A stretch of 60,482 nt of DNA from an uncultured Candidatus Peribacteria bacterium (GTDB taxonomy: Bacteria; Patescibacteriota; Gracilibacteria; Peribacterales; Peribacteraceae). Position 1 is the stretch's first letter. The number at the start of each line of letters is the position of its first letter. Positions 1 through 60,482 of this stretch are shown here, piece after piece. Where the stretch lies: NCBI GenBank assembly GCA_964448615.1, contig CAYUWH010000003.1, forward strand, positions 1 to 60,482. The letters run 5' to 3'. The notes below the pieces were generated by a model. That model did no database searches and had not been told where the DNA came from. It saw nothing but the letters and a program-made list of their open reading frames with translations. A program made the position numbers and the translations under genes.

Positions 1-102
1 GAGCCAGTAAATGCTGCTCCTACAAGTGTCTAGGCCATCTTCTGTATTAATTGTACGTTCTGCCTTGCATGGGTTTCAGTATAGCAAATTGTAGGAGCCT
101 TG

Positions 103-1008
103 TCATGATCTTTCCCAGGAAAGTATGAATCCTTGTTTAGGATAAAAACAGCCGGGGTATTTCCAAAATATTTTTTCTGGTGCCGGATGTTGCACCACTT
201 GGAATTCGTCACTGCTGAATTCCGAAATTTTCAAAGTCATATTTGCAGGATAATCCAGAACTTTTACGGAGACGTTCGAAGTCGGAGTTAAAAAGAAGTG
301 TTCGAGTGTATCTTTTTTTAAATTCACGTCGTTATAAATCTGACTGAGTGTCATTTTTACAATCAAAGTACTATCTTTCGGAAAGGCAATGTCATGACGA
401 TATTCGTCATGCTTATCTCCAAATTTATCCACAATAGCGGCACTGTTATTCAGGGGAATTTCACGATCCCCATTCCCGTTCTCGCCATCAAAATTGTAGT
501 ACGCCTTTAATTCGGAACGAGTCCATTTTGGATCACGATCAATGCCCCACTTAAATGGATAAATCGTATCGATACCCAATACGTTCTGCATCCAGAATAT
601 CGTGTACATCGTGACCTTTAATTTTCCATCGGGCGTAACAGTGAAATCGTATGTGAGCTTGTATTGGTCACGCATGAATTGCAGGCCGTTAAATACTGTG
701 CGGCGCAGCTCATTAAAAAGAGGTTCAGGAATTTGTCGTGCAAAGACACTCTGAAGAACATCGTTTGCGATTTGCTCTCGATGCTCTTTGAAAGATGCTG
801 CCAGCTCTCGTCGCAAAAAGCGTTCATTGATGTACTTAATGCCCCATGCTACGAAACATGCGATACCGATATCGCGCATGGACTCAGCAAGGAGGGGAGT
901 CGCATGGATAAATTCAAGATGCGACAATACGACGAGCACAGTACCAGCCGTACAAAGGGCAAAATTACTGAATAACTCGTCTCGTTCGTTCTTAATCCAC
1001 TTTCCCAT
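103..1008 (-). CDS. hypothetical membrane-anchored protein, family not recognised
   Basis: 301-aa ORF in the track. Two hydrophobic N-terminal segments (FALCTAGTVLVVLSHLEFI, IGIACFVAWGI) are followed by a ~220-aa soluble region. No catalytic motif recognised. Visibly AT-richer than the flanking genes. Confidence 0.5.
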   Translation of the reverse strand: MGKWIKNERDELFSNFALCTAGTVLVVLSHLEFIHATPLLAESMRDIGIACFVAWGIKYINERFLRRELAASFKEHREQIANDVLQSVFARQIPEPLFNELRRTVFNGLQFMRDQYKLTYDFTVTPDGKLKVTMYTIFWMQNVLGIDTIYPFKWGIDRDPKWTRSELKAYYNFDGENGNGDREIPLNNSAAIVDKFGDKHDEYRHDIAFPKDSTLIVKMTLSQIYNDVNLKKDTLEHFFLTPTSNVSVKVLDYPANMTLKISEFSSDEFQVVQHPAPEKIFWKYPGCFYPKQGFILSWERS

Positions 1009-1045
1009 ATTGTTGCTGAAAATAAGCGATATTCCTCAAATACCT

Positions 1046-1189
1046 TTATTTCTTCTTTTTCTGCACTGTCAGGCGCTTGCGGCCTGTGGATCTCCTGCGT
1101 GCGAGAACCTGGCGACCGTTTTTGGTTGCCATACGGCTCCGGAAACCGTGTTTACGTAGACGCCGACGCCATTTGAGTTTTCCGAGCAC
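1046..1189 (-). CDS. rpmH: 50S ribosomal protein L34
   Basis: Own minus-strand translation: GTG start, then [46 protein letters not shown], then TAA. The core HGFRxRMxTxxGRxVLxRRRxxGRKxLT is the L34 signature. At 47 aa it is below the ORF-track cutoff. Confidence 0.85.
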
Positions 1190-1261
1190 GGGAGAAAAGG
1201 GAAGGAAACTTGGTTGACGGAGAGTACAGAATCGAACGCCGAAGCGTCAAGGGGATTTTAG

Positions 1262-1333
1262 AGCTTATAGCTTATAGGAGTCAGCTTTTAGGCGGTAAAT
1301 TCCTTTTTCTATAAGCTATCAGCTAAAAGCTAG
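1262..1333. repeat. intergenic word-built complementary repeats (AGCTTATAG / AGCTTTTAG words)
   Basis: AGCTTATAG (1262-1270) is the exact reverse complement of CTATAAGCT (1309-1317). AGCTTTTAG (1283-1291) is the exact reverse complement of CTAAAAGCT (1323-1331). The order is interleaved (X Y X' Y'), and the last word overlaps the stop codon of the 1330-1869 gene. Confidence 0.6.
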
Positions 1334-1869
1334 TACTTCACGTTCGTCTCTTCCGCCCCGGCATTGATGTTGGCGGCGCGAGCAAGGAGGAAGAGGAGGT
1401 CACTCAGGCGATTAAGGTAGATCAGTACGTCAGCGTTGATTACTTCCTGTTCGCGCAAGGCAACGCCCCACCGTTCCGCCCGGCGGCATACCGTGCGCGC
1501 GTGATGGAGAAGGCTTCCAAGAGAAGAGCCACTTGGAAGAATGAATGCTGTAAGAGGGGGGAGCGTGCGCTCCAGTTCCTGTATATGTGTTTCCAGCTCC
1601 TGACTTTCTGCAGGCTGGATGCGCTTGGCGTTCGCGGGGCCCGGGAGAGGGGTGGCAAGGTCTGCGCCGACATGAAAGAGTTGATGCTGAATGCGTGTGA
1701 TGAGTGCGCAGAAGGTTTCGTCGGTTGCGGCAGAGAGAATGACACCGAGCAGTGCATTGAGTTCATCGACGGTGCCGATGGCGTGCATCCGAAGATCGCT
1801 TTTGGAAACGCGCGCTCCTCCGTAGAGACCCGTCGTTCCGTTATCGCCGGTTTTGGTGACGATGGACAT
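1330..1869 (-). CDS. ATP:cob(I)alamin adenosyltransferase, PduO/MMAB type
   Basis: 179 aa. The N-terminus MSIVTKTGDNGTTGLYGGARVSKSDLRMHAIGTVDELNALLG is the typical PduO-type signature (TKxGDxGxT...R..K....G..DELN). Confidence 0.85.
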   Translation of the reverse strand: MSIVTKTGDNGTTGLYGGARVSKSDLRMHAIGTVDELNALLGVILSAATDETFCALITRIQHQLFHVGADLATPLPGPANAKRIQPAESQELETHIQELERTLPPLTAFILPSGSSLGSLLHHARTVCRRAERWGVALREQEVINADVLIYLNRLSDLLFLLARAANINAGAEETNVKY

Positions 1870-1878
1870 GGTGCGTCG

Positions 1879-1959
1879 TGTACTGGTTACTGGTTACTCG
1901 TGTACTCGTACATACTCGTCACGAGTTGCGCACGAGTATACCAGTATACGAGTATACGT
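1879..1959. repeat. imperfect inverted repeat built from TACTCGT/TACTGGT words (family copy 1)
   Basis: Left arm GTACTGGTTACTGGTTACTCGTGTACTCGTACATACTCGT, right arm ACGAGTATACCAGTATACGAGTATACG. ATACTCGT/ACGAGTAT pair around a central loop. Shares the 12-mer CGCACGAGTATA (1929-1940) with the copy at 18346-18357. Lies between the pheT stop and the adenosyltransferase start. Confidence 0.7.
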
Positions 1960-1963
1960 ATTC

Positions 1964-4345
1964 TCAATGATTAATATCCGCGAGTAATTTCTCGTGTTCC
2001 TTCTTCGCTTCCTCCTCCGTCAACGTGCGGTCCGCAGCGCGGTAGGTGAAGCGCAGTGTGAGGTTGTACGCGCCGGACGTGTGTTGCTTGCCTTGATACA
2101 GATCCGCGACGCGCACTTCTTCCAGGAGTGCCGATTTCGCTTTCAATGTCTGCAGCAGCGCATTCGCTTCTTTGTCCTGTGACCAGGGCAGTGTGACGTC
2201 GTAGCTGATGGCGGGGAATTGTGGAATCGGCGTGGCGTATTTCTCGTTCGGCTTTTTGGAAAGGACTTGCGAAAGGTTGACGGTTGCGGCCGCCGCACGA
2301 TGCTCAAAACCGAAGCGTTGCCGGATCGAGGGATGCACTTCGAACATGCTGCCGGCAGCCTTTCCATCGACGATAACATCCGCATGGCGCCCTGGATGCA
2401 TGTAGGCGGCATGCTCTTTTGCGGTACGATATTCCGCTTCATAGCCCATTTCTTGTAGCGCTACTGTCAGATCCTGAGAGAGATGTAAAAACGGATCATC
2501 GATAAGCGCAGTCTCTTGTTTGGCGACGTACAGCAGGCCGAGTTCCGTGTGCTCCGGTTTTTTGACATGGAACACGTGGCTGCGATGGAAGGTTTTGAGC
2601 GGACCGTGCGAGAGTAATATATTTTGTTTCGCGTGCACCAACAGCTGCGGTAACGTGGATGTTTGCATCAGCGCGAAATCTTCATTCAATGGATTAGCGA
2701 TGCGCACTGCTTCTTTGGGATCCATGCCGCACTTCGTGAGCAGTTCTGCGCTGACGAGCGAGAGAGGCAGAATTTCCAAATAGCCATCGCCTTTCAGTGC
2801 TCTGCGAAGTTGATGCGTGTGAAGATCGCGAACGGGAATGCGAATGGGGGCCGTGGGCGTCTGTTCCGGAGAACGATCATAGCCATGTACGCGTGCGATT
2901 TCTTCTACAAGATCCGCCGGAATGCGCAGATCACGCAGACGATGGAGCGGAGGAGTGATCACCAGTGTGCGCTTCTTTGCATCGGACTTCACGGTGCACC
3001 CGAGTGATTCCAAAATATCTTTCACTTCTTTGGCGGGAAGTTCCATTCCCAGCATGCCGTTCAAATAGTCCTGTGAAAGCGTGATTGGTTCGGGTTCTCC
3101 ATCGCTGCCCCAGGTGAGCATTTCCGATTCGATGTTTGCACCGGGACAATGTTCGAGAAAGAGTTCGATCGCGCGTTTGAGTGCATGCTCGACCATCACG
3201 GGAGGCACCCCTTTTTCGAAGATCGTCGAGGCATCGGTGCGATGGCCGACCGATTGCATGGCCTTGCGAATGTGGAGAGAGCTAAAGGACGGGGCGTGAA
3301 GGAAAAACGAGCGCGTGGCATCGGTGGTGGCGCTCCGTGCATCACCCATGATGCCGCAGAGATCGAAGATTCCCGCATTGTCTTCAAAAACGATGATGCC
3401 CTCATCAAGCGTGCGCTTCACGCCATCAAGCGTTGTGACTGCTTCTCCCGCATCCGTTTCACGGAACGTGAGTGTCTTGCCTTGCAGCTGATCGCGATCG
3501 AACGCATGCAGCGGGACACCGGTTTCCATCATGACGTAGTTGGTGATATCGACGGGCAGATTGATGGAGCGAATGCCAACCGCCTCAAGGCGTTGCTTCA
3601 TCCAATCTGGTGTTTCGCCATGCTCACGTACTTTCAAGCAGCAGGCGGCATAGCGCGGTACCAATTCCTCACGCGTGCATTTGATGGCGAAGGGAAGGGG
3701 GGCTGACGAGAATGAAACGTTCGGTGTTTTCGGCTGGCCTTTCTTCCAGGTCGCGAGTCCGACCGCCACACATTCACGTGCGAATCCACTGTGCGAAAAA
3801 AGATCGGGACGGTTGGTGATCGCGGTGTTGGAAATGTCGAGTGTCGTATCGGTGAGATCCAGTGCTTTGCGCAGATCTGCTCCAACCTTCATCTTCCCAA
3901 GGTTCACAATCGGGCGTTCGCCATCTTCTTCCGAGGGGGAAAACATTCCTTCCAATCCCAATTCTTCTGCCGCGCAAATCATGCCCTCGCTTTCCTCTCC
4001 GCGAATTTTGACGGGGGCGAGTGTCATCAATTCTCCTCCGTGCCACTTCACGGTCGCACCGATGTGCGCGAACGCGACGAGCATGCCTTCCTTCAGGTTC
4101 GTTCCTCCGCACACCACACGCTTCGTTCCCTTGTCCGTTTCCACGTCAGCCAAGGAAAGCTTGTCGGCATTGGGATGTTTGGTGATCGAGAGAACCTTGC
4201 CGACACAGCAGTGCGCGAGCAGCGCTCCTTTTGTACTCACGTGCTCCACTTCCGCAACACTCAGCGTCAGACGATCGGCGATCGCCTGCGGATCAGTCTC
4301 TTGCCACTCGACGAATTCCGAAAGCCAGTTCAGGGAAATCTTCAT
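1964..4345 (-). CDS. pheT: phenylalanine--tRNA ligase beta subunit
   Basis: The 814-aa ORF contains the canonical PheT N-terminus MKISLNWLSEFVEW at an internal Met (start set to 4345, giving 793 aa). Length and the C-terminal region (YNLTLRFTYRAADRTLTEEE) are typical of bacterial PheT. Confidence 0.9.
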   Translation of the reverse strand: MKISLNWLSEFVEWQETDPQAIADRLTLSVAEVEHVSTKGALLAHCCVGKVLSITKHPNADKLSLADVETDKGTKRVVCGGTNLKEGMLVAFAHIGATVKWHGGELMTLAPVKIRGEESEGMICAAEELGLEGMFSPSEEDGERPIVNLGKMKVGADLRKALDLTDTTLDISNTAITNRPDLFSHSGFARECVAVGLATWKKGQPKTPNVSFSSAPLPFAIKCTREELVPRYAACCLKVREHGETPDWMKQRLEAVGIRSINLPVDITNYVMMETGVPLHAFDRDQLQGKTLTFRETDAGEAVTTLDGVKRTLDEGIIVFEDNAGIFDLCGIMGDARSATTDATRSFFLHAPSFSSLHIRKAMQSVGHRTDASTIFEKGVPPVMVEHALKRAIELFLEHCPGANIESEMLTWGSDGEPEPITLSQDYLNGMLGMELPAKEVKDILESLGCTVKSDAKKRTLVITPPLHRLRDLRIPADLVEEIARVHGYDRSPEQTPTAPIRIPVRDLHTHQLRRALKGDGYLEILPLSLVSAELLTKCGMDPKEAVRIANPLNEDFALMQTSTLPQLLVHAKQNILLSHGPLKTFHRSHVFHVKKPEHTELGLLYVAKQETALIDDPFLHLSQDLTVALQEMGYEAEYRTAKEHAAYMHPGRHADVIVDGKAAGSMFEVHPSIRQRFGFEHRAAAATVNLSQVLSKKPNEKYATPIPQFPAISYDVTLPWSQDKEANALLQTLKAKSALLEEVRVADLYQGKQHTSGAYNLTLRFTYRAADRTLTEEEAKKEHEKLLADINH

Positions 4346-4430
4346 GCCGAGATGGTAGCGGAGCTGCCGGATACATGGTAGATCGCTCGTCAATTGACCC
4401 TCTTGCACTCAGGGTGCAAGATTGCGTCGC

Positions 4431-5075
4431 ATGTTGCAAAGCCCAGCTCGACAGCCCCAATTCGTAGCTGATTGGTTTTCAGTCCATATTCCCTCTTGGG
4501 AACGGCATTTTGCTGTTTTTGCCGGAAAGCCAAATATCCATGCACTGGAGATAGGGAGCTGGGAAGGACGCAGTGCTTGCTGGCTTTTGCAGAATATTCT
4601 TACAGATCCCAGTTCGCGTATTACTTGTGTGGATGCGTTCCCGACGCAGAATGAATATCTGGATGAAATTTCAAAACGTTTCTGTCATCTGCCCGCCGAT
4701 TTTTGTGTTGAAGAATGTTTTGATGCCAACATTGAGGCGGTGGGCGGTGCAAAGAAAACAAGCAAGCGCAAAGGGGAATCATGTCGAGTTTTGCGGACGC
4801 TACCCTTCGATTCGTTTGATTTGATTTACATTGATGGCTCTCACATGGCGTCGAATGTTCTTACCGATGCCGTCCTTTCCTGGGACTTGCTGCATGTACA
4901 TGGTCTACTGGTATTCGATGATTACAATTGGTCCATTGATCGTAATCCCATTCATGCTCCTCGTGCGGCGATCGATGCTTTTCTCAGTGTGTTTGCGGAA
5001 CAGTATGCAGTGCTTGAGCATGGAGCGCAGGTCATTCTCCGCAAGTTGCCGAACCCATCACGGTATCTTCTCTAA
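4431..5075 (+). CDS. class I SAM-dependent methyltransferase (Methyltransf_24-like)
   Basis: Motifs seen: DWFSVHIPSW, the glycine-rich motif I HALEIGSWEGRS, and LIYIDGSH. The first ATG at 4431 was chosen; the track ORF opens at a TTG at 4422. Confidence 0.75.
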   Translation: MLQSPARQPQFVADWFSVHIPSWERHFAVFAGKPNIHALEIGSWEGRSACWLLQNILTDPSSRITCVDAFPTQNEYLDEISKRFCHLPADFCVEECFDANIEAVGGAKKTSKRKGESCRVLRTLPFDSFDLIYIDGSHMASNVLTDAVLSWDLLHVHGLLVFDDYNWSIDRNPIHAPRAAIDAFLSVFAEQYAVLEHGAQVILRKLPNPSRYLL

Positions 5076-5192
5076 AAACAGTGCGGAGCATGTCAACATC
5101 GTTTGACAAACTTGCTCGAACGGGCGTGGCATTCTTGTGAGGAAAAAACGTGAAGAGTATCCTGAGAACCTCTTCCCTTCCTTCCGTTTCGT

Positions 5193-5450
5193 ATGTTTTC
5201 AAAATCCAAAAACGGTCCGTGTCCCACCTGCAAAGTCACGGGTCTTGTTATGATGGTTGTGGGGTATCTCGTTCTTCTCTTGTCGCTGGTCGGTGTCGTC
5301 ATGGCGCATATCGGCACGGAGGATGTGCCTGTCGTCTTCGGCACAATGAGCGGATCCCTCTCACTCTTGGTGTTTGTGGCATCCCTGTTCTTCGTAAAGA
5401 AGATGGGGAGCTGCTGCCCCTGCCAGTGTGAGCTTCCGAAGAAAAAGTAA
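5193..5450 (+). CDS. small hypothetical membrane protein with Cys-rich C-terminus
   Basis: 85 aa. Two hydrophobic helices (LVMMVVGYLVLLLSLVGVVM, LSLLVFVASLFFV) and a CCPCQC tail. No family recognised. Confidence 0.4.
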   Translation: MFSKSKNGPCPTCKVTGLVMMVVGYLVLLLSLVGVVMAHIGTEDVPVVFGTMSGSLSLLVFVASLFFVKKMGSCCPCQCELPKKK

Positions 5451-5529
5451 GCGAATCACGGTTTTAGAAGAAGGGCCGTTTGACATTGAGCAGATGGCCC
5501 TTTGTTGTGTACACTGCTGCCCCAACCAA

Positions 5530-5620
<91 letters not shown>

Positions 5621-5644
5621 GAACCAGACCGGCAATCAAAACAA

Positions 5645-5670
5645 GAGTAATTCAGGAATTGCTCTTTTTT
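5645..5670 (+). terminator. intrinsic terminator after tRNA-Ser
   Basis: Stem GAGTAATT (5645-5652) pairs with AATTGCTC (5657-5664), loop CAGG, followed by T6 (5665-5670). Confidence 0.7.
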
Positions 5671-5746
5671 CATATAACAAGTGCCGGTCGGTTCATGGCG
5701 CGCCCTGTACCCGATCTGCCAAAGGCAGAGAGTGGTACAGGGCCAT

Positions 5747-5775
5747 TTGACATACCCACACCCTTCATCTTGAAT
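5747..5775 (+). promoter_or_regulatory. sigma70-like promoter of ncRNA unit 1
   Basis: TTGACA (5747-5752), 17-nt spacer, TTGAAT (5770-5775). The unit's first G (5782) lies 7 nt downstream. Confidence 0.7.
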
Positions 5776-5781
5776 CGCCCC

Positions 5782-6082
5782 GATCCAATTGCTTAGTTCT
5801 TTCACGAGAACTCACTCTGCGCTCTTGTAGTGCAGGGTTGACCTCCGATAAATACCATCCGGTGTCCGGATGGAGGAGGTATGGACGGTCGTGAGATCGT
5901 TCAGTCTGCCTGGCTCTTTGCACGGCTGCCTTGGTAGCCAGGGCCCGTCGCGTTGCTCCGTGCCGCAGGCCTAACCAGGCAGCCCTGCAACTTCTCGTTG
6001 CAAAGTTTTTTCCAAAACTTCGCAACGACAAGATTCCACGAATTGGATCATTCCGGGGAGATGCTTCTCCCCGGATTTTTTT
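5782..6082 (+). ncRNA. retron-like structured ncRNA, unit 1
   Basis: 5' GATCCAATT (5782-5790) is complementary to 3' AATTGGATC (6041-6049). Conserved scaffold to about 5908, unit-specific arm 5909-6035, CCACG at 6036-6040. Terminator CCGGGGAG/CTCCCCGG plus a T-run at 6053-6082. Confidence 0.75.
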
Positions 6083-6121
6083 AGTTCAACTAGTTGTTGG
6101 CGCATTCTCACGTACTGGTAT

Positions 6122-6150
6122 TTGACATATTCATGCAATCCGCATTCAAT
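6122..6150 (+). promoter_or_regulatory. sigma70-like promoter of ncRNA unit 2
   Basis: TTGACA (6122-6127), 17-nt spacer, TTCAAT (6145-6150). The unit starts at 6157. Confidence 0.7.
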
Positions 6151-6156
6151 ATCGCC

Positions 6157-6450
6157 GATCCAATTGCTTAGTTCTTTCACGAGAACTCACCCTGCACTCT
6201 TGTAGTGCAGGGCTGACCTTCGCCAAAGACCATCCGGCGTCCGGATGGAGGAGGTATGGACGGTCGTGAGACCGTTCAGTCTTGTTGGCATTCGGAAGGC
6301 ATGCGTTATGTCGTTCCGGCCCTTCGCTTCGCTCAGAGCCGCAACTTAATAACGCAGCCATGCCGACCAAATGCATAAAGAAAACTCGTTTTCTTTATGC
6401 ATTCGGATCCACGAATTGGATCACCCCGGGAGGGCTCGCTCTCCCGGATT
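6157..6450 (+). ncRNA. retron-like structured ncRNA, unit 2
   Basis: 5' GATCCAATT (6157-6165) pairs with AATTGGATC (6414-6422). Scaffold to about 6283, specific arm 6284-6408, CCACG at 6409-6413. GC hairpin CCGGGAG/CTCCCGG at 6426-6447 with only a weak T-run (ATTGT). Confidence 0.75.
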
Positions 6451-6496
6451 GTACGTGCCCAACCACTTGTTGTTGGCAGATTCCATTCTTCGATAT

Positions 6497-6525
6497 TTGA
6501 CATGTCATGATAATCCATCTTCAAT
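6497..6525 (+). promoter_or_regulatory. sigma70-like promoter of ncRNA unit 3
   Basis: TTGACA (6497-6502), 17-nt spacer, TTCAAT (6520-6525). The unit starts at 6532. Confidence 0.7.
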
Positions 6526-6531
6526 ACTCTA

Positions 6532-6818
6532 GATCCAATTGCTTAGTTCTTTCACGAGAACTCACCCTGTACCCATCGTGGTACGGGGTTGACCTTCGCC
6601 AAAGATCATCCGGCGTCCGGATGGAGGAGGTATGGATGACCGCGAGGTTATCCGGTCGGACTGGCTAGCAGGGCTTGTCGCACTTGAGGGTGCCCTCGCT
6701 TCGCTCGAGGCATACCCTCTTCGTACGACGACGCCCTGACAGGCACTGACAAAGCGTTGTCAGTGCCTGTGTACCACGAATTGGATCGCCCCGGGGGAGT
6801 TCTCTCTCCCGGATTTTT
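6532..6818 (+). ncRNA. retron-like structured ncRNA, unit 3
   Basis: 5' GATCCAATT (6532-6540) pairs with AATTGGATC (6779-6787). Scaffold to about 6659, specific arm 6660-6773, CCACG at 6774-6778. Terminator hairpin 6791-6812 plus T5 at 6814-6818, which overlaps the next -35. Confidence 0.75.
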
Positions 6819-6845
6819 GACAAGTACAAAAAATCATCTTTACTG
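6817..6845 (+). promoter_or_regulatory. sigma70-like promoter of ncRNA unit 4
   Basis: TTGACA (6817-6822), 17-nt spacer, TTACTG (6840-6845; a weaker -10). The unit starts at 6851. Confidence 0.55.
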
Positions 6846-6850
6846 CTCTA

Positions 6851-7143
6851 GATCCAATTGCTTAGTTCTTTCACGAGAACTCACCCTGTACCCATCGTGG
6901 TACGGGGTTGACCTTCGCCAAAGATCATCCGGCGTCCGGATGGAGGAGGTATGGATGACCGCGAGGTCTCCAGTCTGCTGTGCTTTGACCTTCGAGCGAC
7001 TACTTTGGGTTCAGCCATTCGCTTCGCTTATGGCTGCCCCGGCGTATCGCCCGAAGCTCACGGCGTCACAATCAATGCTACGCATTCATTGTGACCCAGA
7101 CCCACGAATTGGATCACCCCGGGAGGGCTCGCTCTCCCGGATT
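6851..7143 (+). ncRNA. retron-like structured ncRNA, unit 4
   Basis: 5' GATCCAATT (6851-6859) pairs with AATTGGATC (7107-7115). The first 117 nt are identical to unit 3. Specific arm 6978-7101, CCACG at 7102-7106. The 3' hairpin (7119-7140) is identical to that of unit 2. Confidence 0.75.
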
Positions 7144-7189
7144 GTACGTGCCCAACCACTTGTTGTTGGCAGATTCCATTCTTCGATAT

Positions 7190-7218
7190 TTGACATGTCA
7201 TGATAATCCATCTTCAAT
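7190..7218 (+). promoter_or_regulatory. sigma70-like promoter of ncRNA unit 5
   Basis: TTGACA (7190-7195), 17-nt spacer, TTCAAT (7213-7218). Identical to the unit 3 promoter. The unit starts at 7225. Confidence 0.7.
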
Positions 7219-7224
7219 ACTCTA

Positions 7225-7520
7225 GATCCAATTGCTTAGTTCCTTGGAACTCACTCCGCACACGCAAGTGCTGCGGGGCTGACCTCCGCTTCACAATCAT
7301 CCGGTGTCCGGATGGAGGAGGTATGGACAGTCGTGAGGCTGTCCGGTCTGGGTGGTTCTCGATCACTCAGGTTAATCTCGTTTCGGCCTGTCGCATTCGC
7401 TCCAAGCCGCAACTGAGCTAACATGAGTGACCGACCCTTTTTCCCTGAAATGGGATTTCAGCGAAAAAGGGATCCACGAATTGGATCTCCCCGGGGAGAG
7501 GCATCTCTCCGGATTTTTTT
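7225..7520 (+). ncRNA. retron-like structured ncRNA, unit 5
   Basis: 5' GATCCAATT (7225-7233) pairs with AATTGGATC (7479-7487). This is the most divergent scaffold, with compensatory stem changes. Specific arm 7351-7473, CCACG at 7474-7478. Terminator GGAGAG/CTCTCC plus T7 ends at 7520. Confidence 0.75.
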
Positions 7521-7552
7521 CGACTTTTCCAACGTTCTTCCGGCGACGCATT

Positions 7553-9358
7553 ATGAGTCTTAACAGTATGCCCAGCGAGGAAACCCTTGAGTATTGCTCG
7601 CAATTATTGCAACGGCCGTTTACGGCGCCGTGGGAAGCGAGCGGTGTCCTGCTCAGTATTCTCGAGCAGTTGCGCACACGGCCAGGGGCTCTGTATCGCA
7701 CGCAATATATTGAAAAAGGCAACGGCAAAATGCGCCGAATCGATGAGCCCAACAAAATTTTGAAATTCGTGCAGAAGCAAATTTCGTTGGTGCTGAATCA
7801 TGCATGGGTCGCGCCGGGCGTATGCGGCTTCGTGCTGAACAACAGCGCGCAACAAGGATTGCGCGGCATGATCGACACGATGTACGTGGGAACGGAAGAG
7901 CATCCCGCTCGCGGGCCCATCAAGGCGGTGTACCAAGAAGATATTGAAAACCAGTTCGGCTCTATCACGCGCGATCAAGTGGAAGAGGCGCTGCGCGAGC
8001 ATTTCTTCACGCGCATTTTGCACGATTGGGAGAAGGGGCCGAAACTCCCCAACTTGCAAGTCGGCAGAATCGCCGAAGTGATTGCCGAAGTGTGTTGCTA
8101 CGAAGGACATTTGCCGCAGGGTTCTCCCGCGAGCCCCGTCCTCTCCAACATCGTCTGCACGCGTTTCGATTTCGCGTTGAGACGTTTGCTCGGCAAGCAG
8201 GGAGTGTACGGACGCTATGCTGACGACATGGTGGTGCTCGCGTGCGACAAGCTCGATACGAAATTCCGCGGGAAATTCCGCAACATTCTCAATACGTGCG
8301 GATTCAACGTGAATCGTGAAAAAGGAGAATATGAGGAACACCGGCGAAGGAAGACTGAGGAAGAAAGTTCCGGCGATCCGCGCCAACGTTTTCGCATTTG
8401 GGGAATGGATCTCGTGGTTGATGACGATGCGCAGACAGCATGGTTCCGCCTGCCGAGGAACATGGAGCGCCAATGGGTGGAAGATATCTCCGCAATGCTG
8501 GAGGGTGCCGGCGATTTGCCTCGTGACTCAAAAGAATTTATGAGTGACACGCGCGTATTGGAGGTGCTCGGCAGGCTTGCTTATGCGTTCCAGGTAACAC
8601 GTTGGGGGCATCCCGATCACATCAAGGGGCGCGAATTTCCCGGCCGTTCCGACGAGAGACCGGAGATTACCGGCGCGCATGAATTCCTCCCGAAGGATTT
8701 GGCACGAATCTGGCGGGCGTTCCGCGCCGAATTCGGAGGCAGGTTGCCGCAACGTCACCGACGTTGGTTCCACGATACGGCGCCGCTCTATAGCGCCAAC
8801 AGCACGCGGGTTCCCGTTACCTCCGGGGAGTTTGAAGAACGATTGCACGAATTCGGCGTTGAGAGAGGCTTTGATGAAGCGACATTGATCGCGGAGTTGA
8901 ATCACTATCAACAGCATTTTCAAAGCGATTATCCGCTCGTGGATGCCGATGGCGTCCAGTACCGCGCTGCCGGACAGAGCAATGATTACCCCGATGAAGC
9001 ATTGGCGGAAGCGTCTGAACTCTTTGTCCAGCAGAGTCCGAGCGTGAGCGATACGGAGCGTCTTGAATTGCTGCGCAGAACGCTCGCGTGCTTCAGCGGA
9101 TTCGTTCGCTGTTTATTTGCCGGGCAATTGCAAGGATTCAGCATCAGCGAGCAGCACGACTCATTACTGCCGGTGAACGGCCAGCGCCCGTGGCAGCGCT
9201 TGCTGCAAGAGTGTCGTCGCGCGGGCATCTCCACGCCTGAGCTTGTGCGGTTGTTTGATGCAAGCACGTCTCGCACGCAGTACCGCATTCGTCCGAAAAC
9301 CCTCCCCAAAAAAGTGCATCGTGAACATCTGCACTTGTACGGTTTCGATAACGATTGA
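7553..9358 (+). CDS. reverse transcriptase (retron/UG-like, not assignable to a known class by eye) with long C-terminal extension
   Basis: RT motifs in order: KGNGKMRRIDEP (motif 1), YQEDIENQFGSI (motif A), LPQGSPASPVLSN (motif B, ~8111-8150), RYADDMVVL (motif C, ~8212-8235), GFNVNREKGE (motif D). About 280 aa follow with no recognisable domain. Start set at the first ATG after the unit-5 terminator; the track ORF opens at 7427 inside the ncRNA. Confidence 0.9.
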   Translation: MSLNSMPSEETLEYCSQLLQRPFTAPWEASGVLLSILEQLRTRPGALYRTQYIEKGNGKMRRIDEPNKILKFVQKQISLVLNHAWVAPGVCGFVLNNSAQQGLRGMIDTMYVGTEEHPARGPIKAVYQEDIENQFGSITRDQVEEALREHFFTRILHDWEKGPKLPNLQVGRIAEVIAEVCCYEGHLPQGSPASPVLSNIVCTRFDFALRRLLGKQGVYGRYADDMVVLACDKLDTKFRGKFRNILNTCGFNVNREKGEYEEHRRRKTEEESSGDPRQRFRIWGMDLVVDDDAQTAWFRLPRNMERQWVEDISAMLEGAGDLPRDSKEFMSDTRVLEVLGRLAYAFQVTRWGHPDHIKGREFPGRSDERPEITGAHEFLPKDLARIWRAFRAEFGGRLPQRHRRWFHDTAPLYSANSTRVPVTSGEFEERLHEFGVERGFDEATLIAELNHYQQHFQSDYPLVDADGVQYRAAGQSNDYPDEALAEASELFVQQSPSVSDTERLELLRRTLACFSGFVRCLFAGQLQGFSISEQHDSLLPVNGQRPWQRLLQECRRAGISTPELVRLFDASTSRTQYRIRPKTLPKKVHREHLHLYGFDND

Positions 9359-9385
9359 TCTTCTTCATTTTTTTCTCTTTCTCCC

Positions 9386-12300
9386 ATGTCCAAGAAAGCC
9401 TCTGTCGCCGCCGCTCCGACCGTCGTCACCGACGAGTTGTACGCATTGCTCGAGCGGGATCCCACTGCTGCCATCTTGCAGACGAGTCTTGCGGAAGATG
9501 CCGCGGCGCATCTCGACGATACGTCGGAAAAGCGCATGGCCGTCGAGCCGGAAATCGTGGGAATTCTTCTCGCAGGATTCCGTGCATCCGTGGAGCAATA
9601 CATATCCAGCGAACTCCTCGAGGCGCACCCAGATTTGCAGGATATGAAGGAGAGCATTCTGCAGGGGAGGCGAAAAGTGCGCGGCGACATCATGCGATTA
9701 CTGAGAGAGCACGGCGGGCATTTGCGCAGCGCTTCGCGGGAACAGAGTCGCTTCAATCATGAAGTGACGTACGAACCGGGTAAGGATGTGGAGCCGACAC
9801 TCGCGAACTTCCGGCATTTGCGCGGGTTGCACAAAGACATTGAAGCACGCCGCGATGAGATGGCTGCCACGCTCGGCGGAGCGCAGCGGTCGTTGCGCGC
9901 GAATATTCCGGGCATGGCGGCCTTCTCGCGCTTGATCGTGCAAACTGAAGGTGGTTCCGAGGAGCATCGTCTCAAGACATTGATGCGCCAAATGTGGGGT
10001 GACGAGCGCGTGCAGGCGGAGTGGGTGCGTGCGCAACACGTGGCCTATGCGCAGGCGGCCGAGCGCGGAGACAGAATCATCGAAGGTCCTTCGACGGTGG
10101 TATTGCTCAACCGCATTCATCGCGAAATCAACGTGAACAAAATGCGCGGCTCAACAGGTGTGGCGCTCGTTGGTCCTCCGGGCTGGGGAAAGACCGAAAT
10201 CTTGAAGCACTATTTCGCGGAAGTCGGCATCCACTTGGTCACGGCGGACATGTCGCGCATCAGCAATGCCGCCACGCTCATGGCGCGCCCGGCGTTGCAG
10301 GATGAATCGTTCCGGAGTCTTGATGATGTCATCGATGCGATTGAGACGATGACGCATCGCGACTTCCTCCGTTTCTATACGCAACATCCGGAGTTGTGTC
10401 AGCAGGCAGGCATTGATTGGGACCAGATCAAAAATCCGCGCGCAACGCAGCGTCTTGCCAATGCCCGGCAAGCACTGGCGGCGCCGCTTAAAGATGCGCG
10501 CGGGAACCGCATCGCCGAAGCATTGCAGACCCACGTTCGTCAGCGCGGCGTCGTCTTCGGCCTCCTTGCCAAAACCTTGCTGAGACCCAACAGCGCGTTC
10601 GGCTTCGAAGAATTCACGTACCTCGACATTGCCAACGCGCCGTTCGTCAATGGTCTCATGACGACCATTCCCGCAACGGATGAAGAAGCGGGCTTGCCTC
10701 CGGATGAACGCACGACTCCCGGCGATCTGAAGGGGTGGTTCCAGGAACCGATCAGCGGCATCTGGTTCCGCGTACCCAAGACCTTCTCGATCAACGGCAC
10801 GGCGAACGTGGGAGCGGCGTACCGCAACCAGGGAATTTCCGCGGCGTGGGAGAGCCGCTTCGGCGGAGGATTGATCACGATCCCGTTGCGTGATCAGCGC
10901 AAAAAAGAAACAGCGCCGATCGATGACGGCGTCGAATTCCAGGAAACGCCGGAAGGCAATCAATTCAAGGAGTATTTGGAGACCCTCGTCTGGCCGCGCC
11001 TCTCCGATTCTACGACAGGCCGTTTCGAATTGGATGACGACACCGCGTACCGTCTCGACTTCCTCGTCCGCCGCGTGTTGCCGCATATCATCTCCACGCT
11101 GCGCCGTCGCAATCGCAAAATGCCGAACCTCTCGATTCGCACGCTGCAGGATCTTTGCAATCGTTTGCTTCCTCGATCCCAAGACGAAGACTTGAAGGGC
11201 GTGAATTTGGATACCGCGATTTGGGAATCCATCGTTGAACCGCTGGCTGCCGATATCGATCAATACGGGGAAACAGTCGAAGTGGTGCTGGCATGGTTGA
11301 TGGGCTCCGGCGTGCTGCGCAACGTCGGTACGCGCGTGAAGGGGTTGTTGTCGGGTCCGGTGCATCAGCGTTTGCAAAAAACGATCGATCAGCTTCGTAC
11401 TTCCGGCTCGGGGAATACCGAGCAGGCGGCGGAAACATTCGAGCAATTCCAAGATACGCAGTACACCAGGGCCGAAGGAGTGCATGCGGGTTCTTGCCAT
11501 GCGTGCGGCGTGACGGCATGTCCGGTTCACGGCAAAGACACCGAGGAATATCTCCATCAACTCGCGCAACTGGAGCGCGCAGCGGCGATGGGTATGACGC
11601 CGGAGATCGCACGCGCCATCAGCAAGCGTCAGGCTGAATTGTTACGCGCTCAGGAATGGGGAATGCTGCTCGAAGTGTATTTGGAAACGAACGGTGCAAA
11701 GCAGTTGGAGAAAATTCCTGCGGGGCTGGAAGAATATTTGCAGAGCTTGGTGACGGCATGTACCGAAGATCCTGAACAGGCTCCCGAGCACATTCAAATT
11801 TTGCAGCGAGCTTCCGCCAATGCGTTGCCCGTCAAAGTTGATCAGCAGTGGATGTGCACGATGATGGATTACTGGGGTAAGGTGCTCGCAAATACTGAAT
11901 TCGTAGATGTTCACGAGCGTCTTAAGCAGCTGCAAGATGTACCGGGAGCTTCTGCGGAGCAGGACCGTGTGCGCATTGGAAAAGATATGCAACGTATTGT
12001 GCGCGACCGTATCGCGCCGGCCTTGCGTGTCATGAGGACGTTGCAAGAATGGTCCAAGCAAACGCGTGATCTCAACATGGATGAATGTATGGTGTTGACC
12101 GATATGGTCGATTACCTGCCTGCCCAGTCGTTGATGGTGGCTCGCGAGTTGACGGCGGAGGAAGAGCATAAAGATGTGGTGAAAACCGCGGTGGACCGTT
12201 CAGTGAAAAGCCGCAAGAAAGAGCTGCAAGCGGAATTTAAAGCGATGCGCGACAATCTCGGTGGCGGTGCCAATCAAGAGGCGGCGCAAGGGCGCGTCAT

Positions 12301-12616
12301 TGCCCGTCCGCCTGCCGAAATCGCACAGATGCCCCAACTCGTTCAGCAGTATGGCGCCGTGCAGCGTCTGTTGCGCGAAGCGGGGGCACTCGCGAAATTG
12401 CATGCTATTCCCACGGAAGAGCTCACCGAACTCGTATCACTTGCGTCCGGCTTGCTGCGTGAAGGATTCGGGGGCGAAAAAGAATCCGACGTGTGCATTC
12501 CTTTTGTGCGCTGCATGCGCACGATCGCGGATGTTCGCGGCATGAGCGTCAATGATGTGCTGCAATATTTCTTCGAACCCAAAGTGGTGCCGTATCCTCC
12601 CATTCGTCAATTCTAA
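9386..12616 (+). CDS. large P-loop NTPase, AAA+ (MoxR/AAA_5-like) core with long helical extensions
   Basis: 1076 aa. Walker A GVALVGPPGWGKTEILK (~10160-10200). Candidate Walker B AFGFEEF about 130 aa downstream. The rest is not recognisable. Starts 27 nt after the RT stop. Confidence 0.6.
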   Translation: MSKKASVAAAPTVVTDELYALLERDPTAAILQTSLAEDAAAHLDDTSEKRMAVEPEIVGILLAGFRASVEQYISSELLEAHPDLQDMKESILQGRRKVRGDIMRLLREHGGHLRSASREQSRFNHEVTYEPGKDVEPTLANFRHLRGLHKDIEARRDEMAATLGGAQRSLRANIPGMAAFSRLIVQTEGGSEEHRLKTLMRQMWGDERVQAEWVRAQHVAYAQAAERGDRIIEGPSTVVLLNRIHREINVNKMRGSTGVALVGPPGWGKTEILKHYFAEVGIHLVTADMSRISNAATLMARPALQDESFRSLDDVIDAIETMTHRDFLRFYTQHPELCQQAGIDWDQIKNPRATQRLANARQALAAPLKDARGNRIAEALQTHVRQRGVVFGLLAKTLLRPNSAFGFEEFTYLDIANAPFVNGLMTTIPATDEEAGLPPDERTTPGDLKGWFQEPISGIWFRVPKTFSINGTANVGAAYRNQGISAAWESRFGGGLITIPLRDQRKKETAPIDDGVEFQETPEGNQFKEYLETLVWPRLSDSTTGRFELDDDTAYRLDFLVRRVLPHIISTLRRRNRKMPNLSIRTLQDLCNRLLPRSQDEDLKGVNLDTAIWESIVEPLAADIDQYGETVEVVLAWLMGSGVLRNVGTRVKGLLSGPVHQRLQKTIDQLRTSGSGNTEQAAETFEQFQDTQYTRAEGVHAGSCHACGVTACPVHGKDTEEYLHQLAQLERAAAMGMTPEIARAISKRQAELLRAQEWGMLLEVYLETNGAKQLEKIPAGLEEYLQSLVTACTEDPEQAPEHIQILQRASANALPVKVDQQWMCTMMDYWGKVLANTEFVDVHERLKQLQDVPGASAEQDRVRIGKDMQRIVRDRIAPALRVMRTLQEWSKQTRDLNMDECMVLTDMVDYLPAQSLMVARELTAEEEHKDVVKTAVDRSVKSRKKELQAEFKAMRDNLGGGANQEAAQGRVIARPPAEIAQMPQLVQQYGAVQRLLREAGALAKLHAIPTEELTELVSLASGLLREGFGGEKESDVCIPFVRCMRTIADVRGMSVNDVLQYFFEPKVVPYPPIRQF

Positions 12617-12619
12617 ACG

Positions 12620-14572
12620 ATGTCCGAATCCTCTCCTGAACGGCCGCGCAATCCAACCCGTCTCCCGGAGATTCTCAGTGATCTGCATATCGAATTGTTG
12701 CGCCCGATTTGCGAAGGGGTGGACAGTGCGGAATTGCGCCCGTCCGATCCCAATACGGAGAGCAGCGGCTATGCCACGATCATCTCGCAGCCGGACAAAG
12801 ATGCACCGCAGCGGCTCGTCATCTATTACCATCCCGTGACGGTGCACACGATCGGCGAGGCGCGCGTGTTCGCGATCATGCTGCATGAACTGGGGCATCA
12901 TCATCCTGAAGTTGAGCGGTTCCAGCATTCGTGTTTGCGCTTTGCCAAGGCGGCGGAAGGAGAGCAATTTTTACCTCCGAACCTGGCTGACAAAGCGAAG
13001 CTCGTGCATACGTGTTTCAATATCCTCGCAGACGTATTGCTTGAAACCATTTGCTGCCGCAATCTGCCTGCGGAAAAAATGATGCGCAGCGCGCTTTCCT
13101 ATAATCGTGCGCATCTCTTTTTTGAGCACATGGATCCGGACGGGACGCGTTTGCAGGCATACGAAGAGTCGGATCGTCAGCTGTTTCCGTGGTCGGAAGA
13201 GGAATTTCGCAAGATGGAAGCGTGGTCCCAGCTTATGCAGGCATCGCTCGTCGCGCCATTTTTTCAATGGCCGGACGAGGCGTGGATGGCTCCGTCGCTT
13301 GCCAAGCGCATGCCGGAAGTGCGGCAGCTGTTCAGTGAGCTCCGCAGCCCCGCGACCCGCGGCGAGATGAAAGGACATTTGTTCCTCAAATACGTCGGTA
13401 TCGTCGGAGATTTGATTCGAGAGGAGATGCACAAGCTTTCCGCCGCCGGCGGCGATACGACCCAAAAATCGGGCGAACTCAGCGATCGTGTCGGGGATAC
13501 TTGTGATCGCGCGGATCGCATCACCAAGCCCGGAGAGGCGGAAGGACAGCCTTCAACGGAACAGAAAGAGCCTCCGCCCAGAGATCTGACTGAAGATATC
13601 GGTGCACAGCGCAAACGCATGGATGACTTGATGCAAAGCCAGAATGCGGAAGAGGAAGAATATATCAAACAGAAAGCGGCCGAGCTTGGCGTTAACGTAA
13701 AAACGTATCGTCTCTATCTCGATATTTGTAAAGAGTGGGAGGATGTCATCAAAGAGTTCACCAGGGCGCTCTCGCAATTCGTGTTGCGTGATTTTCAAGT
13801 GGAACCGCGTACGGGATTTTCCGAGGGCTACATGATCACGCCGGGCCGGGAATTTGAAACGTACATGCGTATCCGAATGGGGGAGGAAGACCCCGACACG
13901 ATGGAGGGATACCAGACGTTCCGCAATCCGCGCGTGTTGCAGCTTTACCCGTGCATCGACACGTCCGGAAGCATGAAGCACCGTATCGAAGAAACGTTGG
14001 CGTATTACACCGTTATCGCGAAGTCCTGCTTTAATATTCAACAGGAATTGAAGCACAACGCATCGAACTACAACATTCCTTTCAGTTGGCCGCCCCCCCT
14101 TTCGCTCGAAGTCGTGACGTTCTCCGACACGCCCGAAGTGGTCGTGCCGTTTCAAGAAACGATGGACGAGAAGACGCTTCTCAAAGGCTTCGAGAGCATC
14201 ATTCATGAGACGAGCGTGGGGCAAGGCACCAACGACAGCGGAGCGCTGAAATTCGTGTATAAAGAAATGGAAAAGAACGATGTGAACGCGCTCAAAATTC
14301 TCATGATGCTGACGGACGGCGTGGGGAATCACGACCTTCTGGAGCCGATCATCCGGCAAATCGAAGAGGATCCGGGGATTTATTTCCTTGTGTCCGGAGT
14401 GGGCTACGGGTCGGGTGCGGTGCAGAAAGCGTATCAAGATCGCTTCCGACCCACGCAGGATTTTCATGTGTTTGCCATGGAGCATGAAACGGTGAAAGAG
14501 GCGCTGCTCGAGACTCTCGGGCTCATCAAGCAATGGACTGCGGAATTCTACGCCCGCAATACACCGAGCTGA
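12620..14572 (+). CDS. zincin-like (HExxH) + von Willebrand factor A domain protein
   Basis: 650 aa. N-terminal IMLHELGHHH (HExxH, ~12884-12898). C-terminal vWA with MIDAS-like DTSGSM (~13958-13975) and MMLTDGVGN. Starts 3 nt after the NTPase stop. The layout resembles the metallopeptidase-N + VWA-like proteins that partner MoxR ATPases. Confidence 0.65.
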   Translation: MSESSPERPRNPTRLPEILSDLHIELLRPICEGVDSAELRPSDPNTESSGYATIISQPDKDAPQRLVIYYHPVTVHTIGEARVFAIMLHELGHHHPEVERFQHSCLRFAKAAEGEQFLPPNLADKAKLVHTCFNILADVLLETICCRNLPAEKMMRSALSYNRAHLFFEHMDPDGTRLQAYEESDRQLFPWSEEEFRKMEAWSQLMQASLVAPFFQWPDEAWMAPSLAKRMPEVRQLFSELRSPATRGEMKGHLFLKYVGIVGDLIREEMHKLSAAGGDTTQKSGELSDRVGDTCDRADRITKPGEAEGQPSTEQKEPPPRDLTEDIGAQRKRMDDLMQSQNAEEEEYIKQKAAELGVNVKTYRLYLDICKEWEDVIKEFTRALSQFVLRDFQVEPRTGFSEGYMITPGREFETYMRIRMGEEDPDTMEGYQTFRNPRVLQLYPCIDTSGSMKHRIEETLAYYTVIAKSCFNIQQELKHNASNYNIPFSWPPPLSLEVVTFSDTPEVVVPFQETMDEKTLLKGFESIIHETSVGQGTNDSGALKFVYKEMEKNDVNALKILMMLTDGVGNHDLLEPIIRQIEEDPGIYFLVSGVGYGSGAVQKAYQDRFRPTQDFHVFAMEHETVKEALLETLGLIKQWTAEFYARNTPS

Positions 14573-14594
14573 TTGTCTGCGGTATAGTCGGCTC

Positions 14595-14993
14595 ATGCAG
14601 TTTCCTGTCGAGCTCTCTCCGCCGTTACTTGCGTTGGCGATGCAGCTGAATCTTCGTCCCGAGGATATCGAGGAGCAATTCGTGAAGGGGAGCGGAGCCG
14701 GAGGGCAGAAGGTAAACAAAACCAGCAGCGTCGTGCATCTTCGCCATGTGCCCACAGGCATCGAAGTGCGGATGCAGAAGCATCGCGAACAGAGTCGGAA
14801 CAGGGCTTCTGCCTATAAGCTGCTGATTCTCAAGATTGAGGAACACAAAAAGGGAAAAGAGTCGAAGCTCTCGCAGAAAATTTTTAAGTTACGAAAACAA
14901 AAACAGCGTCGTTCGCGACGGGCGAAAGAAAAAATGCTTCAAGAAAAACATCATCGCACGGAGATCAAAGAGGGGAGAAGATCGTTTCTTTAG
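14595..14993 (+). CDS. RF-1-domain GGQ protein (ArfB/ICT1/C12orf65-like peptidyl-tRNA hydrolase)
   Basis: 132 aa. GSGAGGQKVNKTSSVVHLRHVPTGIEVRMQKHREQSRNRASA is a class-I release factor GGQ domain. It is followed by a lysine/arginine-rich tail. Confidence 0.8.
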   Translation: MQFPVELSPPLLALAMQLNLRPEDIEEQFVKGSGAGGQKVNKTSSVVHLRHVPTGIEVRMQKHREQSRNRASAYKLLILKIEEHKKGKESKLSQKIFKLRKQKQRRSRRAKEKMLQEKHHRTEIKEGRRSFL

Positions 14994-14998
14994 TCGGT

Positions 14999-15436
14999 TC
15001 AGCGTAGATGTGCCGCGAGATCCTGTAATGCTGCCTGCATATTCGGGACCAGTGCTTCGAGATTGCGCAGCTCGTCGTGCGTGTACCAGTGGAAACCGCC
15101 GATCTTGTGCGGTTCCAGATCCGGGACCGGGTCATCGCTGCTTGAGCAGAGGTAGGTGTGTACCGTGAACGTGCCTTCAGGGGTGTGGGTCTGATAGATG
15201 CCGAGAAGGGACCCGATCGCAATGTTCATGCCTAGCTCTTCCTGTGTCTCGCGCTTGGCGGCGTCTTCCGGCGTTTCCCCGGGTTCGAGTTTGCCGCCTG
15301 GCGGCTCAATGCGGAGGCCGTGCTTGATGTTGTGAACGAGAAGGACTTTACGGTCGCGTACGACAAGAACCGCGACCAATTGGCGGCGCGGCTGCTCAAT
15401 CTGTTCAGGTTCAGATGAAGGGATATTGACCATCAA
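14999..15436 (-). CDS. NUDIX hydrolase
   Basis: Nudix box GGKLEPGETPEDAAKRETQEELG (Gx5Ex7REUxEExGU). Confidence 0.85.
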   Translation of the reverse strand: MMVNIPSSEPEQIEQPRRQLVAVLVVRDRKVLLVHNIKHGLRIEPPGGKLEPGETPEDAAKRETQEELGMNIAIGSLLGIYQTHTPEGTFTVHTYLCSSSDDPVPDLEPHKIGGFHWYTHDELRNLEALVPNMQAALQDLAAHLR

Positions 15437-15437
15437 C

Positions 15438-15647
15438 TTACACTTTCAGGCCCTTTTGCATTCTTTTGGCCAGCGTGCGGAGATAGCTGGTGGACACCTT
15501 CATGGTCTTGTATTCACCTGTTTTAGGGTCAAAAATGCGCTTCTTTTGGATATTTGCGCGGAAGCTTCTGCGCGTGGAACGCAACGAGTGGCTTCGGGTG
15601 TTACCGAAAGCGGTTCCTTTGCCGGTTTTGACGCATCTACGTGCCAT
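15438..15647 (-). CDS. rpmB: 50S ribosomal protein L28
   Basis: 69 aa. MARRCVKTGKGTAFGNTRSHSLRSTRRSFRANIQKKRI matches the L28 N-terminal signature. Confidence 0.85.
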   Translation of the reverse strand: MARRCVKTGKGTAFGNTRSHSLRSTRRSFRANIQKKRIFDPKTGEYKTMKVSTSYLRTLAKRMQKGLKV

Positions 15648-15706
15648 GGGACGGCAAGATTAGCTGGTAGCAGGATGGGCGTCAACAGCAACTTGCTGGC
15701 TTTGAG

Positions 15707-15769
15707 TGAGTAGTTTGTAGTGGGTAGTGAGTAGTTTTTTTGACATTTCTACCTACTACAAACTACTCA
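15707..15769. repeat. 21-bp word-built hairpin (GAGTAG/GTAGT words) in divergent promoter region
   Basis: TGAGTAGTTTGTAGTGGGTAG (15707-15727) pairs with CTACCTACTACAAACTACTCA (15749-15769) with one G-U. The 21-nt loop contains T7 and TTGACA (15740-15745). Lies between the divergent rpmB and M50 protease genes. Confidence 0.7.
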
Positions 15770-15815
15770 CTACTCACTTCTCAATGAGGCCCTATATTTA
15801 CGCTATACTTGCGCT

Positions 15816-16481
15816 ATGACATTTTTGAATCCCACCTACATCATTGCGATCCTGATCGCCATTTCCCTCCACGAATGGGCACATGCGATTACGGCACATC
15901 GTTTTGGAGATCCGACGCCGGAACGGGAGGGCAGGCTGACCATCAATCCTATCGCACACCTTGATCTCATCGGTGCGCTGATGTTCTTGTTTGTCGGCTT
16001 CGGATGGGCCAAGCCGGTGCCCGTGAATCCCGGCTATTTCCGCAAACCAAAATTGCAGATGGCTCTTGTGGCGCTTGCGGGCCCGGTGATGAATCTCTTG
16101 CTGGCGTTCATCGCGTTTATCGGATTGGTGTTCCTGACCAATACGCAGTCGCTTTCCATCATGGATCTGCTTTCTCCAATGAGTGATTCCTCCCCCGGCG
16201 TGCGCGTGCTCGCGCAAATTCTCGGCAGCTCGCTCTTTGTGAATCTCGGATTGATGGCGTTCAACTTACTCCCGATTCCGCCGCTCGACGGTTCCAATAT
16301 GCTGCGTCTCTTCATTCCGTATCATCTTGAAGATCAGTATGAAACGCTCATGCGCTACGGCCCGTTCATTCTTCTTGCACTTGTGTTCTTGCCCATCCCG
16401 TTTCTCTCGCAGTGGGTACACACGATTATGGGAGCGGTGTTGTGGGCGTTTGAGATGTTGGTGGCTGCAGTAGGGTTGTGA
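15816..16481 (+). CDS. site-2 protease family (peptidase M50) zinc metalloprotease
   Basis: 221 aa, polytopic. HEWAHAITAHRFGD (HExxH inside a TM helix), NLLPIPPLDGS (the second M50 motif). Confidence 0.85.
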   Translation: MTFLNPTYIIAILIAISLHEWAHAITAHRFGDPTPEREGRLTINPIAHLDLIGALMFLFVGFGWAKPVPVNPGYFRKPKLQMALVALAGPVMNLLLAFIAFIGLVFLTNTQSLSIMDLLSPMSDSSPGVRVLAQILGSSLFVNLGLMAFNLLPIPPLDGSNMLRLFIPYHLEDQYETLMRYGPFILLALVFLPIPFLSQWVHTIMGAVLWAFEMLVAAVGL

Positions 16482-16502
16482 AGACGTTGTGGCCCGTATC
16501 TG

Positions 16503-17078
16503 TCAGTGCTTCCGTTGCCAATGCACAAACCGCGTTGCGAGCGATCCTTTGGGATCGAGATGTTGCAGCAGACGCAATCCTGCTTCTCGCACTCTGTCTG
16601 CGGTTGTAATTTCTTCCGGATTTTCCCCAAGGATGTCCGCTGCGGAACGGGGTGTGACATGCAAACCGTAGGCGCGGAAATAGGTAGTCGCCCGCTGCAC
16701 ATTTTTCCGGCCTGCCACCAAAATCAGATGATCAGTCGGGAGATGTTTTTCTCGAAGAAGCGTCACGACATTGCGCACGTTCTCCGCCGTATCGGTCGAT
16801 TCACTTTCAGTGAGAATATGTGCGGCCGGAATATTCCAGGGCGCGCGGCACACATACTCTCTCATCGCCTCCGCTTCGGACGGATACTGGGCGCCCGCGG
16901 TTCTGCCTCCGCTGAAGATGAGCAGAGAATCTTGTTCTTGCTGCCAGAGAGTGGCAGCGGCTGTCGCACGTTTGGCTGTGTGTGAGCCGATCCACTCAAA
17001 TGGTTCTTTGGCATTTGGTCTGTGTTCCAATCCTGCGCCGAAACAAATAATGACGATCATGCATTCTGAGCATAACAT
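16503..17078 (-). CDS. YdcF/DUF218 family protein
   Basis: LLIFSGGRTAGAQYPSEAEAMREY and STDTAENVRNV are typical DUF218 (ElyC/SanA/YdcF) motifs. Confidence 0.7.
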   Translation of the reverse strand: MLCSECMIVIICFGAGLEHRPNAKEPFEWIGSHTAKRATAAATLWQQEQDSLLIFSGGRTAGAQYPSEAEAMREYVCRAPWNIPAAHILTESESTDTAENVRNVVTLLREKHLPTDHLILVAGRKNVQRATTYFRAYGLHVTPRSAADILGENPEEITTADRVREAGLRLLQHLDPKGSLATRFVHWQRKH

Positions 17079-17161
17079 CGATCCTACTTTGCATATACTT
17101 ATAAAATGTTTTACATTACACGTAGAAGACGTTCTTTCGAACCGTTCACGGGGGAGATGAC

Positions 17162-17683
17162 ATGATCGAAGTCCGAAACGGCCGGTCCGTGCCTACGGTC
17201 ATTCAGGCAGGAGACACCATGATCTATTACTGGCGAGATCATCTGGTGAAGTTCTGCCGCGATGGCTGTGCTCTGGAGTACGGCAGCCACGATGACAAGC
17301 ATCCGCTCGAACTCGAGACCATGCAGCAGTTCGTGCAGCTCTGTGCGCTGGTGGCCGGCACGCGCGAGCTGGGATTCGGAGAGATGGATATCAGTCTCTC
17401 GTCGGATCTGTGGCGCTGCACCTTTACGGCGTCCATGCTGAGTCCCGAGGTGCTGGCACTGCAAGTGGGTGACATCATCCGCTTCTCGCCGGGGGGCGTT
17501 ATCGAAGTGTATCGCAGCCCCAAGATCTACACGCTGCGCGTGACGGAAGGCATGCCAGGATCTGCGGAGAACTGTCAGTTTCTCGCGAAGATCCTCGCGG
17601 AGGCCAATCTTCTCGATCTGGGGGATTGTAAGATTTCCCTGGAAGAGAAGTCGTTTTCGTTCGAGTTCCTGCCGCGTCTGTAA
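17162..17683 (+). CDS. hypothetical protein
   Basis: 173-aa ORF preceded by GGGGGAGA 4 nt (TGAC) before the ATG. Followed by an intrinsic terminator. No family recognised. Confidence 0.55.
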   Translation: MIEVRNGRSVPTVIQAGDTMIYYWRDHLVKFCRDGCALEYGSHDDKHPLELETMQQFVQLCALVAGTRELGFGEMDISLSSDLWRCTFTASMLSPEVLALQVGDIIRFSPGGVIEVYRSPKIYTLRVTEGMPGSAENCQFLAKILAEANLLDLGDCKISLEEKSFSFEFLPRL

Positions 17684-17701
17684 GCGGCACACGTCTCATT
17701 A

Positions 17702-17732
17702 TCCTGTCTGCCTTAGGTGGACAGGGTTTTTT
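17702..17732 (+). terminator. intrinsic terminator
   Basis: CCTGTC...GACAGG hairpin followed by T6 (17727-17732). Confidence 0.7.
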
Positions 17733-17741
17733 GCAATCGAA

Positions 17742-17816
17742 TGGAGCCGCCCATGGGAATTGAACCCACGACCCCGTCCTTACCATGGACGTGCTCTACC
17801 ACTGAGCTAGGGCGGC
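17742..17816 (-). tRNA. tRNA-Thr (anticodon GGT), CCA encoded
   Basis: The reverse complement reads GCCGCCCTAGCTCAGTGGTAGAGCACGTCCATGGTAAGGACGGGGTCGTGGGTTCAATTCCCATGGGCGGCTCCA. Anticodon loop ATGGTAA, giving GGT. Confidence 0.9.
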
Positions 17817-17872
17817 ATGTTTCGTTTATGGAAAGGCAGTCTAAATGGGCGATCTTCCGGCTACAAGCCATT

Positions 17873-18289
17873 TTATTCCTCTTCAGCGGATTCCAACGTT
17901 TCTCGCCAAAGTTGTAAAGGCTTGCCTTCTAACGTGCGCAATGCGTTTTTGAGCGTATGAAGCGCGAGCAGAGCGCACTTGATGCGGCGCGGTCCGATGG
18001 GAACGCCGAGCAGCGCAAGGATGTGATCTCGGTCGAGTGCGGCCGCTTGCGCCACGGTCAGGCCCAGCAGTCCTTCCGCGAGCATCGACATTCCGGCTTG
18101 GCTGATGGCACACCCTTCTCCTTCCCAGGCGACTTCCTGGATCACCTCGTTTTCCATGCGCAGAGACAATGCGAGCGCATCGCCGCAGCTCGGATTTTTT
18201 TCGCCGTGCGTCACGGTTGCCTCCGCAATGGTGCCTTTATGGCGCGGAGTGCGATAGTGATCGAGGATGTTCTCGGCGTAGAGATCCAT
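17873..18289 (-). CDS. sufU: Fe-S cluster assembly scaffold SufU/IscU-like
   Basis: ILDHYRTPRHKG, NPSCGD, EGEGCAISQA and the ALLALHTLKNAL motif. Start set at the internal Met (MDLYAENIL), because the upstream extension runs into the word repeat. Confidence 0.85.
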   Translation of the reverse strand: MDLYAENILDHYRTPRHKGTIAEATVTHGEKNPSCGDALALSLRMENEVIQEVAWEGEGCAISQAGMSMLAEGLLGLTVAQAAALDRDHILALLGVPIGPRRIKCALLALHTLKNALRTLEGKPLQLWRETLESAEEE

Positions 18290-18296
18290 ATGGCGT

Positions 18297-18382
18297 GTAC
18301 TGGTATACTCGTTACTCGAATACTCGTGCAAAATTTTACGGGTCACGCACGAGTATACGAGTATACCAGTAACGAGTATACG
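18297..18382. repeat. imperfect inverted repeat built from TACTCGT/TACTGGT words (family copy 2)
   Basis: Left arm GTACTGGTATACTCGTTACTCGAATACTCGTGC, right arm GCACGAGTATACGAGTATACCAGTAACGAGTATAC. ATACTCGTGC/GCACGAGTAT form a perfect 10-bp core. Lies between sufS and sufU. Confidence 0.7.
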
Positions 18383-18386
18383 ACCC

Positions 18387-19610
18387 TTAAATCTTCAGTT
18401 TTTTCTGCACTCCATTCAACACTTCTCCCAACTTCCGAATCTCCTCCTCCGTCGTATACATCCCAAGCGACACGCGCACCGATGCAGGAATGCCGAGTGT
18501 TTGATGCAGAATCTGTGCACAGTGTTGTCCGGCGCGCACGCAAATATTCTGGGATCCGAGTAGCTCGGCGATATCGTGAGGATGCGCCCCTTTCATGGTG
18601 AAGCTGATGCATCCGCGGCGATCCTCAGGGTCTATGTTTCCAAGGATGGTAATGCCGGGAAGCGAGGCAAGTGTTTCATGAAGAACACGCATCAGTTGTT
18701 GTTCATGTGCGAGGCGATCATGCCACGAGTAGTGCGCGGCCCATTCCAGCGCCGCTGCCAGGCCGATGGCTCCGGAGATCGGTTGCGTACCTGCTTCGAA
18801 GCGCTGTGGGGGATCGGCTGGTGCAAATCCATTGATAGTTACATCGCGGATCATGCCGCCTCCGCCCAAAAACGGCGGCATCGCTTCGAGTAATTGACGT
18901 TTGGCATAGAGCACGCCGATGCCGTCTGGCCCGTAGAGTTTGTGTCCGGAGAATGCGAGAAATTCACAGTCGAGATGCGCCACGTTCATTTCGTCGTGTG
19001 CTGCGAGTTGAGACGCATCAATAAGAACGGCTGCTCCTCGGTCATGCGCCTGCATGATCAAATGTTCCAATGGCTGACGGACGCCGATCACATTGCTCAA
19101 GCCCGTGAGCGCGCAAAGTTTGACGGGATGTTCGTGTAGCAATTGTTGTAGATGCGCTTGGGAAATCGTCCCATCGTGGTCCATGCGGATCCATGCGATG
19201 CGTACGTTTTTTTCCTCCGCAAGTTGCAGCCACGGAATGACGTTGCTGTGGTGTTCGAGTTCTGAGAGCAGGACCACGTCGCCTTCGTGCAGCATGCATC
19301 GCCCCCATGCATGGGCGACGAGATTGATCGCTTCGGTGGCGTTTTTCGTAAAGACAATCTCATCCGTGTGCTTCGCATGCAGAAACCTTGCAACGGTTTT
19401 TCGCGCCGCTTCGAAACGCTCCGTCGCTTTTTCCGCGAGCGGGTGCATGGAGCGGTGCGCTCCTCCGACGGATGTTTCGTAAAATTCCCGCATCGCCTCA
19501 AGAACAGCGTCCGGCTTCTGGCTGGTTGCGGCGCTGTCGAGATACGCCAGTTCCGGCTCGCGCCTGAAGAGGGGAAATTGGCCTCGGATGGAGGAGAGAG
19601 GGGTGGTCAT
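18387..19610 (-). CDS. sufS: cysteine desulfurase SufS (class V aminotransferase)
   Basis: 407 aa. FPLFRREPELAYLDSAATSQKP at the N-terminus, FSGHKLYGPDGIGVLY (PLP lysine), RAGQHCAQ (catalytic Cys loop). Confidence 0.9.
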   Translation of the reverse strand: MTTPLSSIRGQFPLFRREPELAYLDSAATSQKPDAVLEAMREFYETSVGGAHRSMHPLAEKATERFEAARKTVARFLHAKHTDEIVFTKNATEAINLVAHAWGRCMLHEGDVVLLSELEHHSNVIPWLQLAEEKNVRIAWIRMDHDGTISQAHLQQLLHEHPVKLCALTGLSNVIGVRQPLEHLIMQAHDRGAAVLIDASQLAAHDEMNVAHLDCEFLAFSGHKLYGPDGIGVLYAKRQLLEAMPPFLGGGGMIRDVTINGFAPADPPQRFEAGTQPISGAIGLAAALEWAAHYSWHDRLAHEQQLMRVLHETLASLPGITILGNIDPEDRRGCISFTMKGAHPHDIAELLGSQNICVRAGQHCAQILHQTLGIPASVRVSLGMYTTEEEIRKLGEVLNGVQKKLKI

Positions 19611-19661
19611 GCGGAGGAATCAGCTTACCCCAACTACGTGCTGCTGGTACACTATGGCATC

Positions 19662-22529
19662 ATGACACCCTCTATTGCGCGTTTTCTCCGTATCGCTTTC
19701 CTGGCTGGCCTGCTGACATGGGGCATTTATGCCACCTTGATCTACTTCGCAATACCCGTGCATCAGACGGTATTGGTGGCCGATTCCCAGCGTACAGGCA
19801 TTGCAGAAGCGTGTGCGCAGTATGGTCTTCTTTGTCAGGGATGGCTTGCATTGATTCCTTCCATAACACATACCATTAGCCGTGCAGGGCCATTTGCGTG
19901 GTATTTGATTCTCTCGCTCTTGGCAGCGGCCACGTATCTCTTCGTGCAGTTCATGAATCGCGGGGATTGGCGCCTGTCTATCCGGCTTACGCCGCTCAAG
20001 CTGATTGGCATCTTTTTTGCATCGATCTGGCTCATGTTTACGGTGCTGACGTTTTCCGGAGGGGATCAGCCCCTCTATCGCATGGTTGAGCCATCTCTCA
20101 CGGTCTATCCCAACATCGGAGAGCAAGCGCTGGCCGGCCTTCAGCAAAATTTTGCCTCATTGCAGAGCAAGAATTGTTTAACCGAAGTCGGCGTGTCGGC
20201 GGCGGGGGGGAAGGTCTTCGACATGAAGATGTCATGTATTCAGGGTGCGTTTTTCCGATTGGGTGTCACGCAATTCCTGTTCATCTTCTTCATCTTGTTT
20301 GATCTGCTGGTGTTCGGGTCATTGCTGCTGAAATTCCTGCGGCGTCCGCAAGTCTCCTTGATGATGGAAGCGATGTTGAGCGTGGGCCTCGGCGCGTGCG
20401 CGATGATCGCGATTCTCTGGGCACTCGCGGCGATGGGGGTGTATACGCAATTGGCAGGCTGGGCGTTGGTGCTGCTGATTCCGGCATTGTGTTACCAACA
20501 GGCATGGTACTGGATTCAGAAAGGACTTCATCATGAATGGACCTTCGAAGATACGCTGTATGGCGGCATGACCGCTATCGCATGGTTGTTGATCAGTTAT
20601 CTTGCACTCAATTTCCTCAGCGTGGTGCGTCCGTTCCCCATCGGATGGGATGATCTTGGCCGTTATTTGAACCAGCCACGCTTGCTCGTGAGCTATGCAG
20701 AGGCGATCCCCACCATGGCGGCGTTCTATTGGGAATACATGACGTCGCTCGGGTTCTTGTTATTCGGGTATGACAGCGTGTTCGGCGCCACCGCTTCAAT
20801 GATGATCAACTGGATGGCGGGCTTGCTCGCGGTGCTTGTGACGTTTGTCTTCGGGCGCACGTACATGGGCAAAGGTGCGGGCATGCTCTCGGCGCTCGTG
20901 TACTACACGCTGCCGATGGTCGGACACTTCTCGTTCGCCGACATGAAGATCGATAACGCGATGTACTTCATGGGAGCGCTGACCATTCTGGCATATTTTG
21001 ATTTCCTGTTTCCACGGATTTCCTCGGAACAGGAAGGGCATGAATTGTCGGAAGCCGCTCCTGCCACATTCCGCGAACGGTTGGGATGGATGATTCTTGC
21101 CGGCGTGTTCGCCAGTTTTGCGTTCGCCCTCAAGCCGACCGCCATCATCGTGATCATGGCGATGCTCGCAGCGCTCTTCGGCGCTTCGGTGCACTGGACC
21201 GCGTTCGTCGGTGCCGCGCTCTTCGCGTGGGGGTACTACACCAAGATCGATCGCTTCAATGTCGCGGAAGTCGGTCGCAGAGTATTTGGCGATGCGCAGA
21301 TATTCGACCGCGTGACGGTCACGGGCATTTTCATGGTGACGGGCTTGGCATTCCTCGGATACGCATTCTGGAAGTATCGTGCAGCATTCATCAAGACGTT
21401 GATCGCCGCCGGATTGTTCATGGCCAGCTTCGCGGTGTGCATGCTGCCATGGATCACCTACAACAACATTTCCTACGGCAACGTCGTTCCAAGTTTGGTC
21501 TTCACTTCCGCCAATCATTACACGCCGAACTTCGTGATGGACGGTTCCGTGACCGTATCCAACGATCCCAAGCTCCGCGTGCTTCCTGAGCATCTCAAGA
21601 TCGATCCGAATGCGGATGTGTGCAAGGGGACCGCCAAAGAAGAAGAGATCGATCGTTACTGGGGTTATGACCATCACGGTTGGAAGCACTATCTCACGCT
21701 GCCCTGGAGAGCGGTGATGAATATTGATGCTGCGGGCTACTACGTCACGCTTGTGCCGGGATTGTTGCTGTTCCCGCTTCTGCTTTTGATGCCGGCGTTT
21801 TGGTCGAGAAGGGGAAGGTGGATGCGATGGCTCTTCGTGGCCACGCTCTTCATGTTGATTCAGTGGGTCTTCTTCGCGAACGGCATCATCTGGTACGGAC
21901 TCGGCATGTTCTTCGGCTTTGCGGTGGCGCTCGAGTTCCTCTTTGCGAAAGATCCGGACCAACACGATTCGGCGAAGGGAGATCAAAAGTTGGGAACGGC
22001 AGCGCGCGTATTGTGCGGTATTCTTATCTTCTGCTCCTTTATAACAGCATTCGGGCATCGTTTCTGGCAGTTTGAGCAACAGCGAAACATGCTGGAATAT
22101 CCGATGGGCAAAATAACCGCCGAAGCCATGCGTCTTCGTACAGTTCCATATTACGACGATATCCGCCAAGTGGTGATGGATCGATTCGCGAATATGCCGG
22201 ACCGTCCGTATGTGTTCCGCATGGGAACATTCATTCCCTACTTCATTCCGCGCAATCTCGAAGTGCTTCCTGTCGCCGATAACCAGCTAACGTTCTTCAA
22301 CTGTCTGAATCAGGGTGATGATCCGGCCGTGATCACGCAGCGCCTGAAAGCGCTCGGCTTCAATAGCATCATTTTCGATACGAACACCGCGACGATCGAG
22401 CAGAATCTGGAGGGAACGTTGCATAAGAAGGTAGAGCGATTCGTCGATTACGTGAACGATCCCCGCAGCGGTTTACAGGTGAAAATCTTCGATCCGGAAG
22501 CCGGTCTTGCGTTCATTATTATTCCATGA
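19662..22529 (+). CDS. large polytopic membrane protein, possible GT-C-fold glycosyltransferase
   Basis: 955 aa from the first ATG that does not overlap sufS. More than 15 hydrophobic segments and a ~150-aa C-terminal soluble domain. The GT-C call rests only on size, topology and genomic context. Confidence 0.4.
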   Translation: MTPSIARFLRIAFLAGLLTWGIYATLIYFAIPVHQTVLVADSQRTGIAEACAQYGLLCQGWLALIPSITHTISRAGPFAWYLILSLLAAATYLFVQFMNRGDWRLSIRLTPLKLIGIFFASIWLMFTVLTFSGGDQPLYRMVEPSLTVYPNIGEQALAGLQQNFASLQSKNCLTEVGVSAAGGKVFDMKMSCIQGAFFRLGVTQFLFIFFILFDLLVFGSLLLKFLRRPQVSLMMEAMLSVGLGACAMIAILWALAAMGVYTQLAGWALVLLIPALCYQQAWYWIQKGLHHEWTFEDTLYGGMTAIAWLLISYLALNFLSVVRPFPIGWDDLGRYLNQPRLLVSYAEAIPTMAAFYWEYMTSLGFLLFGYDSVFGATASMMINWMAGLLAVLVTFVFGRTYMGKGAGMLSALVYYTLPMVGHFSFADMKIDNAMYFMGALTILAYFDFLFPRISSEQEGHELSEAAPATFRERLGWMILAGVFASFAFALKPTAIIVIMAMLAALFGASVHWTAFVGAALFAWGYYTKIDRFNVAEVGRRVFGDAQIFDRVTVTGIFMVTGLAFLGYAFWKYRAAFIKTLIAAGLFMASFAVCMLPWITYNNISYGNVVPSLVFTSANHYTPNFVMDGSVTVSNDPKLRVLPEHLKIDPNADVCKGTAKEEEIDRYWGYDHHGWKHYLTLPWRAVMNIDAAGYYVTLVPGLLLFPLLLLMPAFWSRRGRWMRWLFVATLFMLIQWVFFANGIIWYGLGMFFGFAVALEFLFAKDPDQHDSAKGDQKLGTAARVLCGILIFCSFITAFGHRFWQFEQQRNMLEYPMGKITAEAMRLRTVPYYDDIRQVVMDRFANMPDRPYVFRMGTFIPYFIPRNLEVLPVADNQLTFFNCLNQGDDPAVITQRLKALGFNSIIFDTNTATIEQNLEGTLHKKVERFVDYVNDPRSGLQVKIFDPEAGLAFIIIP

Positions 22530-23299
22530 CGAAGAGTCCGACGATACCGATGAGTCCGACGAGTCCGAGGAATGGCAGCTTATCCTCGGATTCTTCGGCT
22601 TCCTCGGCCTCCTCCGTTATTGCAGTCATTCCTGCGTTTAACGAAGCCACTCGTATCACAGCTGTCGTGCAGGATGCGCTCAAGCATGTCGCAACGGTGA
22701 TCGTCGTCGACGATGGATCAAGTGATGCCACAGGGGATGTCGCAGAGGCTGCCGGTGCGTTCGTGGTGCGTCATCCCAATAACAGCGGGGCCGGAGCAGC
22801 AACCATGACGGGACTCGAAGCAGCGCGTCAGATGGGCGCGAGGGTGGTGGTGACGCTCGATGCCGACGAGCAGCATGATACAAACGACATTCCGGCGCTG
22901 CTTGCGCCGATTCTTGCCGGCGAAGCGGATATCGTATTTGCCAATCGGTTTGCACCCGGAGATAAAACGCATAAGCCGCGCAACAAGATCCCGTTTATTC
23001 GCCGTGTATTCAACGGCATCGGAAATATCGTGACGTTGCTGGCGACCGGGCTTTGGGTGAGCGACAGTCAGTGCGGCTTCAAGGCATTCGGTCCTCAGGC
23101 ACTCAAAGAAATCGATCTCAAAATGAGCGGTTTTGAGTTCTGCACCGAGATCGTGCGCGAAGTAGTTCAACATCGCTGGCGGATGCGCCAAGTGCCCAGC
23201 AAAGTGCGTTATAGCGCCTATACGCTCGCAAAGGGCCAGTCCTTTGCAAACGGCGTACGCACGGCCTTTAAAATTCTGCTACGATCCTTCTTGCGATGA
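22526..23299 (+). CDS. family 2 glycosyltransferase (polyprenol-phosphate sugar synthase-like)
   Basis: VIPAFNEATRI, VVDDGSSDATGD and LDADEQHD are GT2 motifs. The first ~30 codons are low-complexity and encoded by the word repeat, so the true start is uncertain. Confidence 0.8.
   Translation: MTKSPTIPMSPTSPRNGSLSSDSSASSASSVIAVIPAFNEATRITAVVQDALKHVATVIVVDDGSSDATGDVAEAAGAFVVRHPNNSGAGAATMTGLEAARQMGARVVVTLDADEQHDTNDIPALLAPILAGEADIVFANRFAPGDKTHKPRNKIPFIRRVFNGIGNIVTLLATGLWVSDSQCGFKAFGPQALKEIDLKMSGFEFCTEIVREVVQHRWRMRQVPSKVRYSAYTLAKGQSFANGVRTAFKILLRSFLR
22531..22612. repeat. GAGTCCGA-word repeat/hairpin (left copy)
   Basis: GAAGAGTCCGACGATACCGATGAGTCCGACGAGTCCGAGGA (22531-22571) faces TCCTCGGATTCTTCGGCTTCCTCGGCCTCC (22583-22612). 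Starts 2 nt after the stop of the large membrane protein gene. Confidence 0.7.
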
Positions 23300-23703
23300 A
23301 TCTTACGCCCTACCAAATCGTCGTGCCTCTCGTTGCCATTATTGCGGTGCTCTACGCGTGGAGTTTGATGATGCGCAAGAAAAAGACGGTGTGGGAGGTG
23401 ATTTTGTGGACGTTGTTCTGGGGTGTCATTGCGCTTATTGCGTTGCGCCCGGCGTTATTGGCATATCTCACGCTCGTTACCGGTATTAAGAATCAGGAGA
23501 ATGCGGTTCTCTTCACGGGAGTCGGCATTCTGTTTTTCATCGTCTTCTATTTGATCATCCGCATCGAGGAATTACAGCAACGACAAAGCAAAATCGTCCG
23601 GTCGATCGCGTTGCGCGATGCCGGATTGAAAGAGGAGTCTAAAGAAACCGATGAGTCCGAAGAGTCCGAGGAAAGATTGAATACCGATGTCAGATCACAA
23701 TAA
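23296..23703 (+). CDS. DUF2304-like small membrane protein
   Basis: 135 aa with 3-4 TM helices, immediately after a GT2 (ATGA overlap), which is the usual DUF2304 context. The acidic tail is encoded by the word repeat. Confidence 0.6.
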   Translation: MNLTPYQIVVPLVAIIAVLYAWSLMMRKKKTVWEVILWTLFWGVIALIALRPALLAYLTLVTGIKNQENAVLFTGVGILFFIVFYLIIRIEELQQRQSKIVRSIALRDAGLKEESKETDESEESEERLNTDVRSQ

Positions 23704-23758
23704 GTTTTTCTTCGGACTCCTCGGTATCGTCGGACTCTTCGGACTCTTCGGATTCTTC
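23648..23758. repeat. GAGTCCGA-word repeat/hairpin (right copy, inverted)
   Basis: CCGATGAGTCCGAAGAGTCCGAGGA (23648-23672) faces CTTCGGACTCCTCGGTATCGTCGGACTCTTCGGACTCTTCGGATTCTTC (23710-23758). 23712-23740 is the reverse complement of 22531-22559 with 1 mismatch. Confidence 0.7.
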
Positions 23759-23760
23759 TT

Positions 23761-24873
23761 ATGCAAACCATTCTTCTCATTAGTCCGTACTGGAAAGAGC
23801 AGCATCGGTGGATGGTGAGCAGCGTAAAACTCGCAGAGCTGTGGCAACGATTGGGATACCGAGTTGTGGTCGCCTGTATGGGAAACGCGGGCATTGAAGA
23901 AGTTTCTCCGACACTCAAAATTTACCGTAAAAAAGATTGGTTTATCCCGGATCCCTGGAACTACGGGATCGCATTCGGCTTTACGGGTTTCGTGCGTCGC
24001 ATTATCCGGGAAGAAAAGCCTGATCTGATGATCTGCAATAAGGTGCTGTTCTGGACATCGCTGAGCGTGATTCTCTTGAGAATGACAGGCCGCAAAGTCT
24101 TGCTGCTGACAGATGCATTGGTCGGTATTACATGGTGGCCGCGCGGGAAAATTCCACAGATGTGCGCCGCGATCTATGCACGCACGCTCGGATGGCTGGT
24201 GTTGTTGTGTGCGCAGAGAGTTATCTTCTTTCATCCTCAGCCGGAGAACGTGTTGCGTTCGCTGGGCATCGCTGCGAAGTCGCAGGTAATTCCCACGGGT
24301 ATCGATCCCGCGCCATATCTTCTTGAGCGTCCCAATCATCATCCGCAAGTGACGGTGACCTATGTCGGACGATTGGAATCCGTCAAAGGCGTTGATGATT
24401 TCCTGGCCGCGCTTCATCCGCTCTTGCCGCACTATCCGTATCTCAAAGTGCAGGTTGTGGGATGGCATGCTGCAGGACATCCGTTATTGCACGGCTATGC
24501 AGGCATCGAATTCCTCGGTTTGCGCGAGGATATTCCCTCGATTCTGCGCGAAACGGATATCTTCGTCTTGCCAAGCCACAGCGAAGGATTGAGCAATGCC
24601 CTTATGGAAGCGATGTCGAGCGCGTGCGCGTGCATCGCGAGCGATACGGGCGGCAATGCCTTCCTCATTCAAAACGGTGTTTCCGGATTCCTCTTTCCGC
24701 CTGGTGATCGCGAAGCATTACGATCGCATGTTGAACGTTTGTTGAAAGATCCTTCCAAGATGAAGTCTCTCGGGGAAGCGGCGCGACGGAGAATCCAAAC
24801 CGAATTCAGTTGGGAAGTGGTCGGGCAAAAATATCGTCACCTGTTTCAAGAAGCATTCGCGCACGCAGCATGA
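23761..24873 (+). CDS. family 4 (GT-B) glycosyltransferase
   Basis: C-terminal VLPSHSEGLSNALMEAMSSACACIASDTGGNAFLIQNGVSGFL is the GT4 EX7E region. Confidence 0.8.
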   Translation: MQTILLISPYWKEQHRWMVSSVKLAELWQRLGYRVVVACMGNAGIEEVSPTLKIYRKKDWFIPDPWNYGIAFGFTGFVRRIIREEKPDLMICNKVLFWTSLSVILLRMTGRKVLLLTDALVGITWWPRGKIPQMCAAIYARTLGWLVLLCAQRVIFFHPQPENVLRSLGIAAKSQVIPTGIDPAPYLLERPNHHPQVTVTYVGRLESVKGVDDFLAALHPLLPHYPYLKVQVVGWHAAGHPLLHGYAGIEFLGLREDIPSILRETDIFVLPSHSEGLSNALMEAMSSACACIASDTGGNAFLIQNGVSGFLFPPGDREALRSHVERLLKDPSKMKSLGEAARRRIQTEFSWEVVGQKYRHLFQEAFAHAA

Positions 24874-25937
24874 AGCCAACAGTGGTTGTGTTGTCGGCGT
24901 TTACAACTCCCTTCCGCAGCGGGGCGGAAGCATGCGCGGAGGAGGTGAGTGCATTCCTGCAGCATGACTATGACACCACGATCGTCACTGCGCGGTTGAG
25001 ACGCGGTCTTCCTGTTGAGGACCGTCTTGCAAGCGGCGTGCGCGTGGTGCGCGTGGGATTTGGATTCGGGTTTGATAAATGGCTGTTTCCGTTCCTGGGC
25101 GCGTTTGCGGTGCGTAGAATGAAGCCGATGATCGTGCACGCCGTCCTCGAATCATTCGCGGGCATGGCATTGGTGTTGTGTGCGCGTATCGCTCCGAGGA
25201 GTAAGCGCATGCTGACCTGTCAGAGCACGAATACTTCGTTGCTTCTCAAGCCGATGCATCGCTGCGCGGATGTGATTACGGCAATCAGTTCGCCGCTCGT
25301 CGCGCGTGCCGAGGAATTCGGGAGAATGGATGCATGTTTGATTCCGAATGGTGTTCATACAAAGGCGTTTCATGAAGCACGCAAACACATAAAGGCCGTA
25401 CCGGGGCGCATTCTGTTTGTCGGGCGCTTGGAGCCCATGAAAGGCGTGGACACGTTGTTGGGGGCGTTTGCTCTTCTCCAGGATAAAACATTGCATCTGC
25501 GCATTGTCGGTACGGGATCGCAATTTCCGATGTTGGAGCGTCTTGCCAAGAAATTGGGGACCGCCGATCGCGTGACGTTTGCGGGCAGGGTTCCTCCAGA
25601 GAAGATTGCGGAAGAATATGCCGCCGCGGAACTATTCTGTGCCTTGTCGCGCAGCGAAGCACTGGGCAATGTCTTCCTTGAAGCGCAGGCTGCCGGATGT
25701 GCAGTGGTCGGCACGGGCATCGGCGGAATTCCCGATGTGGTGAAGAACGGTGAGACGGGCTTGCTAGTCCGTTGTGACGATCCCGCGGGAGCTGCTGATG
25801 CAATCATGCGCATTCGTTCTGACAGCAAGCATACGGCGTACATGAGAGAAAAGGCGATGAAATTCGCGGAATCTTTCGAATGGTCCGCGATTGCGAAACG
25901 GTATGGCGAATTGTATGCGGGGTTACTGGGTTATTGA
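24870..25937 (+). CDS. family 4 (GT-B) glycosyltransferase
   Basis: SRSEALGNVFLEAQAAGCAVVGTGIGGIPDVVKNGETGLLV. Start MKPTVVVL with an ATGA overlap onto the upstream stop. Confidence 0.8.
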   Translation: MKPTVVVLSAFTTPFRSGAEACAEEVSAFLQHDYDTTIVTARLRRGLPVEDRLASGVRVVRVGFGFGFDKWLFPFLGAFAVRRMKPMIVHAVLESFAGMALVLCARIAPRSKRMLTCQSTNTSLLLKPMHRCADVITAISSPLVARAEEFGRMDACLIPNGVHTKAFHEARKHIKAVPGRILFVGRLEPMKGVDTLLGAFALLQDKTLHLRIVGTGSQFPMLERLAKKLGTADRVTFAGRVPPEKIAEEYAAAELFCALSRSEALGNVFLEAQAAGCAVVGTGIGGIPDVVKNGETGLLVRCDDPAGAADAIMRIRSDSKHTAYMREKAMKFAESFEWSAIAKRYGELYAGLLGY

Positions 25938-26641
25938 ATTTTTTGTGCCCGTACCAATTCCGCAGCGCGGAACAATGATTCGAATGTTCCCGCATCGATC
26001 CATTCTTCCTGCAGCGTGGTCGCGGTGAGTTCGCCGCGGCGCAGATATTCCTTGCTGACATCGGTGATTTCTAGCTCGCCGCGCGCAGAGGGTTTCAGAT
26101 TTCTGATGATTTCGAAACACGTGTGGTCGTACAAATAACATCCGGTGACCGCGAGGTTGCTCTTGGGTTGCTTGGGTTTTTCTTCGATCGAGATCACTGC
26201 ATAATCCTTGACCTCCGCGATGCCGAAACGTTCAGGATCCTCCACCCCTTTCAGAAACACGTGTCCGCCTTTCGTGAATGATTGAATCGCGGGTGTCAGG
26301 TCATCAAAAAATACATTATCCCCGAGCATTGCGCAGACCGCTTCCCCATCGCAAAAATCTTCCGCGAGTCCGAGAGCCTGAGCGATGCCGCCCGGCTTCT
26401 CCTGCACCTTGAATGCAAACTCGCATCCGAACCGTGAGCCCGATCCCAAAAATGCGGCGATTTGATCGACATGTTCGGTACCCGTAACCACGGCTACTTC
26501 CTGAATCCCAGCCTTCAGCAACACCGAAAGCGGATACAAAATCAAAGGCTTGTCGTAGACCGGCAAAAGACTCTTATTCGTCACCTCGGTTAAGGGACGC
26601 AGCCGGCTGCCGGTTCCGCCGCAGATGAGGACACCTTTCAT
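25931..26641 (-). CDS. sugar-1-phosphate nucleotidylyltransferase (RmlA-like, short form)
   Basis: MKGVLICGGTGSRLRPLT (GGxGxRLxPLT signature). Start set at the second Met; the alternative start is at 26665. Confidence 0.8.
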   Translation of the reverse strand: MKGVLICGGTGSRLRPLTEVTNKSLLPVYDKPLILYPLSVLLKAGIQEVAVVTGTEHVDQIAAFLGSGSRFGCEFAFKVQEKPGGIAQALGLAEDFCDGEAVCAMLGDNVFFDDLTPAIQSFTKGGHVFLKGVEDPERFGIAEVKDYAVISIEEKPKQPKSNLAVTGCYLYDHTCFEIIRNLKPSARGELEITDVSKEYLRRGELTATTLQEEWIDAGTFESLFRAAELVRAQKIQ

Positions 26642-26690
26642 ACCTTTTACCTTATCGAAGTTCATGGTTTTTTGCTACTATTCACAGGCT

Positions 26691-27632
26691 ATGAATCTCC
26701 TCGTTACGGGCGGTGCCGGCTTCATCGGTTCGCACTTCGTTCTCAATCATTGCGCCAAGTTTCCGGACGATACCGTCATCGTCTTGGACAAGCTGACGTA
26801 TGCCGGAAAAAAAGAGTTTTTGAACCCGGTCATTCAGCGCATTCGTTTCATAGAGGGGGACATCGTCGATGCGCCGTTGGTGGCGGAAATGATCAAGCGC
26901 TACGGCATCGAGACGATCGTGAACTTCGCGGCGGAGACGCACGTCGATCGTAGCATCGGAAACGCGACGCCGTTTCTGTATTCCAACGTGCTGGGCGTGC
27001 AGAGCTTGATCGAGGTGACGAGAGCGCATCCGGAGCTGTTGTTGTTCCATATTTCAACAGATGAAGTGTATGGAGATTTGAAAGATGAAGATGCTCCGAA
27101 GAAAGAAATCGACACGCTCCGTCCGAGCTCCCCCTACGCCGCCAGCAAGGCCGCTGCGGAAATGTTGCTCTTAGCCGCGGCGAGAACGTACGGCATGCGC
27201 ATGCGCATCTCGCGGTGTTCCAATAACTACGGACCGCACCAAGCCGATGAAAAATTTATCCCGACCGTGATCCGCTCGGTGCTTGAAGGCAAAAAAATTC
27301 CGCTCTACGGCAAGGGGGAAAATCGCCGCGACTGGCTCTATGTTCTTGATCACTGCGATGCGATCGAAGCGATCATTCAGCGAGGGGAGGACGGGGAAAT
27401 CTACAACATTACCGCCGATGACGAGCGCCGGAACATCGATGTCGCAAAGGCGATTCTGAAGATCCTTGGCAAAGGAGAGGAGTTGATTTCCTTCGTGCCC
27501 GATCGCCCCGGGCATGACTGGCGCTATGCGATCGATGCCTCTAAGCTCGCCGCTCTCGACTGGAAGCCAAGCGTCGGTTTCGAAGAAGGCATGAAACGAA
27601 CGGTCGAATGGTACCGGCGGAAATCCGCATAA
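26691..27632 (+). CDS. rfbB: dTDP-glucose 4,6-dehydratase
   Basis: MNLLVTGGAGFIGSHF, HISTDEVYGD and PSSPYAASKAAAEML (the YxxxK) are typical of RmlB. Sits divergent to the nucleotidylyltransferase gene. Confidence 0.85.
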   Translation: MNLLVTGGAGFIGSHFVLNHCAKFPDDTVIVLDKLTYAGKKEFLNPVIQRIRFIEGDIVDAPLVAEMIKRYGIETIVNFAAETHVDRSIGNATPFLYSNVLGVQSLIEVTRAHPELLLFHISTDEVYGDLKDEDAPKKEIDTLRPSSPYAASKAAAEMLLLAAARTYGMRMRISRCSNNYGPHQADEKFIPTVIRSVLEGKKIPLYGKGENRRDWLYVLDHCDAIEAIIQRGEDGEIYNITADDERRNIDVAKAILKILGKGEELISFVPDRPGHDWRYAIDASKLAALDWKPSVGFEEGMKRTVEWYRRKSA

Positions 27633-27645
27633 CTGTTCTTCCTCC

Positions 27646-28734
27646 ATGCGTATCGTCCTTGCCACCGGCATTTTTCCGCCCGATATCGGCGGGCCTGCGA
27701 CATACGTGTCCAACCTGGCGCGGGAGCTTTCCAAAAAAGGTCTGCACGTGACCATTGTCACGTACGGCCAGGAAGCCGGAACCGAAACGTTGATGGGGGA
27801 GACGAAGCTGATACGCGTCGGCAAGCAGGGCGGGCCACTGCTGCGATGGAATCGGTATGCACAGGTCTTGCGAGAAGTCGGGAGTGAGGCCGATATCATC
27901 TATGCATTTTCGTCCGTCAGCTGCGGCGTGCCGTTGGTACTGGCGCGCTTGAAGCAGCCTCGAAAAGTGTTGCGTCTCGGCGGGGATTTTCTCTGGGAGC
28001 GTTACACGGACGGAGGCGGCGAGTTAGGCTTGCGCAAATGGTACGAGGGCGGCGCGAAGCTTCGCAACTCGATGAATGGCCTTCTTCGTACATTCGATCA
28101 TATTATCTTTTCCACTGAGTTTCAGGAGCGTTTATACGAACAGTTCTACGTGAGACTTCCGATCCATTCCGTTATCGAAAACGCATTGCCGTCCGGTGAT
28201 CCGCGGTTGCACAACGTGCACTACCCGTTTCGTCTGTTGTTTCTTGGACGGTTTGTGGGCTTCAAAAACCTGGGGTCTCTGTTGGAGGCGGTCAAGGAAT
28301 TGCCCGATGTCACGCTCTCGCTGATCGGCGATGGTCCGCTCAAACAGTTCCTTGCCGATCGCGTGCAGGAGTTACAGATTGCCGACCGCGTGACGTTCCG
28401 TAGCCCCTTACACGGAGAAGAGAAGCAGGCGGCACTGCAAGAACATGATCTGCTCGTGCTGCCATCTCACACCGAAATCAGTCCGAATGCCGCACTCGAA
28501 GCGCGGGCCGCGGGCTTGCCCGTGTTGCTGACGGAGGAGACCGGATTGAGCCATTCCCTGATGGAAGGCATCACGGTGCGTACACTCAAAACTCCGCGCG
28601 ACATTACGCAGGCGATAGAAGAAGTAAAAGAGCAGTATCCGATTTTTGCCGACAAAGCCGCGATGCCGCTTCCGCAGCGTGGATGGAGCGAAGTGTGCGA
28701 TGAACATATTTCCCTGTTCCGGAGTCTCCTATGA
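27646..28734 (+). CDS. family 4 (GT-B) glycosyltransferase
   Basis: MRIVLATGIFPPDIGGPATY at the N-terminus. VLPSHTEISPNAALEARAAGLPVLLTEETG. Confidence 0.8.
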   Translation: MRIVLATGIFPPDIGGPATYVSNLARELSKKGLHVTIVTYGQEAGTETLMGETKLIRVGKQGGPLLRWNRYAQVLREVGSEADIIYAFSSVSCGVPLVLARLKQPRKVLRLGGDFLWERYTDGGGELGLRKWYEGGAKLRNSMNGLLRTFDHIIFSTEFQERLYEQFYVRLPIHSVIENALPSGDPRLHNVHYPFRLLFLGRFVGFKNLGSLLEAVKELPDVTLSLIGDGPLKQFLADRVQELQIADRVTFRSPLHGEEKQAALQEHDLLVLPSHTEISPNAALEARAAGLPVLLTEETGLSHSLMEGITVRTLKTPRDITQAIEEVKEQYPIFADKAAMPLPQRGWSEVCDEHISLFRSLL

Positions 28735-29825
28735 ACTTGCTTATGATCAGCGGCGATCGTTCCTTGCTCCAGGGAAAGCAGGGCGCGTTTTGGTATACGC
28801 TGCAGGAATTATCGAAACACTGGGGACGGATCGATATTCTCTGCCCGCATGCAGAGCAGTCGTCTTTGGTGTTGTTTGGGAATGTCTATCTGCATGCATC
28901 ACCGTGGGGGTTGCTGCAGCAGCCAAAATGGATTTTCCAAAAGGGAAAAGAACTGATCGCGCTGCACAGGCATTCTGTCATGACGGTTCATGAATATCCG
29001 CCGTTCTATAATGGGATTGGGGCGAAGCAGTTACATGTGGCAACCGGCATTCCCTATGCGCTGGAGATCCATCATGTCGTCGGACATCCGCGTGCGGCAT
29101 CGATGCTCGAGTGGATCGGGAAAGTGCTCTCGTGGATCTATCTGCGATTCGATACGAAGGCTGCCAAAGGCGTCCGCACCGTGAGCAAAGGCACTGCGAC
29201 AACGCTGATGCGCTGGGGCATTGAGAAACAGAAAATCTCAGTGGTTCCGTCCTTTTATCTCGATCGCGCATTGCTCGCCGGTTCTGACGATATCCCAAAG
29301 CCGTACGATGCCGTGTTCTGTGGACGACTTGTGGCGAATAAAGGTTTGCTGGAAACCATTCGTGCCATTCATGTCTTGGAACAGGCAAATTTGCTTATTA
29401 TCGGAGACGGTCCGCTGCGTAATAAAGCCGAAGTGCTGGTGAAAGAATTGAAGATTGCGCATCGCATAGAATTCCGCGGCTGGCTGGGCACGCAGGAGGA
29501 AGTGGTGAAAGCGCTGAGATCCGGGAAAGTCTTCATCATGAATTCCAAGAGTGAAGGCGGTCCGCGCGTTGCGCTGGAAGCGATGGCGTGCGGCCTGCCC
29601 GTGATCGCGACCAAGGTCGGCGTCATGCCGGACGTGATCGAAGATGGCATCAATGGTGTTTTCACCGATGGCACGCCGAGAGATCTTGCGGAAAAACTCT
29701 CGCAGCTGCTCGCGGATCCCGATCGACGCAGTCGTATTGGCATGGCTGCTCGCGGTATTCTCGATCGCTTTGAGCGCCAACATTTGATTGCCGCGTATGC
29801 TCGTTACCTTCAATCGCTCGTATGA
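28731..29825 (+). CDS. family 4 (GT-B) glycosyltransferase
   Basis: IMNSKSEGGPRVALEAMACGLPVIATKVGVMPDVIEDGINGVF. ATGA overlap with the upstream gene. Confidence 0.8.
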   Translation: MNLLMISGDRSLLQGKQGAFWYTLQELSKHWGRIDILCPHAEQSSLVLFGNVYLHASPWGLLQQPKWIFQKGKELIALHRHSVMTVHEYPPFYNGIGAKQLHVATGIPYALEIHHVVGHPRAASMLEWIGKVLSWIYLRFDTKAAKGVRTVSKGTATTLMRWGIEKQKISVVPSFYLDRALLAGSDDIPKPYDAVFCGRLVANKGLLETIRAIHVLEQANLLIIGDGPLRNKAEVLVKELKIAHRIEFRGWLGTQEEVVKALRSGKVFIMNSKSEGGPRVALEAMACGLPVIATKVGVMPDVIEDGINGVFTDGTPRDLAEKLSQLLADPDRRSRIGMAARGILDRFERQHLIAAYARYLQSLV

Positions 29826-30844
29826 AGCTGCTCTTCATTACGCAGAAATTGCATGGGCAGGATGCATTCGGCGCACTCTGGATTCAGGCTCTGCGTGACC
29901 GTGGGTACGATGTGACGGTGATTTGCTTGGAATGGAATGAAGAAGGGATGAAGACGGCGCTCAGCTTCACTCGTGAAGTTTCAAAATTTGAAGTGCATTC
30001 ATTGGGAAAAGAACATGGTCATGGAAAAATCTGGCAGATTCTGAGGTTTTGGTGGCTCATCGCGACACTGAAATATGATCGTGTCTTCATTCATATGACG
30101 CCCGTCTGGGGATTGATCGGTGCATGGAGATGGGTATGGGGCATGCCGGTCTATCTTTGGTACACGCATTACAAAATGCAGCCGGGGCTCTGGATGCTCG
30201 GGTTGTACGCGAAGCGTCTCTTCTGTGCGACGCCACAGAGCCTTCCGCAGTATCAGAAATCTCCGAAAAAGGTGGTGGTCGGGCACGGAATTGATTTAGT
30301 GTATTGGGGTAAATGCGAAAATATTTGCAAGGATCCTAAGCGTTTACTTGCGGTGCATCGTCTGTCTCGTTCGAAGCGCCTGGAGCTCGTTTTGCATGCG
30401 ATGGCGTTGCTTCCGGACTATTCGCTGGATATTTACGGCATTGAAGCGGAGAAAGACTATGCAGAAGAAATGAAGAAGCTAACACAGGAGCTTGGTCTTT
30501 CTGATCGTGTGAGATTCCATGGCTCCATCCTGATGGAAGAGCTTTGTGAGATCTACGCTGCTCATCGTCTGATTCTCAATATGGCCTCCGAAACAATCGA
30601 CAAGACTATGCTCGAAGCGATGACCTGTGGTTGTTATCCCGTCACGACCAAAGCAAATGCGATAGCCATCGGTATTCCCGAAGCGCCACAGGAAGATTCG
30701 CCGGAGGCCATTGCCGCATTCGTGCAGCGTTATGCCAATCATGCACCACTCTCTCCAGATGCGATGTACAACGTCGTGAAAGAGAGACACAGCTTGAGTG
30801 CTCTTGTTGAAAAGATGGATTTCTTCATGCATTCCGGATCATGA
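29822..30844 (+). CDS. GT-B glycosyltransferase (GT1/GT4-like)
   Basis: C-terminal LNMASETIDKTMLEAMTCGCYPVTT and an upstream Rossmann-like half. Weaker match than its neighbours. Confidence 0.6.
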   Translation: MKLLFITQKLHGQDAFGALWIQALRDRGYDVTVICLEWNEEGMKTALSFTREVSKFEVHSLGKEHGHGKIWQILRFWWLIATLKYDRVFIHMTPVWGLIGAWRWVWGMPVYLWYTHYKMQPGLWMLGLYAKRLFCATPQSLPQYQKSPKKVVVGHGIDLVYWGKCENICKDPKRLLAVHRLSRSKRLELVLHAMALLPDYSLDIYGIEAEKDYAEEMKKLTQELGLSDRVRFHGSILMEELCEIYAAHRLILNMASETIDKTMLEAMTCGCYPVTTKANAIAIGIPEAPQEDSPEAIAAFVQRYANHAPLSPDAMYNVVKERHSLSALVEKMDFFMHSGS

Positions 30845-31683
30845 CCAAAACCATTCCCTGCACCGTGCAAATCCTCACGCGCAATAGCGCGAAGAATCTT
30901 GAGCGATGCCTGAAGATGCTTGCGCCATTCGGGGAAGTAATCATCCACGATGGCAATTCCACGGATGGCACGCGGGAGATCGCGAAGACGTTTCCGAACG
31001 TGCGCCTGATGGATCAGAATCCTTCATTGCTGACACCGGAAGGCCGCATCAAAAATTTCTCGGCGATGCGCAACGAGAGCATTTTTGGAGCCAAATATGA
31101 TTGGATCTTCATCATCGATGCCGATGAAGAAATTCCCCAATGCCTGATCGATGAAGTGGGGGAAGTGGTAAACAGAGGCATACCCGAAGTGTACGAAGTC
31201 TTCCGTCGTTTCTACGTGAACGGCGAAGCGATCATGTTTTGTTCCGGGTATCCTGCGCCGCACATCCGCCTGTTTCATCGCTCCTGCACCACGATCGGCT
31301 ATGCGAAAGCCGTGCATGAACGTCTCATGCTTCAGGATGGCGTACAGGTGAAGATGTTAAGGACCGAGCTCCCAGTTCCGTTCCTTCCTGCCAAAGAATT
31401 GAAACCGAAATACGACCGCTACGTGGCGATGGAGGTGAAGCGGGTCGGCGTCATGCCGATGGGGAAGTGGTTCCGCTGGGTGTTTCTTCGTAATATCAAA
31501 ACCTGTATAGGCATTACGGTCCGTGTGTTGCAGCATCGTCTCAGTCTCAAACGCGGCAAACGCATGCCGCTTGTGTACGAATGGCAAGGGATCGAACATT
31601 CATTGCGCACGCTAGTTCGTACTTTTCCTCCGTTGGCGAAGCGGGAACTGGAACGAGACAAGGTTAAGAATGCAGCCGCATGA
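30841..31683 (+). CDS. family 2 glycosyltransferase
   Basis: VQILTRNSAKNLERCL, IIHDGNSTDGTREIA, IIDADEE. Confidence 0.75.
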   Translation: MTKTIPCTVQILTRNSAKNLERCLKMLAPFGEVIIHDGNSTDGTREIAKTFPNVRLMDQNPSLLTPEGRIKNFSAMRNESIFGAKYDWIFIIDADEEIPQCLIDEVGEVVNRGIPEVYEVFRRFYVNGEAIMFCSGYPAPHIRLFHRSCTTIGYAKAVHERLMLQDGVQVKMLRTELPVPFLPAKELKPKYDRYVAMEVKRVGVMPMGKWFRWVFLRNIKTCIGITVRVLQHRLSLKRGKRMPLVYEWQGIEHSLRTLVRTFPPLAKRELERDKVKNAAA

Positions 31684-32293
31684 CATTTGGGAAATCGGCG
31701 ACTGAAGCGATCAAATGATCCGGGGAAAGTTCCTCCAGTAATGCACGTGTCCGGATGCCGCTCAGCACACCGCAGGTGATGAGACCCAATTGCTTTCCTG
31801 CAAGAATATCGGCTTCCGTATCGCCGATGATCCAGTCACCGATTTCAGCATGCGGTTTCATCAATGCTGCTTTTGTTTCCCAGTGAAGGGTATGCGACGG
31901 CGAGGAAAGAACATGTGTGAAGTACGAATCAATCTCTAATGCGCGCAGTTGCTCCGCCAGAACGTCAGGGTGTTTGCGCAGTGTGACGATGATCAGGGGA
32001 TACAACGAGGAGAGTTTTTTGAGCAGATCTTTCACGCCGGGTAGCAGTGTATCGGCTGCGACGAAGTCGGCTTCTTCCAGCGTGGGATGGCGCAGTGTTT
32101 CGTAACGATCGGCGTCGACTGAAGGATAATGGCGTGCGAGGATTTCCTTTTCCGGCGTTTTATTTTGTTTCAATTCCCAATATTCCTCTTTCGTTAAAAT
32201 AGGCTTCACCGATTCCAGGCCGGCGAGATGTGAGCGAAAATATCGTTCACGTACATCGAGAAGGGTGCCGTCTACATCGAAGAAGATGGTCAT
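31664..32293 (-). CDS. HAD-superfamily hydrolase (phosphatase)
   Basis: MTIFFDVDGTLLDV (DxDxT motif I), IVTLRK, GDTEADILAG (motif IV). Start set at the internal Met, with an ATGA overlap onto the upstream gene's stop. Confidence 0.8.
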   Translation of the reverse strand: MTIFFDVDGTLLDVRERYFRSHLAGLESVKPILTKEEYWELKQNKTPEKEILARHYPSVDADRYETLRHPTLEEADFVAADTLLPGVKDLLKKLSSLYPLIIVTLRKHPDVLAEQLRALEIDSYFTHVLSSPSHTLHWETKAALMKPHAEIGDWIIGDTEADILAGKQLGLITCGVLSGIRTRALLEELSPDHLIASVADFPNVMRLHS

Positions 32294-33168
32294 AGGGAAT
32301 CCGTTCGTAGCGAATGATAGGTGATGCGCAGCCCGTCTTCGAGAGAGGTCGTGGGTTCCCAATGCAGGAGTTCGCGCATGCGGGATATGTCGAAGACGAA
32401 GTCGATTTTCGGTTTTGTGCGATCCTTCATAATGATGTCTTGCGTGGATCCAGAGATTTCTCTGAGCAAGGAAAATACCTTTCCGATCAGCACGCTCTTG
32501 CCCGATGCAATATCGATGATGCCCTCGGCTCGTTGTTCCACGGCTTTCACGATCGCTTCGGTCGCATCATCTCTGTACACGTAATCCCGCTTGTCGCTCC
32601 CGTCACCCATCAAGGTCATCGGCCGCTTCGCGAGCAGATCGTGGATCACCATCGGAATGAGTTTGAGGGGAGGATCCCCCGGACCGTAGAGCTGGGTGAA
32701 GCGAAGAATAGACCAGGGGATTCCGTGTGCATCACAGTGGGATTGGACCAATGCCTCTGCTTCCACTTTCGCTTTTGCGTAAGCCGTCAGCGGGCGCAAC
32801 GGGCACGATTCCGTGATCGGGGATTGTTCCGGGATGCCGTATACGTCGAGCGTGCTTGCAAAAAGAACATATCGCGTCACAGGACCGAGACTCTGAAGCA
32901 AGTGTTTGGTTGCATCCACATTCGCGCGTCGCATAGCGTCTTCTGTTTGCGAGGCGGGATCTTTCCCTGGAATGGCGGCGGCAAGATGGATGACTACTTC
33001 TGTCTCTTGGAGTAACGAAGTGAGCTTCGGAATGGAATCTTTCTCGCTTAAATCGATGGCATGTTCGCCATGTCGGGAAATACCGATCACGTCATTGCCC
33101 TGTTCCTTCAAGAGTGGCACGAGCGCTGCGCCGAGGAATCCGGTGCTTCCGGTGACGGCAATCTTCAT
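32290..33168 (-). CDS. NAD-dependent epimerase/dehydratase (extended SDR)
   Basis: MKIAVTGSTGFLGAAL and YAKAKVEAE (YxxxK). Confidence 0.8.
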   Translation of the reverse strand: MKIAVTGSTGFLGAALVPLLKEQGNDVIGISRHGEHAIDLSEKDSIPKLTSLLQETEVVIHLAAAIPGKDPASQTEDAMRRANVDATKHLLQSLGPVTRYVLFASTLDVYGIPEQSPITESCPLRPLTAYAKAKVEAEALVQSHCDAHGIPWSILRFTQLYGPGDPPLKLIPMVIHDLLAKRPMTLMGDGSDKRDYVYRDDATEAIVKAVEQRAEGIIDIASGKSVLIGKVFSLLREISGSTQDIIMKDRTKPKIDFVFDISRMRELLHWEPTTSLEDGLRITYHSLRTDSL

Positions 33169-34244
33169 GAGGTATGCAAAGAGGATCTGCGTTGCTGTAA
33201 TTCCTGTGCCGCAGCTTCCACGGATTGCATCGTTGTCAGTACCGGCTCGCGATCCATGCCGCGGATCCAGGCCAGATCGATCGGGAGCGGATTGATCTTC
33301 TGGGGCAGATCGGGGAGCGGTTCGCCGTACGCAAGCTTCACGAAGATATGTGGCATATTCAGTCCTGCCGCGGAGAAGAAGAGATGCGTCGTGAAGAAGC
33401 GGCCGATGTTGATCTCGGTCGGGTTCGGGGTGCCGCGCACGTCGTAGGTCATATCCACACTGAAGATGCCGTGTGGTTTTTGATCGATGGCGAAGATCGT
33501 CTGCTGCGCCAATTCATCAAGCTCCGGATCTTTGATCGTCACACCGGTGCCGGTGATTCCCGTAATCCCCGAGGGCGCGCGGTTCGCGAATTCCCAGTAC
33601 AAACGCTTGCGTCCTTGTGCCACCACCAGCTCTCCGTTATTCCAGATCGATTGCCAGGTAATCGATTCCGGGCGAAGGCATACCGCCGCCGAGAAGGATC
33701 CCCAGCCTTTTTGGAAATCGAGCCACGCCTTGGCTTGATCGTAATCGTCCGTCGGGAGCGAACCCTTCCCGAAAGCGCCCTTCACCGCGCGGATCCAAAT
33801 CTTCGGGCCGAACTTCTCGAAGGCGGCACGCAGGTCATCCTCCGTACTGATCATCATCGTGTCAGGCACGGTCATGCCTGCTTCTTTCCATTTCTCAAAG
33901 GACAGGAATTTATCCTGACAAATCCGCACGGTTTCCTTCGCAGGCAGGCACACGCGGCAGCCCAGTTCTTCACGGTGCTCGGAGATGTATTCGATCTCGG
34001 CATCAGGCTGGGCGAAGATCAGGCCTACGTCTTTCTCTTTGATGACTTGCTTCAGCAATGGCAAATAGTCTGGGTCGCTGCAATTCGGCAACAACAATTT
34101 TTCATCCGTCTCCGCGCGCTGCAGGTAATATTTATCGGCGTCCGTCCCGATCACGTGGAACTGTTCATCGTTCACCAATCGCAACGATCGGACGAAGTTC
34201 GTGGCCGGGGCGCCGCCCGCTCCTGTGACAAGAATGCGCTTCAT
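33165..34244 (-). CDS. ATP-grasp domain protein
   Basis: 359 aa. MKRILVTGAGGAPATNFVRSL at the N-terminus. Length and overall pattern resemble the carbamoyl-phosphate-synthase-like ATP-grasp enzymes found in sugar-modification clusters. Called by resemblance only. Confidence 0.5.
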   Translation of the reverse strand: MKRILVTGAGGAPATNFVRSLRLVNDEQFHVIGTDADKYYLQRAETDEKLLLPNCSDPDYLPLLKQVIKEKDVGLIFAQPDAEIEYISEHREELGCRVCLPAKETVRICQDKFLSFEKWKEAGMTVPDTMMISTEDDLRAAFEKFGPKIWIRAVKGAFGKGSLPTDDYDQAKAWLDFQKGWGSFSAAVCLRPESITWQSIWNNGELVVAQGRKRLYWEFANRAPSGITGITGTGVTIKDPELDELAQQTIFAIDQKPHGIFSVDMTYDVRGTPNPTEINIGRFFTTHLFFSAAGLNMPHIFVKLAYGEPLPDLPQKINPLPIDLAWIRGMDREPVLTTMQSVEAAAQELQQRRSSLHTS

Positions 34245-34253
34245 ACAGAGAGA

Positions 34254-35351
34254 TTAGGAGAAAAAATTCCGAATGTTTTCGCAGACATAGCGAACCTGTT
34301 CTTCTGTGAGTTCGGCGGACATCGGCAGCGAGAGAATCCGCTTTGCATGTTCTTCCGCAATTGGGAAATCTCCCTGTTTCCATCCGCGATCGGCGTAAGC
34401 GTTTTGCAGATGAATGGGGATCGGATAGTGGATCGCCGTTTGAATGCCCTGCGCCGTGAGATGTTCTTGGAGGGCGTCACGTTCGTGCGTTTTGATGACA
34501 AAGAGGTGATGACAGGACGTGCGGTCCGGACGTTCCGTCATGCACGTCACTTGTTCCGGCAACAGTGAGCGATAGAGTGCCGCGTGCTGCGCGCGCTTTG
34601 CGTTCCAGGTATCGAGATAGTTCAACTTCACGCCGAGGACCGCACCCTGAATGCCATCCATGCGTTCGTTCCATCCCACAAGATCGTGATGGTAGCGCTG
34701 CGGCATTCCATGCTCGCGGAGCATTTTCAACTTCTTCGCGATCTCCGGGTTGTTCAGTGTCACGGCGCCGGCTTCGCCATACGCTCCGAGATTTTTTCCA
34801 GGATAAAAACTGAAGGCCGCACCGTCCGCGAGTGAGCCCGCCTTCCTTCCTTTGTACATCGAACCGTGCGCTTGGCACGCATCCTCAAAAACAAGGAGTC
34901 CGTGCTTTTTGGCGATCGCAACGATTTCATCCATATCCGCGACCTGACCGTAGAGGTGAACGGGGATGATTGCTTTGGTCTTGGAGGTAATCGCTGCTTC
35001 GATCTTCGTGACATCAATCAACGCAGTATCTCGCTCACAATCGACCAACACGGGAATCGCACCCACTTCCGAAATCGCTTCCGCGGAGGCAAAGAAGCTG
35101 CTCGTGACCGTGATCACTTCATCTCCCGGTCCGATGGTATGAGCCTGAAGAAGAAGGGCGATCGCGGCGGTTCCGGAGTTCATCCCGATGCAATAATCCG
35201 TGCCGCAATACGCTGCAAACTCTTTCTCAAATGCTTCCACGCTCGGACCGAGAATATAGGCGGAAGTATCCAGTACTTGTTGCATCGCCAGGTCGATCTC
35301 CGGTCGGAGACTGCGGTACTGCGCCGGCAGATCGAGAAAAGGGACTTTCAT
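34254..35351 (-). CDS. DegT/DnrJ/EryC1/StrS sugar aminotransferase
   Basis: MKVPFLDLPAQYRSLRPEID at the N-terminus. FSFYPGKNLGAYGEAG carries the PLP lysine. Confidence 0.85.
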   Translation of the reverse strand: MKVPFLDLPAQYRSLRPEIDLAMQQVLDTSAYILGPSVEAFEKEFAAYCGTDYCIGMNSGTAAIALLLQAHTIGPGDEVITVTSSFFASAEAISEVGAIPVLVDCERDTALIDVTKIEAAITSKTKAIIPVHLYGQVADMDEIVAIAKKHGLLVFEDACQAHGSMYKGRKAGSLADGAAFSFYPGKNLGAYGEAGAVTLNNPEIAKKLKMLREHGMPQRYHHDLVGWNERMDGIQGAVLGVKLNYLDTWNAKRAQHAALYRSLLPEQVTCMTERPDRTSCHHLFVIKTHERDALQEHLTAQGIQTAIHYPIPIHLQNAYADRGWKQGDFPIAEEHAKRILSLPMSAELTEEQVRYVCENIRNFFS

Positions 35352-35353
35352 GA

Positions 35354-36445
35354 TTATTGTGCGACTGATTGTTCAGCGACACTCACGCGCCGCACGGAAC
35401 GGATATTGCTTCCTTCCGTGAGCGAGAGAATGGTTTTCGAGCGCAAGGCTTCCGTCGCGAGTTGCACGATGGTGAGGATTTTGGTGCCGACTTTCCCGGA
35501 TACGACGGGCTGTTCTTCTCCGCGTACACAGCGCAAAACGTGCCGTGCTTCCAATGAGAGCGGTTCGAGGTTGGGGAGCGAAGGAATGACGATGTCGCCC
35601 GAGCGGTATTTGGGGAAGAACGGGTCGGGCTTCGTATCGTCATGATCCACTCCGCGATCGTAGATGCGGATTTTTTCGCTGGGATGCGTGTCATCGTAGA
35701 GCGCCATCGATTTCGTGCCTGCCAGAATCGTCTGGCGGATCTTCACCGGTGAGAGCCAGCTGACGTGAATGTGCGCCTGGAATCCCGAGGAAAATGTCAG
35801 ATGCAGGTGTGCGTCCTCTTCCTGTGTGCCAAAATGCGCGCCGCCGTATGCCGCGATTTCCGTTACCGTCTCAAGATCAACAATCGTATTGAGAATGCTG
35901 AGATCATGAATGGCGAGATCGAGCAGGACATTCGCATCCTTCTGAATCAGTCCGAGGTTTAAGCGGGACGAATCAAAGTAAAGGAGTTTCCCAAGCGCAT
36001 TACTTTGCGCGAGTTCTGCGAGCTTGGTCACGGCGGGCGCAAAGACGAACGTGTGATCCACAAACAAACAGCGTCCTTTCTGAGTCGCAAGATCGGTGAG
36101 CTCCTGTGCTTCGGTCACGCTCGAGGTAATCGGTTTTTCGATGAACACGTGCTTTCCGGCTTCGAGTGCTGCTTTTGCAAGGGGATAGTGAGAGCTGGTG
36201 GGGGTGGCGATCAGGATTAATTCGACCGATGCATCTTCGAGAAGATCTTCATAACGCTTGGTGCAGGCGATCGTAGGGTATTGCTTGCGGATATTCTGGA
36301 GCTTCGTTTCATCCATATCGCACGCATACGTCATCGCGCAGCCTTCCTGTGCCGCGAAGTTGCGCAGCACATTCGGTCCCCAATACCCAAGGCCGACGAT
36401 GCCAGTTCGGACGGGCAGCATAAATACGAGGCTTACTGTAGCCAT
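35354..36445 (-). CDS. Gfo/Idh/MocA family oxidoreductase
   Basis: VRTGIVGLGYWGPNVLRNF (Rossmann fold) and FIEKPIT. The start could instead be the Met at 36421. Confidence 0.8.
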   Translation of the reverse strand: MATVSLVFMLPVRTGIVGLGYWGPNVLRNFAAQEGCAMTYACDMDETKLQNIRKQYPTIACTKRYEDLLEDASVELILIATPTSSHYPLAKAALEAGKHVFIEKPITSSVTEAQELTDLATQKGRCLFVDHTFVFAPAVTKLAELAQSNALGKLLYFDSSRLNLGLIQKDANVLLDLAIHDLSILNTIVDLETVTEIAAYGGAHFGTQEEDAHLHLTFSSGFQAHIHVSWLSPVKIRQTILAGTKSMALYDDTHPSEKIRIYDRGVDHDDTKPDPFFPKYRSGDIVIPSLPNLEPLSLEARHVLRCVRGEEQPVVSGKVGTKILTIVQLATEALRSKTILSLTEGSNIRSVRRVSVAEQSVAQ

Positions 36446-36506
36446 TCAAAGCCTTTTTGTCATCGGGGAATGGCAATAGGCGCAAGATCCGCTCTGCTAT
36501 ACTTCG

Positions 36507-37670
36507 ATGGTGCGTATTGCCTACGTTACCAACGTCCGTTTGCCCAGCGAACGGGCTCATGGCCATCAAATCGCCCAAGTCTGCGATGCGCTTTCTCGAT
36601 TAGGCCACTCAGTGGAGATTTTCGCGCCATTTCGCAAAAACATCGTCCGGGAGGATTTTTGGACGTATTATGGTGTCAGCAACAAGATAAAAGTTCATCA
36701 TCTGGGTACGTTTGATCCCATCGCTAGCGTTTTACCAGGCGTGACCAAGCTCTGGACGCTCAATACGATGCTGAATCGAAGTCTTAAGCAGGCACTGGCG
36801 GGACAAGCCTTCGATCTGCTTTACACGCGCTCTCCTGCTCTGCTTCGCGTCTTGGTGGAAACGGGAAAGCCCGTTGTCTTGGAGCTGCACCAACTGCCGC
36901 GATTCGGACGCCGTGCGTTCGCGCGAAGATGCAATCGCTGTGCATTGGTGGCCTGCCTCACCTCCGCCATGCGCGATGAATTGAAAACATGGGGAGTGCA
37001 TGCGTCGAAGATGTTGGTCGCCGGGGATGCTGTCGATCTCCGCCGCTTCGCGGATGTTCCTTCCAAAGAGGCGGCAAGAAAAAAGAACAACATCACGACC
37101 AAGCGCCTGGTGGTCGGTTACGTGGGGCGACTGAAGACATTGGGAATGGAAAAAGGCGTTGGCACGTTATTGGAAGCACTCGCCACGCTGAAGTCGGAAA
37201 AGAAGTTTTTCGGGCTCATCGTCGGTGGGCCGGAGGGGGATCGCAAAGAATATGAAGCAAAGGCGATGTCTCTCGGACTCTCCACTGAAGACGTGCGCTT
37301 CACGGGCGAGGTGGATGCCAAACATGTTCCGGAAATGCTCAGCGCGTGCGACATTCTGGCAATGCCGTTTCCCGATCTCCCACATTATCGCAGCAACATG
37401 TCTCCGCTGAAAATGTTCGAGTACATGGCTGCCAACCGGATCATCATCACCTCCGATTTGCCCACGATTCGCGATGTTCTTTCTGAGGAAACTGCCGTGT
37501 TCGTCGCGCCCGGAAATCCGCAGAGCCTGGCCGATAGGCTGCAGTGGATCACGACGCATCCCGAAAAGGCATTGATGCGCACGCAGCAAGCGCATCAGCT
37601 GGTTCAGAGCCATACGTGGGAAGAGAGGATGCGTAACATCCTCAATGCCGCTATGCTCTCGCGCCTATGA
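36507..37670 (+). CDS. family 4 (GT-B) glycosyltransferase
   Basis: MVRIAYVTNVRLPSERAHGHQI at the N-terminus and SPLKMFEYMAANRIIITSDLPTIRDV. Confidence 0.75.
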   Translation: MVRIAYVTNVRLPSERAHGHQIAQVCDALSRLGHSVEIFAPFRKNIVREDFWTYYGVSNKIKVHHLGTFDPIASVLPGVTKLWTLNTMLNRSLKQALAGQAFDLLYTRSPALLRVLVETGKPVVLELHQLPRFGRRAFARRCNRCALVACLTSAMRDELKTWGVHASKMLVAGDAVDLRRFADVPSKEAARKKNNITTKRLVVGYVGRLKTLGMEKGVGTLLEALATLKSEKKFFGLIVGGPEGDRKEYEAKAMSLGLSTEDVRFTGEVDAKHVPEMLSACDILAMPFPDLPHYRSNMSPLKMFEYMAANRIIITSDLPTIRDVLSEETAVFVAPGNPQSLADRLQWITTHPEKALMRTQQAHQLVQSHTWEERMRNILNAAMLSRL

Positions 37671-38746
37671 GAATTGTCAGCGTGTGTTCGGCCAGGCCAA
37701 ACTTCGTGAAACTCGCGGCGGTCCACCATGCCATCGCGGCAGTCGGCGAGGGGGTGGAGCACGTGATCGTCCACACCGGACAGCACTACGATCCGCTGTT
37801 TTCCGATGTCTTCTTCGAGCAACTCCAAATCCCGGCTCCCCAATACAATCTTGGTGTCCACGGCGGCACCCGGGATGAAGTTATTACCAGAACTCAAGAA
37901 GCATTTGCGCAGATTCTGCCTCTCCTCAAGCCCGATGTTGTGCTCGTCTATGGCGATGTGAACGGAGCGGTCGGTGCGGCGCAGGCGGCAAAAGCTGCAG
38001 GAATCAAGATCGCACACGTCGAGGCGGGATTGCGATCGTTCGATCTCTCCATGCCCGAAGAACACAATCGTATTGCCATCGATCAGATCGCGGATTTATT
38101 GCTGTGTTCCGAGCAATCGGGGCTCGATAACTTGCAGCGCGAGGGAGTGGAAGGATTTTTGCATCTCGTCGGCAACACGATGATTGATACGCTCATCCGC
38201 ATGATGCCGTTCATCAAGAGTGAATCTTTGCCCATCGCTCTTGCGGGGCCGTTTGCCGTCGCGACGCTGCATCGCCCGAGCAATGTGGATTCTCCGGAGG
38301 ATCTGAAGCGTAACTTGGAATTCCTCGCCGAGATTTCGGCCCATTGTCCCGTGATACTGCCGGTGCATCACCGCCTGAAGGCGGCGATCGAACAGTTTGA
38401 ACTTCATTCATGTGTGCCATCTGGCGTGCATCTGCTTGAGCCATTGGGCTACATTCCATTCTTGCGACTGGTGCAGGATGCGGCCTTCATCCTTACAGAT
38501 TCCGGCGGTATTCAGGAAGAGGCGACGTTCCTCCGCAAGCGCTGCTTTACGCTGCGTACCAATACCGAGCGGCCGTCGACGATCGAGAGTGGCAGCAACG
38601 TGCTGATTGATGTGAAAGAACCCGAACAACGCGCGCTTGTTCTCAGTTTTGCCCAGCAGCCCACTGCTTCTGAAATCCAGGTTCCGGCATTGTGGGATGG
38701 AGAAGCGGGAAAGAGGATCGTATCGGTGTTGATGTCTGGGGTATAA
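37667..38746 (+). CDS. wecB: UDP-N-acetylglucosamine 2-epimerase (non-hydrolysing)
   Basis: RPNFVKLA, HTGQHYD, HVEAGLRSFDLSMPEEHNR and TDSGGIQEEA are canonical WecB motifs. Confidence 0.9.
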   Translation: MRIVSVCSARPNFVKLAAVHHAIAAVGEGVEHVIVHTGQHYDPLFSDVFFEQLQIPAPQYNLGVHGGTRDEVITRTQEAFAQILPLLKPDVVLVYGDVNGAVGAAQAAKAAGIKIAHVEAGLRSFDLSMPEEHNRIAIDQIADLLLCSEQSGLDNLQREGVEGFLHLVGNTMIDTLIRMMPFIKSESLPIALAGPFAVATLHRPSNVDSPEDLKRNLEFLAEISAHCPVILPVHHRLKAAIEQFELHSCVPSGVHLLEPLGYIPFLRLVQDAAFILTDSGGIQEEATFLRKRCFTLRTNTERPSTIESGSNVLIDVKEPEQRALVLSFAQQPTASEIQVPALWDGEAGKRIVSVLMSGV

Positions 38747-38860
38747 TGGCCAAGGCCTCGCTCTGTGGCCTTCGCTTGGACTCTGGCTATTTGCTCTACT
38801 AATGGTTGGCCTCGCAGAGTCCTGCGCTCAGGCCCCATAGCTCGGCTATTCCGTTCTAGT

Positions 38861-40039
38861 ATGAATATTCTGATGATCACCGACAGCTTCTATCCCGAAG
38901 TAGGCGGAAGCGAGACGGCAATCTGGAAACTCGGCGAGGCGCTCGTCGATATGGGTCATACCGTCGGCGTGGCGGTGATTGCGAAAGCGAATGCGGCGAA
39001 CCCTTCCCAGAAGCTTAAGTTTTGGAACGTCGGATCGAAGATGTGGGGGATGGATCTCAAGTTCATCGGACGCATTCACAATATGCGTTCGGTTATCCGT
39101 GAGTTCAAACCCGATGTGATTAACGTGCACTTCATGCTGGAATCCGGCTACGTAGGCGTAAAAGCCGGACATGCGGAAGGCGTGCCGGTCGTGCTGAGCA
39201 ACCGTGGGAAAGGGTTGTATAACAAAGCGACCAACATGCTGGAGGCGACGATGTATCCGTTCTGGAATCGCGGAGCGTTGAAGGCCGATCGTTTTATCGC
39301 CACGAGTCAGGAGATGGTGGATATTGGGAAGGAGCGCTATGGCATCGAGTCGCTGGCAATCTCGAATGGTGTCGATACCGAAAACTTTCATCCATCCAAA
39401 GATGGCAGTGCGATTCGCAAAGAACATGGCGTGAAGGACGGACAACGCGTCTTGCTCTGCGCTCGCAGGCTCGTCCCTAAAAACGGCATCGAGTACATCG
39501 TCCGCGCGCTGCCGATGATTCGCCAAAAATTCGATGCGGTATTGTGGCTTGCTTCTCCTCTGATCCGTGAATACGAAAAACTGAAGGCGATTGCGGCGGA
39601 ATTGGGGGCTGAACCGTACGTGAAGTTTTTGGGATCCGTCGATCACACGAAGCTGCCATATTATTTCTCCGCGGCAGACGTGGTGGTGCAGCCTTCCATC
39701 GCGGAGGCCAGGAGTCTTGCTTGTCTCGAAGCGATGGCGAGCGGAAGCGCAGTGGTGGCGACCGATACGGGCGGCCTGAAGGAATTGATCACGCACAAAG
39801 AGAACGGTTACCTGATTCCTTCGTTTGAAGAGAGCAGTTATCAGGTGGAAACCATGATCAACGAAGCGGGGGTGCGGCGTTTGGCGGATGCGGTCGTGTC
39901 GGTGTTGGGCGATGATGCGCTGCGCGCGAATCTCAAGAAGAATGCGAGAACATTTGCGGAAACCTGCAGCTGGCCGTCCATTGCGCGGCAAAGTCTCGCC
40001 GTGTATGAAGAAGCCATCAGATCCTATCGCCGCTCATGA
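38861..40039 (+). CDS. family 4 (GT-B) glycosyltransferase
   Basis: [18 protein letters not shown] at the N-terminus. [43 protein letters not shown]. Confidence 0.8.
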
Positions 40040-40392
40040 CCCTCGCTACGCCCGATCACAACAAAGAGATCTACGGAACGTTGCATGATCAAATCATTGT
40101 GAAGCGCTTTATGCGCCTTCTCCTATTCGCCGCGCCGCGCATCATGGATGTGCAGTCGCATCCGGTCGATATGGTGCCGCGCCGCGGTATGCCGGAAGGT
40201 CCGCCCAATCCTGTGGTCATTGAAGATGATGCCTGGCTTGGTGCGGAAGTGTTCGTGATACCCGGTGTCACGATCGGTCGTGGCTCGGTGATTGCCGCGC
40301 GCAGTGTTGTGACATCCGACATCCCGCCGATGGTCTTGGCGGCCGGTGTTCCGGCGAAGGTGGTGAGGGAGTTGCGAGTGGAGAAATCTTGA
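40036..40392 (+). CDS. left-handed beta-helix acetyltransferase, C-terminal half only (possibly truncated or pseudogene)
   Basis: 118 aa. [17 protein letters not shown]...[54 protein letters not shown] aligns to the C-terminal ~100 aa of the 221-aa paralogue at 44187-44852. The N-terminal hexapeptide repeats are missing. Confidence 0.45.
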
Positions 40393-40430
40393 CCCTGCGA
40401 AGCGGAGCCGAGACGCCGTCGTCTCGGTGT

Positions 40431-42251
40431 TTATGCGGCGTCATACACCGTATCAAACCACGCAGCGAGCTGCAGGAGCGAGGAGAGGATATGCAGGTGA
40501 TAGGCCTTCTTGGTTTTGTGTTCTTCAAACAATCTTCGCAGATGATCGACATCGAAGAGTTCTGCGATACGCGGATGTTCCAGCATGCGTTCAATCAATG
40601 GACTTGCTTCGCGGCGGATCCACTTCGCGAGCGGGGGATAGAAGCTTGCTTTGGGCAGTGTAAACAGATGATCCGGCAGAATGCCGCGATACGTATCTTT
40701 CAAGAGTGCCTTCGTGCGGCGTGGCCCGACGTGCCAGTGTGCATTCGTTCCCTGCGACGCTGCGATAATACGTGGATCGAGGAAAGGAAGACGGCCTTCG
40801 ACGCCGTGGCCCATGGTTGTTGCATCGGTAAGGCGCAATGATTCATCCACCAGCCAAAGTCCGCGATCGAAATCCATGAAGGCGCGAAGCGGATCATTAC
40901 TCTTGAGTGCTGCGAAGCGTTCTTCAAACAGTGTGGTCGTCGCATCAGATTCAAACCACTCTCCGCGCGCGGCAGAAGTAATTTCTTCCGCAGGGCGTGC
41001 GAGCAGGCGTTCTGCGAGTGCAGGTCCGGGTTGCATGCCTAGCACATCAGACGGATAGCCGAAGGCCGAGGCGGCGAGAGAGCGCACGGCCGCCGGCGCA
41101 AACCGCAGCATCTCCAAAATTCGTGCGATGCGATAGCGCGGATACCCGCCGAACAGTTCATCACCACCCGCTCCGGTCAGCACCACATCCGCGCGTTTTT
41201 TCGCGACACTGGAGAGCAAGAACTGCGCCGTCGAGACGGCGTCGGCATTCGGCTGATCCAATGCACGGGCAGTATCCCAGTACAGATTTTTACAATCCTC
41301 CGCGGTCAGCATGACTTCCGTGTGATCGGTGCCATAGTGCTTCGCGGTCATCTTCGCCAAATCGGCATCAGTATTGAAACGCTTCGCACCCTCCTCTTCT
41401 GTTGCTTCAAAGCGCACCGTGAATGTCTTCACGGGTGGCTGCGCGTGCGTGACCATGTGATGCAGCACGATCGACGAATCCATCCCGCCGCTGAGATAAA
41501 TGCCAACTGGTTTATCTGAAACCAAATGATCGCGAACGGCGATATCCATCATCGCGGGGAAGCGTTCTTTAAAGTCTTGCTTGGAAGAAAACTTCACGGC
41601 TTCTACGTCCGTCACAAAGGTTTCGCGCGTTTCCTTCCCTTCTTTCCAGGTAAGCAATGTCCCCGGTGCCAGCGATTCGATTCCTTCGCAGAGCGTGTGC
41701 GGCCCCGGCACGTACTGCAAGCGCAAATACTGCGAGAGTGCCTTCATGTTGAGCGCAGGCTTTTTCGGAAGAAATCGCATCAGTGAGCGCATTTCAGAGG
41801 CAAAGTGCAGCTTGCCGTTGGGGTAACTGAGGAAAAACGGCTTGATGCCATTCGTATCGCGCGCGATGGTCCAGGTTTTTGTGTTCAGATCAAAGAGCGC
41901 AAAGGCGAACATGCCGATCAAATGTTTTACAAAGTGTTTGCCGTGTAATGCATAGAGCTTCAGCAACACTTCCGTATCGGTTCCTGTTTTGCACTGCAGC
42001 CTGAAACGTTCTTTGAGTTCGCGATAGTTGAAGATCTCGCCGTTATAGACAATCACGGCGCTGCGATCGTCATTCCACATCGGCTGATCGCCTTCGGGGC
42101 GCGGATCGAGAATCGCAAGGCGCGCATGTCCGAGTGAAATCCCGTTCCCCACGAAAATCGCGTTTCCATCCGGACCGCGGTGAACGAGCGCATTCGTCAT
42201 GCGCTCCATCATCTCCTTGTTTTCGCCTGCGAATCCCGCGATACCGCACAT
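40431..42251 (-). CDS. asnB: asparagine synthase (glutamine-hydrolysing)
   Basis: MCGIAGF N-terminal nucleophile (start set there, 606 aa). GIYLSGGMDSS is the PP-loop. Confidence 0.9.
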   Translation of the reverse strand: MCGIAGFAGENKEMMERMTNALVHRGPDGNAIFVGNGISLGHARLAILDPRPEGDQPMWNDDRSAVIVYNGEIFNYRELKERFRLQCKTGTDTEVLLKLYALHGKHFVKHLIGMFAFALFDLNTKTWTIARDTNGIKPFFLSYPNGKLHFASEMRSLMRFLPKKPALNMKALSQYLRLQYVPGPHTLCEGIESLAPGTLLTWKEGKETRETFVTDVEAVKFSSKQDFKERFPAMMDIAVRDHLVSDKPVGIYLSGGMDSSIVLHHMVTHAQPPVKTFTVRFEATEEEGAKRFNTDADLAKMTAKHYGTDHTEVMLTAEDCKNLYWDTARALDQPNADAVSTAQFLLSSVAKKRADVVLTGAGGDELFGGYPRYRIARILEMLRFAPAAVRSLAASAFGYPSDVLGMQPGPALAERLLARPAEEITSAARGEWFESDATTTLFEERFAALKSNDPLRAFMDFDRGLWLVDESLRLTDATTMGHGVEGRLPFLDPRIIAASQGTNAHWHVGPRRTKALLKDTYRGILPDHLFTLPKASFYPPLAKWIRREASPLIERMLEHPRIAELFDVDHLRRLFEEHKTKKAYHLHILSSLLQLAAWFDTVYDAA

Positions 42252-42294
42252 GTCTGTAGTATAACCATTCTCCACGAAGGAGACACTGCATGAC

Positions 42295-44136
42295 TCACAA
42301 GAATTTCTGATCCTCCCAGAGTCGGAAAAATGCCTGTTTTCTCTCAAGAAGTTCCTGCAATGTTCCCTCTTCAATGATGCGTCCCTGTTCCAGGACCACG
42401 ATTTTATCCGCGTGACGGATGGTCGAGAGACGATGAGCGATGACAATGGAAGTACGGTCGCGTATTGCGCAATCGATCGCTTCCTGGATCATTTTCTCAG
42501 TGTGGCTGTCGAGCGCGCTCGTTGCCTCATCTAAGATGAGGATATCTGCTTGCTTCAAGAGCGCCCGCGCGATGCTCACACGCTGCTTCTCCCCTCCTGA
42601 AAGCTTGATGCCGCGATCGCCGATCAGAGTATCAACCCCCTGCGGAAGTTGAGCCACAAAATCCGTTAGTCGTGCCTGTTCAATCGCTCTATTCAGGGCT
42701 TCTTCCGATACCTGGTCGAGGCCATAGGTGATGTTGTATCTCAGGGTGTCATGCAAAAGTAATGTTTCCTGGCTTACTAATGCCATATGTGCATGCAGTG
42801 AAGAGAAAGTGAAAGACCGAATGTCTGTTCCATCGAGAAAGAGCGTCCCAGGAGAGCAATCGTAAAACCGCATGATCAGATGTATGAGGGTTGACTTGCC
42901 CGATCCCGTAGGGCCGACGATTGCAACCATCTTCCCCTGGGGAATAGTGAAGGAGATGTCCGTCAACACTTCCCCTCGATTCGGATAGTGAAAGGAAAGG
43001 TGACGCAATTCAATGCCTTGCTTCAGTTGATGGAACGTGCGTTTCCCCTCAGGGAAAAAAAACTTATCGTCATCGCGGAAGACGTTGATAAGCTCGTCTA
43101 CCGGCCCGGTGGCATTCGCGAGCGTGCCGCGGAAATTCATGAGACTTCCAAATTTATTGGAGGTGTTAAGGACAAGATAGAAGTAGACCAGAAACGACAA
43201 TGAAGAAGATGTTTTCTCGTGGACGGAGAAGTAAAACATGCCCAAAAACAGTATAATCACCGCCAAGAGCGTTATCATCTCATTGAATGGAGGGACGATT
43301 TCCCGCAAGCGCGATGCGCGAAAATCCAGTTGAGACTTGTTATCGCTGATGCGTGAGAAGCGAGCCACCTCCTGATGTTCGGCGCTGTATGCTTTGACGA
43401 GCGGAATCGTAGAGAGAATTTCGACAGTCTTCTTACCCAGTGCGCTGCCTTGCGTAGTGATTGCCTTTGAAATGCGACCGATCTCACGGATCACATGCCG
43501 CACGGAGAAGTGTAGAATCGCAAACATTGGCAGCGCGAAGGCCGTAAGTTTCCAAGAAATGATAGACATGATAATCAAATAGACGATCAGAGAGAGAATA
43601 TTGTTGACGAATACACTCACTGTCTGCAGAGGCCAGAGCGCCATTTCCGGAAACTGCATGAGCACCGTGGAATTATGGCCGACGTTCGTGCTGTCGAAGT
43701 ACAGCTTTCCGAAGCGCAAGTATCGGGAGAAAATGGTCTTGCGCAGATAATGGAGTGTCCGGGAATTGAAGTAGGCAGTACTTACGATCGAGAGATAGCG
43801 CAGTACATTCTTCAGGAGCACCGCTGTTACGAAAATCGAGAGTAGAATGCCGAAGAGCATCCTGTCGTCTTGCAGTATCTGAGGCGGCAATAAGGCAATG
43901 ACATACTTCAGGCCAGGGATGAGGGTGATAAAACTAAAATCGTGATTGAGAAATCCTTGTAGAATCGGAATAAGTAAGCCCAAACTCATTCCCTCGAACA
44001 TGGCAGACAAGAGTGATAGGAAGAGTGGGATGGCAAGATAAATCGGCGGAATATTAATTCCTTTGAGCAAAGAGAGAATTTTGCCGAGAACAGGGACATA
44101 CCGAAATGGATTCTTCACAGCGATAGTATAGAGCAT
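42295..44136 (-). CDS. ABC exporter, fused permease + ATPase (MsbA-like)
   Basis: 613 aa with six N-terminal TM helices. Walker A GPTGSGKST, signature LSGGEKQR, Walker B ILILDEATSALD. Confidence 0.9.
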   Translation of the reverse strand: MLYTIAVKNPFRYVPVLGKILSLLKGINIPPIYLAIPLFLSLLSAMFEGMSLGLLIPILQGFLNHDFSFITLIPGLKYVIALLPPQILQDDRMLFGILLSIFVTAVLLKNVLRYLSIVSTAYFNSRTLHYLRKTIFSRYLRFGKLYFDSTNVGHNSTVLMQFPEMALWPLQTVSVFVNNILSLIVYLIIMSIISWKLTAFALPMFAILHFSVRHVIREIGRISKAITTQGSALGKKTVEILSTIPLVKAYSAEHQEVARFSRISDNKSQLDFRASRLREIVPPFNEMITLLAVIILFLGMFYFSVHEKTSSSLSFLVYFYLVLNTSNKFGSLMNFRGTLANATGPVDELINVFRDDDKFFFPEGKRTFHQLKQGIELRHLSFHYPNRGEVLTDISFTIPQGKMVAIVGPTGSGKSTLIHLIMRFYDCSPGTLFLDGTDIRSFTFSSLHAHMALVSQETLLLHDTLRYNITYGLDQVSEEALNRAIEQARLTDFVAQLPQGVDTLIGDRGIKLSGGEKQRVSIARALLKQADILILDEATSALDSHTEKMIQEAIDCAIRDRTSIVIAHRLSTIRHADKIVVLEQGRIIEEGTLQELLERKQAFFRLWEDQKFL

Positions 44137-44186
44137 ATTAACGCAGAATCGAAAAATATCTCATCTGGATAGGAATATTTGCGCGA

Positions 44187-44852
44187 TCATATTGCTTCCG
44201 CCAGAAGGCGTTCTCCCGTGGGTGGGAGCTCGCGGATGACGCGCGCAGGAATGCCAGCAGCTATGACCATAGAAGGAATTGATTTCGTAACGACGCTCTT
44301 TGCGCCAATGACCGAGCCATGCCCAATCGTGACGCCCGGCATCACGATCGCATCGACGCCAATCCACACGTCATCTTCTATGAGAATAGGGGAGGGAGGA
44401 TCATCCGGGCTGAAACGTCGCGGCACTACCTCGACGGGGTGTTGGTGCGTATCCATAATCCTTGTGCCGGCGCCGATCATCACGCGCTTCCCGATGTCGA
44501 TACGTTCGGTGGCGAACATCGCTGTGCCGTTGATAGCACAATCATCTCCAATGGTGATAATGCCCTTCTTTGTTGTTCCGAGGATGCAGCGGAATGGTTG
44601 TCCCATACGGTAAAAATTGGCGAGAGAATTCATCATGACGCGTTCGCCCAACCGAACTGTTCCTTCCAATTTCCAAAGAGATGGCAAGCCAAAAATCAAA
44701 CAGGAAGAAGGGACGGTGCAGCCAAAGAGACGCATCCAGGTCCGCGCCGGTCCGCACCAGAAGCGCGTACGACGAACGAATACCCACCGCTTAGCCCAGC
44801 GCTGGAAGAAGGTCATGACTAGCAGTGTATCAGCGCCTTTGTGGCCATACAA
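44187..44852 (-). CDS. left-handed beta-helix (hexapeptide) acetyltransferase
   Basis: IGDDCAINGTAMF, IGKRVMIGAGTRI and IEDDVWIGVDAIVMPGVTIGHGSVIGAKSVV are hexapeptide repeats. Confidence 0.8.
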   Translation of the reverse strand: MYGHKGADTLLVMTFFQRWAKRWVFVRRTRFWCGPARTWMRLFGCTVPSSCLIFGLPSLWKLEGTVRLGERVMMNSLANFYRMGQPFRCILGTTKKGIITIGDDCAINGTAMFATERIDIGKRVMIGAGTRIMDTHQHPVEVVPRRFSPDDPPSPILIEDDVWIGVDAIVMPGVTIGHGSVIGAKSVVTKSIPSMVIAAGIPARVIRELPPTGERLLAEAI

Positions 44853-44884
44853 TTTGAAAACTATACGGGATTCGCTATACTTTT

Positions 44885-46057
44885 TTGGTGCGCTTTCTGT
44901 TTCTCTATGACAATTTTGGTGGCAGAAGTTGGGTGGCGCGACTCATTGCGGACGTTGCGGTGGCATTAGTGGAGCGGGGTCATGATGTCACAATCCTGAC
45001 GGCGATGGGGGATCAGGATTATCTTAAACCATTGGGTGTTCGTGTGGTGAGCCTTTTTCCGCGTACGATGCGCTGGGCGCATTATCGCAGCGTATTCTCT
45101 CGATCCCGTGCTCGTGAAGTGTTGGGAGTGATCAATAGGATTCAACCGGATGTGATCCATGGACATCTTCTTTCGTGGCAACTTGGATTTCTCTGGATCC
45201 ACGAGGCCGTTCGACGCGGCATTCCCGTTTTTTTCACATGTCACTCTTCTATTCTCATTGCTTATGGCAAAGTCATGGGAACAGAGCGATCATTGATGTG
45301 GCGGGATCTATGGCGCATGCGATGGCAGTGGAATCCGCTACGCAATATCTTGATTCGTCGCGCGCTCCGCAAAACGCACATACTCTACGTCAGCAGTGCG
45401 CTCCAATCTTTTTTCATGATGCATGGATACCCGGAGGGCACTGTGCTGCACAATGGGATCGACGTGCAGTTCTGGAAGCCAGGTGATAAAGCTTCCGCTC
45501 GTTCGCAGCGGAATTTGCCAACGGATGTGCCGCTCTTTCTCTTTGCGGGGCGCTTAGGGGCCGATAAGGGCATGGATTTTCTTTGGAAGGTATGGCAGCA
45601 ATTACGAGGAGATCCTCACCTCCTTCTTGCAGGTGTCCTATCCATTTCGGTACCGGCACATCTTCAAGAAAAGGTGCATCTTTTTCCCGACCAATCACGA
45701 GAGGACTTGCGTGCACTCTACAGGGCGGCCGACGCAATACTGGTTCCTTCCCAGTATCTCGATCCGTTTCCGACTGTTTGCCTTGAATCTCTTTCATGCG
45801 GCCGGCCGGTCCTGGCTACTTCTCTCGGCGGAGTGCAAGAAGCAATAGCGGACGGGGTAGGCTGGATACTGGATGTGACGAATGCTGAGGTATGGCGTGA
45901 GCGTATCCAATGGTGCATCGATCACCGCGCTGCATTACAGGGCATGGGGACGAATGCGCGAGGCCATGCCGAAGCACGTTTTTCGCTGGAATTACATGTC
46001 GATATCTTGCTGACGTTTTACAGAAACGCGCTGTCGCAATGCTCGTATCGAGCGTGA
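44885..46057 (+). CDS. family 4 (GT-B) glycosyltransferase
   Basis: TTG/GTG start. VPSQYLDPFPTVCLESLSCGRPVLATSLGGVQEAIADGVGWIL. Confidence 0.75.
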   Translation: MVRFLFLYDNFGGRSWVARLIADVAVALVERGHDVTILTAMGDQDYLKPLGVRVVSLFPRTMRWAHYRSVFSRSRAREVLGVINRIQPDVIHGHLLSWQLGFLWIHEAVRRGIPVFFTCHSSILIAYGKVMGTERSLMWRDLWRMRWQWNPLRNILIRRALRKTHILYVSSALQSFFMMHGYPEGTVLHNGIDVQFWKPGDKASARSQRNLPTDVPLFLFAGRLGADKGMDFLWKVWQQLRGDPHLLLAGVLSISVPAHLQEKVHLFPDQSREDLRALYRAADAILVPSQYLDPFPTVCLESLSCGRPVLATSLGGVQEAIADGVGWILDVTNAEVWRERIQWCIDHRAALQGMGTNARGHAEARFSLELHVDILLTFYRNALSQCSYRA

Positions 46058-46096
46058 TCTCTGCAAAAGCATTTTTGATTCTATGCTACACTTCGC

Positions 46097-46957
46097 ATGG
46101 TTCCCCGCAGATTATCTCATCTTATATATACATTCCAAAATCTTCATCGGGTCAGCGCCGATGCTTGGCGTTATCTGCGGAAGCAGGGAGCTGCAAAATT
46201 CTTGCTGCGAGTACTAAGCGCATTGTTCTTCTCTGTGCGACAGGGGTGGCAGCATGTGGTTGGACGTCTTGTGGAACTCCGAGGTAATCAATGCATGATT
46301 GACGGCCTTCATTTCTCGGTCGATAACCCGGCGATTGCAGCTCGGCTCAAGAGTCATTTTTTCTGGAAGACCTACGAGCTTTCCGAGCGAAAACTTGTAA
46401 AAAGACATATTCCTCAGAACATACCGATCATCGAAGGTGGTGCTTCTATCGGTGTTATTGCTTGCATCACGAACATTCTGCTACAAGAACCCGAAAAACA
46501 TCTTGTCATAGAAGCGAATCCTCAACTCCTGCCACTCCTTACTGAGAACCGCGATCGTAATGGTTGCCGCTTTCAAATCCTCCATGCTGCCCTCGCTGAG
46601 TCGGGCTCTACCGTATCCTTCTATCTTAGCGAAAAATTCGTGAGTGGAAGCGTGCAACGACCCACAGGCAAGATGATAACGGTGAGAGCGGTTACGCTCC
46701 GAGAATTACTCGCGCGGACAGGATGGAACATATTCTCTCTGATTCTCGATATCGAGGGGGGAGAGCTCGATATCATATTCCATGAAGGGGATATCCTTCA
46801 GAAGCATGTAGCAGTTCTCATCATGGAAATGCATCCCGTGATCTCCAAGCCACCGGAGATCGAGTTCGCCCTGCGGACGCTCGAGCAACTTGGCTTTGTC
46901 TTACAGGAGCGTCAACTCGATGTTTATGTCTACAAAAACTCCCATCTACCATCCTAA
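46097..46957 (+). CDS. FkbM family methyltransferase
   Basis: IIEGGASIGVIA (glycine-rich SAM motif) and LILDIEGGELDI are typical FkbM patterns. Confidence 0.7.
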   Translation: MVPRRLSHLIYTFQNLHRVSADAWRYLRKQGAAKFLLRVLSALFFSVRQGWQHVVGRLVELRGNQCMIDGLHFSVDNPAIAARLKSHFFWKTYELSERKLVKRHIPQNIPIIEGGASIGVIACITNILLQEPEKHLVIEANPQLLPLLTENRDRNGCRFQILHAALAESGSTVSFYLSEKFVSGSVQRPTGKMITVRAVTLRELLARTGWNIFSLILDIEGGELDIIFHEGDILQKHVAVLIMEMHPVISKPPEIEFALRTLEQLGFVLQERQLDVYVYKNSHLPS

Positions 46958-48178
46958 TGGAGGCGCTCCTTGTTGGAGTACCTGCTTGACAGCATCCCCC
47001 ACAATCTTCTTCACCGTCTCTTCCTCAAACAACGCCTTGGCTTTGGTGTATGCAGCATCCGCTTGAGTCTGTCGTTTCTGCACATCTTGCAGCAGTAACA
47101 GATAATTCACATATTCATCCGGCGTCTTTGCCAAGAGCACTTCTTTTCCTGGCACAAAGTCGTAGCCGTTCGTTTTGGTGGTGATGAGTGGCAGGCTACG
47201 GCACAGTGGCTCAAAGACTTTTTGCTGCATGCCATGTCCGGAAATCCAGGGACATACGGCGATATCCATCGTTGCCAAGAATGCTCCAATATCCGGCACA
47301 AATCCGGTTACATGTACATCATCGCCAAGTTTGGCGCGCTCTTTCTCCGGGAATTTACTGCCCGTGAGATGAAAGCGGAACTTTCCCGGCGCGCGTTTGC
47401 GAACGCAGGGGATAATTTCGTTGAGCAAGAAACGCAGAGCATCGCGATTATGTCCCATGTTGTAGTTTGAGCTTAGGAACACCACATCGAGTACGTCTTT
47501 CGCTTCATGCTTCTTTTGCGCAAAGCAGCGCGAGAGTCCGCGTAACGGGAGCGTGCCTGCCTGCTTCGCGCCAAAGCTGCGATACCACCGCTCCTCTACT
47601 GGCGTGATCCCGAAGATAAAATTGCTTTCTCTCGCAGCGATTCGTTCCCCCGGATATTTAGGGAGAGATTTAAGAATTGAGATCAAGCTCCAGCCATTTT
47701 CATCGCGACAGTTCGCAGGTTCATTCAGCGAAGACTTCATGATCGTTTGGATCCCGAACGGTTTGAGCAAGCGAAGAAGTGGCCAGAGTGGCGTGTACTC
47801 GATCCACGCGAGGTCAGGCTTAAACGAAGTCACGAGATCGCAAACGATCTGTTCGTATTGAGGTTCGGTGTATTCCAGTGCAGCACCATCGAGCAGGGCA
47901 GGCGTGCGCAAAATTCGTGATAAGCGTTTCAACAAGAGCGATTTCATGCTCGTCGCATACGGCACGAGCGTGAGAGGAATCCCTTCTTTTGCATACACAT
48001 CTTCAATCTCCTGGCGTGGTTGCCATGCATGAATTTTTGCCACCACGTGAATGTCATACCCGAGCGCTTGTATTTGTTTAAGCCCATAAAACCGATCCTG
48101 CTGGCACGCGCCCGTGATGGGATACGGCACCCAAGGAGTTAGGACGAGAATGCGCGGGGCTGACATGAGTTCAAGCAT
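46946..48178 (-). CDS. GT-B glycosyltransferase (GT1/GT4-like)
   Basis: 410 aa in two Rossmann-like halves. HVTGFVPDIGAFLATMDIAVCPWISGHGMQQKVFEPLCRSLPLITT. Confidence 0.6.
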   Translation of the reverse strand: MLELMSAPRILVLTPWVPYPITGACQQDRFYGLKQIQALGYDIHVVAKIHAWQPRQEIEDVYAKEGIPLTLVPYATSMKSLLLKRLSRILRTPALLDGAALEYTEPQYEQIVCDLVTSFKPDLAWIEYTPLWPLLRLLKPFGIQTIMKSSLNEPANCRDENGWSLISILKSLPKYPGERIAARESNFIFGITPVEERWYRSFGAKQAGTLPLRGLSRCFAQKKHEAKDVLDVVFLSSNYNMGHNRDALRFLLNEIIPCVRKRAPGKFRFHLTGSKFPEKERAKLGDDVHVTGFVPDIGAFLATMDIAVCPWISGHGMQQKVFEPLCRSLPLITTKTNGYDFVPGKEVLLAKTPDEYVNYLLLLQDVQKRQTQADAAYTKAKALFEEETVKKIVGDAVKQVLQQGAPPLGW

Positions 48179-48309
48179 AGCAGGAGTTTCATAGGCTCCG
48201 CGATGTAAATAGGTTATTCTGCTGAGGCATGTTCTGAATTATGCTCTCAATCTCTAGGTTTGTGTTTCATATTTCTCCCCTTACCCGGAGTCCGCTCAAT
48301 ACGCATACT

Positions 48310-49257
48310 ATGAATACCCTCGTTCCATTGCCACTCGTAACATTAGGAGTCGCAGTCTACAACGAGGCTGAATTTTTAGCGGAGTGTTTAGAGAATCTTC
48401 TGAAGCAGTCCTATCCCCATCTTGAAATTCTGATCGCGGATAACGGCAGCACTGATGGCACCTCGGAAATCTGCGCGGCGTTTGCAGCCAAACATCCAAG
48501 CATCAAGCATGTCCGTCATCCAGAGAACTTGGGCCAACAGCAGAATTTTAACTTCTTGCCGCGCCATGCGACGGGCACGTACTTCTGCTGGGTTTCGGGG
48601 CATGATTTGCTTGATGAGCATTTTGTGAAGAATAGCGTTGAGGTGCTGGAGAGTGATCCTGGAATCGTGCTTGCCTATCCGAGAACGATTTATATGACGA
48701 AAGAGGGAAGAATCGTAGGCGAGAAAGCGCGCATGCCCTTCGACATTCGCACACTGTCCTCTGCAAAGCGGTTCCGGGAGACGATGTGGCGCGTCGATTG
48801 CAACTACACCTACGGCATGTTCCGCCTGAAGCCGATGCTCGAGAGCCATCTCTTCCAGCCATTCCCCGCTGCTGACCGTGTATTCCTCGCAGAAATAGCT
48901 GTGAAGGGTGTGTTTGCACCTTCAGGTGCTTGGAAATACTATCGTGATAATCGTGGCATGCGACAGACCGAGATTGAGAAACGACACCGCCTCATGCGGT
49001 ATATTGATCCCAAGCGTACGTATACCGATGCTGAACTGAGTGGGAATTCGTTCTATGCGCCGACCATCGCGGGATTCCGACGAATTGTGAAAGAGGGACC
49101 GTTTCAGGGATGGACGCGCCTTTCTCTGTTGTGGTCGGTTTGGCTGTGCGGGGTGATCAAATGTCATCTGTTCCCGGGTGCGGATCTTGCGAGCGCCATT
49201 GTCAAAAAATTGCTTCCAGCTCATGCATTGCGCTGGGTGATGCAGCGGATTCAGTAG
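48310..49257 (+). CDS. family 2 glycosyltransferase
   Basis: VTLGVAVYNEAEFLAECLENLLKQSY and ILIADNGSTDGTSEI. Start set at the Met of MNTLVPL; the track ORF opens at 48241. Confidence 0.8.
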   Translation: MNTLVPLPLVTLGVAVYNEAEFLAECLENLLKQSYPHLEILIADNGSTDGTSEICAAFAAKHPSIKHVRHPENLGQQQNFNFLPRHATGTYFCWVSGHDLLDEHFVKNSVEVLESDPGIVLAYPRTIYMTKEGRIVGEKARMPFDIRTLSSAKRFRETMWRVDCNYTYGMFRLKPMLESHLFQPFPAADRVFLAEIAVKGVFAPSGAWKYYRDNRGMRQTEIEKRHRLMRYIDPKRTYTDAELSGNSFYAPTIAGFRRIVKEGPFQGWTRLSLLWSVWLCGVIKCHLFPGADLASAIVKKLLPAHALRWVMQRIQ

Positions 49258-49335
49258 TATTTCGTATATGGTATTTAGGGTTACATTGTGACCTATACAA
49301 AATACTAAATACTAGATACTCAGTACTCATCCAGG
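49252..49335. repeat. word-built imperfect inverted repeat (GTAT/TATTTAG words)
   Basis: AGTATTTCGTATATGGTATTTAGG faces CCTATACAAAATACTAAATACTAGATACTCAGTACTCA. GTATTTAG/CTAAATAC and TATAGG/CCTATA are exact complements. Confidence 0.55.
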
Positions 49336-49347
49336 TACCATGCAGCC

Positions 49348-50526
49348 ATGCGCAAAAGCCGTATTCCGCTCATGAGCTCGACGTTTTTTGATGAGGAACG
49401 CACGCGTGAACAACTCGCGGAATTCGTCAAAAAAACATCACGATTGAGTTTGAGCGAACATTGCGCGAAATTTGAGCAGGAGTTTGCGGTCTATCAGCAG
49501 CGCAACTATGCAGTGTTAGTGGGAAACGGAAGTTTGGCGAATCTCGGACTCATTCAAGCGTTGATCAATTTGGGAACACTCAAAAAAGGGGATCGCGTGG
49601 GAGTCTCGGCCGTGACGTGGGCCACGAACGTCATGCCGCTCCTGCAGCTCGGTTTGGTGCCGGTTGCGATCGATTGTGAGATTGAGCATCTCAACGTCTC
49701 TGCCGCAACACTCGAGCAACACATTGAAGAGCTTGATGGTTTTTTCCTGACCAACGCGCTCGGGTTCTGCGGCGACATCGATGCGATTCGTGATCTGTGT
49801 GCGAAGCATGATGTGGTCTTCATCGAAGATAACTGTGAATCGTTGGGAAGCCGCTATAAAGGTACGCTTCTCGGGAATTTTGGCCTTGCATCGACGTTCT
49901 CGTTCTTCGTCGGGCATCATCTTTCCACCATCGAAGGCGGCATGATTTGCACGGATGACGAAGAGCTGTACCACATGTTGCTCATGGTCCGATCACACGG
50001 GTGGGATCGTAATCTTCCCGCTGCTACACAGCAAACACTCCGTGCGGCACACGGGATCGATGACTTCCATGCGAAGTACATGTTCTACCAATCCGCGTAC
50101 AATATTCGCCCCACTGAGATCACCGGCTTCCTTGGTTCGCTCCAGCTTCCGTTGCTTGAAGACACGATCAAGAGGCGCGAAAAGAACTTCGAGAAATTCC
50201 ACGCATCCCTCCGCAAGCGTCCTGATCTGTATTACCAGATGAAGATCGATCACATCGAACGGATTTCAAATTTCGCAATGCCGATCGTCACCAAATCCGC
50301 CGAGATTCTGCAAGAGGCGATCAAGCGCTATGACGCGGAAGGCGTGGAAATTCGCCCTGTCATTGCGGGAGACATCACCGCGCATCCGTTCTGGAAGAAG
50401 GAGTTGCCCGCGGCGCGATGCGAGAATGCCGCGCTGATTCATTCACAGGGATTCTATTTCCCGAACAATTCGGATCTCACAACCGAAGACATTGATCTCC
50501 TGTGTCGTTTGCTCGAGGCTGCTTAA
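49348..50526 (+). CDS. DegT-family PLP enzyme with His in place of the catalytic Lys (ColD/E1-like sugar 3-dehydratase candidate)
   Basis: 392 aa. FSFFVGHHLSTIEGG aligns to FSFYPGKNLGAYGEAG (34254-35351) and FSFYANKIISTGEGG (52717-53838), so the Schiff-base Lys is replaced by His. Confidence 0.6.
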   Translation: MRKSRIPLMSSTFFDEERTREQLAEFVKKTSRLSLSEHCAKFEQEFAVYQQRNYAVLVGNGSLANLGLIQALINLGTLKKGDRVGVSAVTWATNVMPLLQLGLVPVAIDCEIEHLNVSAATLEQHIEELDGFFLTNALGFCGDIDAIRDLCAKHDVVFIEDNCESLGSRYKGTLLGNFGLASTFSFFVGHHLSTIEGGMICTDDEELYHMLLMVRSHGWDRNLPAATQQTLRAAHGIDDFHAKYMFYQSAYNIRPTEITGFLGSLQLPLLEDTIKRREKNFEKFHASLRKRPDLYYQMKIDHIERISNFAMPIVTKSAEILQEAIKRYDAEGVEIRPVIAGDITAHPFWKKELPAARCENAALIHSQGFYFPNNSDLTTEDIDLLCRLLEAA

Positions 50527-50540
50527 TTTTTTTCGCGTGT

Positions 50541-51482
50541 ATGCCCATATCCTGGACCAACCGTCGTGTACTTGTGACTGGCGGGACAGGATTTATCGGC
50601 AGTTTCTTGGTGGAATATTTGTTGCAGAAAGGGGCTAAAATTCGCGTGCCGGTTCGTGATGGGAATCCGAAGTTTCTTGCGCCATATCAAAATGCGATTG
50701 AATGGATGGAGGGCGATCTTCGTGATGGCGCGTTTTGCACGACGCTCGTTGAAGGCATCGATGAAGTGTTTCACCTCGCGAGTCATCGGCGCAATGTGGC
50801 GCACCATCACGCGCATCCCAGTGACGTTGCGAACGACAATATACGGATGACATTGGTATTGCTCGAAGGGTTGAAAGCGCAAGAACGAACGGTGCGCGTC
50901 ACGTTCTTCAGCACGGGGAACATTCCGCCCTCGCTCGATCCCACCGCCTTTGCGCAATCCGAGAAGCTCGACGGCTATATCCTCGGGAAGTCATTGTGCG
51001 AAACGCTTTGGTTGGCCGCCTCCAAACAGCGGGGTTTTCCGTTGCTGATTTTGCGCCCGGTCGGTGTGTACGGTCCGCGTGATACGTTCACAGTAGAGAG
51101 CAATGTGATCCCGGCGCTCATAGTGAGGAATCAGGAAGCAGAGAAAGAACTCTCAGTATGGGGCGACGGTGCACAGCAGCGTGCGTTTTTGTATGTCGAA
51201 GATCTCATCAAGGCAACGATGAAGCTGCATGATGCCGAGGTTGTAGGCATCCATTACGTCACGCCCGGTACGATGGTGACCGTGCGAGAGCTTGCGGAAA
51301 CGATCCGTGATCTCGTGAAGCCCGGTTTGCCGATCGTGTTTGATGCGAGCAAAACAACTGGCACGCATGCGCCACCACCATTACCCATCCATCCGCTCTT
51401 GAGCTCAATGAAGTGGACTCCACTGGCGGAGGGGCTAGAGTGTGCATACCGGTGGTGGAACGAGACCCGTCGTGGGTCGTAA
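50541..51482 (+). CDS. NAD(P)-dependent epimerase/dehydratase (extended SDR)
   Basis: RRVLVTGGTGFIGSFLV. Start set at the internal Met (MPISWTN). Confidence 0.8.
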   Translation: MPISWTNRRVLVTGGTGFIGSFLVEYLLQKGAKIRVPVRDGNPKFLAPYQNAIEWMEGDLRDGAFCTTLVEGIDEVFHLASHRRNVAHHHAHPSDVANDNIRMTLVLLEGLKAQERTVRVTFFSTGNIPPSLDPTAFAQSEKLDGYILGKSLCETLWLAASKQRGFPLLILRPVGVYGPRDTFTVESNVIPALIVRNQEAEKELSVWGDGAQQRAFLYVEDLIKATMKLHDAEVVGIHYVTPGTMVTVRELAETIRDLVKPGLPIVFDASKTTGTHAPPPLPIHPLLSSMKWTPLAEGLECAYRWWNETRRGS

Positions 51483-51509
51483 GATTTCCCGTTATTCTGT
51501 ACTCCGCGC

Positions 51510-52259
51510 ATGCCGAAAATTCTCATCATCGTGCCGTGCTACAACGAACGCGAAAACATCGCGCAGCTCATTGAGGCTGTGCTCGCGCAATCGCCGGATA
51601 TCGATGTGCTGATCGTTGATGATCAATCCCCGGATGGCACGTCGCCGTTGGTGGAGAGTTTGATTCCACAATACGCCGGGCGCTTGATGTTGTTTTCTCG
51701 TAGCGGCAAAGGAGGAAGAGGCTCTGCAGTCCTGGCAGGTTTTCGTTTTGCGCTTCAAAGAAAGTACGAGTTGGTCTTTGAGATGGATGCAGACTTTTCC
51801 CATGAGCCCACCGAAATTCCGCGCTTCCTGGAAAAAATCAAAGATGTGGATTTTGTCATCGGATCGCGCTATTTGCCGGGCAGCGAAATCCGGGAGTGGA
51901 GTCGGAAGCGTACGTTCTTCAGTTTCTGGGCGAATCATTATGCGCGGTTGGTCCTGAGGATTCCACTTTCCGATTACACCAACGGCTATCGTTGTTACCG
52001 CAGAAAGGCGCTGGAAGCATTGGAAATGGAGAAGATCGATGCGAAAGGGTATGTCGTCTTATCCGAAGTCGCGTATCAGCTCTACAAAAAAGGATTCACG
52101 ATCGGTGAGGTGCCGACCGTCTTCGTCAATCGCCGCCGGGGGATTTCCAATCTCTCCGGCAAAGAGATCAAAGAGGCGTTTTTTTCCGTTCTGCGCATTC
52201 GCTGGAATTACTCCCGTTTCGGCAAGGGGCTCGATCGTGCAAAGCGCAAAAAGGCGTAA
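51510..52259 (+). CDS. polyprenol-phosphate mannose/glucose synthase-like GT2
   Basis: ILIIVPCYNERENI, LIVDDQSPDGT and MDADFSHEP are Dpm1/Ppm1-like GT2 motifs. Confidence 0.8.
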   Translation: MPKILIIVPCYNERENIAQLIEAVLAQSPDIDVLIVDDQSPDGTSPLVESLIPQYAGRLMLFSRSGKGGRGSAVLAGFRFALQRKYELVFEMDADFSHEPTEIPRFLEKIKDVDFVIGSRYLPGSEIREWSRKRTFFSFWANHYARLVLRIPLSDYTNGYRCYRRKALEALEMEKIDAKGYVVLSEVAYQLYKKGFTIGEVPTVFVNRRRGISNLSGKEIKEAFFSVLRIRWNYSRFGKGLDRAKRKKA

Positions 52260-52303
52260 TCGTCGCATTGCTAAGCGAGAATGGCACTAGTACCATTCTG
52301 GCC

Positions 52304-52720
52304 ATGGATGAAAAGATCGTGACCATCGAAAAAGGCGGCATTACCTATGCAGTCTTTTACCACAGCATTTCCGCTGAAGGAGGTGCGCGTTTCTTGACAG
52401 ACCCGAAGGAAGAATTCCAAGCAGGCGTGATGGAACGCGCGAAAGGGTATGTTGTGCAGCCGCATGCGCATCCGCGTGGCGAGCGTGGCGTACAGGGTTT
52501 CAGTGAATTCCTCTACATTGAGAAAGGTTCGATCCGCGTGACGGTCTATGATGAAGAGTGGAATATCCTTGGTGTGCATGTGCTTGGTCCGAGTGATTTT
52601 CTGCTCTTCCATCGTGGAGGACATAGCGTGGAAGTGATCGAAGATTGCCGTATGGTCGAGGTGAAGCAAGGGCCGTATCTCGGCAATGCAACGCGCAAGA
52701 ATTTTCAGCCTCCGCTATGA
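52304..52720 (+). CDS. cupin-fold protein (WxcM/FdtA-like sugar isomerase candidate)
   Basis: GYVVQPHAHPRGERGVQGFSEFLYIEKGSIRV...GGHSVEV is a cupin two-His pattern. The start is uncertain (a TTG at 52268 is the alternative). Confidence 0.5.
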   Translation: MDEKIVTIEKGGITYAVFYHSISAEGGARFLTDPKEEFQAGVMERAKGYVVQPHAHPRGERGVQGFSEFLYIEKGSIRVTVYDEEWNILGVHVLGPSDFLLFHRGGHSVEVIEDCRMVEVKQGPYLGNATRKNFQPPL

Positions 52721-53838
52721 AAGTCCCCGTCAACGAACCCGTCATTGCGCCCGAAGCGCGGCAATACGTGATCGATGCGCTCGATACCGGGTGGATTTCG
52801 TCTGCCGGTCCCATGATCACGCGGTTCGAACAGGAGTTTGCGGCGTACCTCGGCATGCAGCATGGCATTGCGGTGATGAATGGAACGGCTGCACTGCACC
52901 TGGCATTACTCTGTCTTGATATCGGTCCCGGCGATGAGGTGATTGTCCCGGATTCCACCATGATCGCGACCGTCACGGCCGTGATGTACACGGGCGCCAT
53001 GCCGGTGTTCGTGGATATCGAGCGAGAAACGTTTGCGATCGATCCCGCGAAGATCGAAGCGGCCATCACGCCCAAAACCAAAGCCATCATGCCCGTGCAT
53101 TTGTTCGGGCATAGCGCGGATATGGATCCGATTCTGGCAATCGCGGAGAAGCACAAGCTCTTTGTGGTGGAAGATGCCGCAGAAGTGCATGGCGCCACCT
53201 ACAAGGGCCGCAAGTGTGGTTCGATGGGAGTCATCAATTGTTTTAGCTTCTATGCGAACAAGATCATCTCCACCGGTGAAGGCGGTATGCTCGTGACCAA
53301 CGATGCCACGCTTGCAGAGCGCGCGAAGCGCCTGAGAGATTTGGCACACAGTGCGCAGAAGCGCTTTGTGCACACAGAACTCGGCTACAACTATCGCATG
53401 ACGAATCTCCAGGCGGCGCTCGGTGTCGGGAATCTTGCGCACATCGGAGAGTATCTTGAGAAGAAGCAGTGGATGGGCAAACGGTACGCGGAGGAATTGT
53501 CGGGCATTGCCGGTTTGCGCTTGCCCATCACGAAAGACTACGCGACGAATGTGTACTGGATGTATGCGGTCTTGGTTGAAGATGCGTTCGGGATGACGAA
53601 AGATGCGCTGCGTGCGAAGTTGCTCGAGAAGGGAATCGATACGCGCGATTTCTTTTATCCGTGTCACAGCCAGCCATTTCTGAAGGATCATCCGCAGGCG
53701 GGGAACTCATTTCCTGTCAGCGAAGAGGTTGCGCAGCGCGGCTTTTATCTTCCGTCGGGCATGGCGCTTGCGGAAGAGCAGTTGCGCTATGTATGCGAGA
53801 TGATTCGTCAGATTGCTCGGTCAGTGGACCTTACGTAA
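52717..53838 (+). CDS. DegT/DnrJ/EryC1/StrS sugar aminotransferase
   Basis: MKVPVNEPVIAPEARQYV at the N-terminus. FSFYANKIISTGEGGML carries the PLP lysine. ATGA overlap with the upstream gene. Confidence 0.85.
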   Translation: MKVPVNEPVIAPEARQYVIDALDTGWISSAGPMITRFEQEFAAYLGMQHGIAVMNGTAALHLALLCLDIGPGDEVIVPDSTMIATVTAVMYTGAMPVFVDIERETFAIDPAKIEAAITPKTKAIMPVHLFGHSADMDPILAIAEKHKLFVVEDAAEVHGATYKGRKCGSMGVINCFSFYANKIISTGEGGMLVTNDATLAERAKRLRDLAHSAQKRFVHTELGYNYRMTNLQAALGVGNLAHIGEYLEKKQWMGKRYAEELSGIAGLRLPITKDYATNVYWMYAVLVEDAFGMTKDALRAKLLEKGIDTRDFFYPCHSQPFLKDHPQAGNSFPVSEEVAQRGFYLPSGMALAEEQLRYVCEMIRQIARSVDLT

Positions 53839-53885
53839 GGTCCACTGCTTCGCTAGACTGGAATTCTCGCTTTCCCGTGTTTTTC

Positions 53886-54602
53886 ATGCACCTCAAGCCC
53901 GCTAGCATTTCGGTGGTGATGCCTTCGTACAATGAGAAAGATAATATCGTCGAAGCGATCACGCGCATCGAGCAGTCGTTGGGTGAAGCATTGCTCGAAA
54001 TCGTCATTGTCGATGACAACAGTCCGGACCTCACGTGGAAGATCGTGGAAGATCTTCGCAATCCCAAGTGTCGTCTTATTCGGCGCATGGACAAGCGTGG
54101 GCTCGCATCTGCGCTTGCCGATGGCACCAAAGCCGCGAAGGGGGAATACGTGGTGTGGCTCGATTGCGATTTGGGAATCCCTCCCGAAGACATTCAAAAA
54201 CTCGTCGAGCAACTCGATCAGTATGATATTGCGATTGGTTCGCGCTATATGCCCGGCGGCATGGATACGCGTCCGAAGTTCCGCGCGTTTTTGAGTTTGG
54301 TCTTCAATACGTACGCTCGCATCATTCTCGGCTATAAGTTCTGGGATTGGACCTCCGGCTTTGCCGCCGCGCGGAAAACGGCGTTGGATCTCGCGCCGCT
54401 TTCCGAGAACGGATTCGGCGAATACTTCATCGAATGGGTGTATGACGCGTTTGGGAAAAAGCTGCGCATCGTGGAAGTGCCGTATCGGTACGGATTGCGG
54501 AAGGCGGGCGTTTCGAAGACGGATGGCAATATCCGGGTCTTTTTGAAGCTCGGTTTCAACTATGCATCGAGAGTGTTAGCCATTAGGATGGGACGGAAAT
54601 GA
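53886..54602 (+). CDS. polyprenol-phosphate sugar synthase-like GT2
   Basis: SVVMPSYNEKDNI, VIVDDNSPDLT and LDCDLGIPPED. Start set at MHLKPAS. Confidence 0.8.
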   Translation: MHLKPASISVVMPSYNEKDNIVEAITRIEQSLGEALLEIVIVDDNSPDLTWKIVEDLRNPKCRLIRRMDKRGLASALADGTKAAKGEYVVWLDCDLGIPPEDIQKLVEQLDQYDIAIGSRYMPGGMDTRPKFRAFLSLVFNTYARIILGYKFWDWTSGFAAARKTALDLAPLSENGFGEYFIEWVYDAFGKKLRIVEVPYRYGLRKAGVSKTDGNIRVFLKLGFNYASRVLAIRMGRK

Positions 54603-55861
54603 GTACTTCTTCCGCGATTCCCCCAACAACGAGCATTACGCGCTGTCGTGAATGCGGCAGTGAAAACATCACGGATCTCTATTCGATCGGGAATTTGTAC
54701 GTGTCCGATTTCGTCCCGGCCGATAAAGTCCACGCCGGCATCAAGGCGCCGCTGGAGATGGTGATGTGCGAACAGTGTTCATTGGTGCAGCTGCGTCACA
54801 CCGCGCCGCAGGAAATTCTCTATAGTAGATTTTATTGGTATCGCTCCGGCGTGACGGACACCATGAAAAAGGCGCTGAGGAATATCACGAGCGACATCGA
54901 GAAGCGCATTCCACTGAAGGCTGGAGATATCGTTCTGGATATTGGCTCCAATGACGGGACCATGTTGCGGACCTACGAAGTGCCCGGACTCGTGAAGGTT
55001 GGTGTAGAGCCAGCGTCGAACTTGGCAGTAGAAGGCGCGAGAGGGCTTGATGAGTTCATCAATGATTTCTGGATCTATGAGAACTATCAAAAGGTGGTGC
55101 CCAAGAAGGCGAAAGTAATCACGGCAATCGGGATGTTTTACGATATGGAAGATCCCAACCAATTTATTCGGGATGCGGCGTATGCGCTTGAGGATGACGG
55201 CGTGTTCATCGCGCAGCTGATGTGTCTGAAAAACATGTTGGATACCAACGACGTGGGGAATATCTGCCACGAACATTTGGAATTCTATTCGCTCTCGGCG
55301 CTCGAATATTTGTTTGAGAAAAATGGCTTCACACTGATCGATATTGAGCACAACAATGTGAATAACGGGAGCTACCGCGTGTATGCCGGCTTGAAAAATG
55401 GCAATCCGCCGAAGATGCCTGAGGGTGCTGCGGAGAGACTCAAGAAATATCGCGATGACGAACAATCGCTGACGGACAAGAAGGTACATGCGGATTTCTT
55501 CGCGAGAATCGAAGCGCAGAAAAAGGCCTGCGTCGATTTCGTGAAAGCCGAAGTTGCAAAGGGAAAGCGTGTATGGATCTACGGAGCTTCCACGAAGGGA
55601 AACACGATCCTCCAGTATTACGGCTTGGATCACACCTTGATCGAAGGCGCCTCCGAGCGCAGTCCGGAGAAGTGGGGGAAAGTGACGGTTGGCACCGGTA
55701 TTCCCATTTTCTCGGAAGAAGACGCGCGCAAAGCGAATCCCGATTACTTCCTCGTATTGCCGTACACCTTCTTTGATGAGTTCTACCGCCGCGAGGAAGC
55801 CTGGCGAAATGGCGGCGGGAAGTTTATCGTACCTCTCCCTGAGTTCCGGGTTGTTGCATAA
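54599..55861 (+). CDS. sugar C-methyltransferase (Zn-ribbon + class I SAM MTase + C-terminal domain)
   Basis: CRECGS...CEQCSLVQL is an N-terminal Cys4 ribbon. VLDIGSNDGT is the SAM motif I. At 420 aa it matches the TylC3/NovU-type architecture. Confidence 0.7.
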   Translation: MSTSSAIPPTTSITRCRECGSENITDLYSIGNLYVSDFVPADKVHAGIKAPLEMVMCEQCSLVQLRHTAPQEILYSRFYWYRSGVTDTMKKALRNITSDIEKRIPLKAGDIVLDIGSNDGTMLRTYEVPGLVKVGVEPASNLAVEGARGLDEFINDFWIYENYQKVVPKKAKVITAIGMFYDMEDPNQFIRDAAYALEDDGVFIAQLMCLKNMLDTNDVGNICHEHLEFYSLSALEYLFEKNGFTLIDIEHNNVNNGSYRVYAGLKNGNPPKMPEGAAERLKKYRDDEQSLTDKKVHADFFARIEAQKKACVDFVKAEVAKGKRVWIYGASTKGNTILQYYGLDHTLIEGASERSPEKWGKVTVGTGIPIFSEEDARKANPDYFLVLPYTFFDEFYRREEAWRNGGGKFIVPLPEFRVVA

Positions 55862-55863
55862 CT

Positions 55864-56838
55864 ATGGCCAAAAAAGCTCTCATTACAGGCATTACCGGCC
55901 AAGACGGCAGTCATCTTGCGGAGTTGTTGCTGAGCAAGGGTTACGAAGTGCACGGCCTGTATCGCCATACGGCGACCGGGAATTTGCGCAATATCGAACA
56001 TCTTTTGGAGAAGATCACGCTCCATCGCGGCGATCTCGGAGACGTGCCGTCGCTCTATCGCATCATCCAATCGGTTCGTCCTCAGGAAATTTATAACGAA
56101 GGCGATCAGGATCATGCAGGCTGGAGTTACGATCTCACGGATTATGCTGCGGATATCACGGGCTCCGCGCCGGGCCGTATTTTGGAAATCATCCGCCAGA
56201 CCGATCCGACGATTCGCTTCTTCCAGCCGTTGACCTCGAACATGTTTGGGAAGACGGATTATGAGAAGCAGAATGAAGAAACGCCGTTGATGCCGCAGAG
56301 TCCGTATGCGTGTGCAAAGGCGTATGCGTGGATGGTGACGAAGTATTATCGCCAGGTTCATAAAATCTTCGCCTCGACCGCGATCTTCTTCAATCATGAA
56401 TCCACGCGCCGCACGGAGGCATATGTGTCTCGCAAAATCACGAAAGCCGTCGCGCGGATTTCATTGGGATTGCAGAAGAAATTGTATTTGGGAGACATGG
56501 ATGCGAAGTTGGATTTTGGGTTTGCAGGGGAGTACATGGAAGCGGCATGGAATATTCTGCAATTGGATACGCCGGATGATTTCGTGATTGGAACCGGCGA
56601 AGCACACTCGGTGCGAGAGTTTGTGGAAGAAGCGTTCCGTCTTGTTGGATTGAATTCCGCGGAGTACGTCGAAGTGGATCCGAAATTATTGCGTCCAGGA
56701 AAGACCAGCACGCTCATTGCGGATTATGCCAAAGCCAATAAAGCCTTCGGCTTCGAGCCGAAAGTGAAATACAAAGAGCTCGTGAAACTCATGCTGGAGC
56801 ATGATGTGGAGGTGGAGAAGAGGAATGCAGGGAAGTGA
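55864..56838 (+). CDS. gmd: GDP-mannose 4,6-dehydratase
   Basis: MAKKALITGITGQDGSHLAELLLSKGYEVHG, SPYACAKAYAW (YxxxK), FNHESTRR. Confidence 0.9.
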   Translation: MAKKALITGITGQDGSHLAELLLSKGYEVHGLYRHTATGNLRNIEHLLEKITLHRGDLGDVPSLYRIIQSVRPQEIYNEGDQDHAGWSYDLTDYAADITGSAPGRILEIIRQTDPTIRFFQPLTSNMFGKTDYEKQNEETPLMPQSPYACAKAYAWMVTKYYRQVHKIFASTAIFFNHESTRRTEAYVSRKITKAVARISLGLQKKLYLGDMDAKLDFGFAGEYMEAAWNILQLDTPDDFVIGTGEAHSVREFVEEAFRLVGLNSAEYVEVDPKLLRPGKTSTLIADYAKANKAFGFEPKVKYKELVKLMLEHDVEVEKRNAGK

Positions 56839-56842
56839 GGAT

Positions 56843-57106
56843 TTATAATTGGTATGCATCCTTGCGATGTTTTACTGCAAGGACAAACAGGATCGAGATG
56901 CGATCATTTTTCACATCGACGAGAATACGATAGTCACCCACACGAAAACGATGACTGCCGAAATCGGAATTTTTCAGGGGTTTTGCAAAGGAAAGAGGAT
57001 CTTCTTGGGCTACAAACCATTGCATTTTCTCAACGATTCTACGAGCAAGCTTTGGTGGAAGCTTCGTTAAGCTTTTTACGGCAGGCTCGGCAAATACCAA
57101 TTTCAT
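56843..57106 (-). CDS. type II toxin, RelE/ParE family
   Basis: 87 aa. FRVGDYRILVDVKNDRISILFVLAVKHRKDAY is the typical RelE/ParE C-terminal pattern. Overlaps the upstream antitoxin by 4 nt. Confidence 0.75.
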   Translation of the reverse strand: MKLVFAEPAVKSLTKLPPKLARRIVEKMQWFVAQEDPLSFAKPLKNSDFGSHRFRVGDYRILVDVKNDRISILFVLAVKHRKDAYQL

Positions 57107-57348
57107 TGTTTAATCATATCAAGCACTTCCTCGGGCGAATAGACTTTTCCTGCTTTGATCGCTTTGCGAGCCTCGGCAACTTCTTTTGCCAAGGATTCCA
57201 GAGAATCTCCATTCGTGACTGGTGTCACATGAGCCACGGGTTCGGAATGTCTCATAATCACAAAATGCACATTCTTTTCCTGCGCCTCTTTCAGGAATTT
57301 AGTCATGTTTTCACGGAATGCGCGGATGCTGACGGTTTTGGTGGTCAT
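57103..57348 (-). CDS. type II antitoxin (Phd/YefM-like)
   Basis: MTTKTVSIRAFRENMTKFLKEAQEKNVHFVIMRHSEPVAHVTPV is a Phd/YefM-type N-terminus. Start set at the internal Met. Confidence 0.65.
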   Translation of the reverse strand: MTTKTVSIRAFRENMTKFLKEAQEKNVHFVIMRHSEPVAHVTPVTNGDSLESLAKEVAEARKAIKAGKVYSPEEVLDMIKQ

Positions 57349-57450
57349 GGCAAAAAGAAAGAATGCATAAATAGTGTACACAAATGTGATCACAAATGCA
57401 ATAGATTGATTTGGAGGGGGAGAAGAGGAATGTGAGACAGTAATTTGAGT

Positions 57451-58101
57451 TTATAACTTAATAGTCCGAAGGTGAGGTATTTTTACCGTACCGCCATGAC
57501 TTTGTTTTCCATTGTTATGCGAAAAAGAGAACATGCCATTTTTTGTTTTATTGCTCTTTGCACAGCGAAAACGAGCTGGTTGCTGACAGCGAGGACATAG
57601 GAAGGCGACACCTAAACGATCTGCAATTTCACTGATGAGAGCAGTGAGATTTTTATTCTCTTCCAATGATCCATAATCGTTACCCTCTATTGTTCTTAAC
57701 AATTCGGCGAATGCCTCTTTGGATGGTTCGAGTACCTGTTCAACCGAAATAAGAAATTCTTGTAATTGTTCAAAGTGCGATGCCATCACTTTTTCTCGTT
57801 GAGTCTTGCCCGTCAATAACTCCTCAATCGACAACGAAAGTGCTTTGGCCAAAGCGAGTAGGGTGGAGAGACGAGGGTCTTCATCGAGGCTTTCAGCCAA
57901 AATGCGACTGACTGCCGATCTTGCATCGTTTATGGCAAAACCCATACGCACGCCAATTTCTTCCAGGGAGAGCCCCGAATATTCCACGGCCTCGCGGAGA
58001 TGGGTTTTGATTGCCCTAAAATTGGAGGATTCTGATTGGTCTACTACCTGTGATGGATCTTCTGGGTTGGACATCGCCTCCACTATATGTGAATTTGACA
58101 T
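57451..58101 (-). CDS. XRE-family HTH protein with C-terminal Cys-containing domain
   Basis: LSLEEIGVRMGFAINDARSAVSRILA...LSTLLALAKALSLSIEELL is an HTH_XRE pattern. CPRCQ...RFRC lies near the C-terminus. AT-rich. Confidence 0.6.
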   Translation of the reverse strand: MSNSHIVEAMSNPEDPSQVVDQSESSNFRAIKTHLREAVEYSGLSLEEIGVRMGFAINDARSAVSRILAESLDEDPRLSTLLALAKALSLSIEELLTGKTQREKVMASHFEQLQEFLISVEQVLEPSKEAFAELLRTIEGNDYGSLEENKNLTALISEIADRLGVAFLCPRCQQPARFRCAKSNKTKNGMFSFSHNNGKQSHGGTVKIPHLRTIKL

Positions 58102-58188
58102 AATTGCAATTTATATTAATATGTTTTATGTCGAGCCCATTGCTCGATGACTCAATAGTTCGTTCACACGAAGAGAAAAGGAGCAGTC

Positions 58189-58989
58189 ATGCGTATCTGG
58201 GAACGGTTCCCCGAAGTCGCGGCGCGGGTTCGCAAGTCGCACGAAGACGTCGGCCTCGTCGGGCATCATGACTGGGTCCACGCGTTTCGCGTGGCTGAGG
58301 TCGCGTATCAGTGCGCTCTCGAGGAGTGGCCCGACGATCCGCATACTGCGGAACTCGCGGGCCTCGCTGGCCTGTGCCACAACGCGGATCGGATCTTGCA
58401 GGAGCAGAGAAGCATCCGTCATCGGCAGGGACTGCTGGCGGCGGTGACGCCCGCCCTTCAGGGCATTCTCAACGAGGTGGACCTGAAGGCGATCACCACG
58501 GCTGTGCAGAAGATCAGCGTGAGTCGCCGCGATGTGCCGAGCCAGGACACGGCTGTACTTGTGACCATCTGGCTCAACGACGCACTGAATGCGGATGAGG
58601 CCGCAACGGTCATCGATGCGGTACTGAAGCATGACGGTCGCAACGGTGCCGGCGACTCGCGTGTCCTCATCGCCCTCCAAGACGGCGACCGCATCGTCAA
58701 CCTCGATACCGACCTGTTCGTTCGTTCCGGACAGTTCTACCACGAACTGCCGGTCTGGGACTACCGGTACGGTCTCAACGATCCCGAGGCGACCTACCGC
58801 AACCCGAAGACGGTCGCGCGCGACATCGATTACGCGCGTGAGTGGACGGATCCCGCGACTGCCGTCTGCGTGCGTACCCGCAAGGCCAAGGAGATGGCTG
58901 TCGAGCGTGTGAAGCTCTTCAACACCTTCTTCGATGCCCTGAAGGGTCAGCTGACCGAGGAAGGGATCATGCCCTATCCCTTCGCGTAA
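58189..58989 (+). CDS. hypothetical protein, possible HD-domain phosphohydrolase
   Basis: 266 aa. AAAAGGAGCAGTC precedes the ATG. GLVGHHDWVHAFRV is a possible H..HD motif. Markedly GC-rich, and a 299-aa antisense shadow ORF is present. Confidence 0.4.
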   Translation: MRIWERFPEVAARVRKSHEDVGLVGHHDWVHAFRVAEVAYQCALEEWPDDPHTAELAGLAGLCHNADRILQEQRSIRHRQGLLAAVTPALQGILNEVDLKAITTAVQKISVSRRDVPSQDTAVLVTIWLNDALNADEAATVIDAVLKHDGRNGAGDSRVLIALQDGDRIVNLDTDLFVRSGQFYHELPVWDYRYGLNDPEATYRNPKTVARDIDYAREWTDPATAVCVRTRKAKEMAVERVKLFNTFFDALKGQLTEEGIMPYPFA

Positions 58990-59095
58990 ACAACACAGCC
59001 ACGTCGCTCGCGAGCGACGTGGCATTTTATCGTGTCATAACTCATAGACATGCTCTTCTGTGTGCCATAAACTTGGCATACTCTTCCCTATTGCC

Positions 59096-59959
59096 ATGTC
59101 CAAAGGAACCTCCGCCTTCGTGAAACTCCGCAGAGCGCTTGCGCCATCGCTGCGTACTTTGCTGGAACACAGCGCGATTTTGCGGTACCTCGGCGTAAAG
59201 GCGATGTCGTCGTATCTCAAGCCGACGGTGCAGTGGGACGGACATACGGTCTCGGTTGATCCGACGGATTTCGGTGTGTCGTTTGAGTTGGAATCCACCG
59301 GTGAATACGAGGCGAAGTCGATGGAGTACTGCAAGAGTTTCCTCAAGCCTGGCATGACGTTCGTGGATGTCGGCGCCAACGTGGGACTCTTCACACTGAC
59401 GGCTGCGCGCCAAGTGGGACCAACGGGAAAAGTGTTCTCGTTCGAACCCGATGGCGGTAACTGCGGATTACTCAAGAAAAATATTGGACAGAACCACTAC
59501 GCCAATGTCACCGCAGTGCAGAAAGCCGTTACGGATCGCAGCGGCCAGTGCACGCTGTTTCAATCCGGCTTCAACACCGGTGACCACCGCACGTATCATG
59601 TTTCCGACGATCGCAAGCAAGTGACGATCGAATGCGTATCGCTCGACGACTATTTCCCGGCTGGTACCAAGATTGACATGATCAAGATGGATATCGAGGG
59701 GTCGGAAGAGACGGCGCTCAAAGGCATGGAGCGCATCATCAACGAACAGCGCCCTCAGCTGATTATCGAGTGTTGGCCGTCCATGCTGAAGAAAGCGGGT
59801 ACGAATCCACACCAGATGTTTAAATCGATCGAAGACCGTGGCTATGCGCTTTCCCTCATCGATGATGCATCCAATACCATCACGTCGCTCTCTGCGGAGA
59901 AGGCGGTGGATGAATGCATCGCCAAGGAAGTCGCGAATATTCTCTGTGTGCCACGCTGA
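59096..59959 (+). CDS. FkbM family methyltransferase
   Basis: FVDVGANVGLFTL, FSFEPDGGN and MIKMDIEGSEETAL. Start set at MSKGTSA. Confidence 0.8.
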   Translation: MSKGTSAFVKLRRALAPSLRTLLEHSAILRYLGVKAMSSYLKPTVQWDGHTVSVDPTDFGVSFELESTGEYEAKSMEYCKSFLKPGMTFVDVGANVGLFTLTAARQVGPTGKVFSFEPDGGNCGLLKKNIGQNHYANVTAVQKAVTDRSGQCTLFQSGFNTGDHRTYHVSDDRKQVTIECVSLDDYFPAGTKIDMIKMDIEGSEETALKGMERIINEQRPQLIIECWPSMLKKAGTNPHQMFKSIEDRGYALSLIDDASNTITSLSAEKAVDECIAKEVANILCVPR

Positions 59960-60342
59960 TGATTACCATTCGCTCACTGCTCGCGCAATTTGTTGCGTAC
60001 CTCGCGAGCGGCGGAGCGGCGGCGATCTTGGCTCTCGCGTTTTATGCGGTGCTCGTGCAGGCGAATGTGTGGTACGTGGCGGCGTCCGTTCTCTCTGATG
60101 CGCTCGGGCTCTTGCTCGTGTTCGTGTTCAACAAATATCTCGTTTTCCAAAAGAAGGAAAAGACCATTCCCCATGTGGTGCGGTATGCCATCGTGCAAGT
60201 GGCGAATACCGTCATCCAGGCGGCGATTCTCTATGTGCTCGTCCAATTCGCCGGTATGGATAAAATTCTGGCGAGAATCATCAGTATCGGACTCTGTGTT
60301 CCGATGAATTTCCTACTGTATAAGTATTTCGTCTACATTTGA
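59959..60342 (+). CDS. GtrA-family membrane protein
   Basis: 127 aa with four TM helices and NKYLVFQKK, typical of GtrA. The start overlaps the upstream stop (TGATG). Confidence 0.75.
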   Translation: MITIRSLLAQFVAYLASGGAAAILALAFYAVLVQANVWYVAASVLSDALGLLLVFVFNKYLVFQKKEKTIPHVVRYAIVQVANTVIQAAILYVLVQFAGMDKILARIISIGLCVPMNFLLYKYFVYI

Positions 60343-60427
60343 TCCGTCTTCGCCTGCGGGCTACGACGAGATCACGCCATTGTTATGTTGCCTTGTCATC
60401 TAATCTCACGTACTCTACCCACCTTTC

Positions 60428-60482
60428 TATGACCAAGCGCGCTCTTATTACAGGCATTACCGGCCAGGACGGTTCCTATTTG
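60428..60482 (+). CDS. gmd: GDP-mannose 4,6-dehydratase, second copy (5' fragment at window edge)
   Basis: MTKRALITGITGQDGSYL matches the N-terminus of the gmd at 55864. Confidence 0.7.

Follow-up and report, generated by a model that had tools for sequence, protein, structure and literature searches.

The locus that spans positions 5747 to 14572 of the window (the whole stretch of DNA analysed, 60,482 nt) is probably a new retron-type system, in which the several msDNAs made by one reverse transcriptase (RT) would govern a co-opted MoxR-vWA-protease module. We infer both cDNA synthesis and a role in defence. Five tandem ncRNA units lie on the + strand at 5782-7520, with starts at 5782, 6157, 6532, 6851 and 7225. 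Downstream of the array follows an operon with the RT, then a 1076-aa ATPase and then a 650-aa HExxH and vWA protein. The gaps are 32 nt between the last unit and the RT, 27 nt between the RT and the ATPase and 3 nt between the ATPase and the vWA protein. In all of this, the unit starts, the gaps and the two long proteins (the first with a Walker A motif), the sequence bears out the initial annotation. The features are as follows.

5747..5775, + strand: promoter-like site of unit 1, TTGACA-N17-TTGAAT (motif scan)
5782..6049, + strand: ncRNA unit 1, in the order a2 arm GATCCAATT, unpaired G, scaffold hairpins P1-P4, two unit-specific hairpins, ACG, a1 arm AATTGGATC
6052..6082, + strand: terminator of unit 1, GC hairpin and T7 (terminator scan)
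6122..6150, + strand: promoter-like site of unit 2, TTGACA-N17-TTCAAT (motif scan)
6157..6422, + strand: ncRNA unit 2
6424..6447, + strand: GC hairpin after unit 2 with no T-run, probably leaky or non-terminating (terminator scan negative)
6497..6525, + strand: promoter-like site of unit 3 (motif scan)
6532..6787, + strand: ncRNA unit 3, its 5' 133 nt 98% identical to unit 4
6791..6818, + strand: terminator of unit 3, GC hairpin and T-run overlapping the next -35 hexamer (terminator scan)
6817..6844, + strand: variant promoter-like site of unit 4, TTGACA-N16-TTTACT (read from the sequence)
6851..7115, + strand: ncRNA unit 4, a mosaic
7117..7140, + strand: GC hairpin after unit 4 with no T-run (terminator scan negative)
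7190..7218, + strand: promoter-like site of unit 5 (motif scan)
7225..7487, + strand: ncRNA unit 5
7491..7520, + strand: terminator of unit 5, GC hairpin and T7 (terminator scan)
7568..9358, + strand: retron-like RT, 596 aa, alternative start at 7553 (profile searches, family alignment)
9386..12616, + strand: MoxR-class AAA+ ATPase, 1076 aa (motifs, predicted core structure)
12620..14572, + strand: zincin-like (HELGHH...NxLxDxxLE) and vWA protein, 650 aa (motifs, Pfam)

Every unit carries GATCCAATTG at its 5' start and ACGAATTGGATC at its 3' close, and a scan of the 60-kb window finds neither motif outside the five units. The two ends are complementary, with an unpaired G after the 5' half as had been described, and form a terminal inverted repeat in each unit. 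The 5' scaffold is near-identical across the five units. The initial annotation had paired this conserved scaffold with a single unit-specific 3' arm; the scaffold stands, whereas the variable part is two hairpins that differ from unit to unit. Unit 4 resembles unit 3 in its 5' part, is 99% identical to unit 2 in its 3' end and downstream promoter, and has two hairpins of its own. The units have no match in Rfam. A DGR-type template/variable repeat is not seen, the variable parts having no further match in the window or in related loci.

The pattern TTGACA-N17-TTNANT has four matches in the whole window, exactly heading units 1, 2, 3 and 5 (chance expectation 0.10; four matches reached in 0/100 shuffles). 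A promoter of this N17 type had been assigned to each unit, which is correct for these four, while unit 4 has the N16 variant with TTTACT. The distance from the end of the second hexamer to the first G of the unit is 7 nt in all five. Likewise, of the GC hairpin and T-run terminator claimed for every unit, the hairpin is present in 5/5, but only units 1, 3 and 5 have the T-run and pass the terminator scan; ATTGTACG stands after units 2 and 4.

In the consensus fold of the window units, 20 of the 72 pairs show compensatory changes. The 5' scaffold makes three to four hairpins, which are followed by one long and one short unit-specific hairpin, and its conservation is far above that of the variable part. 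The a2/a1 helix extends up to 11 bp and was compared over 19 units. In this helix 83% of cells are paired, against 64% in shuffles (0/500), and 54 cells show double changes, against 21 in shuffles (0/500). The pairing is specific for its register, since slid registers pair only 20-52%, and the inner six pairs are always paired. TTG|CT and ACG|AA are invariant in the 19 units, so that two G residues oppose each other at the stem's inner end. In locus L062, TT/AA is replaced by TA/TA, both sides having changed together, and both G residues are kept. When folded as cDNA, the variable parts make two hairpins each, with z-scores of -6.4 to -8.9. An a1/a2 stem with two opposing G residues is the design of retron ncRNAs (Mestre 2020, PMC7736814), and by sequence the terminal stem and G residues seen here are a retron hallmark and give retron priming geometry. 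The earlier reading of the units as retron-like ncRNAs is upheld by the covarying stem, the opposing G residues, the scaffold of three to four hairpins and the stable hairpin DNA. The msr/msd shape of retrons is present with one departure, two msd hairpins rather than one.

The RT has the motifs KGNGKMRRIDEP, DIENQFGSI, QGSPASPVLSN and YADD, all of which the first reading had named, and YADD and the other motifs are invariant in the family alignment. The RT domain covers approximately residues 30-270, with a family-specific insertion RILHKWEKGP, and is followed by an orphan domain of about 330 aa at the C-terminus. The family alignment makes the start at 7568 (MPSEETL) more likely than that at 7553. 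In PADLOC, all top matches of the window RT and of four relatives are retron RT models, with a best family E-value of 1e-41 and 66-109 bits for the window RT. The library includes RT_UG models, and no UG model is among the 25 matches listed for the window RT (66 bits or more) or among the 25 families listed for the five family RTs. In NCBIfam, the window RT scores 104 bits with retron St85, 51 with group II and 45 with Drt2; the last stands against a cut-off of 390, and the DRT2/DRT9 type is rejected. The best sequence match with a solved structure is Ec86 RT (7e-24). On these profile and sequence matches the RT belongs to the retron or retron-like RT lineage.

Profile models thus give retron RTs as nearest, yet place the RT inside no described type. 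None of the 13 retron types is preferred, and the scores are 3-7 times under that of a true member, for which the yardstick is L064 with 767 bits on RT-Toprim_I-C. The window RT is also below all NCBIfam retron cut-offs (235-600 bits). The claim that the system lies outside described types agrees with PADLOC, NCBIfam and the published classifications of retrons and UG/Abi RTs, which do not cover it, and none of the 13 types of Mestre 2020 has a vWA, AAA+ or zincin effector. In region X the family lacks NAXXH (H being the most conserved; PMC7736814), which Mestre 2020 ties to initiation, and has SAxxGLRxM, with no His, at that place. In region Y, KVTGLV of Ec86 aligns with K(I/V)WG(V/M) of the family, in which G is invariant and V and T are not kept. 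The missing NAXXH, the retention of only the G of VTG and the lack of co-transcription of the units with the RT speak against a retron reading.

The trio of RT, ATPase and vWA protein is found in about 10 loci, in a few ultra-small bacteria that are uncultured; where the record is named, the genome belongs to the Candidate Phyla Radiation (CPR). The distribution is extremely sparse and uneven, with some 21 clusters (50% identity) in a set of 1.84 billion representatives, and no relative occurs in viral contigs or phage records. The window locus has 5 units, L010 and L061 have 6 and 4, L011 has 4, L013 has 3 downstream of the operon, L037 has 3 on the opposite strand, L008 and L062 have 2 each, and L004 and L059 at least 1 each; the remaining contigs end 46-270 nt upstream of the RT. 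Every locus with enough flank carries units of the same RNA, and unit length across the family is 180-270 nt. Units of one locus have a common scaffold of a2 arm, unpaired G and hairpins P1-P3/4, and each adds its own hairpin pair ahead of ACG and the a1 arm. The idea of one RT with several templates gains from this, as 2-6-unit arrays stand beside the same trio in every such relative. Because arrays lie upstream of the trio, inverted or downstream, the RNAs must act in trans. In classical retrons msr-msd is co-transcribed with the RT, whereas here most units have their own promoter-like site and some are inverted or downstream, so that the units are not co-transcribed with the RT gene.

Retrons share with this family the closest RTs, the a1/a2-closed ncRNA with opposing G residues, the scaffold of three to four hairpins, the stable hairpin template and accessory genes in an operon with the RT. 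They differ in having one ncRNA per RT, against 2-6 ncRNA genes here, and in lacking the two-hairpin msd, the RT without NAXXH and the 330-aa orphan C-terminal domain seen here. In type I-A retrons (Ec78/Ec83), RT-msDNA co-opted the Septu ATPase-nuclease pair. The accessory pair in this family is also free-standing, as Septu is; the ATPase and zincin-vWA module stands alone, with no RT, in L036.

That RT systems carry a single ncRNA, as had been assumed, is no longer fully true, as UG27 RTs were reported in September 2026 with variable ncRNA arrays. UG27 (class 2 UG/Abi) has variable arrays of structurally conserved, sequence-diverse ncRNAs, makes cDNA hairpins of 50-100 nt and requires all three proteins, and closely related UG27 loci differ by one or two units (bioRxiv 10.64898/2026.09.22.753630). 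The system described here could likewise be of the UG27/class-2 DRT kind, its RT, perhaps needing both accessory proteins, making free short cDNA hairpins with no 2'-5' branch and the a1/a2 stem only presenting the template. We consider this unlikely. It would agree with the use of variable arrays for hairpin cDNA by UG27 itself, with one RT, two accessory proteins and a tandem array of hairpin templated parts in both, with the variable copy number among relatives (L010 and L061) and with the absence of the initiation-linked NAXXH. The array likeness is in design only. UG27 units are about 150 nt with a pseudoknot and AUCN7UANAG/UUYA motifs, whereas those described here are 180-270 nt, and their pairing a1/a2 ends with opposing G residues have the retron priming geometry; in 5740-7530 there is no copy of AUCN7UANAG, the motif at which UG27 starts. 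The RT lineages differ, the active site being retron-like YADD and not YSDD as in UG27 (a comparison of motifs), and the top PADLOC matches are all retron types despite the RT_UG models. The UG27 accessory proteins sORF and bORF have no detectable domains and are unrelated in kind to the MoxR and vWA folds of this family. UG27 loci are in gut prophages, these are chromosomal in CPR bacteria, and cDNA synthesis is demonstrated for UG27 and predicted from sequence here. UG27 is a precedent for the array idea, but not for the retron chemistry or the partner proteins.

The ATPase core covers residues 180-660 and contains Walker A GPPGWGKT, a conserved E409 and a TGNIG motif. The protein has orphan extensions at both its N- and its C-terminus, and also a zinc knuckle, CxxCGVxxCPxHG, and a tail with PLPPLRxY. 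Walker A, E409, N474 and the conserved Arg residues are invariant in the family, and relatives of the ATPase carry Pfam AAA_5. The core model has a pLDDT of 89.5, and its top Foldseek matches are NorQ (NorQ-NorD vWA complexes among them) and CbbQ (E-value 5e-7, TM-score on target 0.63-0.74); by this modelled fold the ATPase is of the MoxR class. In the 650-aa protein, the vWA domain matches Pfam VWA/VWA_2 at 1e-8, and MIDAS residues D447, S449, S451, T537 and D566 (DxSxS...T...D) are invariant in six orthologues. The N-terminal HExxH...E zincin motif is also invariant, and on this motif the peptidase assignment is putative, the zincin part matching nothing in Pfam or PDB. The fold match with NorQ-NorD/CbbQ and the invariant MIDAS and HExxH...E residues support the MoxR-like/vWA pair of the initial annotation.

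MoxR-vWA couples (NorQ/NorD, CbbQ/CbbO, RavA/ViaA) share the MoxR-fold AAA+ core beside a vWA protein with a complete MIDAS. They differ in that the ATPase here is about 4 times longer, with the orphan extensions and zinc knuckle, and the vWA protein has the N-terminal zincin motif. In conflict systems such couples are well established and have been proposed to act as ATP-dependent switches that deploy effectors, and the described ones have a DGR-type RT partner, never a retron-type RT or ncRNA (Kaur et al. 2020, PMC7159879). It is quite unlikely that the system serves the biology of CPR cells outside defence, for instance by having MoxR-vWA help to mature or remodel a cellular complex, with a nucleic-acid cofactor made by the RT. 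Such a role fits the characterised NorQ/NorD and CbbQ/CbbO, which are maturation or activation chaperones and not immune proteins, and the setting, as no defence island is present at the loci examined, housekeeping genes surround them and PADLOC has no hits in the vicinity. The extremely sparse and patchy distribution, the fast turnover of array content, the defence role of every characterised retron and the recurrence of MoxR-vWA couples in conflict systems argue against it. Besides the absence of a defence island, CPR host biology may give such systems other roles, which also weighs against a defence reading.

Very unlikely, in our view, is that the RT binds the units as structured RNAs with a regulatory or scaffold role and does not copy them in the resting cell, so that cDNA would arise only after a trigger, as for type VI retrons or DRT2, or not at all. 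The far better conservation of the scaffold than of the variable part would suit such RNAs, and type VI retrons are reported to have no abundant constitutive msDNA (10.1101/2025.10.22.683967). Against this, the RT catalytic residues are invariant, the variable parts are selected for hairpin folding in every unit of every locus, and the template-proximal ACG|a1 junction is invariant.

All data are short-read metagenome assemblies. ENA assembly L006 is base-identical to the window over 5400-9400 and possibly not independent at the read level; in a third assembly, L007, the contig stops within unit 5, as a genuine repeat would be expected to cause. An assembly artefact, or a generic MITE-like repeat by chance beside an RT, has negligible probability even with short reads throughout, an N-gap within the L010 array and an L061 array two units shorter, as the array is identical in two assemblies of the window locus, eight other loci have homologous, sequence-different arrays beside the same trio, and the window and about 0.6 Mb of unrelated loci hold no unit away from the trio, only scattered single chance matches to a loose motif.

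In the retron-type reading that we prefer, the RT would recognise the shared scaffold in trans, use the 2'-OH of the G that follows the a2 arm as its primer and copy both hairpins of every unit. The cell would thus hold a small repertoire of two-hairpin msDNAs of about 120-135 nt. By analogy with type I-A retrons and Septu, RT-msDNA particles may bind and restrain, or scaffold, the MoxR hexamer/vWA-adaptor machine. An invader that damages, modifies or sequesters msDNA would be the trigger. ATP-driven remodelling via the vWA adaptor could then free the metallopeptidase activity and lead to growth arrest or abortive infection. Several msDNAs might, speculatively, widen the trigger range or make the sensor harder for phage to neutralise.

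More tentatively, the locus could be a natural multitron: an apparently CPR-confined retron lineage in which one RT reads a diversifiable gain-and-loss array of trans-acting ncRNA genes, and the panel of distinct msDNAs serves as separate baits or sensors that gate a MoxR-AAA+/vWA/metalloprotease machine. If so, the sensor-effector pairing of an msDNA panel with MoxR, vWA and metalloprotease is unseen in any described RT system and, together with UG27, ncRNA arrays arose independently in two RT lineages. Engineered multitrons share the arrangement of one retron RT and several arrayed ncRNAs or msds with a common recognition scaffold (PMC10370050); they are man-made for multiplex editing, and this locus would be their natural counterpart. 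Multitrons also tolerate msr or ncRNA supplied in trans (PMC10370050).

Five tandem ncRNA units were confirmed on the + strand of the window. Each begins with GATCCAATTGCT and ends with ACGAATTGGATC, and both strings are absent from the rest of the 60-kb window. The units and their flanking signals are as follows.

5782, + strand: start of unit 1; N17-type promoter, GC hairpin with T-run
6157, + strand: start of unit 2; N17-type promoter, GC hairpin followed by ATTGTACG (6424-6455)
6532, + strand: start of unit 3; N17-type promoter, GC hairpin with T-run
6851, + strand: start of unit 4; variant TTGACA-N16-TTTACT, GC hairpin followed by ATTGTACG (7117-7148)
7225, + strand: start of unit 5; N17-type promoter, GC hairpin with T-run

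The pattern TTGACA-N17-TTNANT matches four times in the whole window, each time at the head of a unit; 0.10 matches are expected by chance, and four were reached in none of 100 shuffles. The distance from the end of the second hexamer to the first G is 7 nt in every unit, so that the predicted transcript start coincides with the a2 arm, the 5' terminal arm of the unit. The initial annotation gave every unit its own promoter and terminator. The promoters hold for units 1, 2, 3 and 5, with the N16 variant in unit 4. A GC hairpin with a covarying stem follows all five units, but the T-run and a passing terminator scan are limited to units 1, 3 and 5. Units 2 and 4 lack a T-run and may be transcribed through into the next unit, that is, co-transcribed with units 3 and 5. 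Similarly, the related locus L011 has no promoter between its units 1 and 2, nor between 3 and 4. The array is followed, with gaps of 32, 27 and 3 nt, by the RT, the 1076-aa Walker A protein (ORF2) and the 650-aa HExxH and vWA protein (ORF3), in agreement with the initial annotation. Over 5400-9400 the window agrees base for base with an ENA assembly of the same organism, and a Logan assembly of the same locus breaks inside unit 5. Directly upstream of the unit 1 promoter, a perfect 10-bp hairpin (GCCCTGTACC/GGTACAGGGC) is located at 5702-5743. Given the similarity of its stem to P2 in units 3 and 4, this hairpin could be what remains of a lost unit.

RNAalifold folds the five units into a common structure of 72 pairs, 20 of which show compensatory changes. 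From 5' to 3', a unit consists of the following parts.

a2/a1 closing stem, 9 bp, joining both ends, then an unpaired G
four scaffold hairpins, P1-P4, with 85-100% identity between units
a long and a short hairpin, with sequences unrelated from unit to unit
ACG, then the 3' terminal arm a1

To examine the terminal stem, both ends of 19 units (six loci) were aligned without gaps, as MAFFT misaligned P1 and P2 between loci. In this helix 83% of cells are paired, compared with 64% in shuffles, and 54 cells carry double changes, compared with 21 (0/500 shuffles in both cases). Sliding the registers by 1-3 nt lowers pairing to 20-52%. The six inner pairs are always formed, with both sides changed in 4-9 sequences for each variable pair. 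The G after the stem on the 5' side (TTG|CT) and the G facing it on the 3' side (ACG|AA) are both invariant; even in L062, where the adjacent TT/AA pairs have become TA/TA, both are retained. Complementary unit ends with an unpaired G after the 5' half, as originally proposed, are thus borne out. Covariation between loci is also seen in the inner hairpin of P3. For retron ncRNAs, Mestre et al. 2020 (PMC7736814) describe a1/a2 ends that hybridise, with two G residues facing each other, an msr of one to three hairpins and an msd that forms a stable stem-loop; the a1/a2 ends and opposing G residues of the units match this description exactly.

The variable parts, folded as complementary DNA, form two hairpins each, with z-scores of -6.4 to -8.9. 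The only element they have in common, a motif of 11-19 nt (TTCGCTTCGCT), occupies the apex of the long hairpin, always at the same offset (6319-6342, 6693-6706, 7014-7037 and 7396-7414). In L037 (7105-8038) the apex carries CCTTCGCGAGCTCGG at a fixed offset; such a motif is not kept in L010, L011 or L008. The motif could serve one sub-clade as a site for protein binding or as a stop signal. The units are mosaics. Units 3 and 4 share 98% identity over their first 133 nt, and the 3' end of unit 2 with the next promoter is 99% identical to its unit 4 counterpart, which indicates recombination or gene conversion inside the array. A spacer-like or target-derived nature of the variable hairpins was rejected, with no match in phage records, the rest of the window or related loci. 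An Rfam search of 5000-15000 with E-values up to 1 returned tRNA only, and the units match no family.

The RT family is extremely rare, with four relatives of 31-45% identity among 5.8 billion clusters; beyond these come ordinary retron RTs with E-values around 1e-16. All four relatives retain the RT-ATPase-vWA trio. An exhaustive profile search with the ATPase gave about 21 full-length cluster representatives among 1.84 billion, and word-indexed homologue searches with ORF2, as a single sequence or a 7-sequence profile, gave the identical three proteins. Genome and metagenome scans and context look-ups yielded about ten distinct loci, and those with named records all belong to CPR/Patescibacteria (Peribacteria, Peregrinibacteria, Gracilibacteria, UBA4473). 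Units were scanned for as 5-7 nt followed by TTGC(T), then CGAA and the reverse complement of those 5-7 nt (in versions of 6-7 nt with TTGCT or 5-7 nt with TTGC), in addition to a direct reading of intergenic DNA. Units of the same design are present in every locus with sufficient flanking sequence.

Units in the window and in related loci (number; position relative to the operon)
Window: 5; upstream
L010: 6; upstream
L061 (same organism as L010): 4; upstream
L011: 4; upstream
L013: 3; downstream of operon
L037: 3; upstream, opposite strand
L008: 2; upstream
L062: 2; upstream
L004 and L059: at least 1 each; upstream

The other contigs stop 46-270 nt before the RT, as expected if assembly breaks at repeats. 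Scans of unrelated loci gave scattered single chance matches only. Units of one locus share a nearly identical scaffold but differ in their two hairpins. Since the array is inverted or downstream in some loci, the RNAs must be separate, trans-acting transcripts. L010 (8459-9877) and L061 (7185-8129) have 100% identical RT genes with 6 and 4 units, respectively. The difference arises from collapse or deletion between copies of a perfect repeat of 136 nt, and the L010 array contains an N-gap; the counts reflect either real copy-number polymorphism or assembly collapse. Two weaker RT relatives (27-29% identity), L040 and L015, are on Gracilibacteria-like contigs. L040 has hardly any long ORFs under genetic code 11, suggesting that its genome is recoded.

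In PADLOC, retron RT models are the best matches of the five family RTs (best E-value 1e-41). The window RT scores 66-109 bits on these models and no type is favoured, while the retron type I-C RT-Toprim gene at 2769-4496 of a human gut phage contig (L064, MT836041.1) reaches 767 bits on its own model. The RT is therefore outside all 13 retron types. The library includes UG/DRT models, and none figures in the list of 25 matches to the window RT, the lowest at 66 bits, or in that of 25 families for the five RTs together. NCBIfam gives 104 bits for retron St85 (cut-off 235), 51 for group II and 45 for Drt2, and the closest solved structure by sequence is the Ec86 RT (7e-24). YADD and the other catalytic motifs are invariant in the family. 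The retron VTG signature is replaced by (I/V)WG, with the G retained; the NAXXH signature is absent, with SAxxG in its place. The family also has a specific insertion, RILHKWEKGP, and a conserved C-terminal domain of ~330 aa without detectable relative.

By sequence, ORF2 gives a weak AAA match only; searches of PADLOC, Pfam, NCBIfam and PDB sequences with ORF2 and ORF3 found only weak AAA and vWA matches. The ORF2 alignment keeps Walker A GPPGWGKT, hhhhNE, TGNIG and conserved arginines, together with a CxxCGVxxCPxHG knuckle and a PLPPLRxY C-terminus. An AlphaFold model of full-length ORF2 on a 3-sequence alignment reached pLDDT 40, and the core (residues 180-660) modelled on 61 sequences was used instead (pLDDT 89.5, pTM 0.82). 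Foldseek places NorQ at the top for this core, including NorQ bound to the NorD vWA domain, beside CbbQ, also a MoxR ATPase, and then McrB, Rea1 and dynein. More distant relatives of 700-900 aa match Pfam AAA_5. The MoxR-like reading of ORF2 is supported. Two features of ORF3 are invariant, the MIDAS residues of its vWA domain and a HExGHH...NxLxDxxLE motif; the latter marks it as a putative peptidase. L036 (443-6794, GCA_964434305.1) contains a stand-alone module without RT: a MoxR-like AAA_5 ATPase (722 aa), a zincin-vWA homologue (701 aa) and ORFs of 358 and 325 aa. The 701-aa protein is a full-length ORF3 homologue (hhalign 99.9%, E-value 9e-33) with HExxH kept, and about 40 shorter ATPase clusters are of the L036 kind. 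The pair is therefore a module of its own that was acquired by this RT lineage. The two extra L036 proteins have no homology to the orphan C-terminal domains of the RT and ORF2. Septu co-opted by type I-A retrons, as reported in PMC12132198, is the closest analogy for this take-over.

Thus, one catalytically intact retron-like RT is genetically linked to an array of retron-type ncRNAs whose scaffold is constant and whose hairpins vary, and to a MoxR-vWA(-zincin) pair. The observation in the initial annotation stands, and its interpretation is supported as far as sequence analysis goes. By analogy with retrons (PMC7736814) and MoxR-vWA couples (PMC7159879), the RT would bind the shared scaffold, prime at the G following the a2 arm and generate a set of msDNAs by copying the two hairpins of every unit. 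The RT-msDNA particles would hold or scaffold the ATPase-adaptor machine, and perturbation of msDNA would lead to ATP-driven remodelling and activation of the metallopeptidase. A guess is that several msDNAs broaden the range of triggers or help the system to withstand phage counter-measures.

The partner set was suspected to lie outside described types, and indeed no vWA, AAA+ or MoxR partner occurs in the retron or UG/Abi classification; in the literature searched, two papers name both 'retron' and 'MoxR', and neither reports such a system. The array itself is not without precedent. Arrayed retron ncRNAs are a known engineering device (PMC10370050). A September 2026 preprint (bioRxiv 10.64898/2026.09.22.753630) describes UG27 RT systems of gut prophages, whose variable arrays consist of ncRNAs conserved in structure but diverse in sequence and serve as templates for cDNA hairpins of 50-100 nt; close relatives differ by unit gain and loss. 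UG27 systems, unlike retrons, depend on their accessory proteins for cDNA synthesis. With UG27 known, an ncRNA array can no longer be called unprecedented for a natural RT. The array architecture converges on that of UG27, but the RT lineage and active site, the accessory proteins and the hosts differ, and the window system is absent from viral collections. In addition, its units have a1/a2 arms with opposing G residues and no AUCN7UANAG motif. The system is best placed as a retron variant outside every described type.

Retrons are defined as one RT and one ncRNA. A natural retron-type RT serving several independently transcribed templates would change this definition, and would provide a ready-made scaffold for multiplexed in-vivo DNA production, so far only engineered. 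RT-based systems would gain a new effector class, the MoxR AAA+ ATPase with a zincin-vWA protein, and the large, poorly understood MoxR-vWA world would be linked to nucleic-acid sensing. Taken with UG27, the system suggests that evolution has arrived more than once at arrays of variable hairpin cDNAs, making what the hairpins recognise a directly testable question. It would also rank among very few candidate immune or conflict systems confined, on present sampling, to CPR/Patescibacteria.

A phage origin was rejected: no family member occurs in IMG/VR or INPHARED, and the best phage-record matches of the RT are ordinary type I-C RT-Toprim genes on unannotated gut phage contigs. A tRNA-targeted island was also considered, as tRNA-Ser(GGA) lies at 5530-5619, directly upstream of the array; its 3' end has no att-like repeat in the window, and related loci have no tRNA adjacency. 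A defence-island context was not found. The locus is surrounded by housekeeping genes, and no gene in its vicinity matches a defence model; both findings count against a defence role. Further downstream, a 1080-aa ORF (19287-22529) has no match in Pfam or PADLOC. Just upstream of an M50-peptidase ORF (15816-16481), a 30-nt imperfect inverted repeat around TTGACA (15705-15778) looks like an operator.

What the first reader, a model, noticed from the sequence alone, without database searches (positions are those of the whole stretch)
5782..7520. Compensatory base changes between the five copies support a conserved multi-hairpin RNA scaffold
Aligning the units by eye shows stems that are kept while their sequence changes.
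- Hairpin 1: GTTCT-ttcacg-AGAAC in units 1-4 versus GTTCC-tt-GGAAC in unit 5.
- Hairpin 2: CTGCGC/GTGCAG (unit 1), CCCTGCAC/GTGCAGGG (unit 2), CCCTGTACC/GGTACGGGG (units 3 and 4), CCGCA/TGCGG (unit 5).
- Hairpin 3: CATCCGG-ygt-CCGGATG is invariant.
- The flanking ACCTYC pairs with GGAGGT.
- Hairpin 4: GACGGT/ACCGTT (unit 2), GACGGT/ATCGTT (unit 1), GGATGACC/GGTTATCC (unit 3), GGA(T)GACC/GGTCTCC (unit 4), GGACAG/CTGTCC (unit 5).

Double substitutions that keep pairing are the classical signature of selection on RNA structure rather than on coding or DNA repeats. Together with the promoters and terminators, this argues that these are expressed structured RNAs.
Basis: seen in the sequence. Interest (0 to 1): 0.8.

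Follow-up and report, generated by a model that had tools for sequence, protein, structure and literature searches.

The report
Tandem array of retron-like RNA genes
Five separately promoted genes for one folded RNA lie next to a retron-like reverse transcriptase; every copy keeps the same folded handle but carries a different hairpin cassette, which looks like a natural multi-template retron, a layout I found no report of for retrons.

Summary
Window 5782-7487 (+) holds five units of 256-268 nt. All five give the same fold: a 9-bp closing helix (GATCCAATT/AATTGGATC), four 5' hairpins, then two long hairpins with unrelated sequence. Within the window, 12 of 60 pairs show changes on both sides, against 5.8±1.6 in shuffles.

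They have the anatomy of retron msr-msd RNAs. The junction is the one seen in retron Ec86: a1-G-C … A-C-G-a2. They lie directly upstream of an operon for a retron-like reverse transcriptase (RT), a divergent P-loop ATPase and an HExxH+vWA protein.

Related operons occur in Peribacteria, Peregrinibacteria, Gracilibacteria and other Patescibacteria MAGs. Four of these loci carry arrays of 2 to at least 6 such units. The conserved handle covaries across 21 units; the cassettes are all different.

Most likely each unit templates a different msDNA made by one RT. This is inferred, not shown.

The RT lies outside all 13 described retron types. It lacks NAXXH and has I/V-W-G in place of VTG.

The closest concept is the UG27 variable ncRNA array (preprint, September 2026). 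That system has a different RT motif, different RNA motifs, different accessory proteins and a phage context.

Verdict: new variant of a known kind.

The parts
5747..5752 (+). -35-like TTGACA of unit 1. The equivalent boxes are at 6122-6127 (U2), 6497-6502 (U3), 6817-6822 (U4) and 7190-7195 (U5).
   Evidence: The box lies a fixed 28-29 nt before the first base of a1 in all five units. It lies 27-30 nt before a1 in 9 further units of L004, L006, L008 and L009. The -10 is non-consensus (TCAATA, TGAATC, TTACTG), so the strict scan listed none.
5782..6049 (+). Unit 1 (268 nt). a1 5782-5790; invariant GCT 5791-5793; conserved handle (H1, H2, P3/H3) to 5881; H4 5882-5903; variable two-hairpin cassette about 5904-6037; ACG 6038-6040; a2 6041-6049.
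   Evidence: MFE fold -122 kcal/mol, z = -7.6. Alignments A1 and A3.
6157..6422 (+). Unit 2 (266 nt). Handle 6157-6256; H4 6257-6278; variable cassette about 6279-6410; a2 6414-6422.
6532..6787 (+). Unit 3 (256 nt). Handle 6532-6632; H4 6633-6654; variable cassette about 6655-6775; a2 6779-6787.
6851..7115 (+). Unit 4 (265 nt). Handle 6851-6951, 97% identical to that of unit 3; H4 6952-6972; variable cassette about 6973-7103; a2 7107-7115.
7225..7487 (+). Unit 5 (263 nt). Handle 7225-7323; H4 7324-7345; variable cassette about 7346-7475; a2 7479-7487.
6052..6082 (+). Intrinsic-terminator-like hairpin plus T-run after unit 1. Equivalents with a T-run are at 6791-6818 (U3) and 7491-7520 (U5). 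GC hairpins without a T-run follow U2 (about 6424-6447) and U4 (about 7117-7140).
   Evidence: Terminator scan: 14 sites found against 2.4±1.4 expected. The + strand sites 6052-6075, 6791-6812 and 7491-7512 are listed. Downstream sequences are shown.
7553..9358 (+). Retron-like reverse transcriptase, 601 aa from the ATG at 7553. The database protein P0001 starts at 7568. RT domain is aa 31-267, followed by a family-specific C-terminal region of about 330 aa.
   Evidence: Pfam RVT_1. The best PADLOC, NCBIfam and PDB matches are all retron RTs, but weak. YADD is invariant.
9386..12616 (+). 1076-aa divergent P-loop (AAA-like) ATPase. Walker A GPPGWGKT at aa 263-270; invariant CxxCxxxxCPxHG at aa 704-716.
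   Evidence: Weak Pfam AAA match, E = 9e-4. Invariant columns in alignment A7. Conserved directly after the RT gene in L001, L003, L006, L008 and L009.
12620..14572 (+). 650-aa protein with an N-terminal HE[LF]GHH (zincin-like) motif at aa 89-94 and a C-terminal vWA domain with the MIDAS DxSxS motif at aa 447-451.
   Evidence: Pfam VWA_2 and VWA. Invariant H89, E90, G92, H93, H94, D447, S449 and S451 in six orthologues (A6).
5530..5619 (+). tRNA-Ser(GGA) directly upstream of the array. Context only, not part of the system.
   Evidence: Rfam and ARAGORN.

Best explanation
The five units are separate genes for retron-type msr-msd non-coding RNAs. They serve the retron-like reverse transcriptase encoded just downstream.

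Proposed mechanism:
1. Each unit is transcribed from its own promoter, starting at or near a1, and ends at its own hairpin terminator.
2. Its ends pair (a1/a2).
3. The conserved 5' handle (H1, H2, P3/H3; H4 in this genome) is the RT-recognition part, the msr.
4. The conserved G just 3' of a1 is the priming (branching) nucleotide.
5. The RT copies the variable two-hairpin cassette, the msd, starting at the conserved ACG just 5' of a2.

One RT would thus make five different msDNAs that share one RNA handle. These RNA-DNA-RT particles would work with the ATPase and the HExxH-vWA protein, probably as an anti-phage sensor and effector set, with the diverse DNA hairpins widening what is sensed.

Shown here: the anatomy, the covariation, the linkage to the RT operon in six loci, and the multi-copy state in five loci.

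Inferred: transcription, reverse transcription, the 2'-5' branch, the role of the accessory proteins, and the defence function.
For: 1. Linkage. The operon of RT, a protein of about 1040 aa and a protein of about 650 aa is conserved in every relative found. Units of the same design lie beside it, on the same strand, in L004 (1 unit), L005 (at least 6), L006 (4), L009 (2) and L008 (4, downstream of the operon).

2. Retron anatomy in all 21 units:
- A terminal helix a1/a2, in which 7 of 9 pairs covary and 93.7% of cells pair.
- Invariant UUGCU after a1 and CGAA at a2.
- Two to four handle hairpins.
- Two long hairpins in the variable part.

3. The junction a1-G-C … A-C-G-a2 is the same as in the retron Ec86 locus read from E. 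coli C: TGCGCACCCTTA|GC … GAC|G|TAAGGGTGCGCA. From established knowledge, in Ec86 that G is the branching G and the templated DNA starts at that C.

4. The RT's best matches in three libraries are retron RTs:
- PADLOC: RT_IX, E = 6e-32, and the next 24 hits are all retron types.
- NCBIfam: retron St85, E = 7e-30, against Drt2 at 6e-12.
- PDB: Ec86 RT, E = 7e-24 with the family profile.
YADD is invariant.

5. Covariation:
- Within the window: 12 double-changed pairs against 5.8±1.6 in shuffles.
- Across loci: 34 of 38 pairs double-changed, score 0.713 against 0.223 in shuffles.

6. Strand. G·U outnumbers A·C by 23 to 2. Promoter and terminator orientation agree with the + strand.

7. Cassettes share no similarity with each other, while their flanks are 97-98% identical.

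8. An independent ENA assembly gives the identical five-unit array.
Against: - No transcript or msDNA data exist for this organism. Reverse transcription is inferred only.
- The RT is not a member of any described retron type. It scores at most 109 bits, whereas a true type I-C RT scores 767 bits on its own model and 159-313 bits on the other retron-type models among its 25 best hits.
- The RT lacks the NAXXH motif and has I/V-W-G instead of VTG. A different priming chemistry is therefore possible.
- Canonical retrons have one ncRNA, co-transcribed with the RT (PMC7736814). Here each RNA has its own promoter and terminator.
- UG27 shows that a non-retron RT can use an ncRNA array without a described branch.
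- In A5 the handle helices were taken from per-sequence MFE folds, so they pair by construction. Only the shuffles and the positional consistency carry information.
- No covariance-model or R-scape test could be completed.
Confidence: 0.65

Rival explanations
1. UG27-like mode. The array templates short cDNA hairpins, but by a non-retron route: no 2'-5' branch, and only one central hairpin of each unit is copied. The accessory proteins would be needed for synthesis rather than acting as effectors.
For: The one experimentally studied natural ncRNA array, UG27, works this way. It makes cDNAs of 50-100 nt from the central hairpin, and all three proteins are needed. The RT here lacks NAXXH and VTG proper. 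The system also has three proteins plus an array.
Against: The UG27 motif AUCN7UANAG is absent from the units: 5 window hits, none in the array, 3.8 expected by chance. The catalytic box is YADD, not YSDD. The units have the a1/a2 helix and the Ec86-type G-C/A-C-G junction. The RT scores better against retron models than against Drt2 or Drt3.
Confidence: 0.15
2. The RNAs act as RNAs and are never reverse transcribed. For example, they could be antitoxin or scaffold RNAs that hold the ATPase-vWA pair inactive, or decoys. On this reading the RT has another template or is an RNA-binding subunit.
For: Nothing here shows cDNA. Each unit is a self-contained gene with its own terminator. The handle is strongly structured.
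Against: The RT keeps an invariant YADD and all core RT blocks. The end-pairing with a conserved G, and ACG beside a2, is the specific geometry of retron priming. Structure-preserving but sequence-free variation of a 90-150-nt cassette is what is seen for msd stems (PMC7736814).
Confidence: 0.12
3. These are DNA-level repeats with no RNA role: a miniature inverted-repeat element, a REP-like array, recombination sites or a CRISPR-like array.
For: The units are flanked by 9-bp inverted repeats. The array has constant and variable segments, and mosaic identity suggests recombination. Both strands fold equally well, z = -7.6 and -7.4.
Against: G·U pairs are tolerated and A·C pairs are not, 23 to 2. 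Promoter and terminator are placed at each unit's ends. The units always lie on the same strand as the RT operon, in six loci. No other copies occur in the 60-kb window. The 'spacers' are hairpins with no match in phages or in the window. The accessory proteins give no hit in the PADLOC defence models.
Confidence: 0.04
4. A diversity-generating retroelement: the cassettes are template repeats that rewrite a variable region in a target gene.
For: An RT lies next to non-coding repeats. vWA-MoxR systems are sometimes linked to DGRs (PMC7159879).
Against: No cassette has a match elsewhere in the window; the best hits are 12-nt chance matches with E about 0.35. The RT's best hits are retron RTs, not DGR RTs. 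The cassettes are self-complementary hairpins.
Confidence: 0.02

Closest known systems
Canonical retrons (for example Ec86/Eco1; the 13 types of Mestre et al. 2020, PMC7736814)
   Same: An RT beside a structured ncRNA whose ends pair (a1/a2). A conserved G lies right after a1 and ACG right before a2, exactly as in Ec86. Short conserved hairpins (msr) are followed by one or two long hairpins of variable sequence (msd). Accessory effector genes sit in the same operon. The RT's nearest relatives by HMM and in the PDB are retron RTs.
   Different: There are 2 to at least 6 ncRNA genes per locus instead of one. Each has its own promoter and terminator instead of being co-transcribed with the RT. 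In one locus the array lies downstream of the operon. The RT scores at most 109 bits on any retron-type model, whereas true members score hundreds. It has no NAXXH, has I/V-W-G in place of VTG, carries an HKWEKGP insertion and has a C-terminal extension of about 330 aa. The accessory proteins (a 1076-aa ATPase and an HExxH-vWA protein) match no PADLOC model. I found no retron paper that mentions vWA.
UG27 reverse-transcriptase systems with variable ncRNA arrays (bioRxiv 10.64898/2026.09.22.753630; Mestre et al. 2022, PMC9226505)
   Same: An RT plus two accessory proteins plus an array of structurally conserved, sequence-diverse ncRNA units. Unit number varies between loci. The array's position relative to the genes varies. 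The variable hairpins show no complementarity to phage or host.
   Different: UG27 is a class 2 UG RT with YSDD; this RT has YADD and its best hits are retron RTs. UG27 units are about 135-167 nt with AUCN7UANAG and UUYA motifs and a pseudoknot; these units are 150-270 nt with a1/a2, UUGCU and ACGAA, and the UG27 motif is absent. UG27 accessory proteins have no recognisable domains; here there are a P-loop ATPase and an HExxH-vWA protein. UG27 sits in prophages of Bacteroidota and Bacillota; this family sits in chromosomes of Patescibacteria and has no relative in IMG/VR.
Engineered retron arrays ('multitrons', PMC10370050)
   Same: Several msr-msd or msd units in tandem, served by one RT, each templating a different DNA.
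   Different: Those are synthetic, built from Eco1 for multiplex editing. The paper's text does not use 'naturally', 'in nature' or 'native', so it describes no natural array.
MoxR-type AAA+ ATPase and vWA couples in conflict systems (Kaur et al. 2020, PMC7159879)
   Same: An NTPase gene followed by a gene for a vWA protein with an intact MIDAS motif, in a likely conflict context.
   Different: The ATPase here is 1076 aa and matches AAA models only around the P-loop, E = 9e-4. It is not shown to be MoxR-like. In that paper the RT link is to DGRs, not to retron-like RTs.

Membership tests
Retron (RT + msr-msd ncRNA) | The ncRNA ends are inverted repeats (a1/a2) that hybridise | tested here: met
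   A 9-bp helix in all five window units. It is 6-9 bp in the other 16 units. Seven of 9 pairs covary and 93.7% of cells pair.
Retron (RT + msr-msd ncRNA) | A conserved branching G at the 3' end of a1 | tested here: met
   G10 is invariant in 21 of 21 units, within invariant UUGCU. It is in the same position as the G in Ec86. Whether it really forms a branch cannot be tested here.
Retron (RT + msr-msd ncRNA) | The msr has one to three hairpins; the msd has a single or double long hairpin with a variable stem (PMC7736814) | tested here: met
   The handle has 2 hairpins in L008, 3 in the other relatives' loci and 4 in the window. Most variable parts fold into two long hairpins; 3 of the 21 give one or three.
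Retron (RT + msr-msd ncRNA) | NAXXH motif in RT region X (H most conserved) | tested here: not met
   The family has SAxxGLRxM there. Ec86's NNATPH aligns to a gap or non-matching stretch.
Retron (RT + msr-msd ncRNA) | VTG triplet in RT7 (G most conserved) | tested here: inconclusive
   Ec86 KVTGLV aligns to kiWGvev. W283 and G284 are invariant: G is kept and T is replaced by W.
Retron (RT + msr-msd ncRNA) | The RT belongs to the retron/retron-like clade (one of types I-XIII) | tested here: not met
   The best PADLOC score is 109 bits, a partial match to RT_IX. NCBIfam retron_St85 scores 104 bits against a cut-off of 235. A genuine type I-C RT scores 767 bits on its own model and 159-313 bits on the other retron-type models among its 25 best hits. 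This RT is nearest to retrons but outside the described types.
Retron (RT + msr-msd ncRNA) | Production of msDNA linked 2'-5' to the RNA | not testable with these tools
   Needs nucleic-acid biochemistry.
UG27 variable ncRNA array system | An array of structurally conserved, sequence-diverse ncRNA units beside the RT | tested here: met
UG27 variable ncRNA array system | Unit motifs AUCNNNNNNNUANAG and UUYA bracketing the central hairpin | tested here: not met
   No AUCN7UANAG match inside 5782-7520. There are five matches elsewhere in the window, against 3.8 expected. The UUYA motif was not searched.
UG27 variable ncRNA array system | UG27-group RT (class 2 UG; active site YSDD) | tested here: not met
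   YADD is invariant. The 25 best PADLOC hits are all retron RTs. Drt2 and Drt3a score far lower than retron models. No UG27 profile or reference sequence was at hand for a direct score.
UG27 variable ncRNA array system | Phage or prophage location; accessory sORF and bORF without known domains | tested here: not met
   The locus is chromosomal, between tRNA-Ser with pheT and housekeeping genes. Only one distant hit in IMG/VR (25% identity over the RT core, E = 3e-8) and no close relative. The accessory proteins carry a P-loop and HExxH+vWA.
Diversity-generating retroelement | A template repeat with a near-identical variable repeat in a target gene | tested here: not met
   The cassettes have no match elsewhere in the 60-kb window.
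Any Rfam family | Match at the gathering score | tested here: not met
   Only two tRNAs reach the gathering score in the window. A lax scan of the array gives only chance hits, with E of 0.76 or higher.

The most novel reading that the evidence does not exclude
The array is a modular, heritable repertoire, in effect a small library of DNA-hairpin 'receptors' written by one RT. Each cassette would be tuned to a different phage-encoded trigger. Whole cassettes would be swapped in and out between near-identical constant flanks; the sharp switch from 97-98% identity to unalignable sequence points to cassette replacement rather than point mutation.

This would be a retron-lineage counterpart of the UG27 arrays, arisen independently in Patescibacteria and wired to a new ATPase-metalloprotease-vWA effector.
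Probability: 0.2. Interest if true: 0.9.

Novelty: new variant of a known kind. Interest (0 to 1): 0.72.

Why it matters
- Retrons are understood as one RT, one ncRNA and one msDNA. A natural lineage in which one RT serves several independently transcribed templates with free-varying cassettes would change that picture.
- Together with UG27, it would suggest that ncRNA arrays are a recurrent solution in RT-based systems.
- It would offer a natural blueprint for multiplex retron editing: a compact shared handle, exchangeable cassettes of 90-150 nt, and a promoter and terminator for each unit.
- It would add a new effector pair (ATPase plus HExxH-vWA) to RT-linked systems.
- It would add a candidate immune system to the Candidate Phyla Radiation.
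- The family is small: 14 full-length clusters among 1.84 billion representatives. It breaks assemblies at the array, which may be why I found no description of it.

Tried and rejected
- **Rfam.** Gathering and lax scans found nothing for the array.
- **Tandem Repeats Finder.** No rows, because the units are too divergent in the middle.
- **Covariance model R1.** I built it from the five window units but entered helix H2 two columns out of register. It found only the window units, and I did not use it further.
- **Second covariance model.** I prepared N-padded real sequences for it, but MAFFT re-aligned them (A9), so the structure string no longer fitted. I abandoned it. As a result there is no CM-based or R-scape-type test, only counts on a manual alignment.
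- **Plain MAFFT of the 21 'mini-units'.** It misaligned H1 and H2, and RNAalifold recovered only a1/a2 and P3. Q-INS-i is not installed.
- **AlphaFold2.** The models of the RT (mean pLDDT 51) and of the ATPase (mean pLDDT 40) were too poor, so I ran no fold searches.
- **Profile searches of the ATPase and the vWA protein against the PDB.** They gave only P-loop and integrin I-domain level hits.
- **More distant RT relatives (L010, L033, L011).** These show no arrays.
- **Cassettes as spacers or targets.** No match in 50,697 phage records, in the window or among the cassettes themselves.
- **UG27 membership.** Rejected on the motif, the catalytic box, the accessory proteins and the genomic context.
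- **DGR and DNA-repeat readings.** Rejected; see the rival explanations.
- **A human-gut phage contig hit by the RT (H9).** It turned out to be an ordinary type I-C retron. I used it only as a score calibrator.
Full report
**What is there**

Window 5740-7530 holds five head-to-tail units on the + strand. Repeat families lie 319-376 nt apart.

Each unit runs from GATCCAATT (a1) to AATTGGATC (a2): 5782-6049, 6157-6422, 6532-6787, 6851-7115 and 7225-7487.

Each unit is preceded by a TTGACA box 28-29 nt before a1. Each is followed by a GC-rich hairpin. In U1, U3 and U5 this hairpin carries a T-run. The terminator scan finds 14 sites against 2.4±1.4 expected, including 6052-6075, 6791-6812 and 7491-7512. 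The strict promoter scan lists nothing, because the -10 boxes are non-consensus.

The array sits between tRNA-Ser(GGA) at 5530-5619 and an ORF that starts at 7553.

**Check of the observation**

Minimum-free-energy folds of the five units, made independently, give one architecture:
- a 9-bp closing helix a1/a2;
- H1 and H2;
- an outer helix ACCUYC/GGAGGU that encloses H3 (CAUCCGG-YGU-CCGGAUG);
- H4;
- a long hairpin A, whose apex (TCGCTTCGCT-like) is conserved in this genome;
- a second long hairpin B.

RNAalifold returns the 5' part and the closing helix as the consensus. It predicts 65 pairs, 16 of them changed on both sides.

On a 60-pair structure:
- 97.3% of cells pair.
- 12 pairs show changes on both sides, against 5.8±1.6 in 500 shuffles; none of the shuffles reaches the observed value.
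- Only 29-47% of cells pair when the partners are slid by 1-3 columns.

U1 folds with z = -7.6. The reverse strand folds almost as well, z = -7.4, as expected for hairpins. The strand is therefore fixed by other evidence: G·U pairs outnumber A·C by 23 to 2, the promoter and terminator point the same way, and the neighbouring operon is on the same strand.

An independent ENA assembly is identical over 4568-12358, so the array is not an assembly artefact.

**What it belongs to**

The ORF at 7553-9358 is a reverse transcriptase (Pfam RVT_1).
- The 25 best PADLOC hits are all retron RTs; the best is RT_IX, E = 6e-32, 109 bits.
- NCBIfam ranks the retron St85 and Ec67 families first, at E = 7e-30 and 2e-25. 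Group II intron RT scores 1e-13 and Drt2 6e-12.
- With a profile of the family, the best solved structure is retron Ec86 RT, E = 7e-24.

Two more genes follow. The first encodes a 1076-aa protein with a Walker A motif (GPPGWGKT) and an invariant CxxCxxxxCPxHG. The second encodes a 650-aa protein with an invariant HE[LF]GHH and a vWA domain with an intact MIDAS motif. Neither matches any PADLOC model.

**Relatives**

Full-length RT relatives are rare:
- five proteins by word search of 5.8 billion clusters;
- 14 full-length clusters among 1.84 billion representatives.

Every relative whose contig reaches downstream of the RT has the same genes after it: all three genes where the contig is long enough, and the RT with the ATPase gene where it is shorter.

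Those with names are MAGs of Peribacteria, Peregrinibacteria, Gracilibacteria or 'Patescibacteria group'. The SufS encoded in the window is closest, at 52-56% identity, to Peregrinibacteria and Peribacteria proteins. The window probably comes from that lineage too. This is an inference.

**The array is a family trait**

Units of the same design lie next to the operon, on the same strand:

| Locus | Units | Position |
|---|---|---|
| L005 | at least 6 (a scaffold gap interrupts one) | upstream |
| L006 | 4 | upstream |
| L009 | 2 | upstream |
| L004 | 1 clear | upstream |
| L008 = L031 | 4 | downstream |

Contigs L001, L002, L003 and L053 end 46-270 nt upstream of the RT. That is what collapsed repeats would produce.

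All 21 units share these features:
- a1 ending in UU;
- an invariant GCU after a1;
- H1;
- H2 (absent in L008);
- a CCUCC…GGAGG helix enclosing a triloop hairpin (loop GWU; YGU in the window);
- a variable stretch of 40-150 nt, which in most units folds into two hairpins;
- an invariant CGAA that runs into a2.

Most units are also followed by a terminator-like hairpin.

I laid out a manual structural alignment with N in place of gaps, and MAFFT kept it column for column (A5). On it:
- 34 of 38 pairs show changes on both sides.
- The covariation score is 0.713, against 0.223±0.015 in shuffles.
- In the a1/a2 helix, which was defined by position only, 7 of 9 pairs covary.

Caveat: the handle helices in A5 were read from per-sequence folds, so their near-100% pairing is built in. 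The information lies in three things: the same elements occur in the same order at the same distance from the invariant motifs; their sequences are unrelated between loci; and the shuffle and slide controls fail.

**Why retron-like**

Mestre et al. 2020 (PMC7736814) give these as the retron ncRNA traits: terminal inverted repeats that pair, a conserved branching G, one to three msr hairpins, and a single or double long msd hairpin of variable sequence. All the sequence-level traits are met.

I also read the Ec86 locus from E. coli C. There a1 is followed by G-C, and a2 is preceded by A-C-G. This family has exactly the same junction (UU|GCU … ACG|AA). From established knowledge of Ec86, that G carries the 2'-5' branch and the C of ACG is the first templated base.

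**Why not a member of a known retron type**

- The RT scores at most 109 bits on any retron-type model.
- A genuine type I-C retron RT, picked up by chance in a gut phage contig, scores 767 bits on its own model and 159-313 bits on the other retron-type models among its 25 best hits.
- NAXXH is absent.
- VTG is replaced by I/V-W-G, with the G kept.
- There is a family-specific HKWEKGP insertion and a C-terminal region of about 330 aa.

**The variable cassettes**

- Cassettes share no similarity within or between arrays.
- They have no match in 50,697 phage records.
- They have no match elsewhere in the window.
- Their flanks are almost identical: the U3 and U4 handles are 97% identical over 131 nt; the U2 and U4 a2-terminator-promoter stretches are 98% identical over 91 nt; the U3 and U5 promoters are 97% identical over 59 nt.

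The switch from near-identity to unalignable sequence is abrupt. This suggests replacement of whole cassettes, or homogenisation of the constant parts, rather than gradual divergence.

**Mechanism proposed**

Each unit is transcribed on its own and closes through a1/a2. The RT binds the shared handle and primes at G10. It then copies the cassette from ACG towards the handle. The cell would therefore hold several msDNAs that differ only in their DNA hairpins.

By analogy with characterised retrons, these particles would keep the ATPase and the HExxH-vWA protein in check until a phage factor disturbs them. The diversity of hairpins would widen the range of triggers.

Everything from transcription onward is inference.

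**Prior art**

- I found no paper that links retrons with vWA proteins, with Patescibacteria or with natural ncRNA arrays.
- Mestre 2020 has no mention of tandem or multiple copies.
- Engineered 'multitrons' exist (PMC10370050).
- A preprint of September 2026 (10.64898/2026.09.22.753630) describes variable ncRNA arrays in UG27 RT systems of gut prophages and shows that they template short cDNA hairpins of unknown role. This is the closest concept.

The present family differs from UG27 in several ways:
- RT lineage, and the catalytic box (YADD against YSDD).
- RNA motifs: AUCN7UANAG is absent.
- Accessory proteins.
- Genomic setting: the locus is chromosomal and has no close relative in IMG/VR.

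**Limits**

- No expression or cDNA data.
- No covariance-model or R-scape test. One model was mis-specified and a second could not be built.
- The AlphaFold models were unusable.
- No direct UG27 reference was available for scoring.

**Verdict**

The feature is a tandem array of retron-like template RNA genes belonging to a rare RT-ATPase-vWA system of Patescibacteria. It is a new variant of a known kind. Confidence is about 0.65 in the template/msDNA mechanism, and higher (about 0.9) that these are RT-partner structured RNAs.

Noticed in passing
window 5701-5743: The hairpin GCCCTGTACC-N21-GGTACAGGGC lies directly upstream of unit 1's promoter. Its stem is the H2 stem of units 3 and 4 (CCCTGTACC/GGTACGGGG). 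It may be the remnant of a sixth unit.
   Followed up: no
window 5619-5698: Right after tRNA-Ser, the 17-nt inverted repeat CATGAACCAGACCGGCA / TGCCGGTCGGTTCATG encloses a terminator-like hairpin with a T-run (about 5642-5672). It could be the tRNA terminator plus an integration scar.
   Followed up: no
window 6404-6494 vs 7099-7187; 6523-6653 vs 6842-6972; 6495-6553 vs 7188-7246: Mosaic near-identity (97-98%) of the constant segments between different pairs of units, with abrupt loss of similarity at the cassette borders. This points to recombination or cassette exchange within the array.
   Followed up: partly
L008 17020-18013 (= L031): In this Patescibacteria MAG the four-unit array lies downstream of the three-gene operon instead of upstream, and its units lack hairpin H2.
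   Followed up: partly
L006 9606-9756: The fourth unit starts directly at the end of the third unit's a2. It has no promoter of its own, a different first hairpin and only one short variable hairpin. It may be a degenerate or co-transcribed unit.
   Followed up: no
window 9386-12616 (aa 704-716): The ATPase family has an invariant Cys/His cluster, CxxCxxxxCPxHG, which looks like a zinc-binding knuckle, far from the P-loop. No known domain matches it.
   Followed up: partly
window 7488-7552: No promoter-like box is visible between unit 5's terminator and the RT start codon, whereas L005, L006 and L009 have a TTGACA-type box there. In this genome the operon may depend on read-through from the array.
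   Followed up: no
L001, L002, L003, L053 (5' ends): Contigs that carry the RT gene end 46-270 nt upstream of it. This is consistent with short-read assemblies breaking in the repeated units, so copy numbers in public MAGs are probably underestimates. L005 has an N-run inside its array at 9040-9138.
   Followed up: partly
L055 2769-4496 (MT836041.1, human gut 'Bacteriophage sp.' contig): This contig encodes a full-length type I-C retron RT-Toprim protein (767 bits on the PADLOC model).
   Followed up: partly
window 19287-22529: A 1080-aa ORF with no NCBIfam match. It lies partly overlapping the opposite-strand SufS gene and before a long polysaccharide-biosynthesis gene cluster.
   Followed up: no

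Follow-up and report, generated by a model that had tools for sequence, protein, structure and literature searches.

Introduction

Retrons are described as systems of one reverse transcriptase (RT) and one non-coding RNA (ncRNA). Their effectors, grouped into types I–XIII, include ATPase+HNH, Toprim, NDT, PRTase, 2TM, HTH, DUF3800, HEPN, protease, TIR, and SWIM proteins, and the classification paper makes no mention of vWA/AAA effectors or tandem ncRNAs (Mestre et al. 2020). Arrays in which one retron RT serves several msd templates, including with the msr in trans, have been engineered as multitrons; neither that work (PMC10370050) nor the other retron literature searched mentions a natural counterpart. 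A second type of array accompanies UG27, a class 2 Unknown-Group RT with a YSDD motif from prophages of Bacteroidota and Bacillota, where structurally conserved, sequence-diverse ncRNA units lie beside the RT and two accessory proteins (bioRxiv 10.64898/2026.09.22.753630). The UG27 units, measuring 135–167 nt, contain a pseudoknot and the AUCN7UANAG and UUYA motifs, and one hairpin per unit has been shown experimentally to be copied into a short free cDNA hairpin with no 2'-5' branch; the accessory proteins (sORF and bORF) have no detectable domains (bioRxiv 10.64898/2026.09.22.753630).

Here, we describe an ncRNA array beside an RT gene in a 60,482-nucleotide stretch of an uncultured Candidatus Peribacteria genome, referred to in full as the window. 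The region probably comprises five independently transcribed retron-type ncRNA genes serving one downstream RT.

Organization of the ncRNA array

Five tandem ncRNA units of 256–268 nt each are present at positions 5782–7488 of the window, all on the forward strand: U1 (5782–6049), U2 (6157–6422), U3 (6532–6787), U4 (6851–7115), and U5 (7224–7488). Each unit is composed of a 9-bp closing helix, a four-hairpin scaffold, a long imperfect hairpin, and then a short near-perfect hairpin, and folds as a whole with z = −6.4 to −9.8. The array has a period of 319–376 nt, with promoters and terminators within each period. A −35-like TTGACA box, read by eye from the sequence and alignment, precedes U1 (5747–5752), U2 (6122–6127), U3 (6497–6502), U4 (6817–6822), and U5 (7190–7195), followed in each case by a 17-nt spacer, a weak −10 element (TTGAAT, TTCAAT, or TTACTG), and 6 nt to the first base of the closing helix. 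A sigma-70 consensus scanner returned no promoter across the array because these −10 boxes lack an A at position 2. Terminator hairpins follow U1 (6052–6082, with a T-run), U2 (~6425–6447, without a T-run), U3 (6791–6817), U4 (~7118–7140, without a T-run), and U5 (7491–7519). No unit lacks a promoter box, closing helix, scaffold, foldable arms, or terminator hairpin.

Tandem Repeats Finder reported no repeat between 4000 and 10000 because the units are too divergent in their arms. An Rfam scan of 5600–7600, at gathering cut-offs and with E up to 1, returned no RNA family apart from a chance miRNA match; the curated retron msr model in Rfam likewise had no match in this interval even at E up to 1.

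Closing helix and junction geometry

The closing helix pairs GATCCAATT with AATTGGATC over 9 bp in all five units, spanning 5782–5790/6041–6049 in U1. The 5' arm is followed by an unpaired G (5791, 6166, 6541, 6860, and 7234 in U1–U5), and the 3' arm is preceded by CCACG (6036–6040, 6409–6413, 6774–6778, 7102–7106, and 7474–7478), with every unit terminating in CCACG|AATTGGATC.

Between-locus alignment of whole units or scaffolds with MAFFT and RNAalifold misaligned the 5' halves; units were therefore detected with a junction-descriptor search (TGCT...CGA plus complementary arms) and per-unit folding instead of a covariance model. Across 21 units from six loci, compensatory changes occur at seven of the nine closing-helix pairs, and 93.7% of the helix cells pair, compared with 69.7% in shuffles and ≤56% in slid controls. 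TT-G-CT and CG-AA are invariant over this set, with the unpaired G placed directly after the 5' arm in 21/21 aligned units and the CG before the 3' arm equally invariant. The genomic Ec86 control shows the same geometry: ...CTGAC-G-TAAGGGTGCGCA faces TGCGCACCCTTA-G, as in the arm-G-CU...(C)ACG-arm arrangement of the window. By analogy with Ec86, the unpaired G is a candidate 2'-OH priming (branch) G.

A first-pass annotation of this DNA had likened the units to retrons, an analogy that is now strongly supported by the adjacent RT, the covarying closing helix, the invariant G, and the Ec86-like junction. It had also proposed CCACG as the first templated bases; judged against Ec86, this would hold for CCAC, whereas the final G would be the untemplated partner of the branch G.

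Constant scaffolds and variable double hairpins

The scaffolds, extending to ~5902 in U1, are 80–98% identical among the five units, with U3 and U4 forming the 98% pair, and a 30-mer of the scaffold is found five times across the 60-kb window, with 0 expected. The long arms (54–69% identical) and the short hairpins (40–59%) are at the level of shuffled controls, which bears out the proposal that each unit carries a distinct variable sequence beside a fixed scaffold; even U3 and U4 have unrelated arms despite their 98% scaffold identity. This combination of a constant scaffold with a shuffle-level variable part held in 5/5 loci tested in this way.

The long imperfect hairpin measures 70–84 nt and is located at 5918–5990, 6284–6367, 6669–6738, 6982–7064, and 7359–7434 in U1–U5, respectively. 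The short hairpin measures 31–42 nt and lies at 5991–6032 (U1, near-perfect), 6368–6405 (U2, near-perfect), 6739–6770 (U3, a perfect 14-bp hairpin), 7065–7095 (U4), and 7435–7471 (U5). Both folds had been anticipated as a long stem with a terminal hairpin; they are, however, two separate hairpins, and the short one does not sit atop the stem. Folded alone as RNA, the arms give z = −2.6 to −8.8.

The first-pass annotation had proposed comparing the arms with mobile and host DNA, and these comparisons yielded no phage, plasmid, viral-contig, or local counterpart. The whole array had no BLAST match in phages and only chance matches in plasmids (E = 0.5), a short-word BLAST comparison of all five arms with loci L001–L051 and the remainder of the window gave only chance matches of ≤14 nt, and exact 20-mers taken from arms U2 and U3 were absent from IMG/VR (0 matches). 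A scaffold 18-mer matched two IMG/VR viral contigs, both unrelated on inspection.

The tip of the long hairpin, TCGC-loop-GCT, is present together with CCACG in 5/5 units. It reads TCGCGTTGCT at 5948–5957 in U1, TCGCTTCGCT at 6324–6333, 6696–6705, and 7019–7028 in U2, U3, and U4, and TCGCATTCGCT at 7391–7401 in U5, so that the tip motifs and the CCACG|AATTGGATC ends quoted in the first-pass annotation were recovered in every unit. The three exact copies of the 10-mer TCGCTTCGCT in the 60-kb window, where 0.23 are expected, lie solely at arm tips. In U1, U2, and U5, a common module, GGCC..TCGC-loop-GCTC..GCCGCA, extends the conserved tip beyond the loop. Conservation of the loop motif and CCACG among homologues, likewise predicted, held for the nearest relative, L053, where both recur, but neither is family-wide. 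CCACG is confined to the window and L053, ACG being usual elsewhere and CG alone family-wide. The tip recurs within a wider module in L053 and as a tandem NCGCT in 8/10 units of the distant locus L056; no tip motif was present in L055/L005, L006, L009, or L004.

In the cDNA sense, the tip reads GA-GC-GAA-GC-GA and contains d(GCGAAGC) with flanking tandem G.A appositions, whereas RNA-sense tips carry U.C mismatches at the positions forming G.A in cDNA. The d(GCGAAGC) element is an unusually stable DNA mini-hairpin with a GNA triloop. The tip would therefore, in all likelihood, serve the putative DNA product as a structural cap or as an element recognised by protein.

Opposite strand preferences of scaffolds and arms

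Scaffolds are more stable as sense RNA in 29/35 units (p = 8e-6, with units of one locus being non-independent), whereas for the arms the complement is the more stable strand in 31/35 units, including all five in the window (p = 4e-5). The two parts also differ in the composition of their predicted minimum-free-energy (MFE) structures: G.U contributes 10.0% of the pairs in scaffolds and 5.0% in arms (p = 1e-5), and the ratio of A.C to G.U is 24:63 in arms versus 1:93 in scaffolds (p = 7e-8). The 1x1 mismatches of the arms in the RNA sense, A.C, C.U, and C.C, become G.T, G.A, and G.G in cDNA. In Ec86, the msr favours the sense strand and the msd has no such preference, a pattern compatible with that of the window. 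That arms fold better as the complement and scaffolds as the sense strand indicates, at the sequence level, that the arms probably act as cDNA. The earlier assignment of the variable arm to the msd thereby gains independent, sequence-based support, with 31/35 arms set against the opposite bias of their scaffolds.

The reverse transcriptase and accessory proteins

The RT gene (7553–9358, forward strand) starts 65 nt past the last unit and encodes 601 aa, or 596 aa from an alternative start at 7568. The RT domain covers residues ~30–270, including YGRYADD, and is followed by a family-specific C-terminal domain of ~310 aa that has only 12 matches among 1.84 billion protein representatives. The top 25 PADLOC matches are all retron RT models (60–109 bits), none clearly best, and the best PDB matches are the RTs of retrons Ec86, Ec67, Kva2, and Eco8. 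NCBIfam scores lie under every curated cut-off, with 104 bits for retron St85 (cut-off 235) and 89 bits for Ec67. NAxxH and VTG are retron-typical RT motifs; the corresponding positions read SAxxGLR and (I/V)WG(V/M), as judged by eye in alignment A2. An AlphaFold2 model of the RT from a five-sequence alignment had a mean pLDDT of 51 and was unusable.

Downstream on the same strand, the operon encodes a 1076-aa P-loop/AAA-like ATPase (9386–12616) with a Walker A GPPGWGKTS and an invariant CxxCx4CPxHG zinc-type motif, and a 650-aa HExxH+VWA protein (12620–14572) composed of an N-terminal region with an invariant HELGHH and a C-terminal VWA with a DTSGSM MIDAS. Neither accessory protein matched a PADLOC model, and PDB profile searches of both gave marginal matches only. 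The flanking genes are housekeeping genes, namely pheT, tRNA-Ser, and an RF-1-domain gene.

Homologous loci

Arrays of 2–10 units are present in eight of ten distinct homologous loci with a readable ncRNA region, a count that leaves out the locus of the RT homologue P0002 (45% identical). They include ten units in L056, five in L055, four in L006 and in L008, three in L053 and in L061, and two in L009, with unit lengths of 175–270 nt across the family. An apparent sixth unit in L005 is a 100-N scaffold gap and was left out of the count. The three-gene operon (RT, ATPase, HExxH-VWA) is kept in every locus long enough to contain it, and the units vary in position relative to it, lying upstream, downstream (as in L008), or on the opposite strand (as in L053). 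Given their own promoters and their occasional placement downstream or on the other strand, the units must act in trans. The near-identical assemblies L054 and L055 are exactly one unit apart. The RT-array family is hosted by CPR lineages (Peribacteria, Peregrinibacteria, and Gracilibacteria).

Discussion

We propose that the retron a2/a1 repeats have their counterpart in the 9-bp closing helix and that the four-hairpin scaffold would be the msr, recognised by the RT and remaining RNA, with the variable double hairpin as the putative msd. Priming from the candidate branch G would create a 2'-5' branch, and cDNA would start at the C of CCAC-G beside the 3' arm, extend across first the short hairpin and then the long arm, and terminate close to the conserved GTCTG spacer that follows hairpin P4. 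The predicted products are five different msDNAs of ~115–135 nt, each carrying two DNA hairpins on a common RNA scaffold. By analogy with characterised retrons, the system may function in defence, in which case the msDNA–RT complexes would hold the co-encoded ATPase and HExxH-VWA effector pair or sense for it. The array would then offer a repertoire of DNA-hairpin baits, by which more phage nucleases, methylases, or DNA-binding proteins could trip the system. Weighing against the retron reading are RT scores far under the curated cut-offs, NAxxH and VTG positions that look altered by eye, the missing Rfam msr match, units with promoters of their own that may lie downstream or on the opposite strand, and a tip motif and CCACG restricted to part of the family.

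A more speculative extension, which we put forward tentatively and consider doubtful, is that the DNA-hairpin baits or recognition modules of the array form a repertoire that is inherited and open to exchange, with scaffolds homogenised by gene conversion and whole msd cassettes gained, lost, or swapped. Cassette exchange is suggested because U3 and U4 combine 98% identical scaffolds with unrelated arms and because L054 and L055 are one unit apart. Were this so, immune specificity would be set by which hairpin msDNAs are made, the tandem NCGCT tip would be a fixed handle for the RT C-terminal domain or the ATPase/VWA effector, and ultra-small CPR bacteria would possess a naturally modular, multiplexed msDNA system. 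CPR genomes, at roughly 1 Mb, rarely spare 9 kb. What a DNA-hairpin repertoire senses or does is a question that the family raises.

Three other explanations have to be weighed against retron-type ncRNA genes. The array could work like UG27, with the RT, perhaps together with the two accessory proteins, copying one hairpin per unit into a short free cDNA hairpin lacking a 2'-5' branch. The overall logic of a variable array beside an RT and two accessory proteins is the same (bioRxiv 10.64898/2026.09.22.753630), the units are separate from the RT transcript, and the strand asymmetry shows only that arms are selected as the complement, being silent on priming. We nevertheless regard this mechanism as unlikely: the best matches of the RT are retron RTs and not UG or DRT models, its motif is YADD and not YSDD, AUCN7UANAG was not found in the window array, and the accessory pair shows ATPase, HExxH, and VWA signatures, whereas the UG27 accessory proteins have no detected domains. 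Moreover, a primer-independent mechanism would have no need of a covarying closing helix, an invariant unpaired G, or an Ec86-like AC-G junction. If the arms were never reverse-transcribed, the units could instead function only as RNAs, for example as regulators, antitoxins, or scaffolds that are paralogous to one another and bind the RT or ATPase, each with its own promoter and terminator, as in an ordinary sRNA gene, and with arms that fold well as RNA too. This reading is quite improbable given that the arms fold better as the complement in 31/35 units, are G.U-depleted, and are biased oppositely to their scaffolds, that the enrichment of A.C and C.U mismatches in arms makes sense only as G.T and G.A in DNA, that the RT retains a catalytic YADD, and that the junction matches the known priming site of Ec86.

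An acquired or diversified repertoire, in the form of CRISPR-like spacers, mutagenesis of the kind seen in diversity-generating retroelements (DGRs), duplicates in decay, or a MITE-like repeat bounded by terminal inverted repeats, appears very improbable. A constant repeat alternates with unrelated inserts, as such a repertoire would have it, and both the U3/U4 pair and the single-unit difference between L054 and L055 would fit; the arms, however, have no match in phage, plasmid, or local sequence, nor do exact 20-mers from U2 and U3 in IMG/VR. Their self-complementary hairpins are unexpected of foreign-DNA spacers and argue against a guide-like function, and a CRISPR array was also rejected on its 319–376 nt period with internal promoters and terminators and on the lack of cas genes in the adjoining operon (RT, ATPase, and HExxH-VWA). 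DGR hallmarks are missing because the units differ throughout their variable parts, as much as shuffled sequence would, and because these differences are not restricted to adenine and fall in non-coding transcription units outside any coding gene. The units are not pseudogenes, since promoter box, helix, scaffold, and the ability of the arms to fold persist in every one, nor are they an independent MITE, since they always accompany the RT operon, with which their closing arms covary.

Read as retron-type ncRNA genes, the units of this family suggest that in nature a retron-type RT can draw on up to ten different templates, expressed from promoters of their own and supplied even in trans. With its constant scaffold and free arms, the design points to the ncRNA segments that may be replaceable, which would be useful in designing the multiplex production of msDNA or donors. 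For retron-type systems, the family brings in a new effector pairing that combines a giant P-loop ATPase and an HExxH-VWA protein. This pair may be comparable to MoxR-VWA systems: AAA+ (MoxR-type) ATPase/VWA pairs, including metallopeptidase-VWA fusions, share the order of an ATPase gene followed by a gene with VWA-MIDAS and HExxH, although the ATPase here is about three times longer than MoxR and none of its matches to AAA families, MoxR included, is more than marginal (E = 1e-4 or worse).

Comparison with known systems

The locus resembles Ec86 and other canonical retrons in an RT whose best-scoring matches are retron RTs, accessory effector genes in the same operon, closure by inverted repeats whose 5' arm is followed by an unpaired G and whose 3' arm is preceded by AC-G, and an RNA-type scaffold followed by a hairpin template. 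It differs in having 2–10 ncRNA genes per RT, each with its own promoter and terminator, where a canonical retron transcribes a single ncRNA together with its RT, and in a template of two hairpins instead of one. The RT carries its extra C-terminal domain and, as read by eye, altered NAxxH and VTG positions, and both effectors, the ATPase with its zinc-type motif and the HExxH+VWA protein, fall outside the 13 types of Mestre et al. 2020. Multitrons share the principle of several different msd templates per RT in one locus but are synthetic and built for multiplex editing (PMC10370050); multiplexed retron arrays have so far been engineered tools only, and the present family is a natural candidate.

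A further parallel is UG27, with which the family shares a variable array beside an RT and two accessory proteins, a hairpin that is copied in UG27 and would be copied here, and arrays that differ by single units between close relatives. Set against the published description of UG27 (bioRxiv 10.64898/2026.09.22.753630), the present family has CPR hosts, units of 175–270 nt, a retron-like YADD RT, a retron-type closing helix and branch-G geometry, recognisable signatures in its accessory proteins, and, in the window, an operon flanked by housekeeping genes instead of a prophage context. Considered alongside the published UG27 arrays, the family suggests more than one origin for arrays of cDNA-hairpin templates. 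We conclude that the locus probably belongs to an undescribed retron-type family with natural ncRNA arrays, one that parallels the UG27 arrays yet is distinct from them.

Architecture of the ncRNA array

A junction-descriptor search placed five head-to-tail units on the (+) strand within window 5740-7525: U1 (5782-6049), U2 (6157-6422), U3 (6532-6787), U4 (6851-7115) and U5 (7224-7488). All adopt a common fold, with whole-unit folding z-scores of -6.4 to -9.8. Every unit is closed by a 9-bp helix (GATCCAATT/AATTGGATC), inside which an unpaired GCUUAG precedes four scaffold hairpins, P1-P4, with P3 forming a CCUCC/GGAGG helix around CAUCCGGnGUCCGGAUG. A GTCTG-like spacer separates the scaffold from a long imperfect hairpin (70-84 nt), followed by a short near-perfect hairpin (31-42 nt) and a 3' linker of 4-8 unpaired bases, ending in CCACG and leading into the 3' arm of the closing helix. 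Upstream of each unit lie a TTGACA box, a 17-nt spacer, a weak -10 and then 6 nt, a spacing from which transcription is expected to start at base 1 of the unit; a G+C hairpin follows every unit, with a T-run added after U1, U3 and U5.

The array is flanked by tRNA-Ser(GGA) (5530-5619) on one side and a three-gene operon on the other. Inverted repeats between the tRNA and U1 (5620-5745), ATGAACCAGACCGGCA...TGCCGGTCGGTTCATGG and GCCCTGTACC...GGTACAGGGC, could represent the tRNA terminator or integration-site remnants of a retron island. Over 6568-10358 the window is matched without differences by another deposited assembly (ENA).

The operon and its relatives

The first operon gene (7553-9358) encodes a 601-aa RT with an RVT_1 domain and a YGRYADD motif; in PADLOC, NCBIfam and PDB alike, the top matches are all to retron RTs, none reaching the curated cut-off. 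The second (9386-12616) encodes a 1076-aa P-loop protein with a Walker A motif (GPPGWGKTS) and an invariant CxxCx4CPxHG at residues 704-716, and the third (12620-14572) a 650-aa protein in which HELGHH at residues 89-94 is invariant and whose C-terminal VWA domain carries DTSGSM. The zincin-type HExxH falls in an N-terminal domain otherwise lacking annotation; neither this domain nor the CxxCx4CPxHG of the ATPase was recognized by Pfam, NCBIfam or PADLOC. An RF-1-domain protein (ArfB-like peptidyl-tRNA hydrolase, 132 aa, 14595-14993) immediately follows the operon and is missing at the equivalent position in other loci, and is thus probably unrelated to the system.

The RT/ATPase/VWA family is very rare: five full-length RT relatives were found among 5.8 billion protein clusters, 12 matches to the RT C-terminal domain among 1.84 billion representatives, and three matches to the ATPase. 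Named relatives belong to Peribacteria, Peregrinibacteria, Gracilibacteria and Patescibacteria MAGs, and the PheT encoded in the window shares 50-55% identity with proteins named Candidatus Peribacteraceae, Peribacteria or Peregrinibacteria, which places the host among CPR bacteria of this lineage. Among the homologous loci, the RT-ATPase-VWA order is kept wherever the contig is sufficiently long, and tandem ncRNA units of the same architecture are present in most. Arrays upstream of the RT comprise 10 units in L056 (6926-9959), five in L055 (four in its near-identical counterpart L054), five plus an N gap in L005, four in L006, three in L061, two in L009, at least one in L004 and one in L060. 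Four units lie downstream of the operon in L008/L031 (L008, 17021-18011), and three on the opposite (minus) strand in the nearest relative, L053 (8917-9854); units so placed must be supplied in trans, unlike those of classical retrons, which are co-transcribed with the RT. In three independent contigs (L001, 1-157; L002, 1-46; L003, 1-53) the sequence breaks off less than 160 nt ahead of the RT start, as expected where a repeat array breaks short-read assembly. L054 (8956-9901) and L055 (8703-9901) come from different samples; their flanks are 100%/99% identical, and L055 has exactly one extra 253-nt unit. This could be a true gain or loss, or the k-mer assembly could have collapsed across an identical repeat of 136 nt.

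A retron-type junction

When the junctions of 21 units (six loci) were aligned without gaps, TT-G-CT and CG-AA proved invariant in all 21. The remaining seven closing-helix pairs covary, with 93.7% of cells pairing compared with 69.7% after shuffling and at most 56% with the partner slid. The Ec86 (retron-Eco1) locus, taken from E. coli as a control and containing an exact match to the 86-nt msDNA-Ec86 sequence, reads TGCGCACCCTTA-G-CGAG... and ...CTGAC-G-TAAGGGTGCGCA. It thus has an unpaired G after the 5' repeat and AC-G before the 3' repeat, a geometry shared by the window units; msDNA-Ec86 begins opposite the C of AC-G. The first-pass annotation had proposed CCACG as the first templated bases. 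Given the shared geometry, the best interpretation of CCACG is that CCAC supplies the first templated bases and the final G is untemplated; the motif recurs in L053 (as ACCACG), and of its bases only CG is kept throughout the family.

Constant scaffolds and variable arms

Scaffolds are 80-98% identical between window units, whereas long arms (54-69%) and short hairpins (40-59%) are at shuffled-control level, bearing out the earlier observation that each unit carries a different arm. The arms alone nevertheless fold with z-scores of -2.6 to -8.8. Conserved scaffolds with a shuffle-level variable part were found in all five loci tested for both. Between U3 and U4 the scaffolds are 98% identical and the arms unrelated; promoter plus scaffold (6516-6648 and 6835-6967) are also 98% identical, and the 147 nt after U2 and U4 (6406-6552 and 7099-7245) are 99% identical. 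These near-identical stretches suggest a mosaic array built by recent segmental duplication or gene conversion, a process that, from the sequence comparison, appears to leave the variable parts untouched.

The arms are unlikely to be captured spacers because they are hairpins; no match was found in INPHARED phages, PLSDB plasmids, IMG/VR (exact 20-mers), the rest of the window or loci L001-L051. A DGR is ruled out, since unit-to-unit differences are total and without adenine specificity.

Sense and complement strands, folded with identical parameters for 35 units from eight loci, behave oppositely in the two parts. The sense strand is more stable for the scaffold in 29/35 units (p = 8e-6), and the complement for the variable part in 31/35 (p = 4e-5), including all five in the window (sense/complement, kcal/mol: -57.5/-69.0, -51.9/-64.4, -64.9/-65.9, -59.0/-66.4 and -49.6/-64.9). 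G.U pairs account for 10.0% of scaffold pairs versus 5.0% in arms (p = 1e-5). Among single mismatches of the arms, read in RNA sense, A.C (24), C.U (20) and C.C (11) predominate; they become G.T, G.A and G.G in cDNA. Scaffolds contain one A.C. Ec86 is compatible with this pattern (msr -19.6 versus -12.9; msd -36.6 versus -36.7). The modelled asymmetry suggests that the arms work as DNA, in agreement with their proposed identity as msd, and together with the G.U and mismatch counts puts the switch from RNA to DNA between the long arm and P4, where G.U pairs occur.

The arm tip

Every motif quoted in the first-pass annotation was found where it had been placed. The window contains three copies of TCGCTTCGCT (0.23 expected in 60 kb), all of them at arm tips. 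In cDNA sense, the tip reads GA-GC-GAA-GC-GA in U2-U4, GA-GC-GAAT-GC-GA in U5 and GA-GC-AAC-GC-GA in U1, and its flanking positions are U.C mismatches in RNA. d(GCGAAGC) is an exceptionally stable GNA-triloop mini-hairpin. Conservation of the tip extends in related forms to L053 and L056 and is not family-wide, with nothing comparable found in the arms of L055, L006, L009 and L004. L053, whose RT is 39.8% identical, carries a wider module, UUCGGCCCUUCGCGAGCUCGGnCCGCAC, close to UCCGGCCCUUCGCUUCGCUCAGAGCCGCAAC in the window. In L056 (RT identity 29%), tandem NCGCT pentamers, two or three in a row, occupy a fixed offset in 8/10 units, with 13 matches in the 3-kb array versus two in the remaining 37 kb (both strands); this periodicity could provide a protein-binding platform or a template-slippage site. 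The long-arm apical loops of L056 are mostly unpaired runs of two or three pentamers, e.g., CCGCTCCGCTCCGCT. In L008, CUUCGUC is present in 3/4 units.

Proposed mechanism and relation to known systems

Architecture, closing-helix covariation, operon linkage, array conservation and strand asymmetry are the demonstrated parts. Judged by sequence, the locus is probably a retron-type system whose ncRNA arrays are natural and whose arms are copied into DNA, with a putative new effector pair. Synthesis would be primed from the conserved G, run through the two variable hairpins to give msDNAs of about 115-135 nt, and end near the GTCTG spacer; in the DNA product the tip might form a cap or serve as a handle for proteins. 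Several msDNA baits might feed one ATPase/HExxH-VWA effector in defence; a bait-repertoire function specifically is a tentative proposal that we consider somewhat less likely than not.

Neither an AAA/VWA effector nor tandem ncRNAs appear in the 13-type retron classification (Mestre et al. 2020) or the other retron papers searched; "retron arrays" are known as engineered constructs (PMC10370050). In UG27 systems, variable ncRNA arrays template cDNA hairpins (bioRxiv 10.64898/2026.09.22.753630, September 2026 preprint). The window family would follow the same logic, an array of variable ncRNA units templating cDNA hairpins, but differs from UG27 in RT class, catalytic motif, ncRNA motifs, unit size, accessory proteins and hosts.
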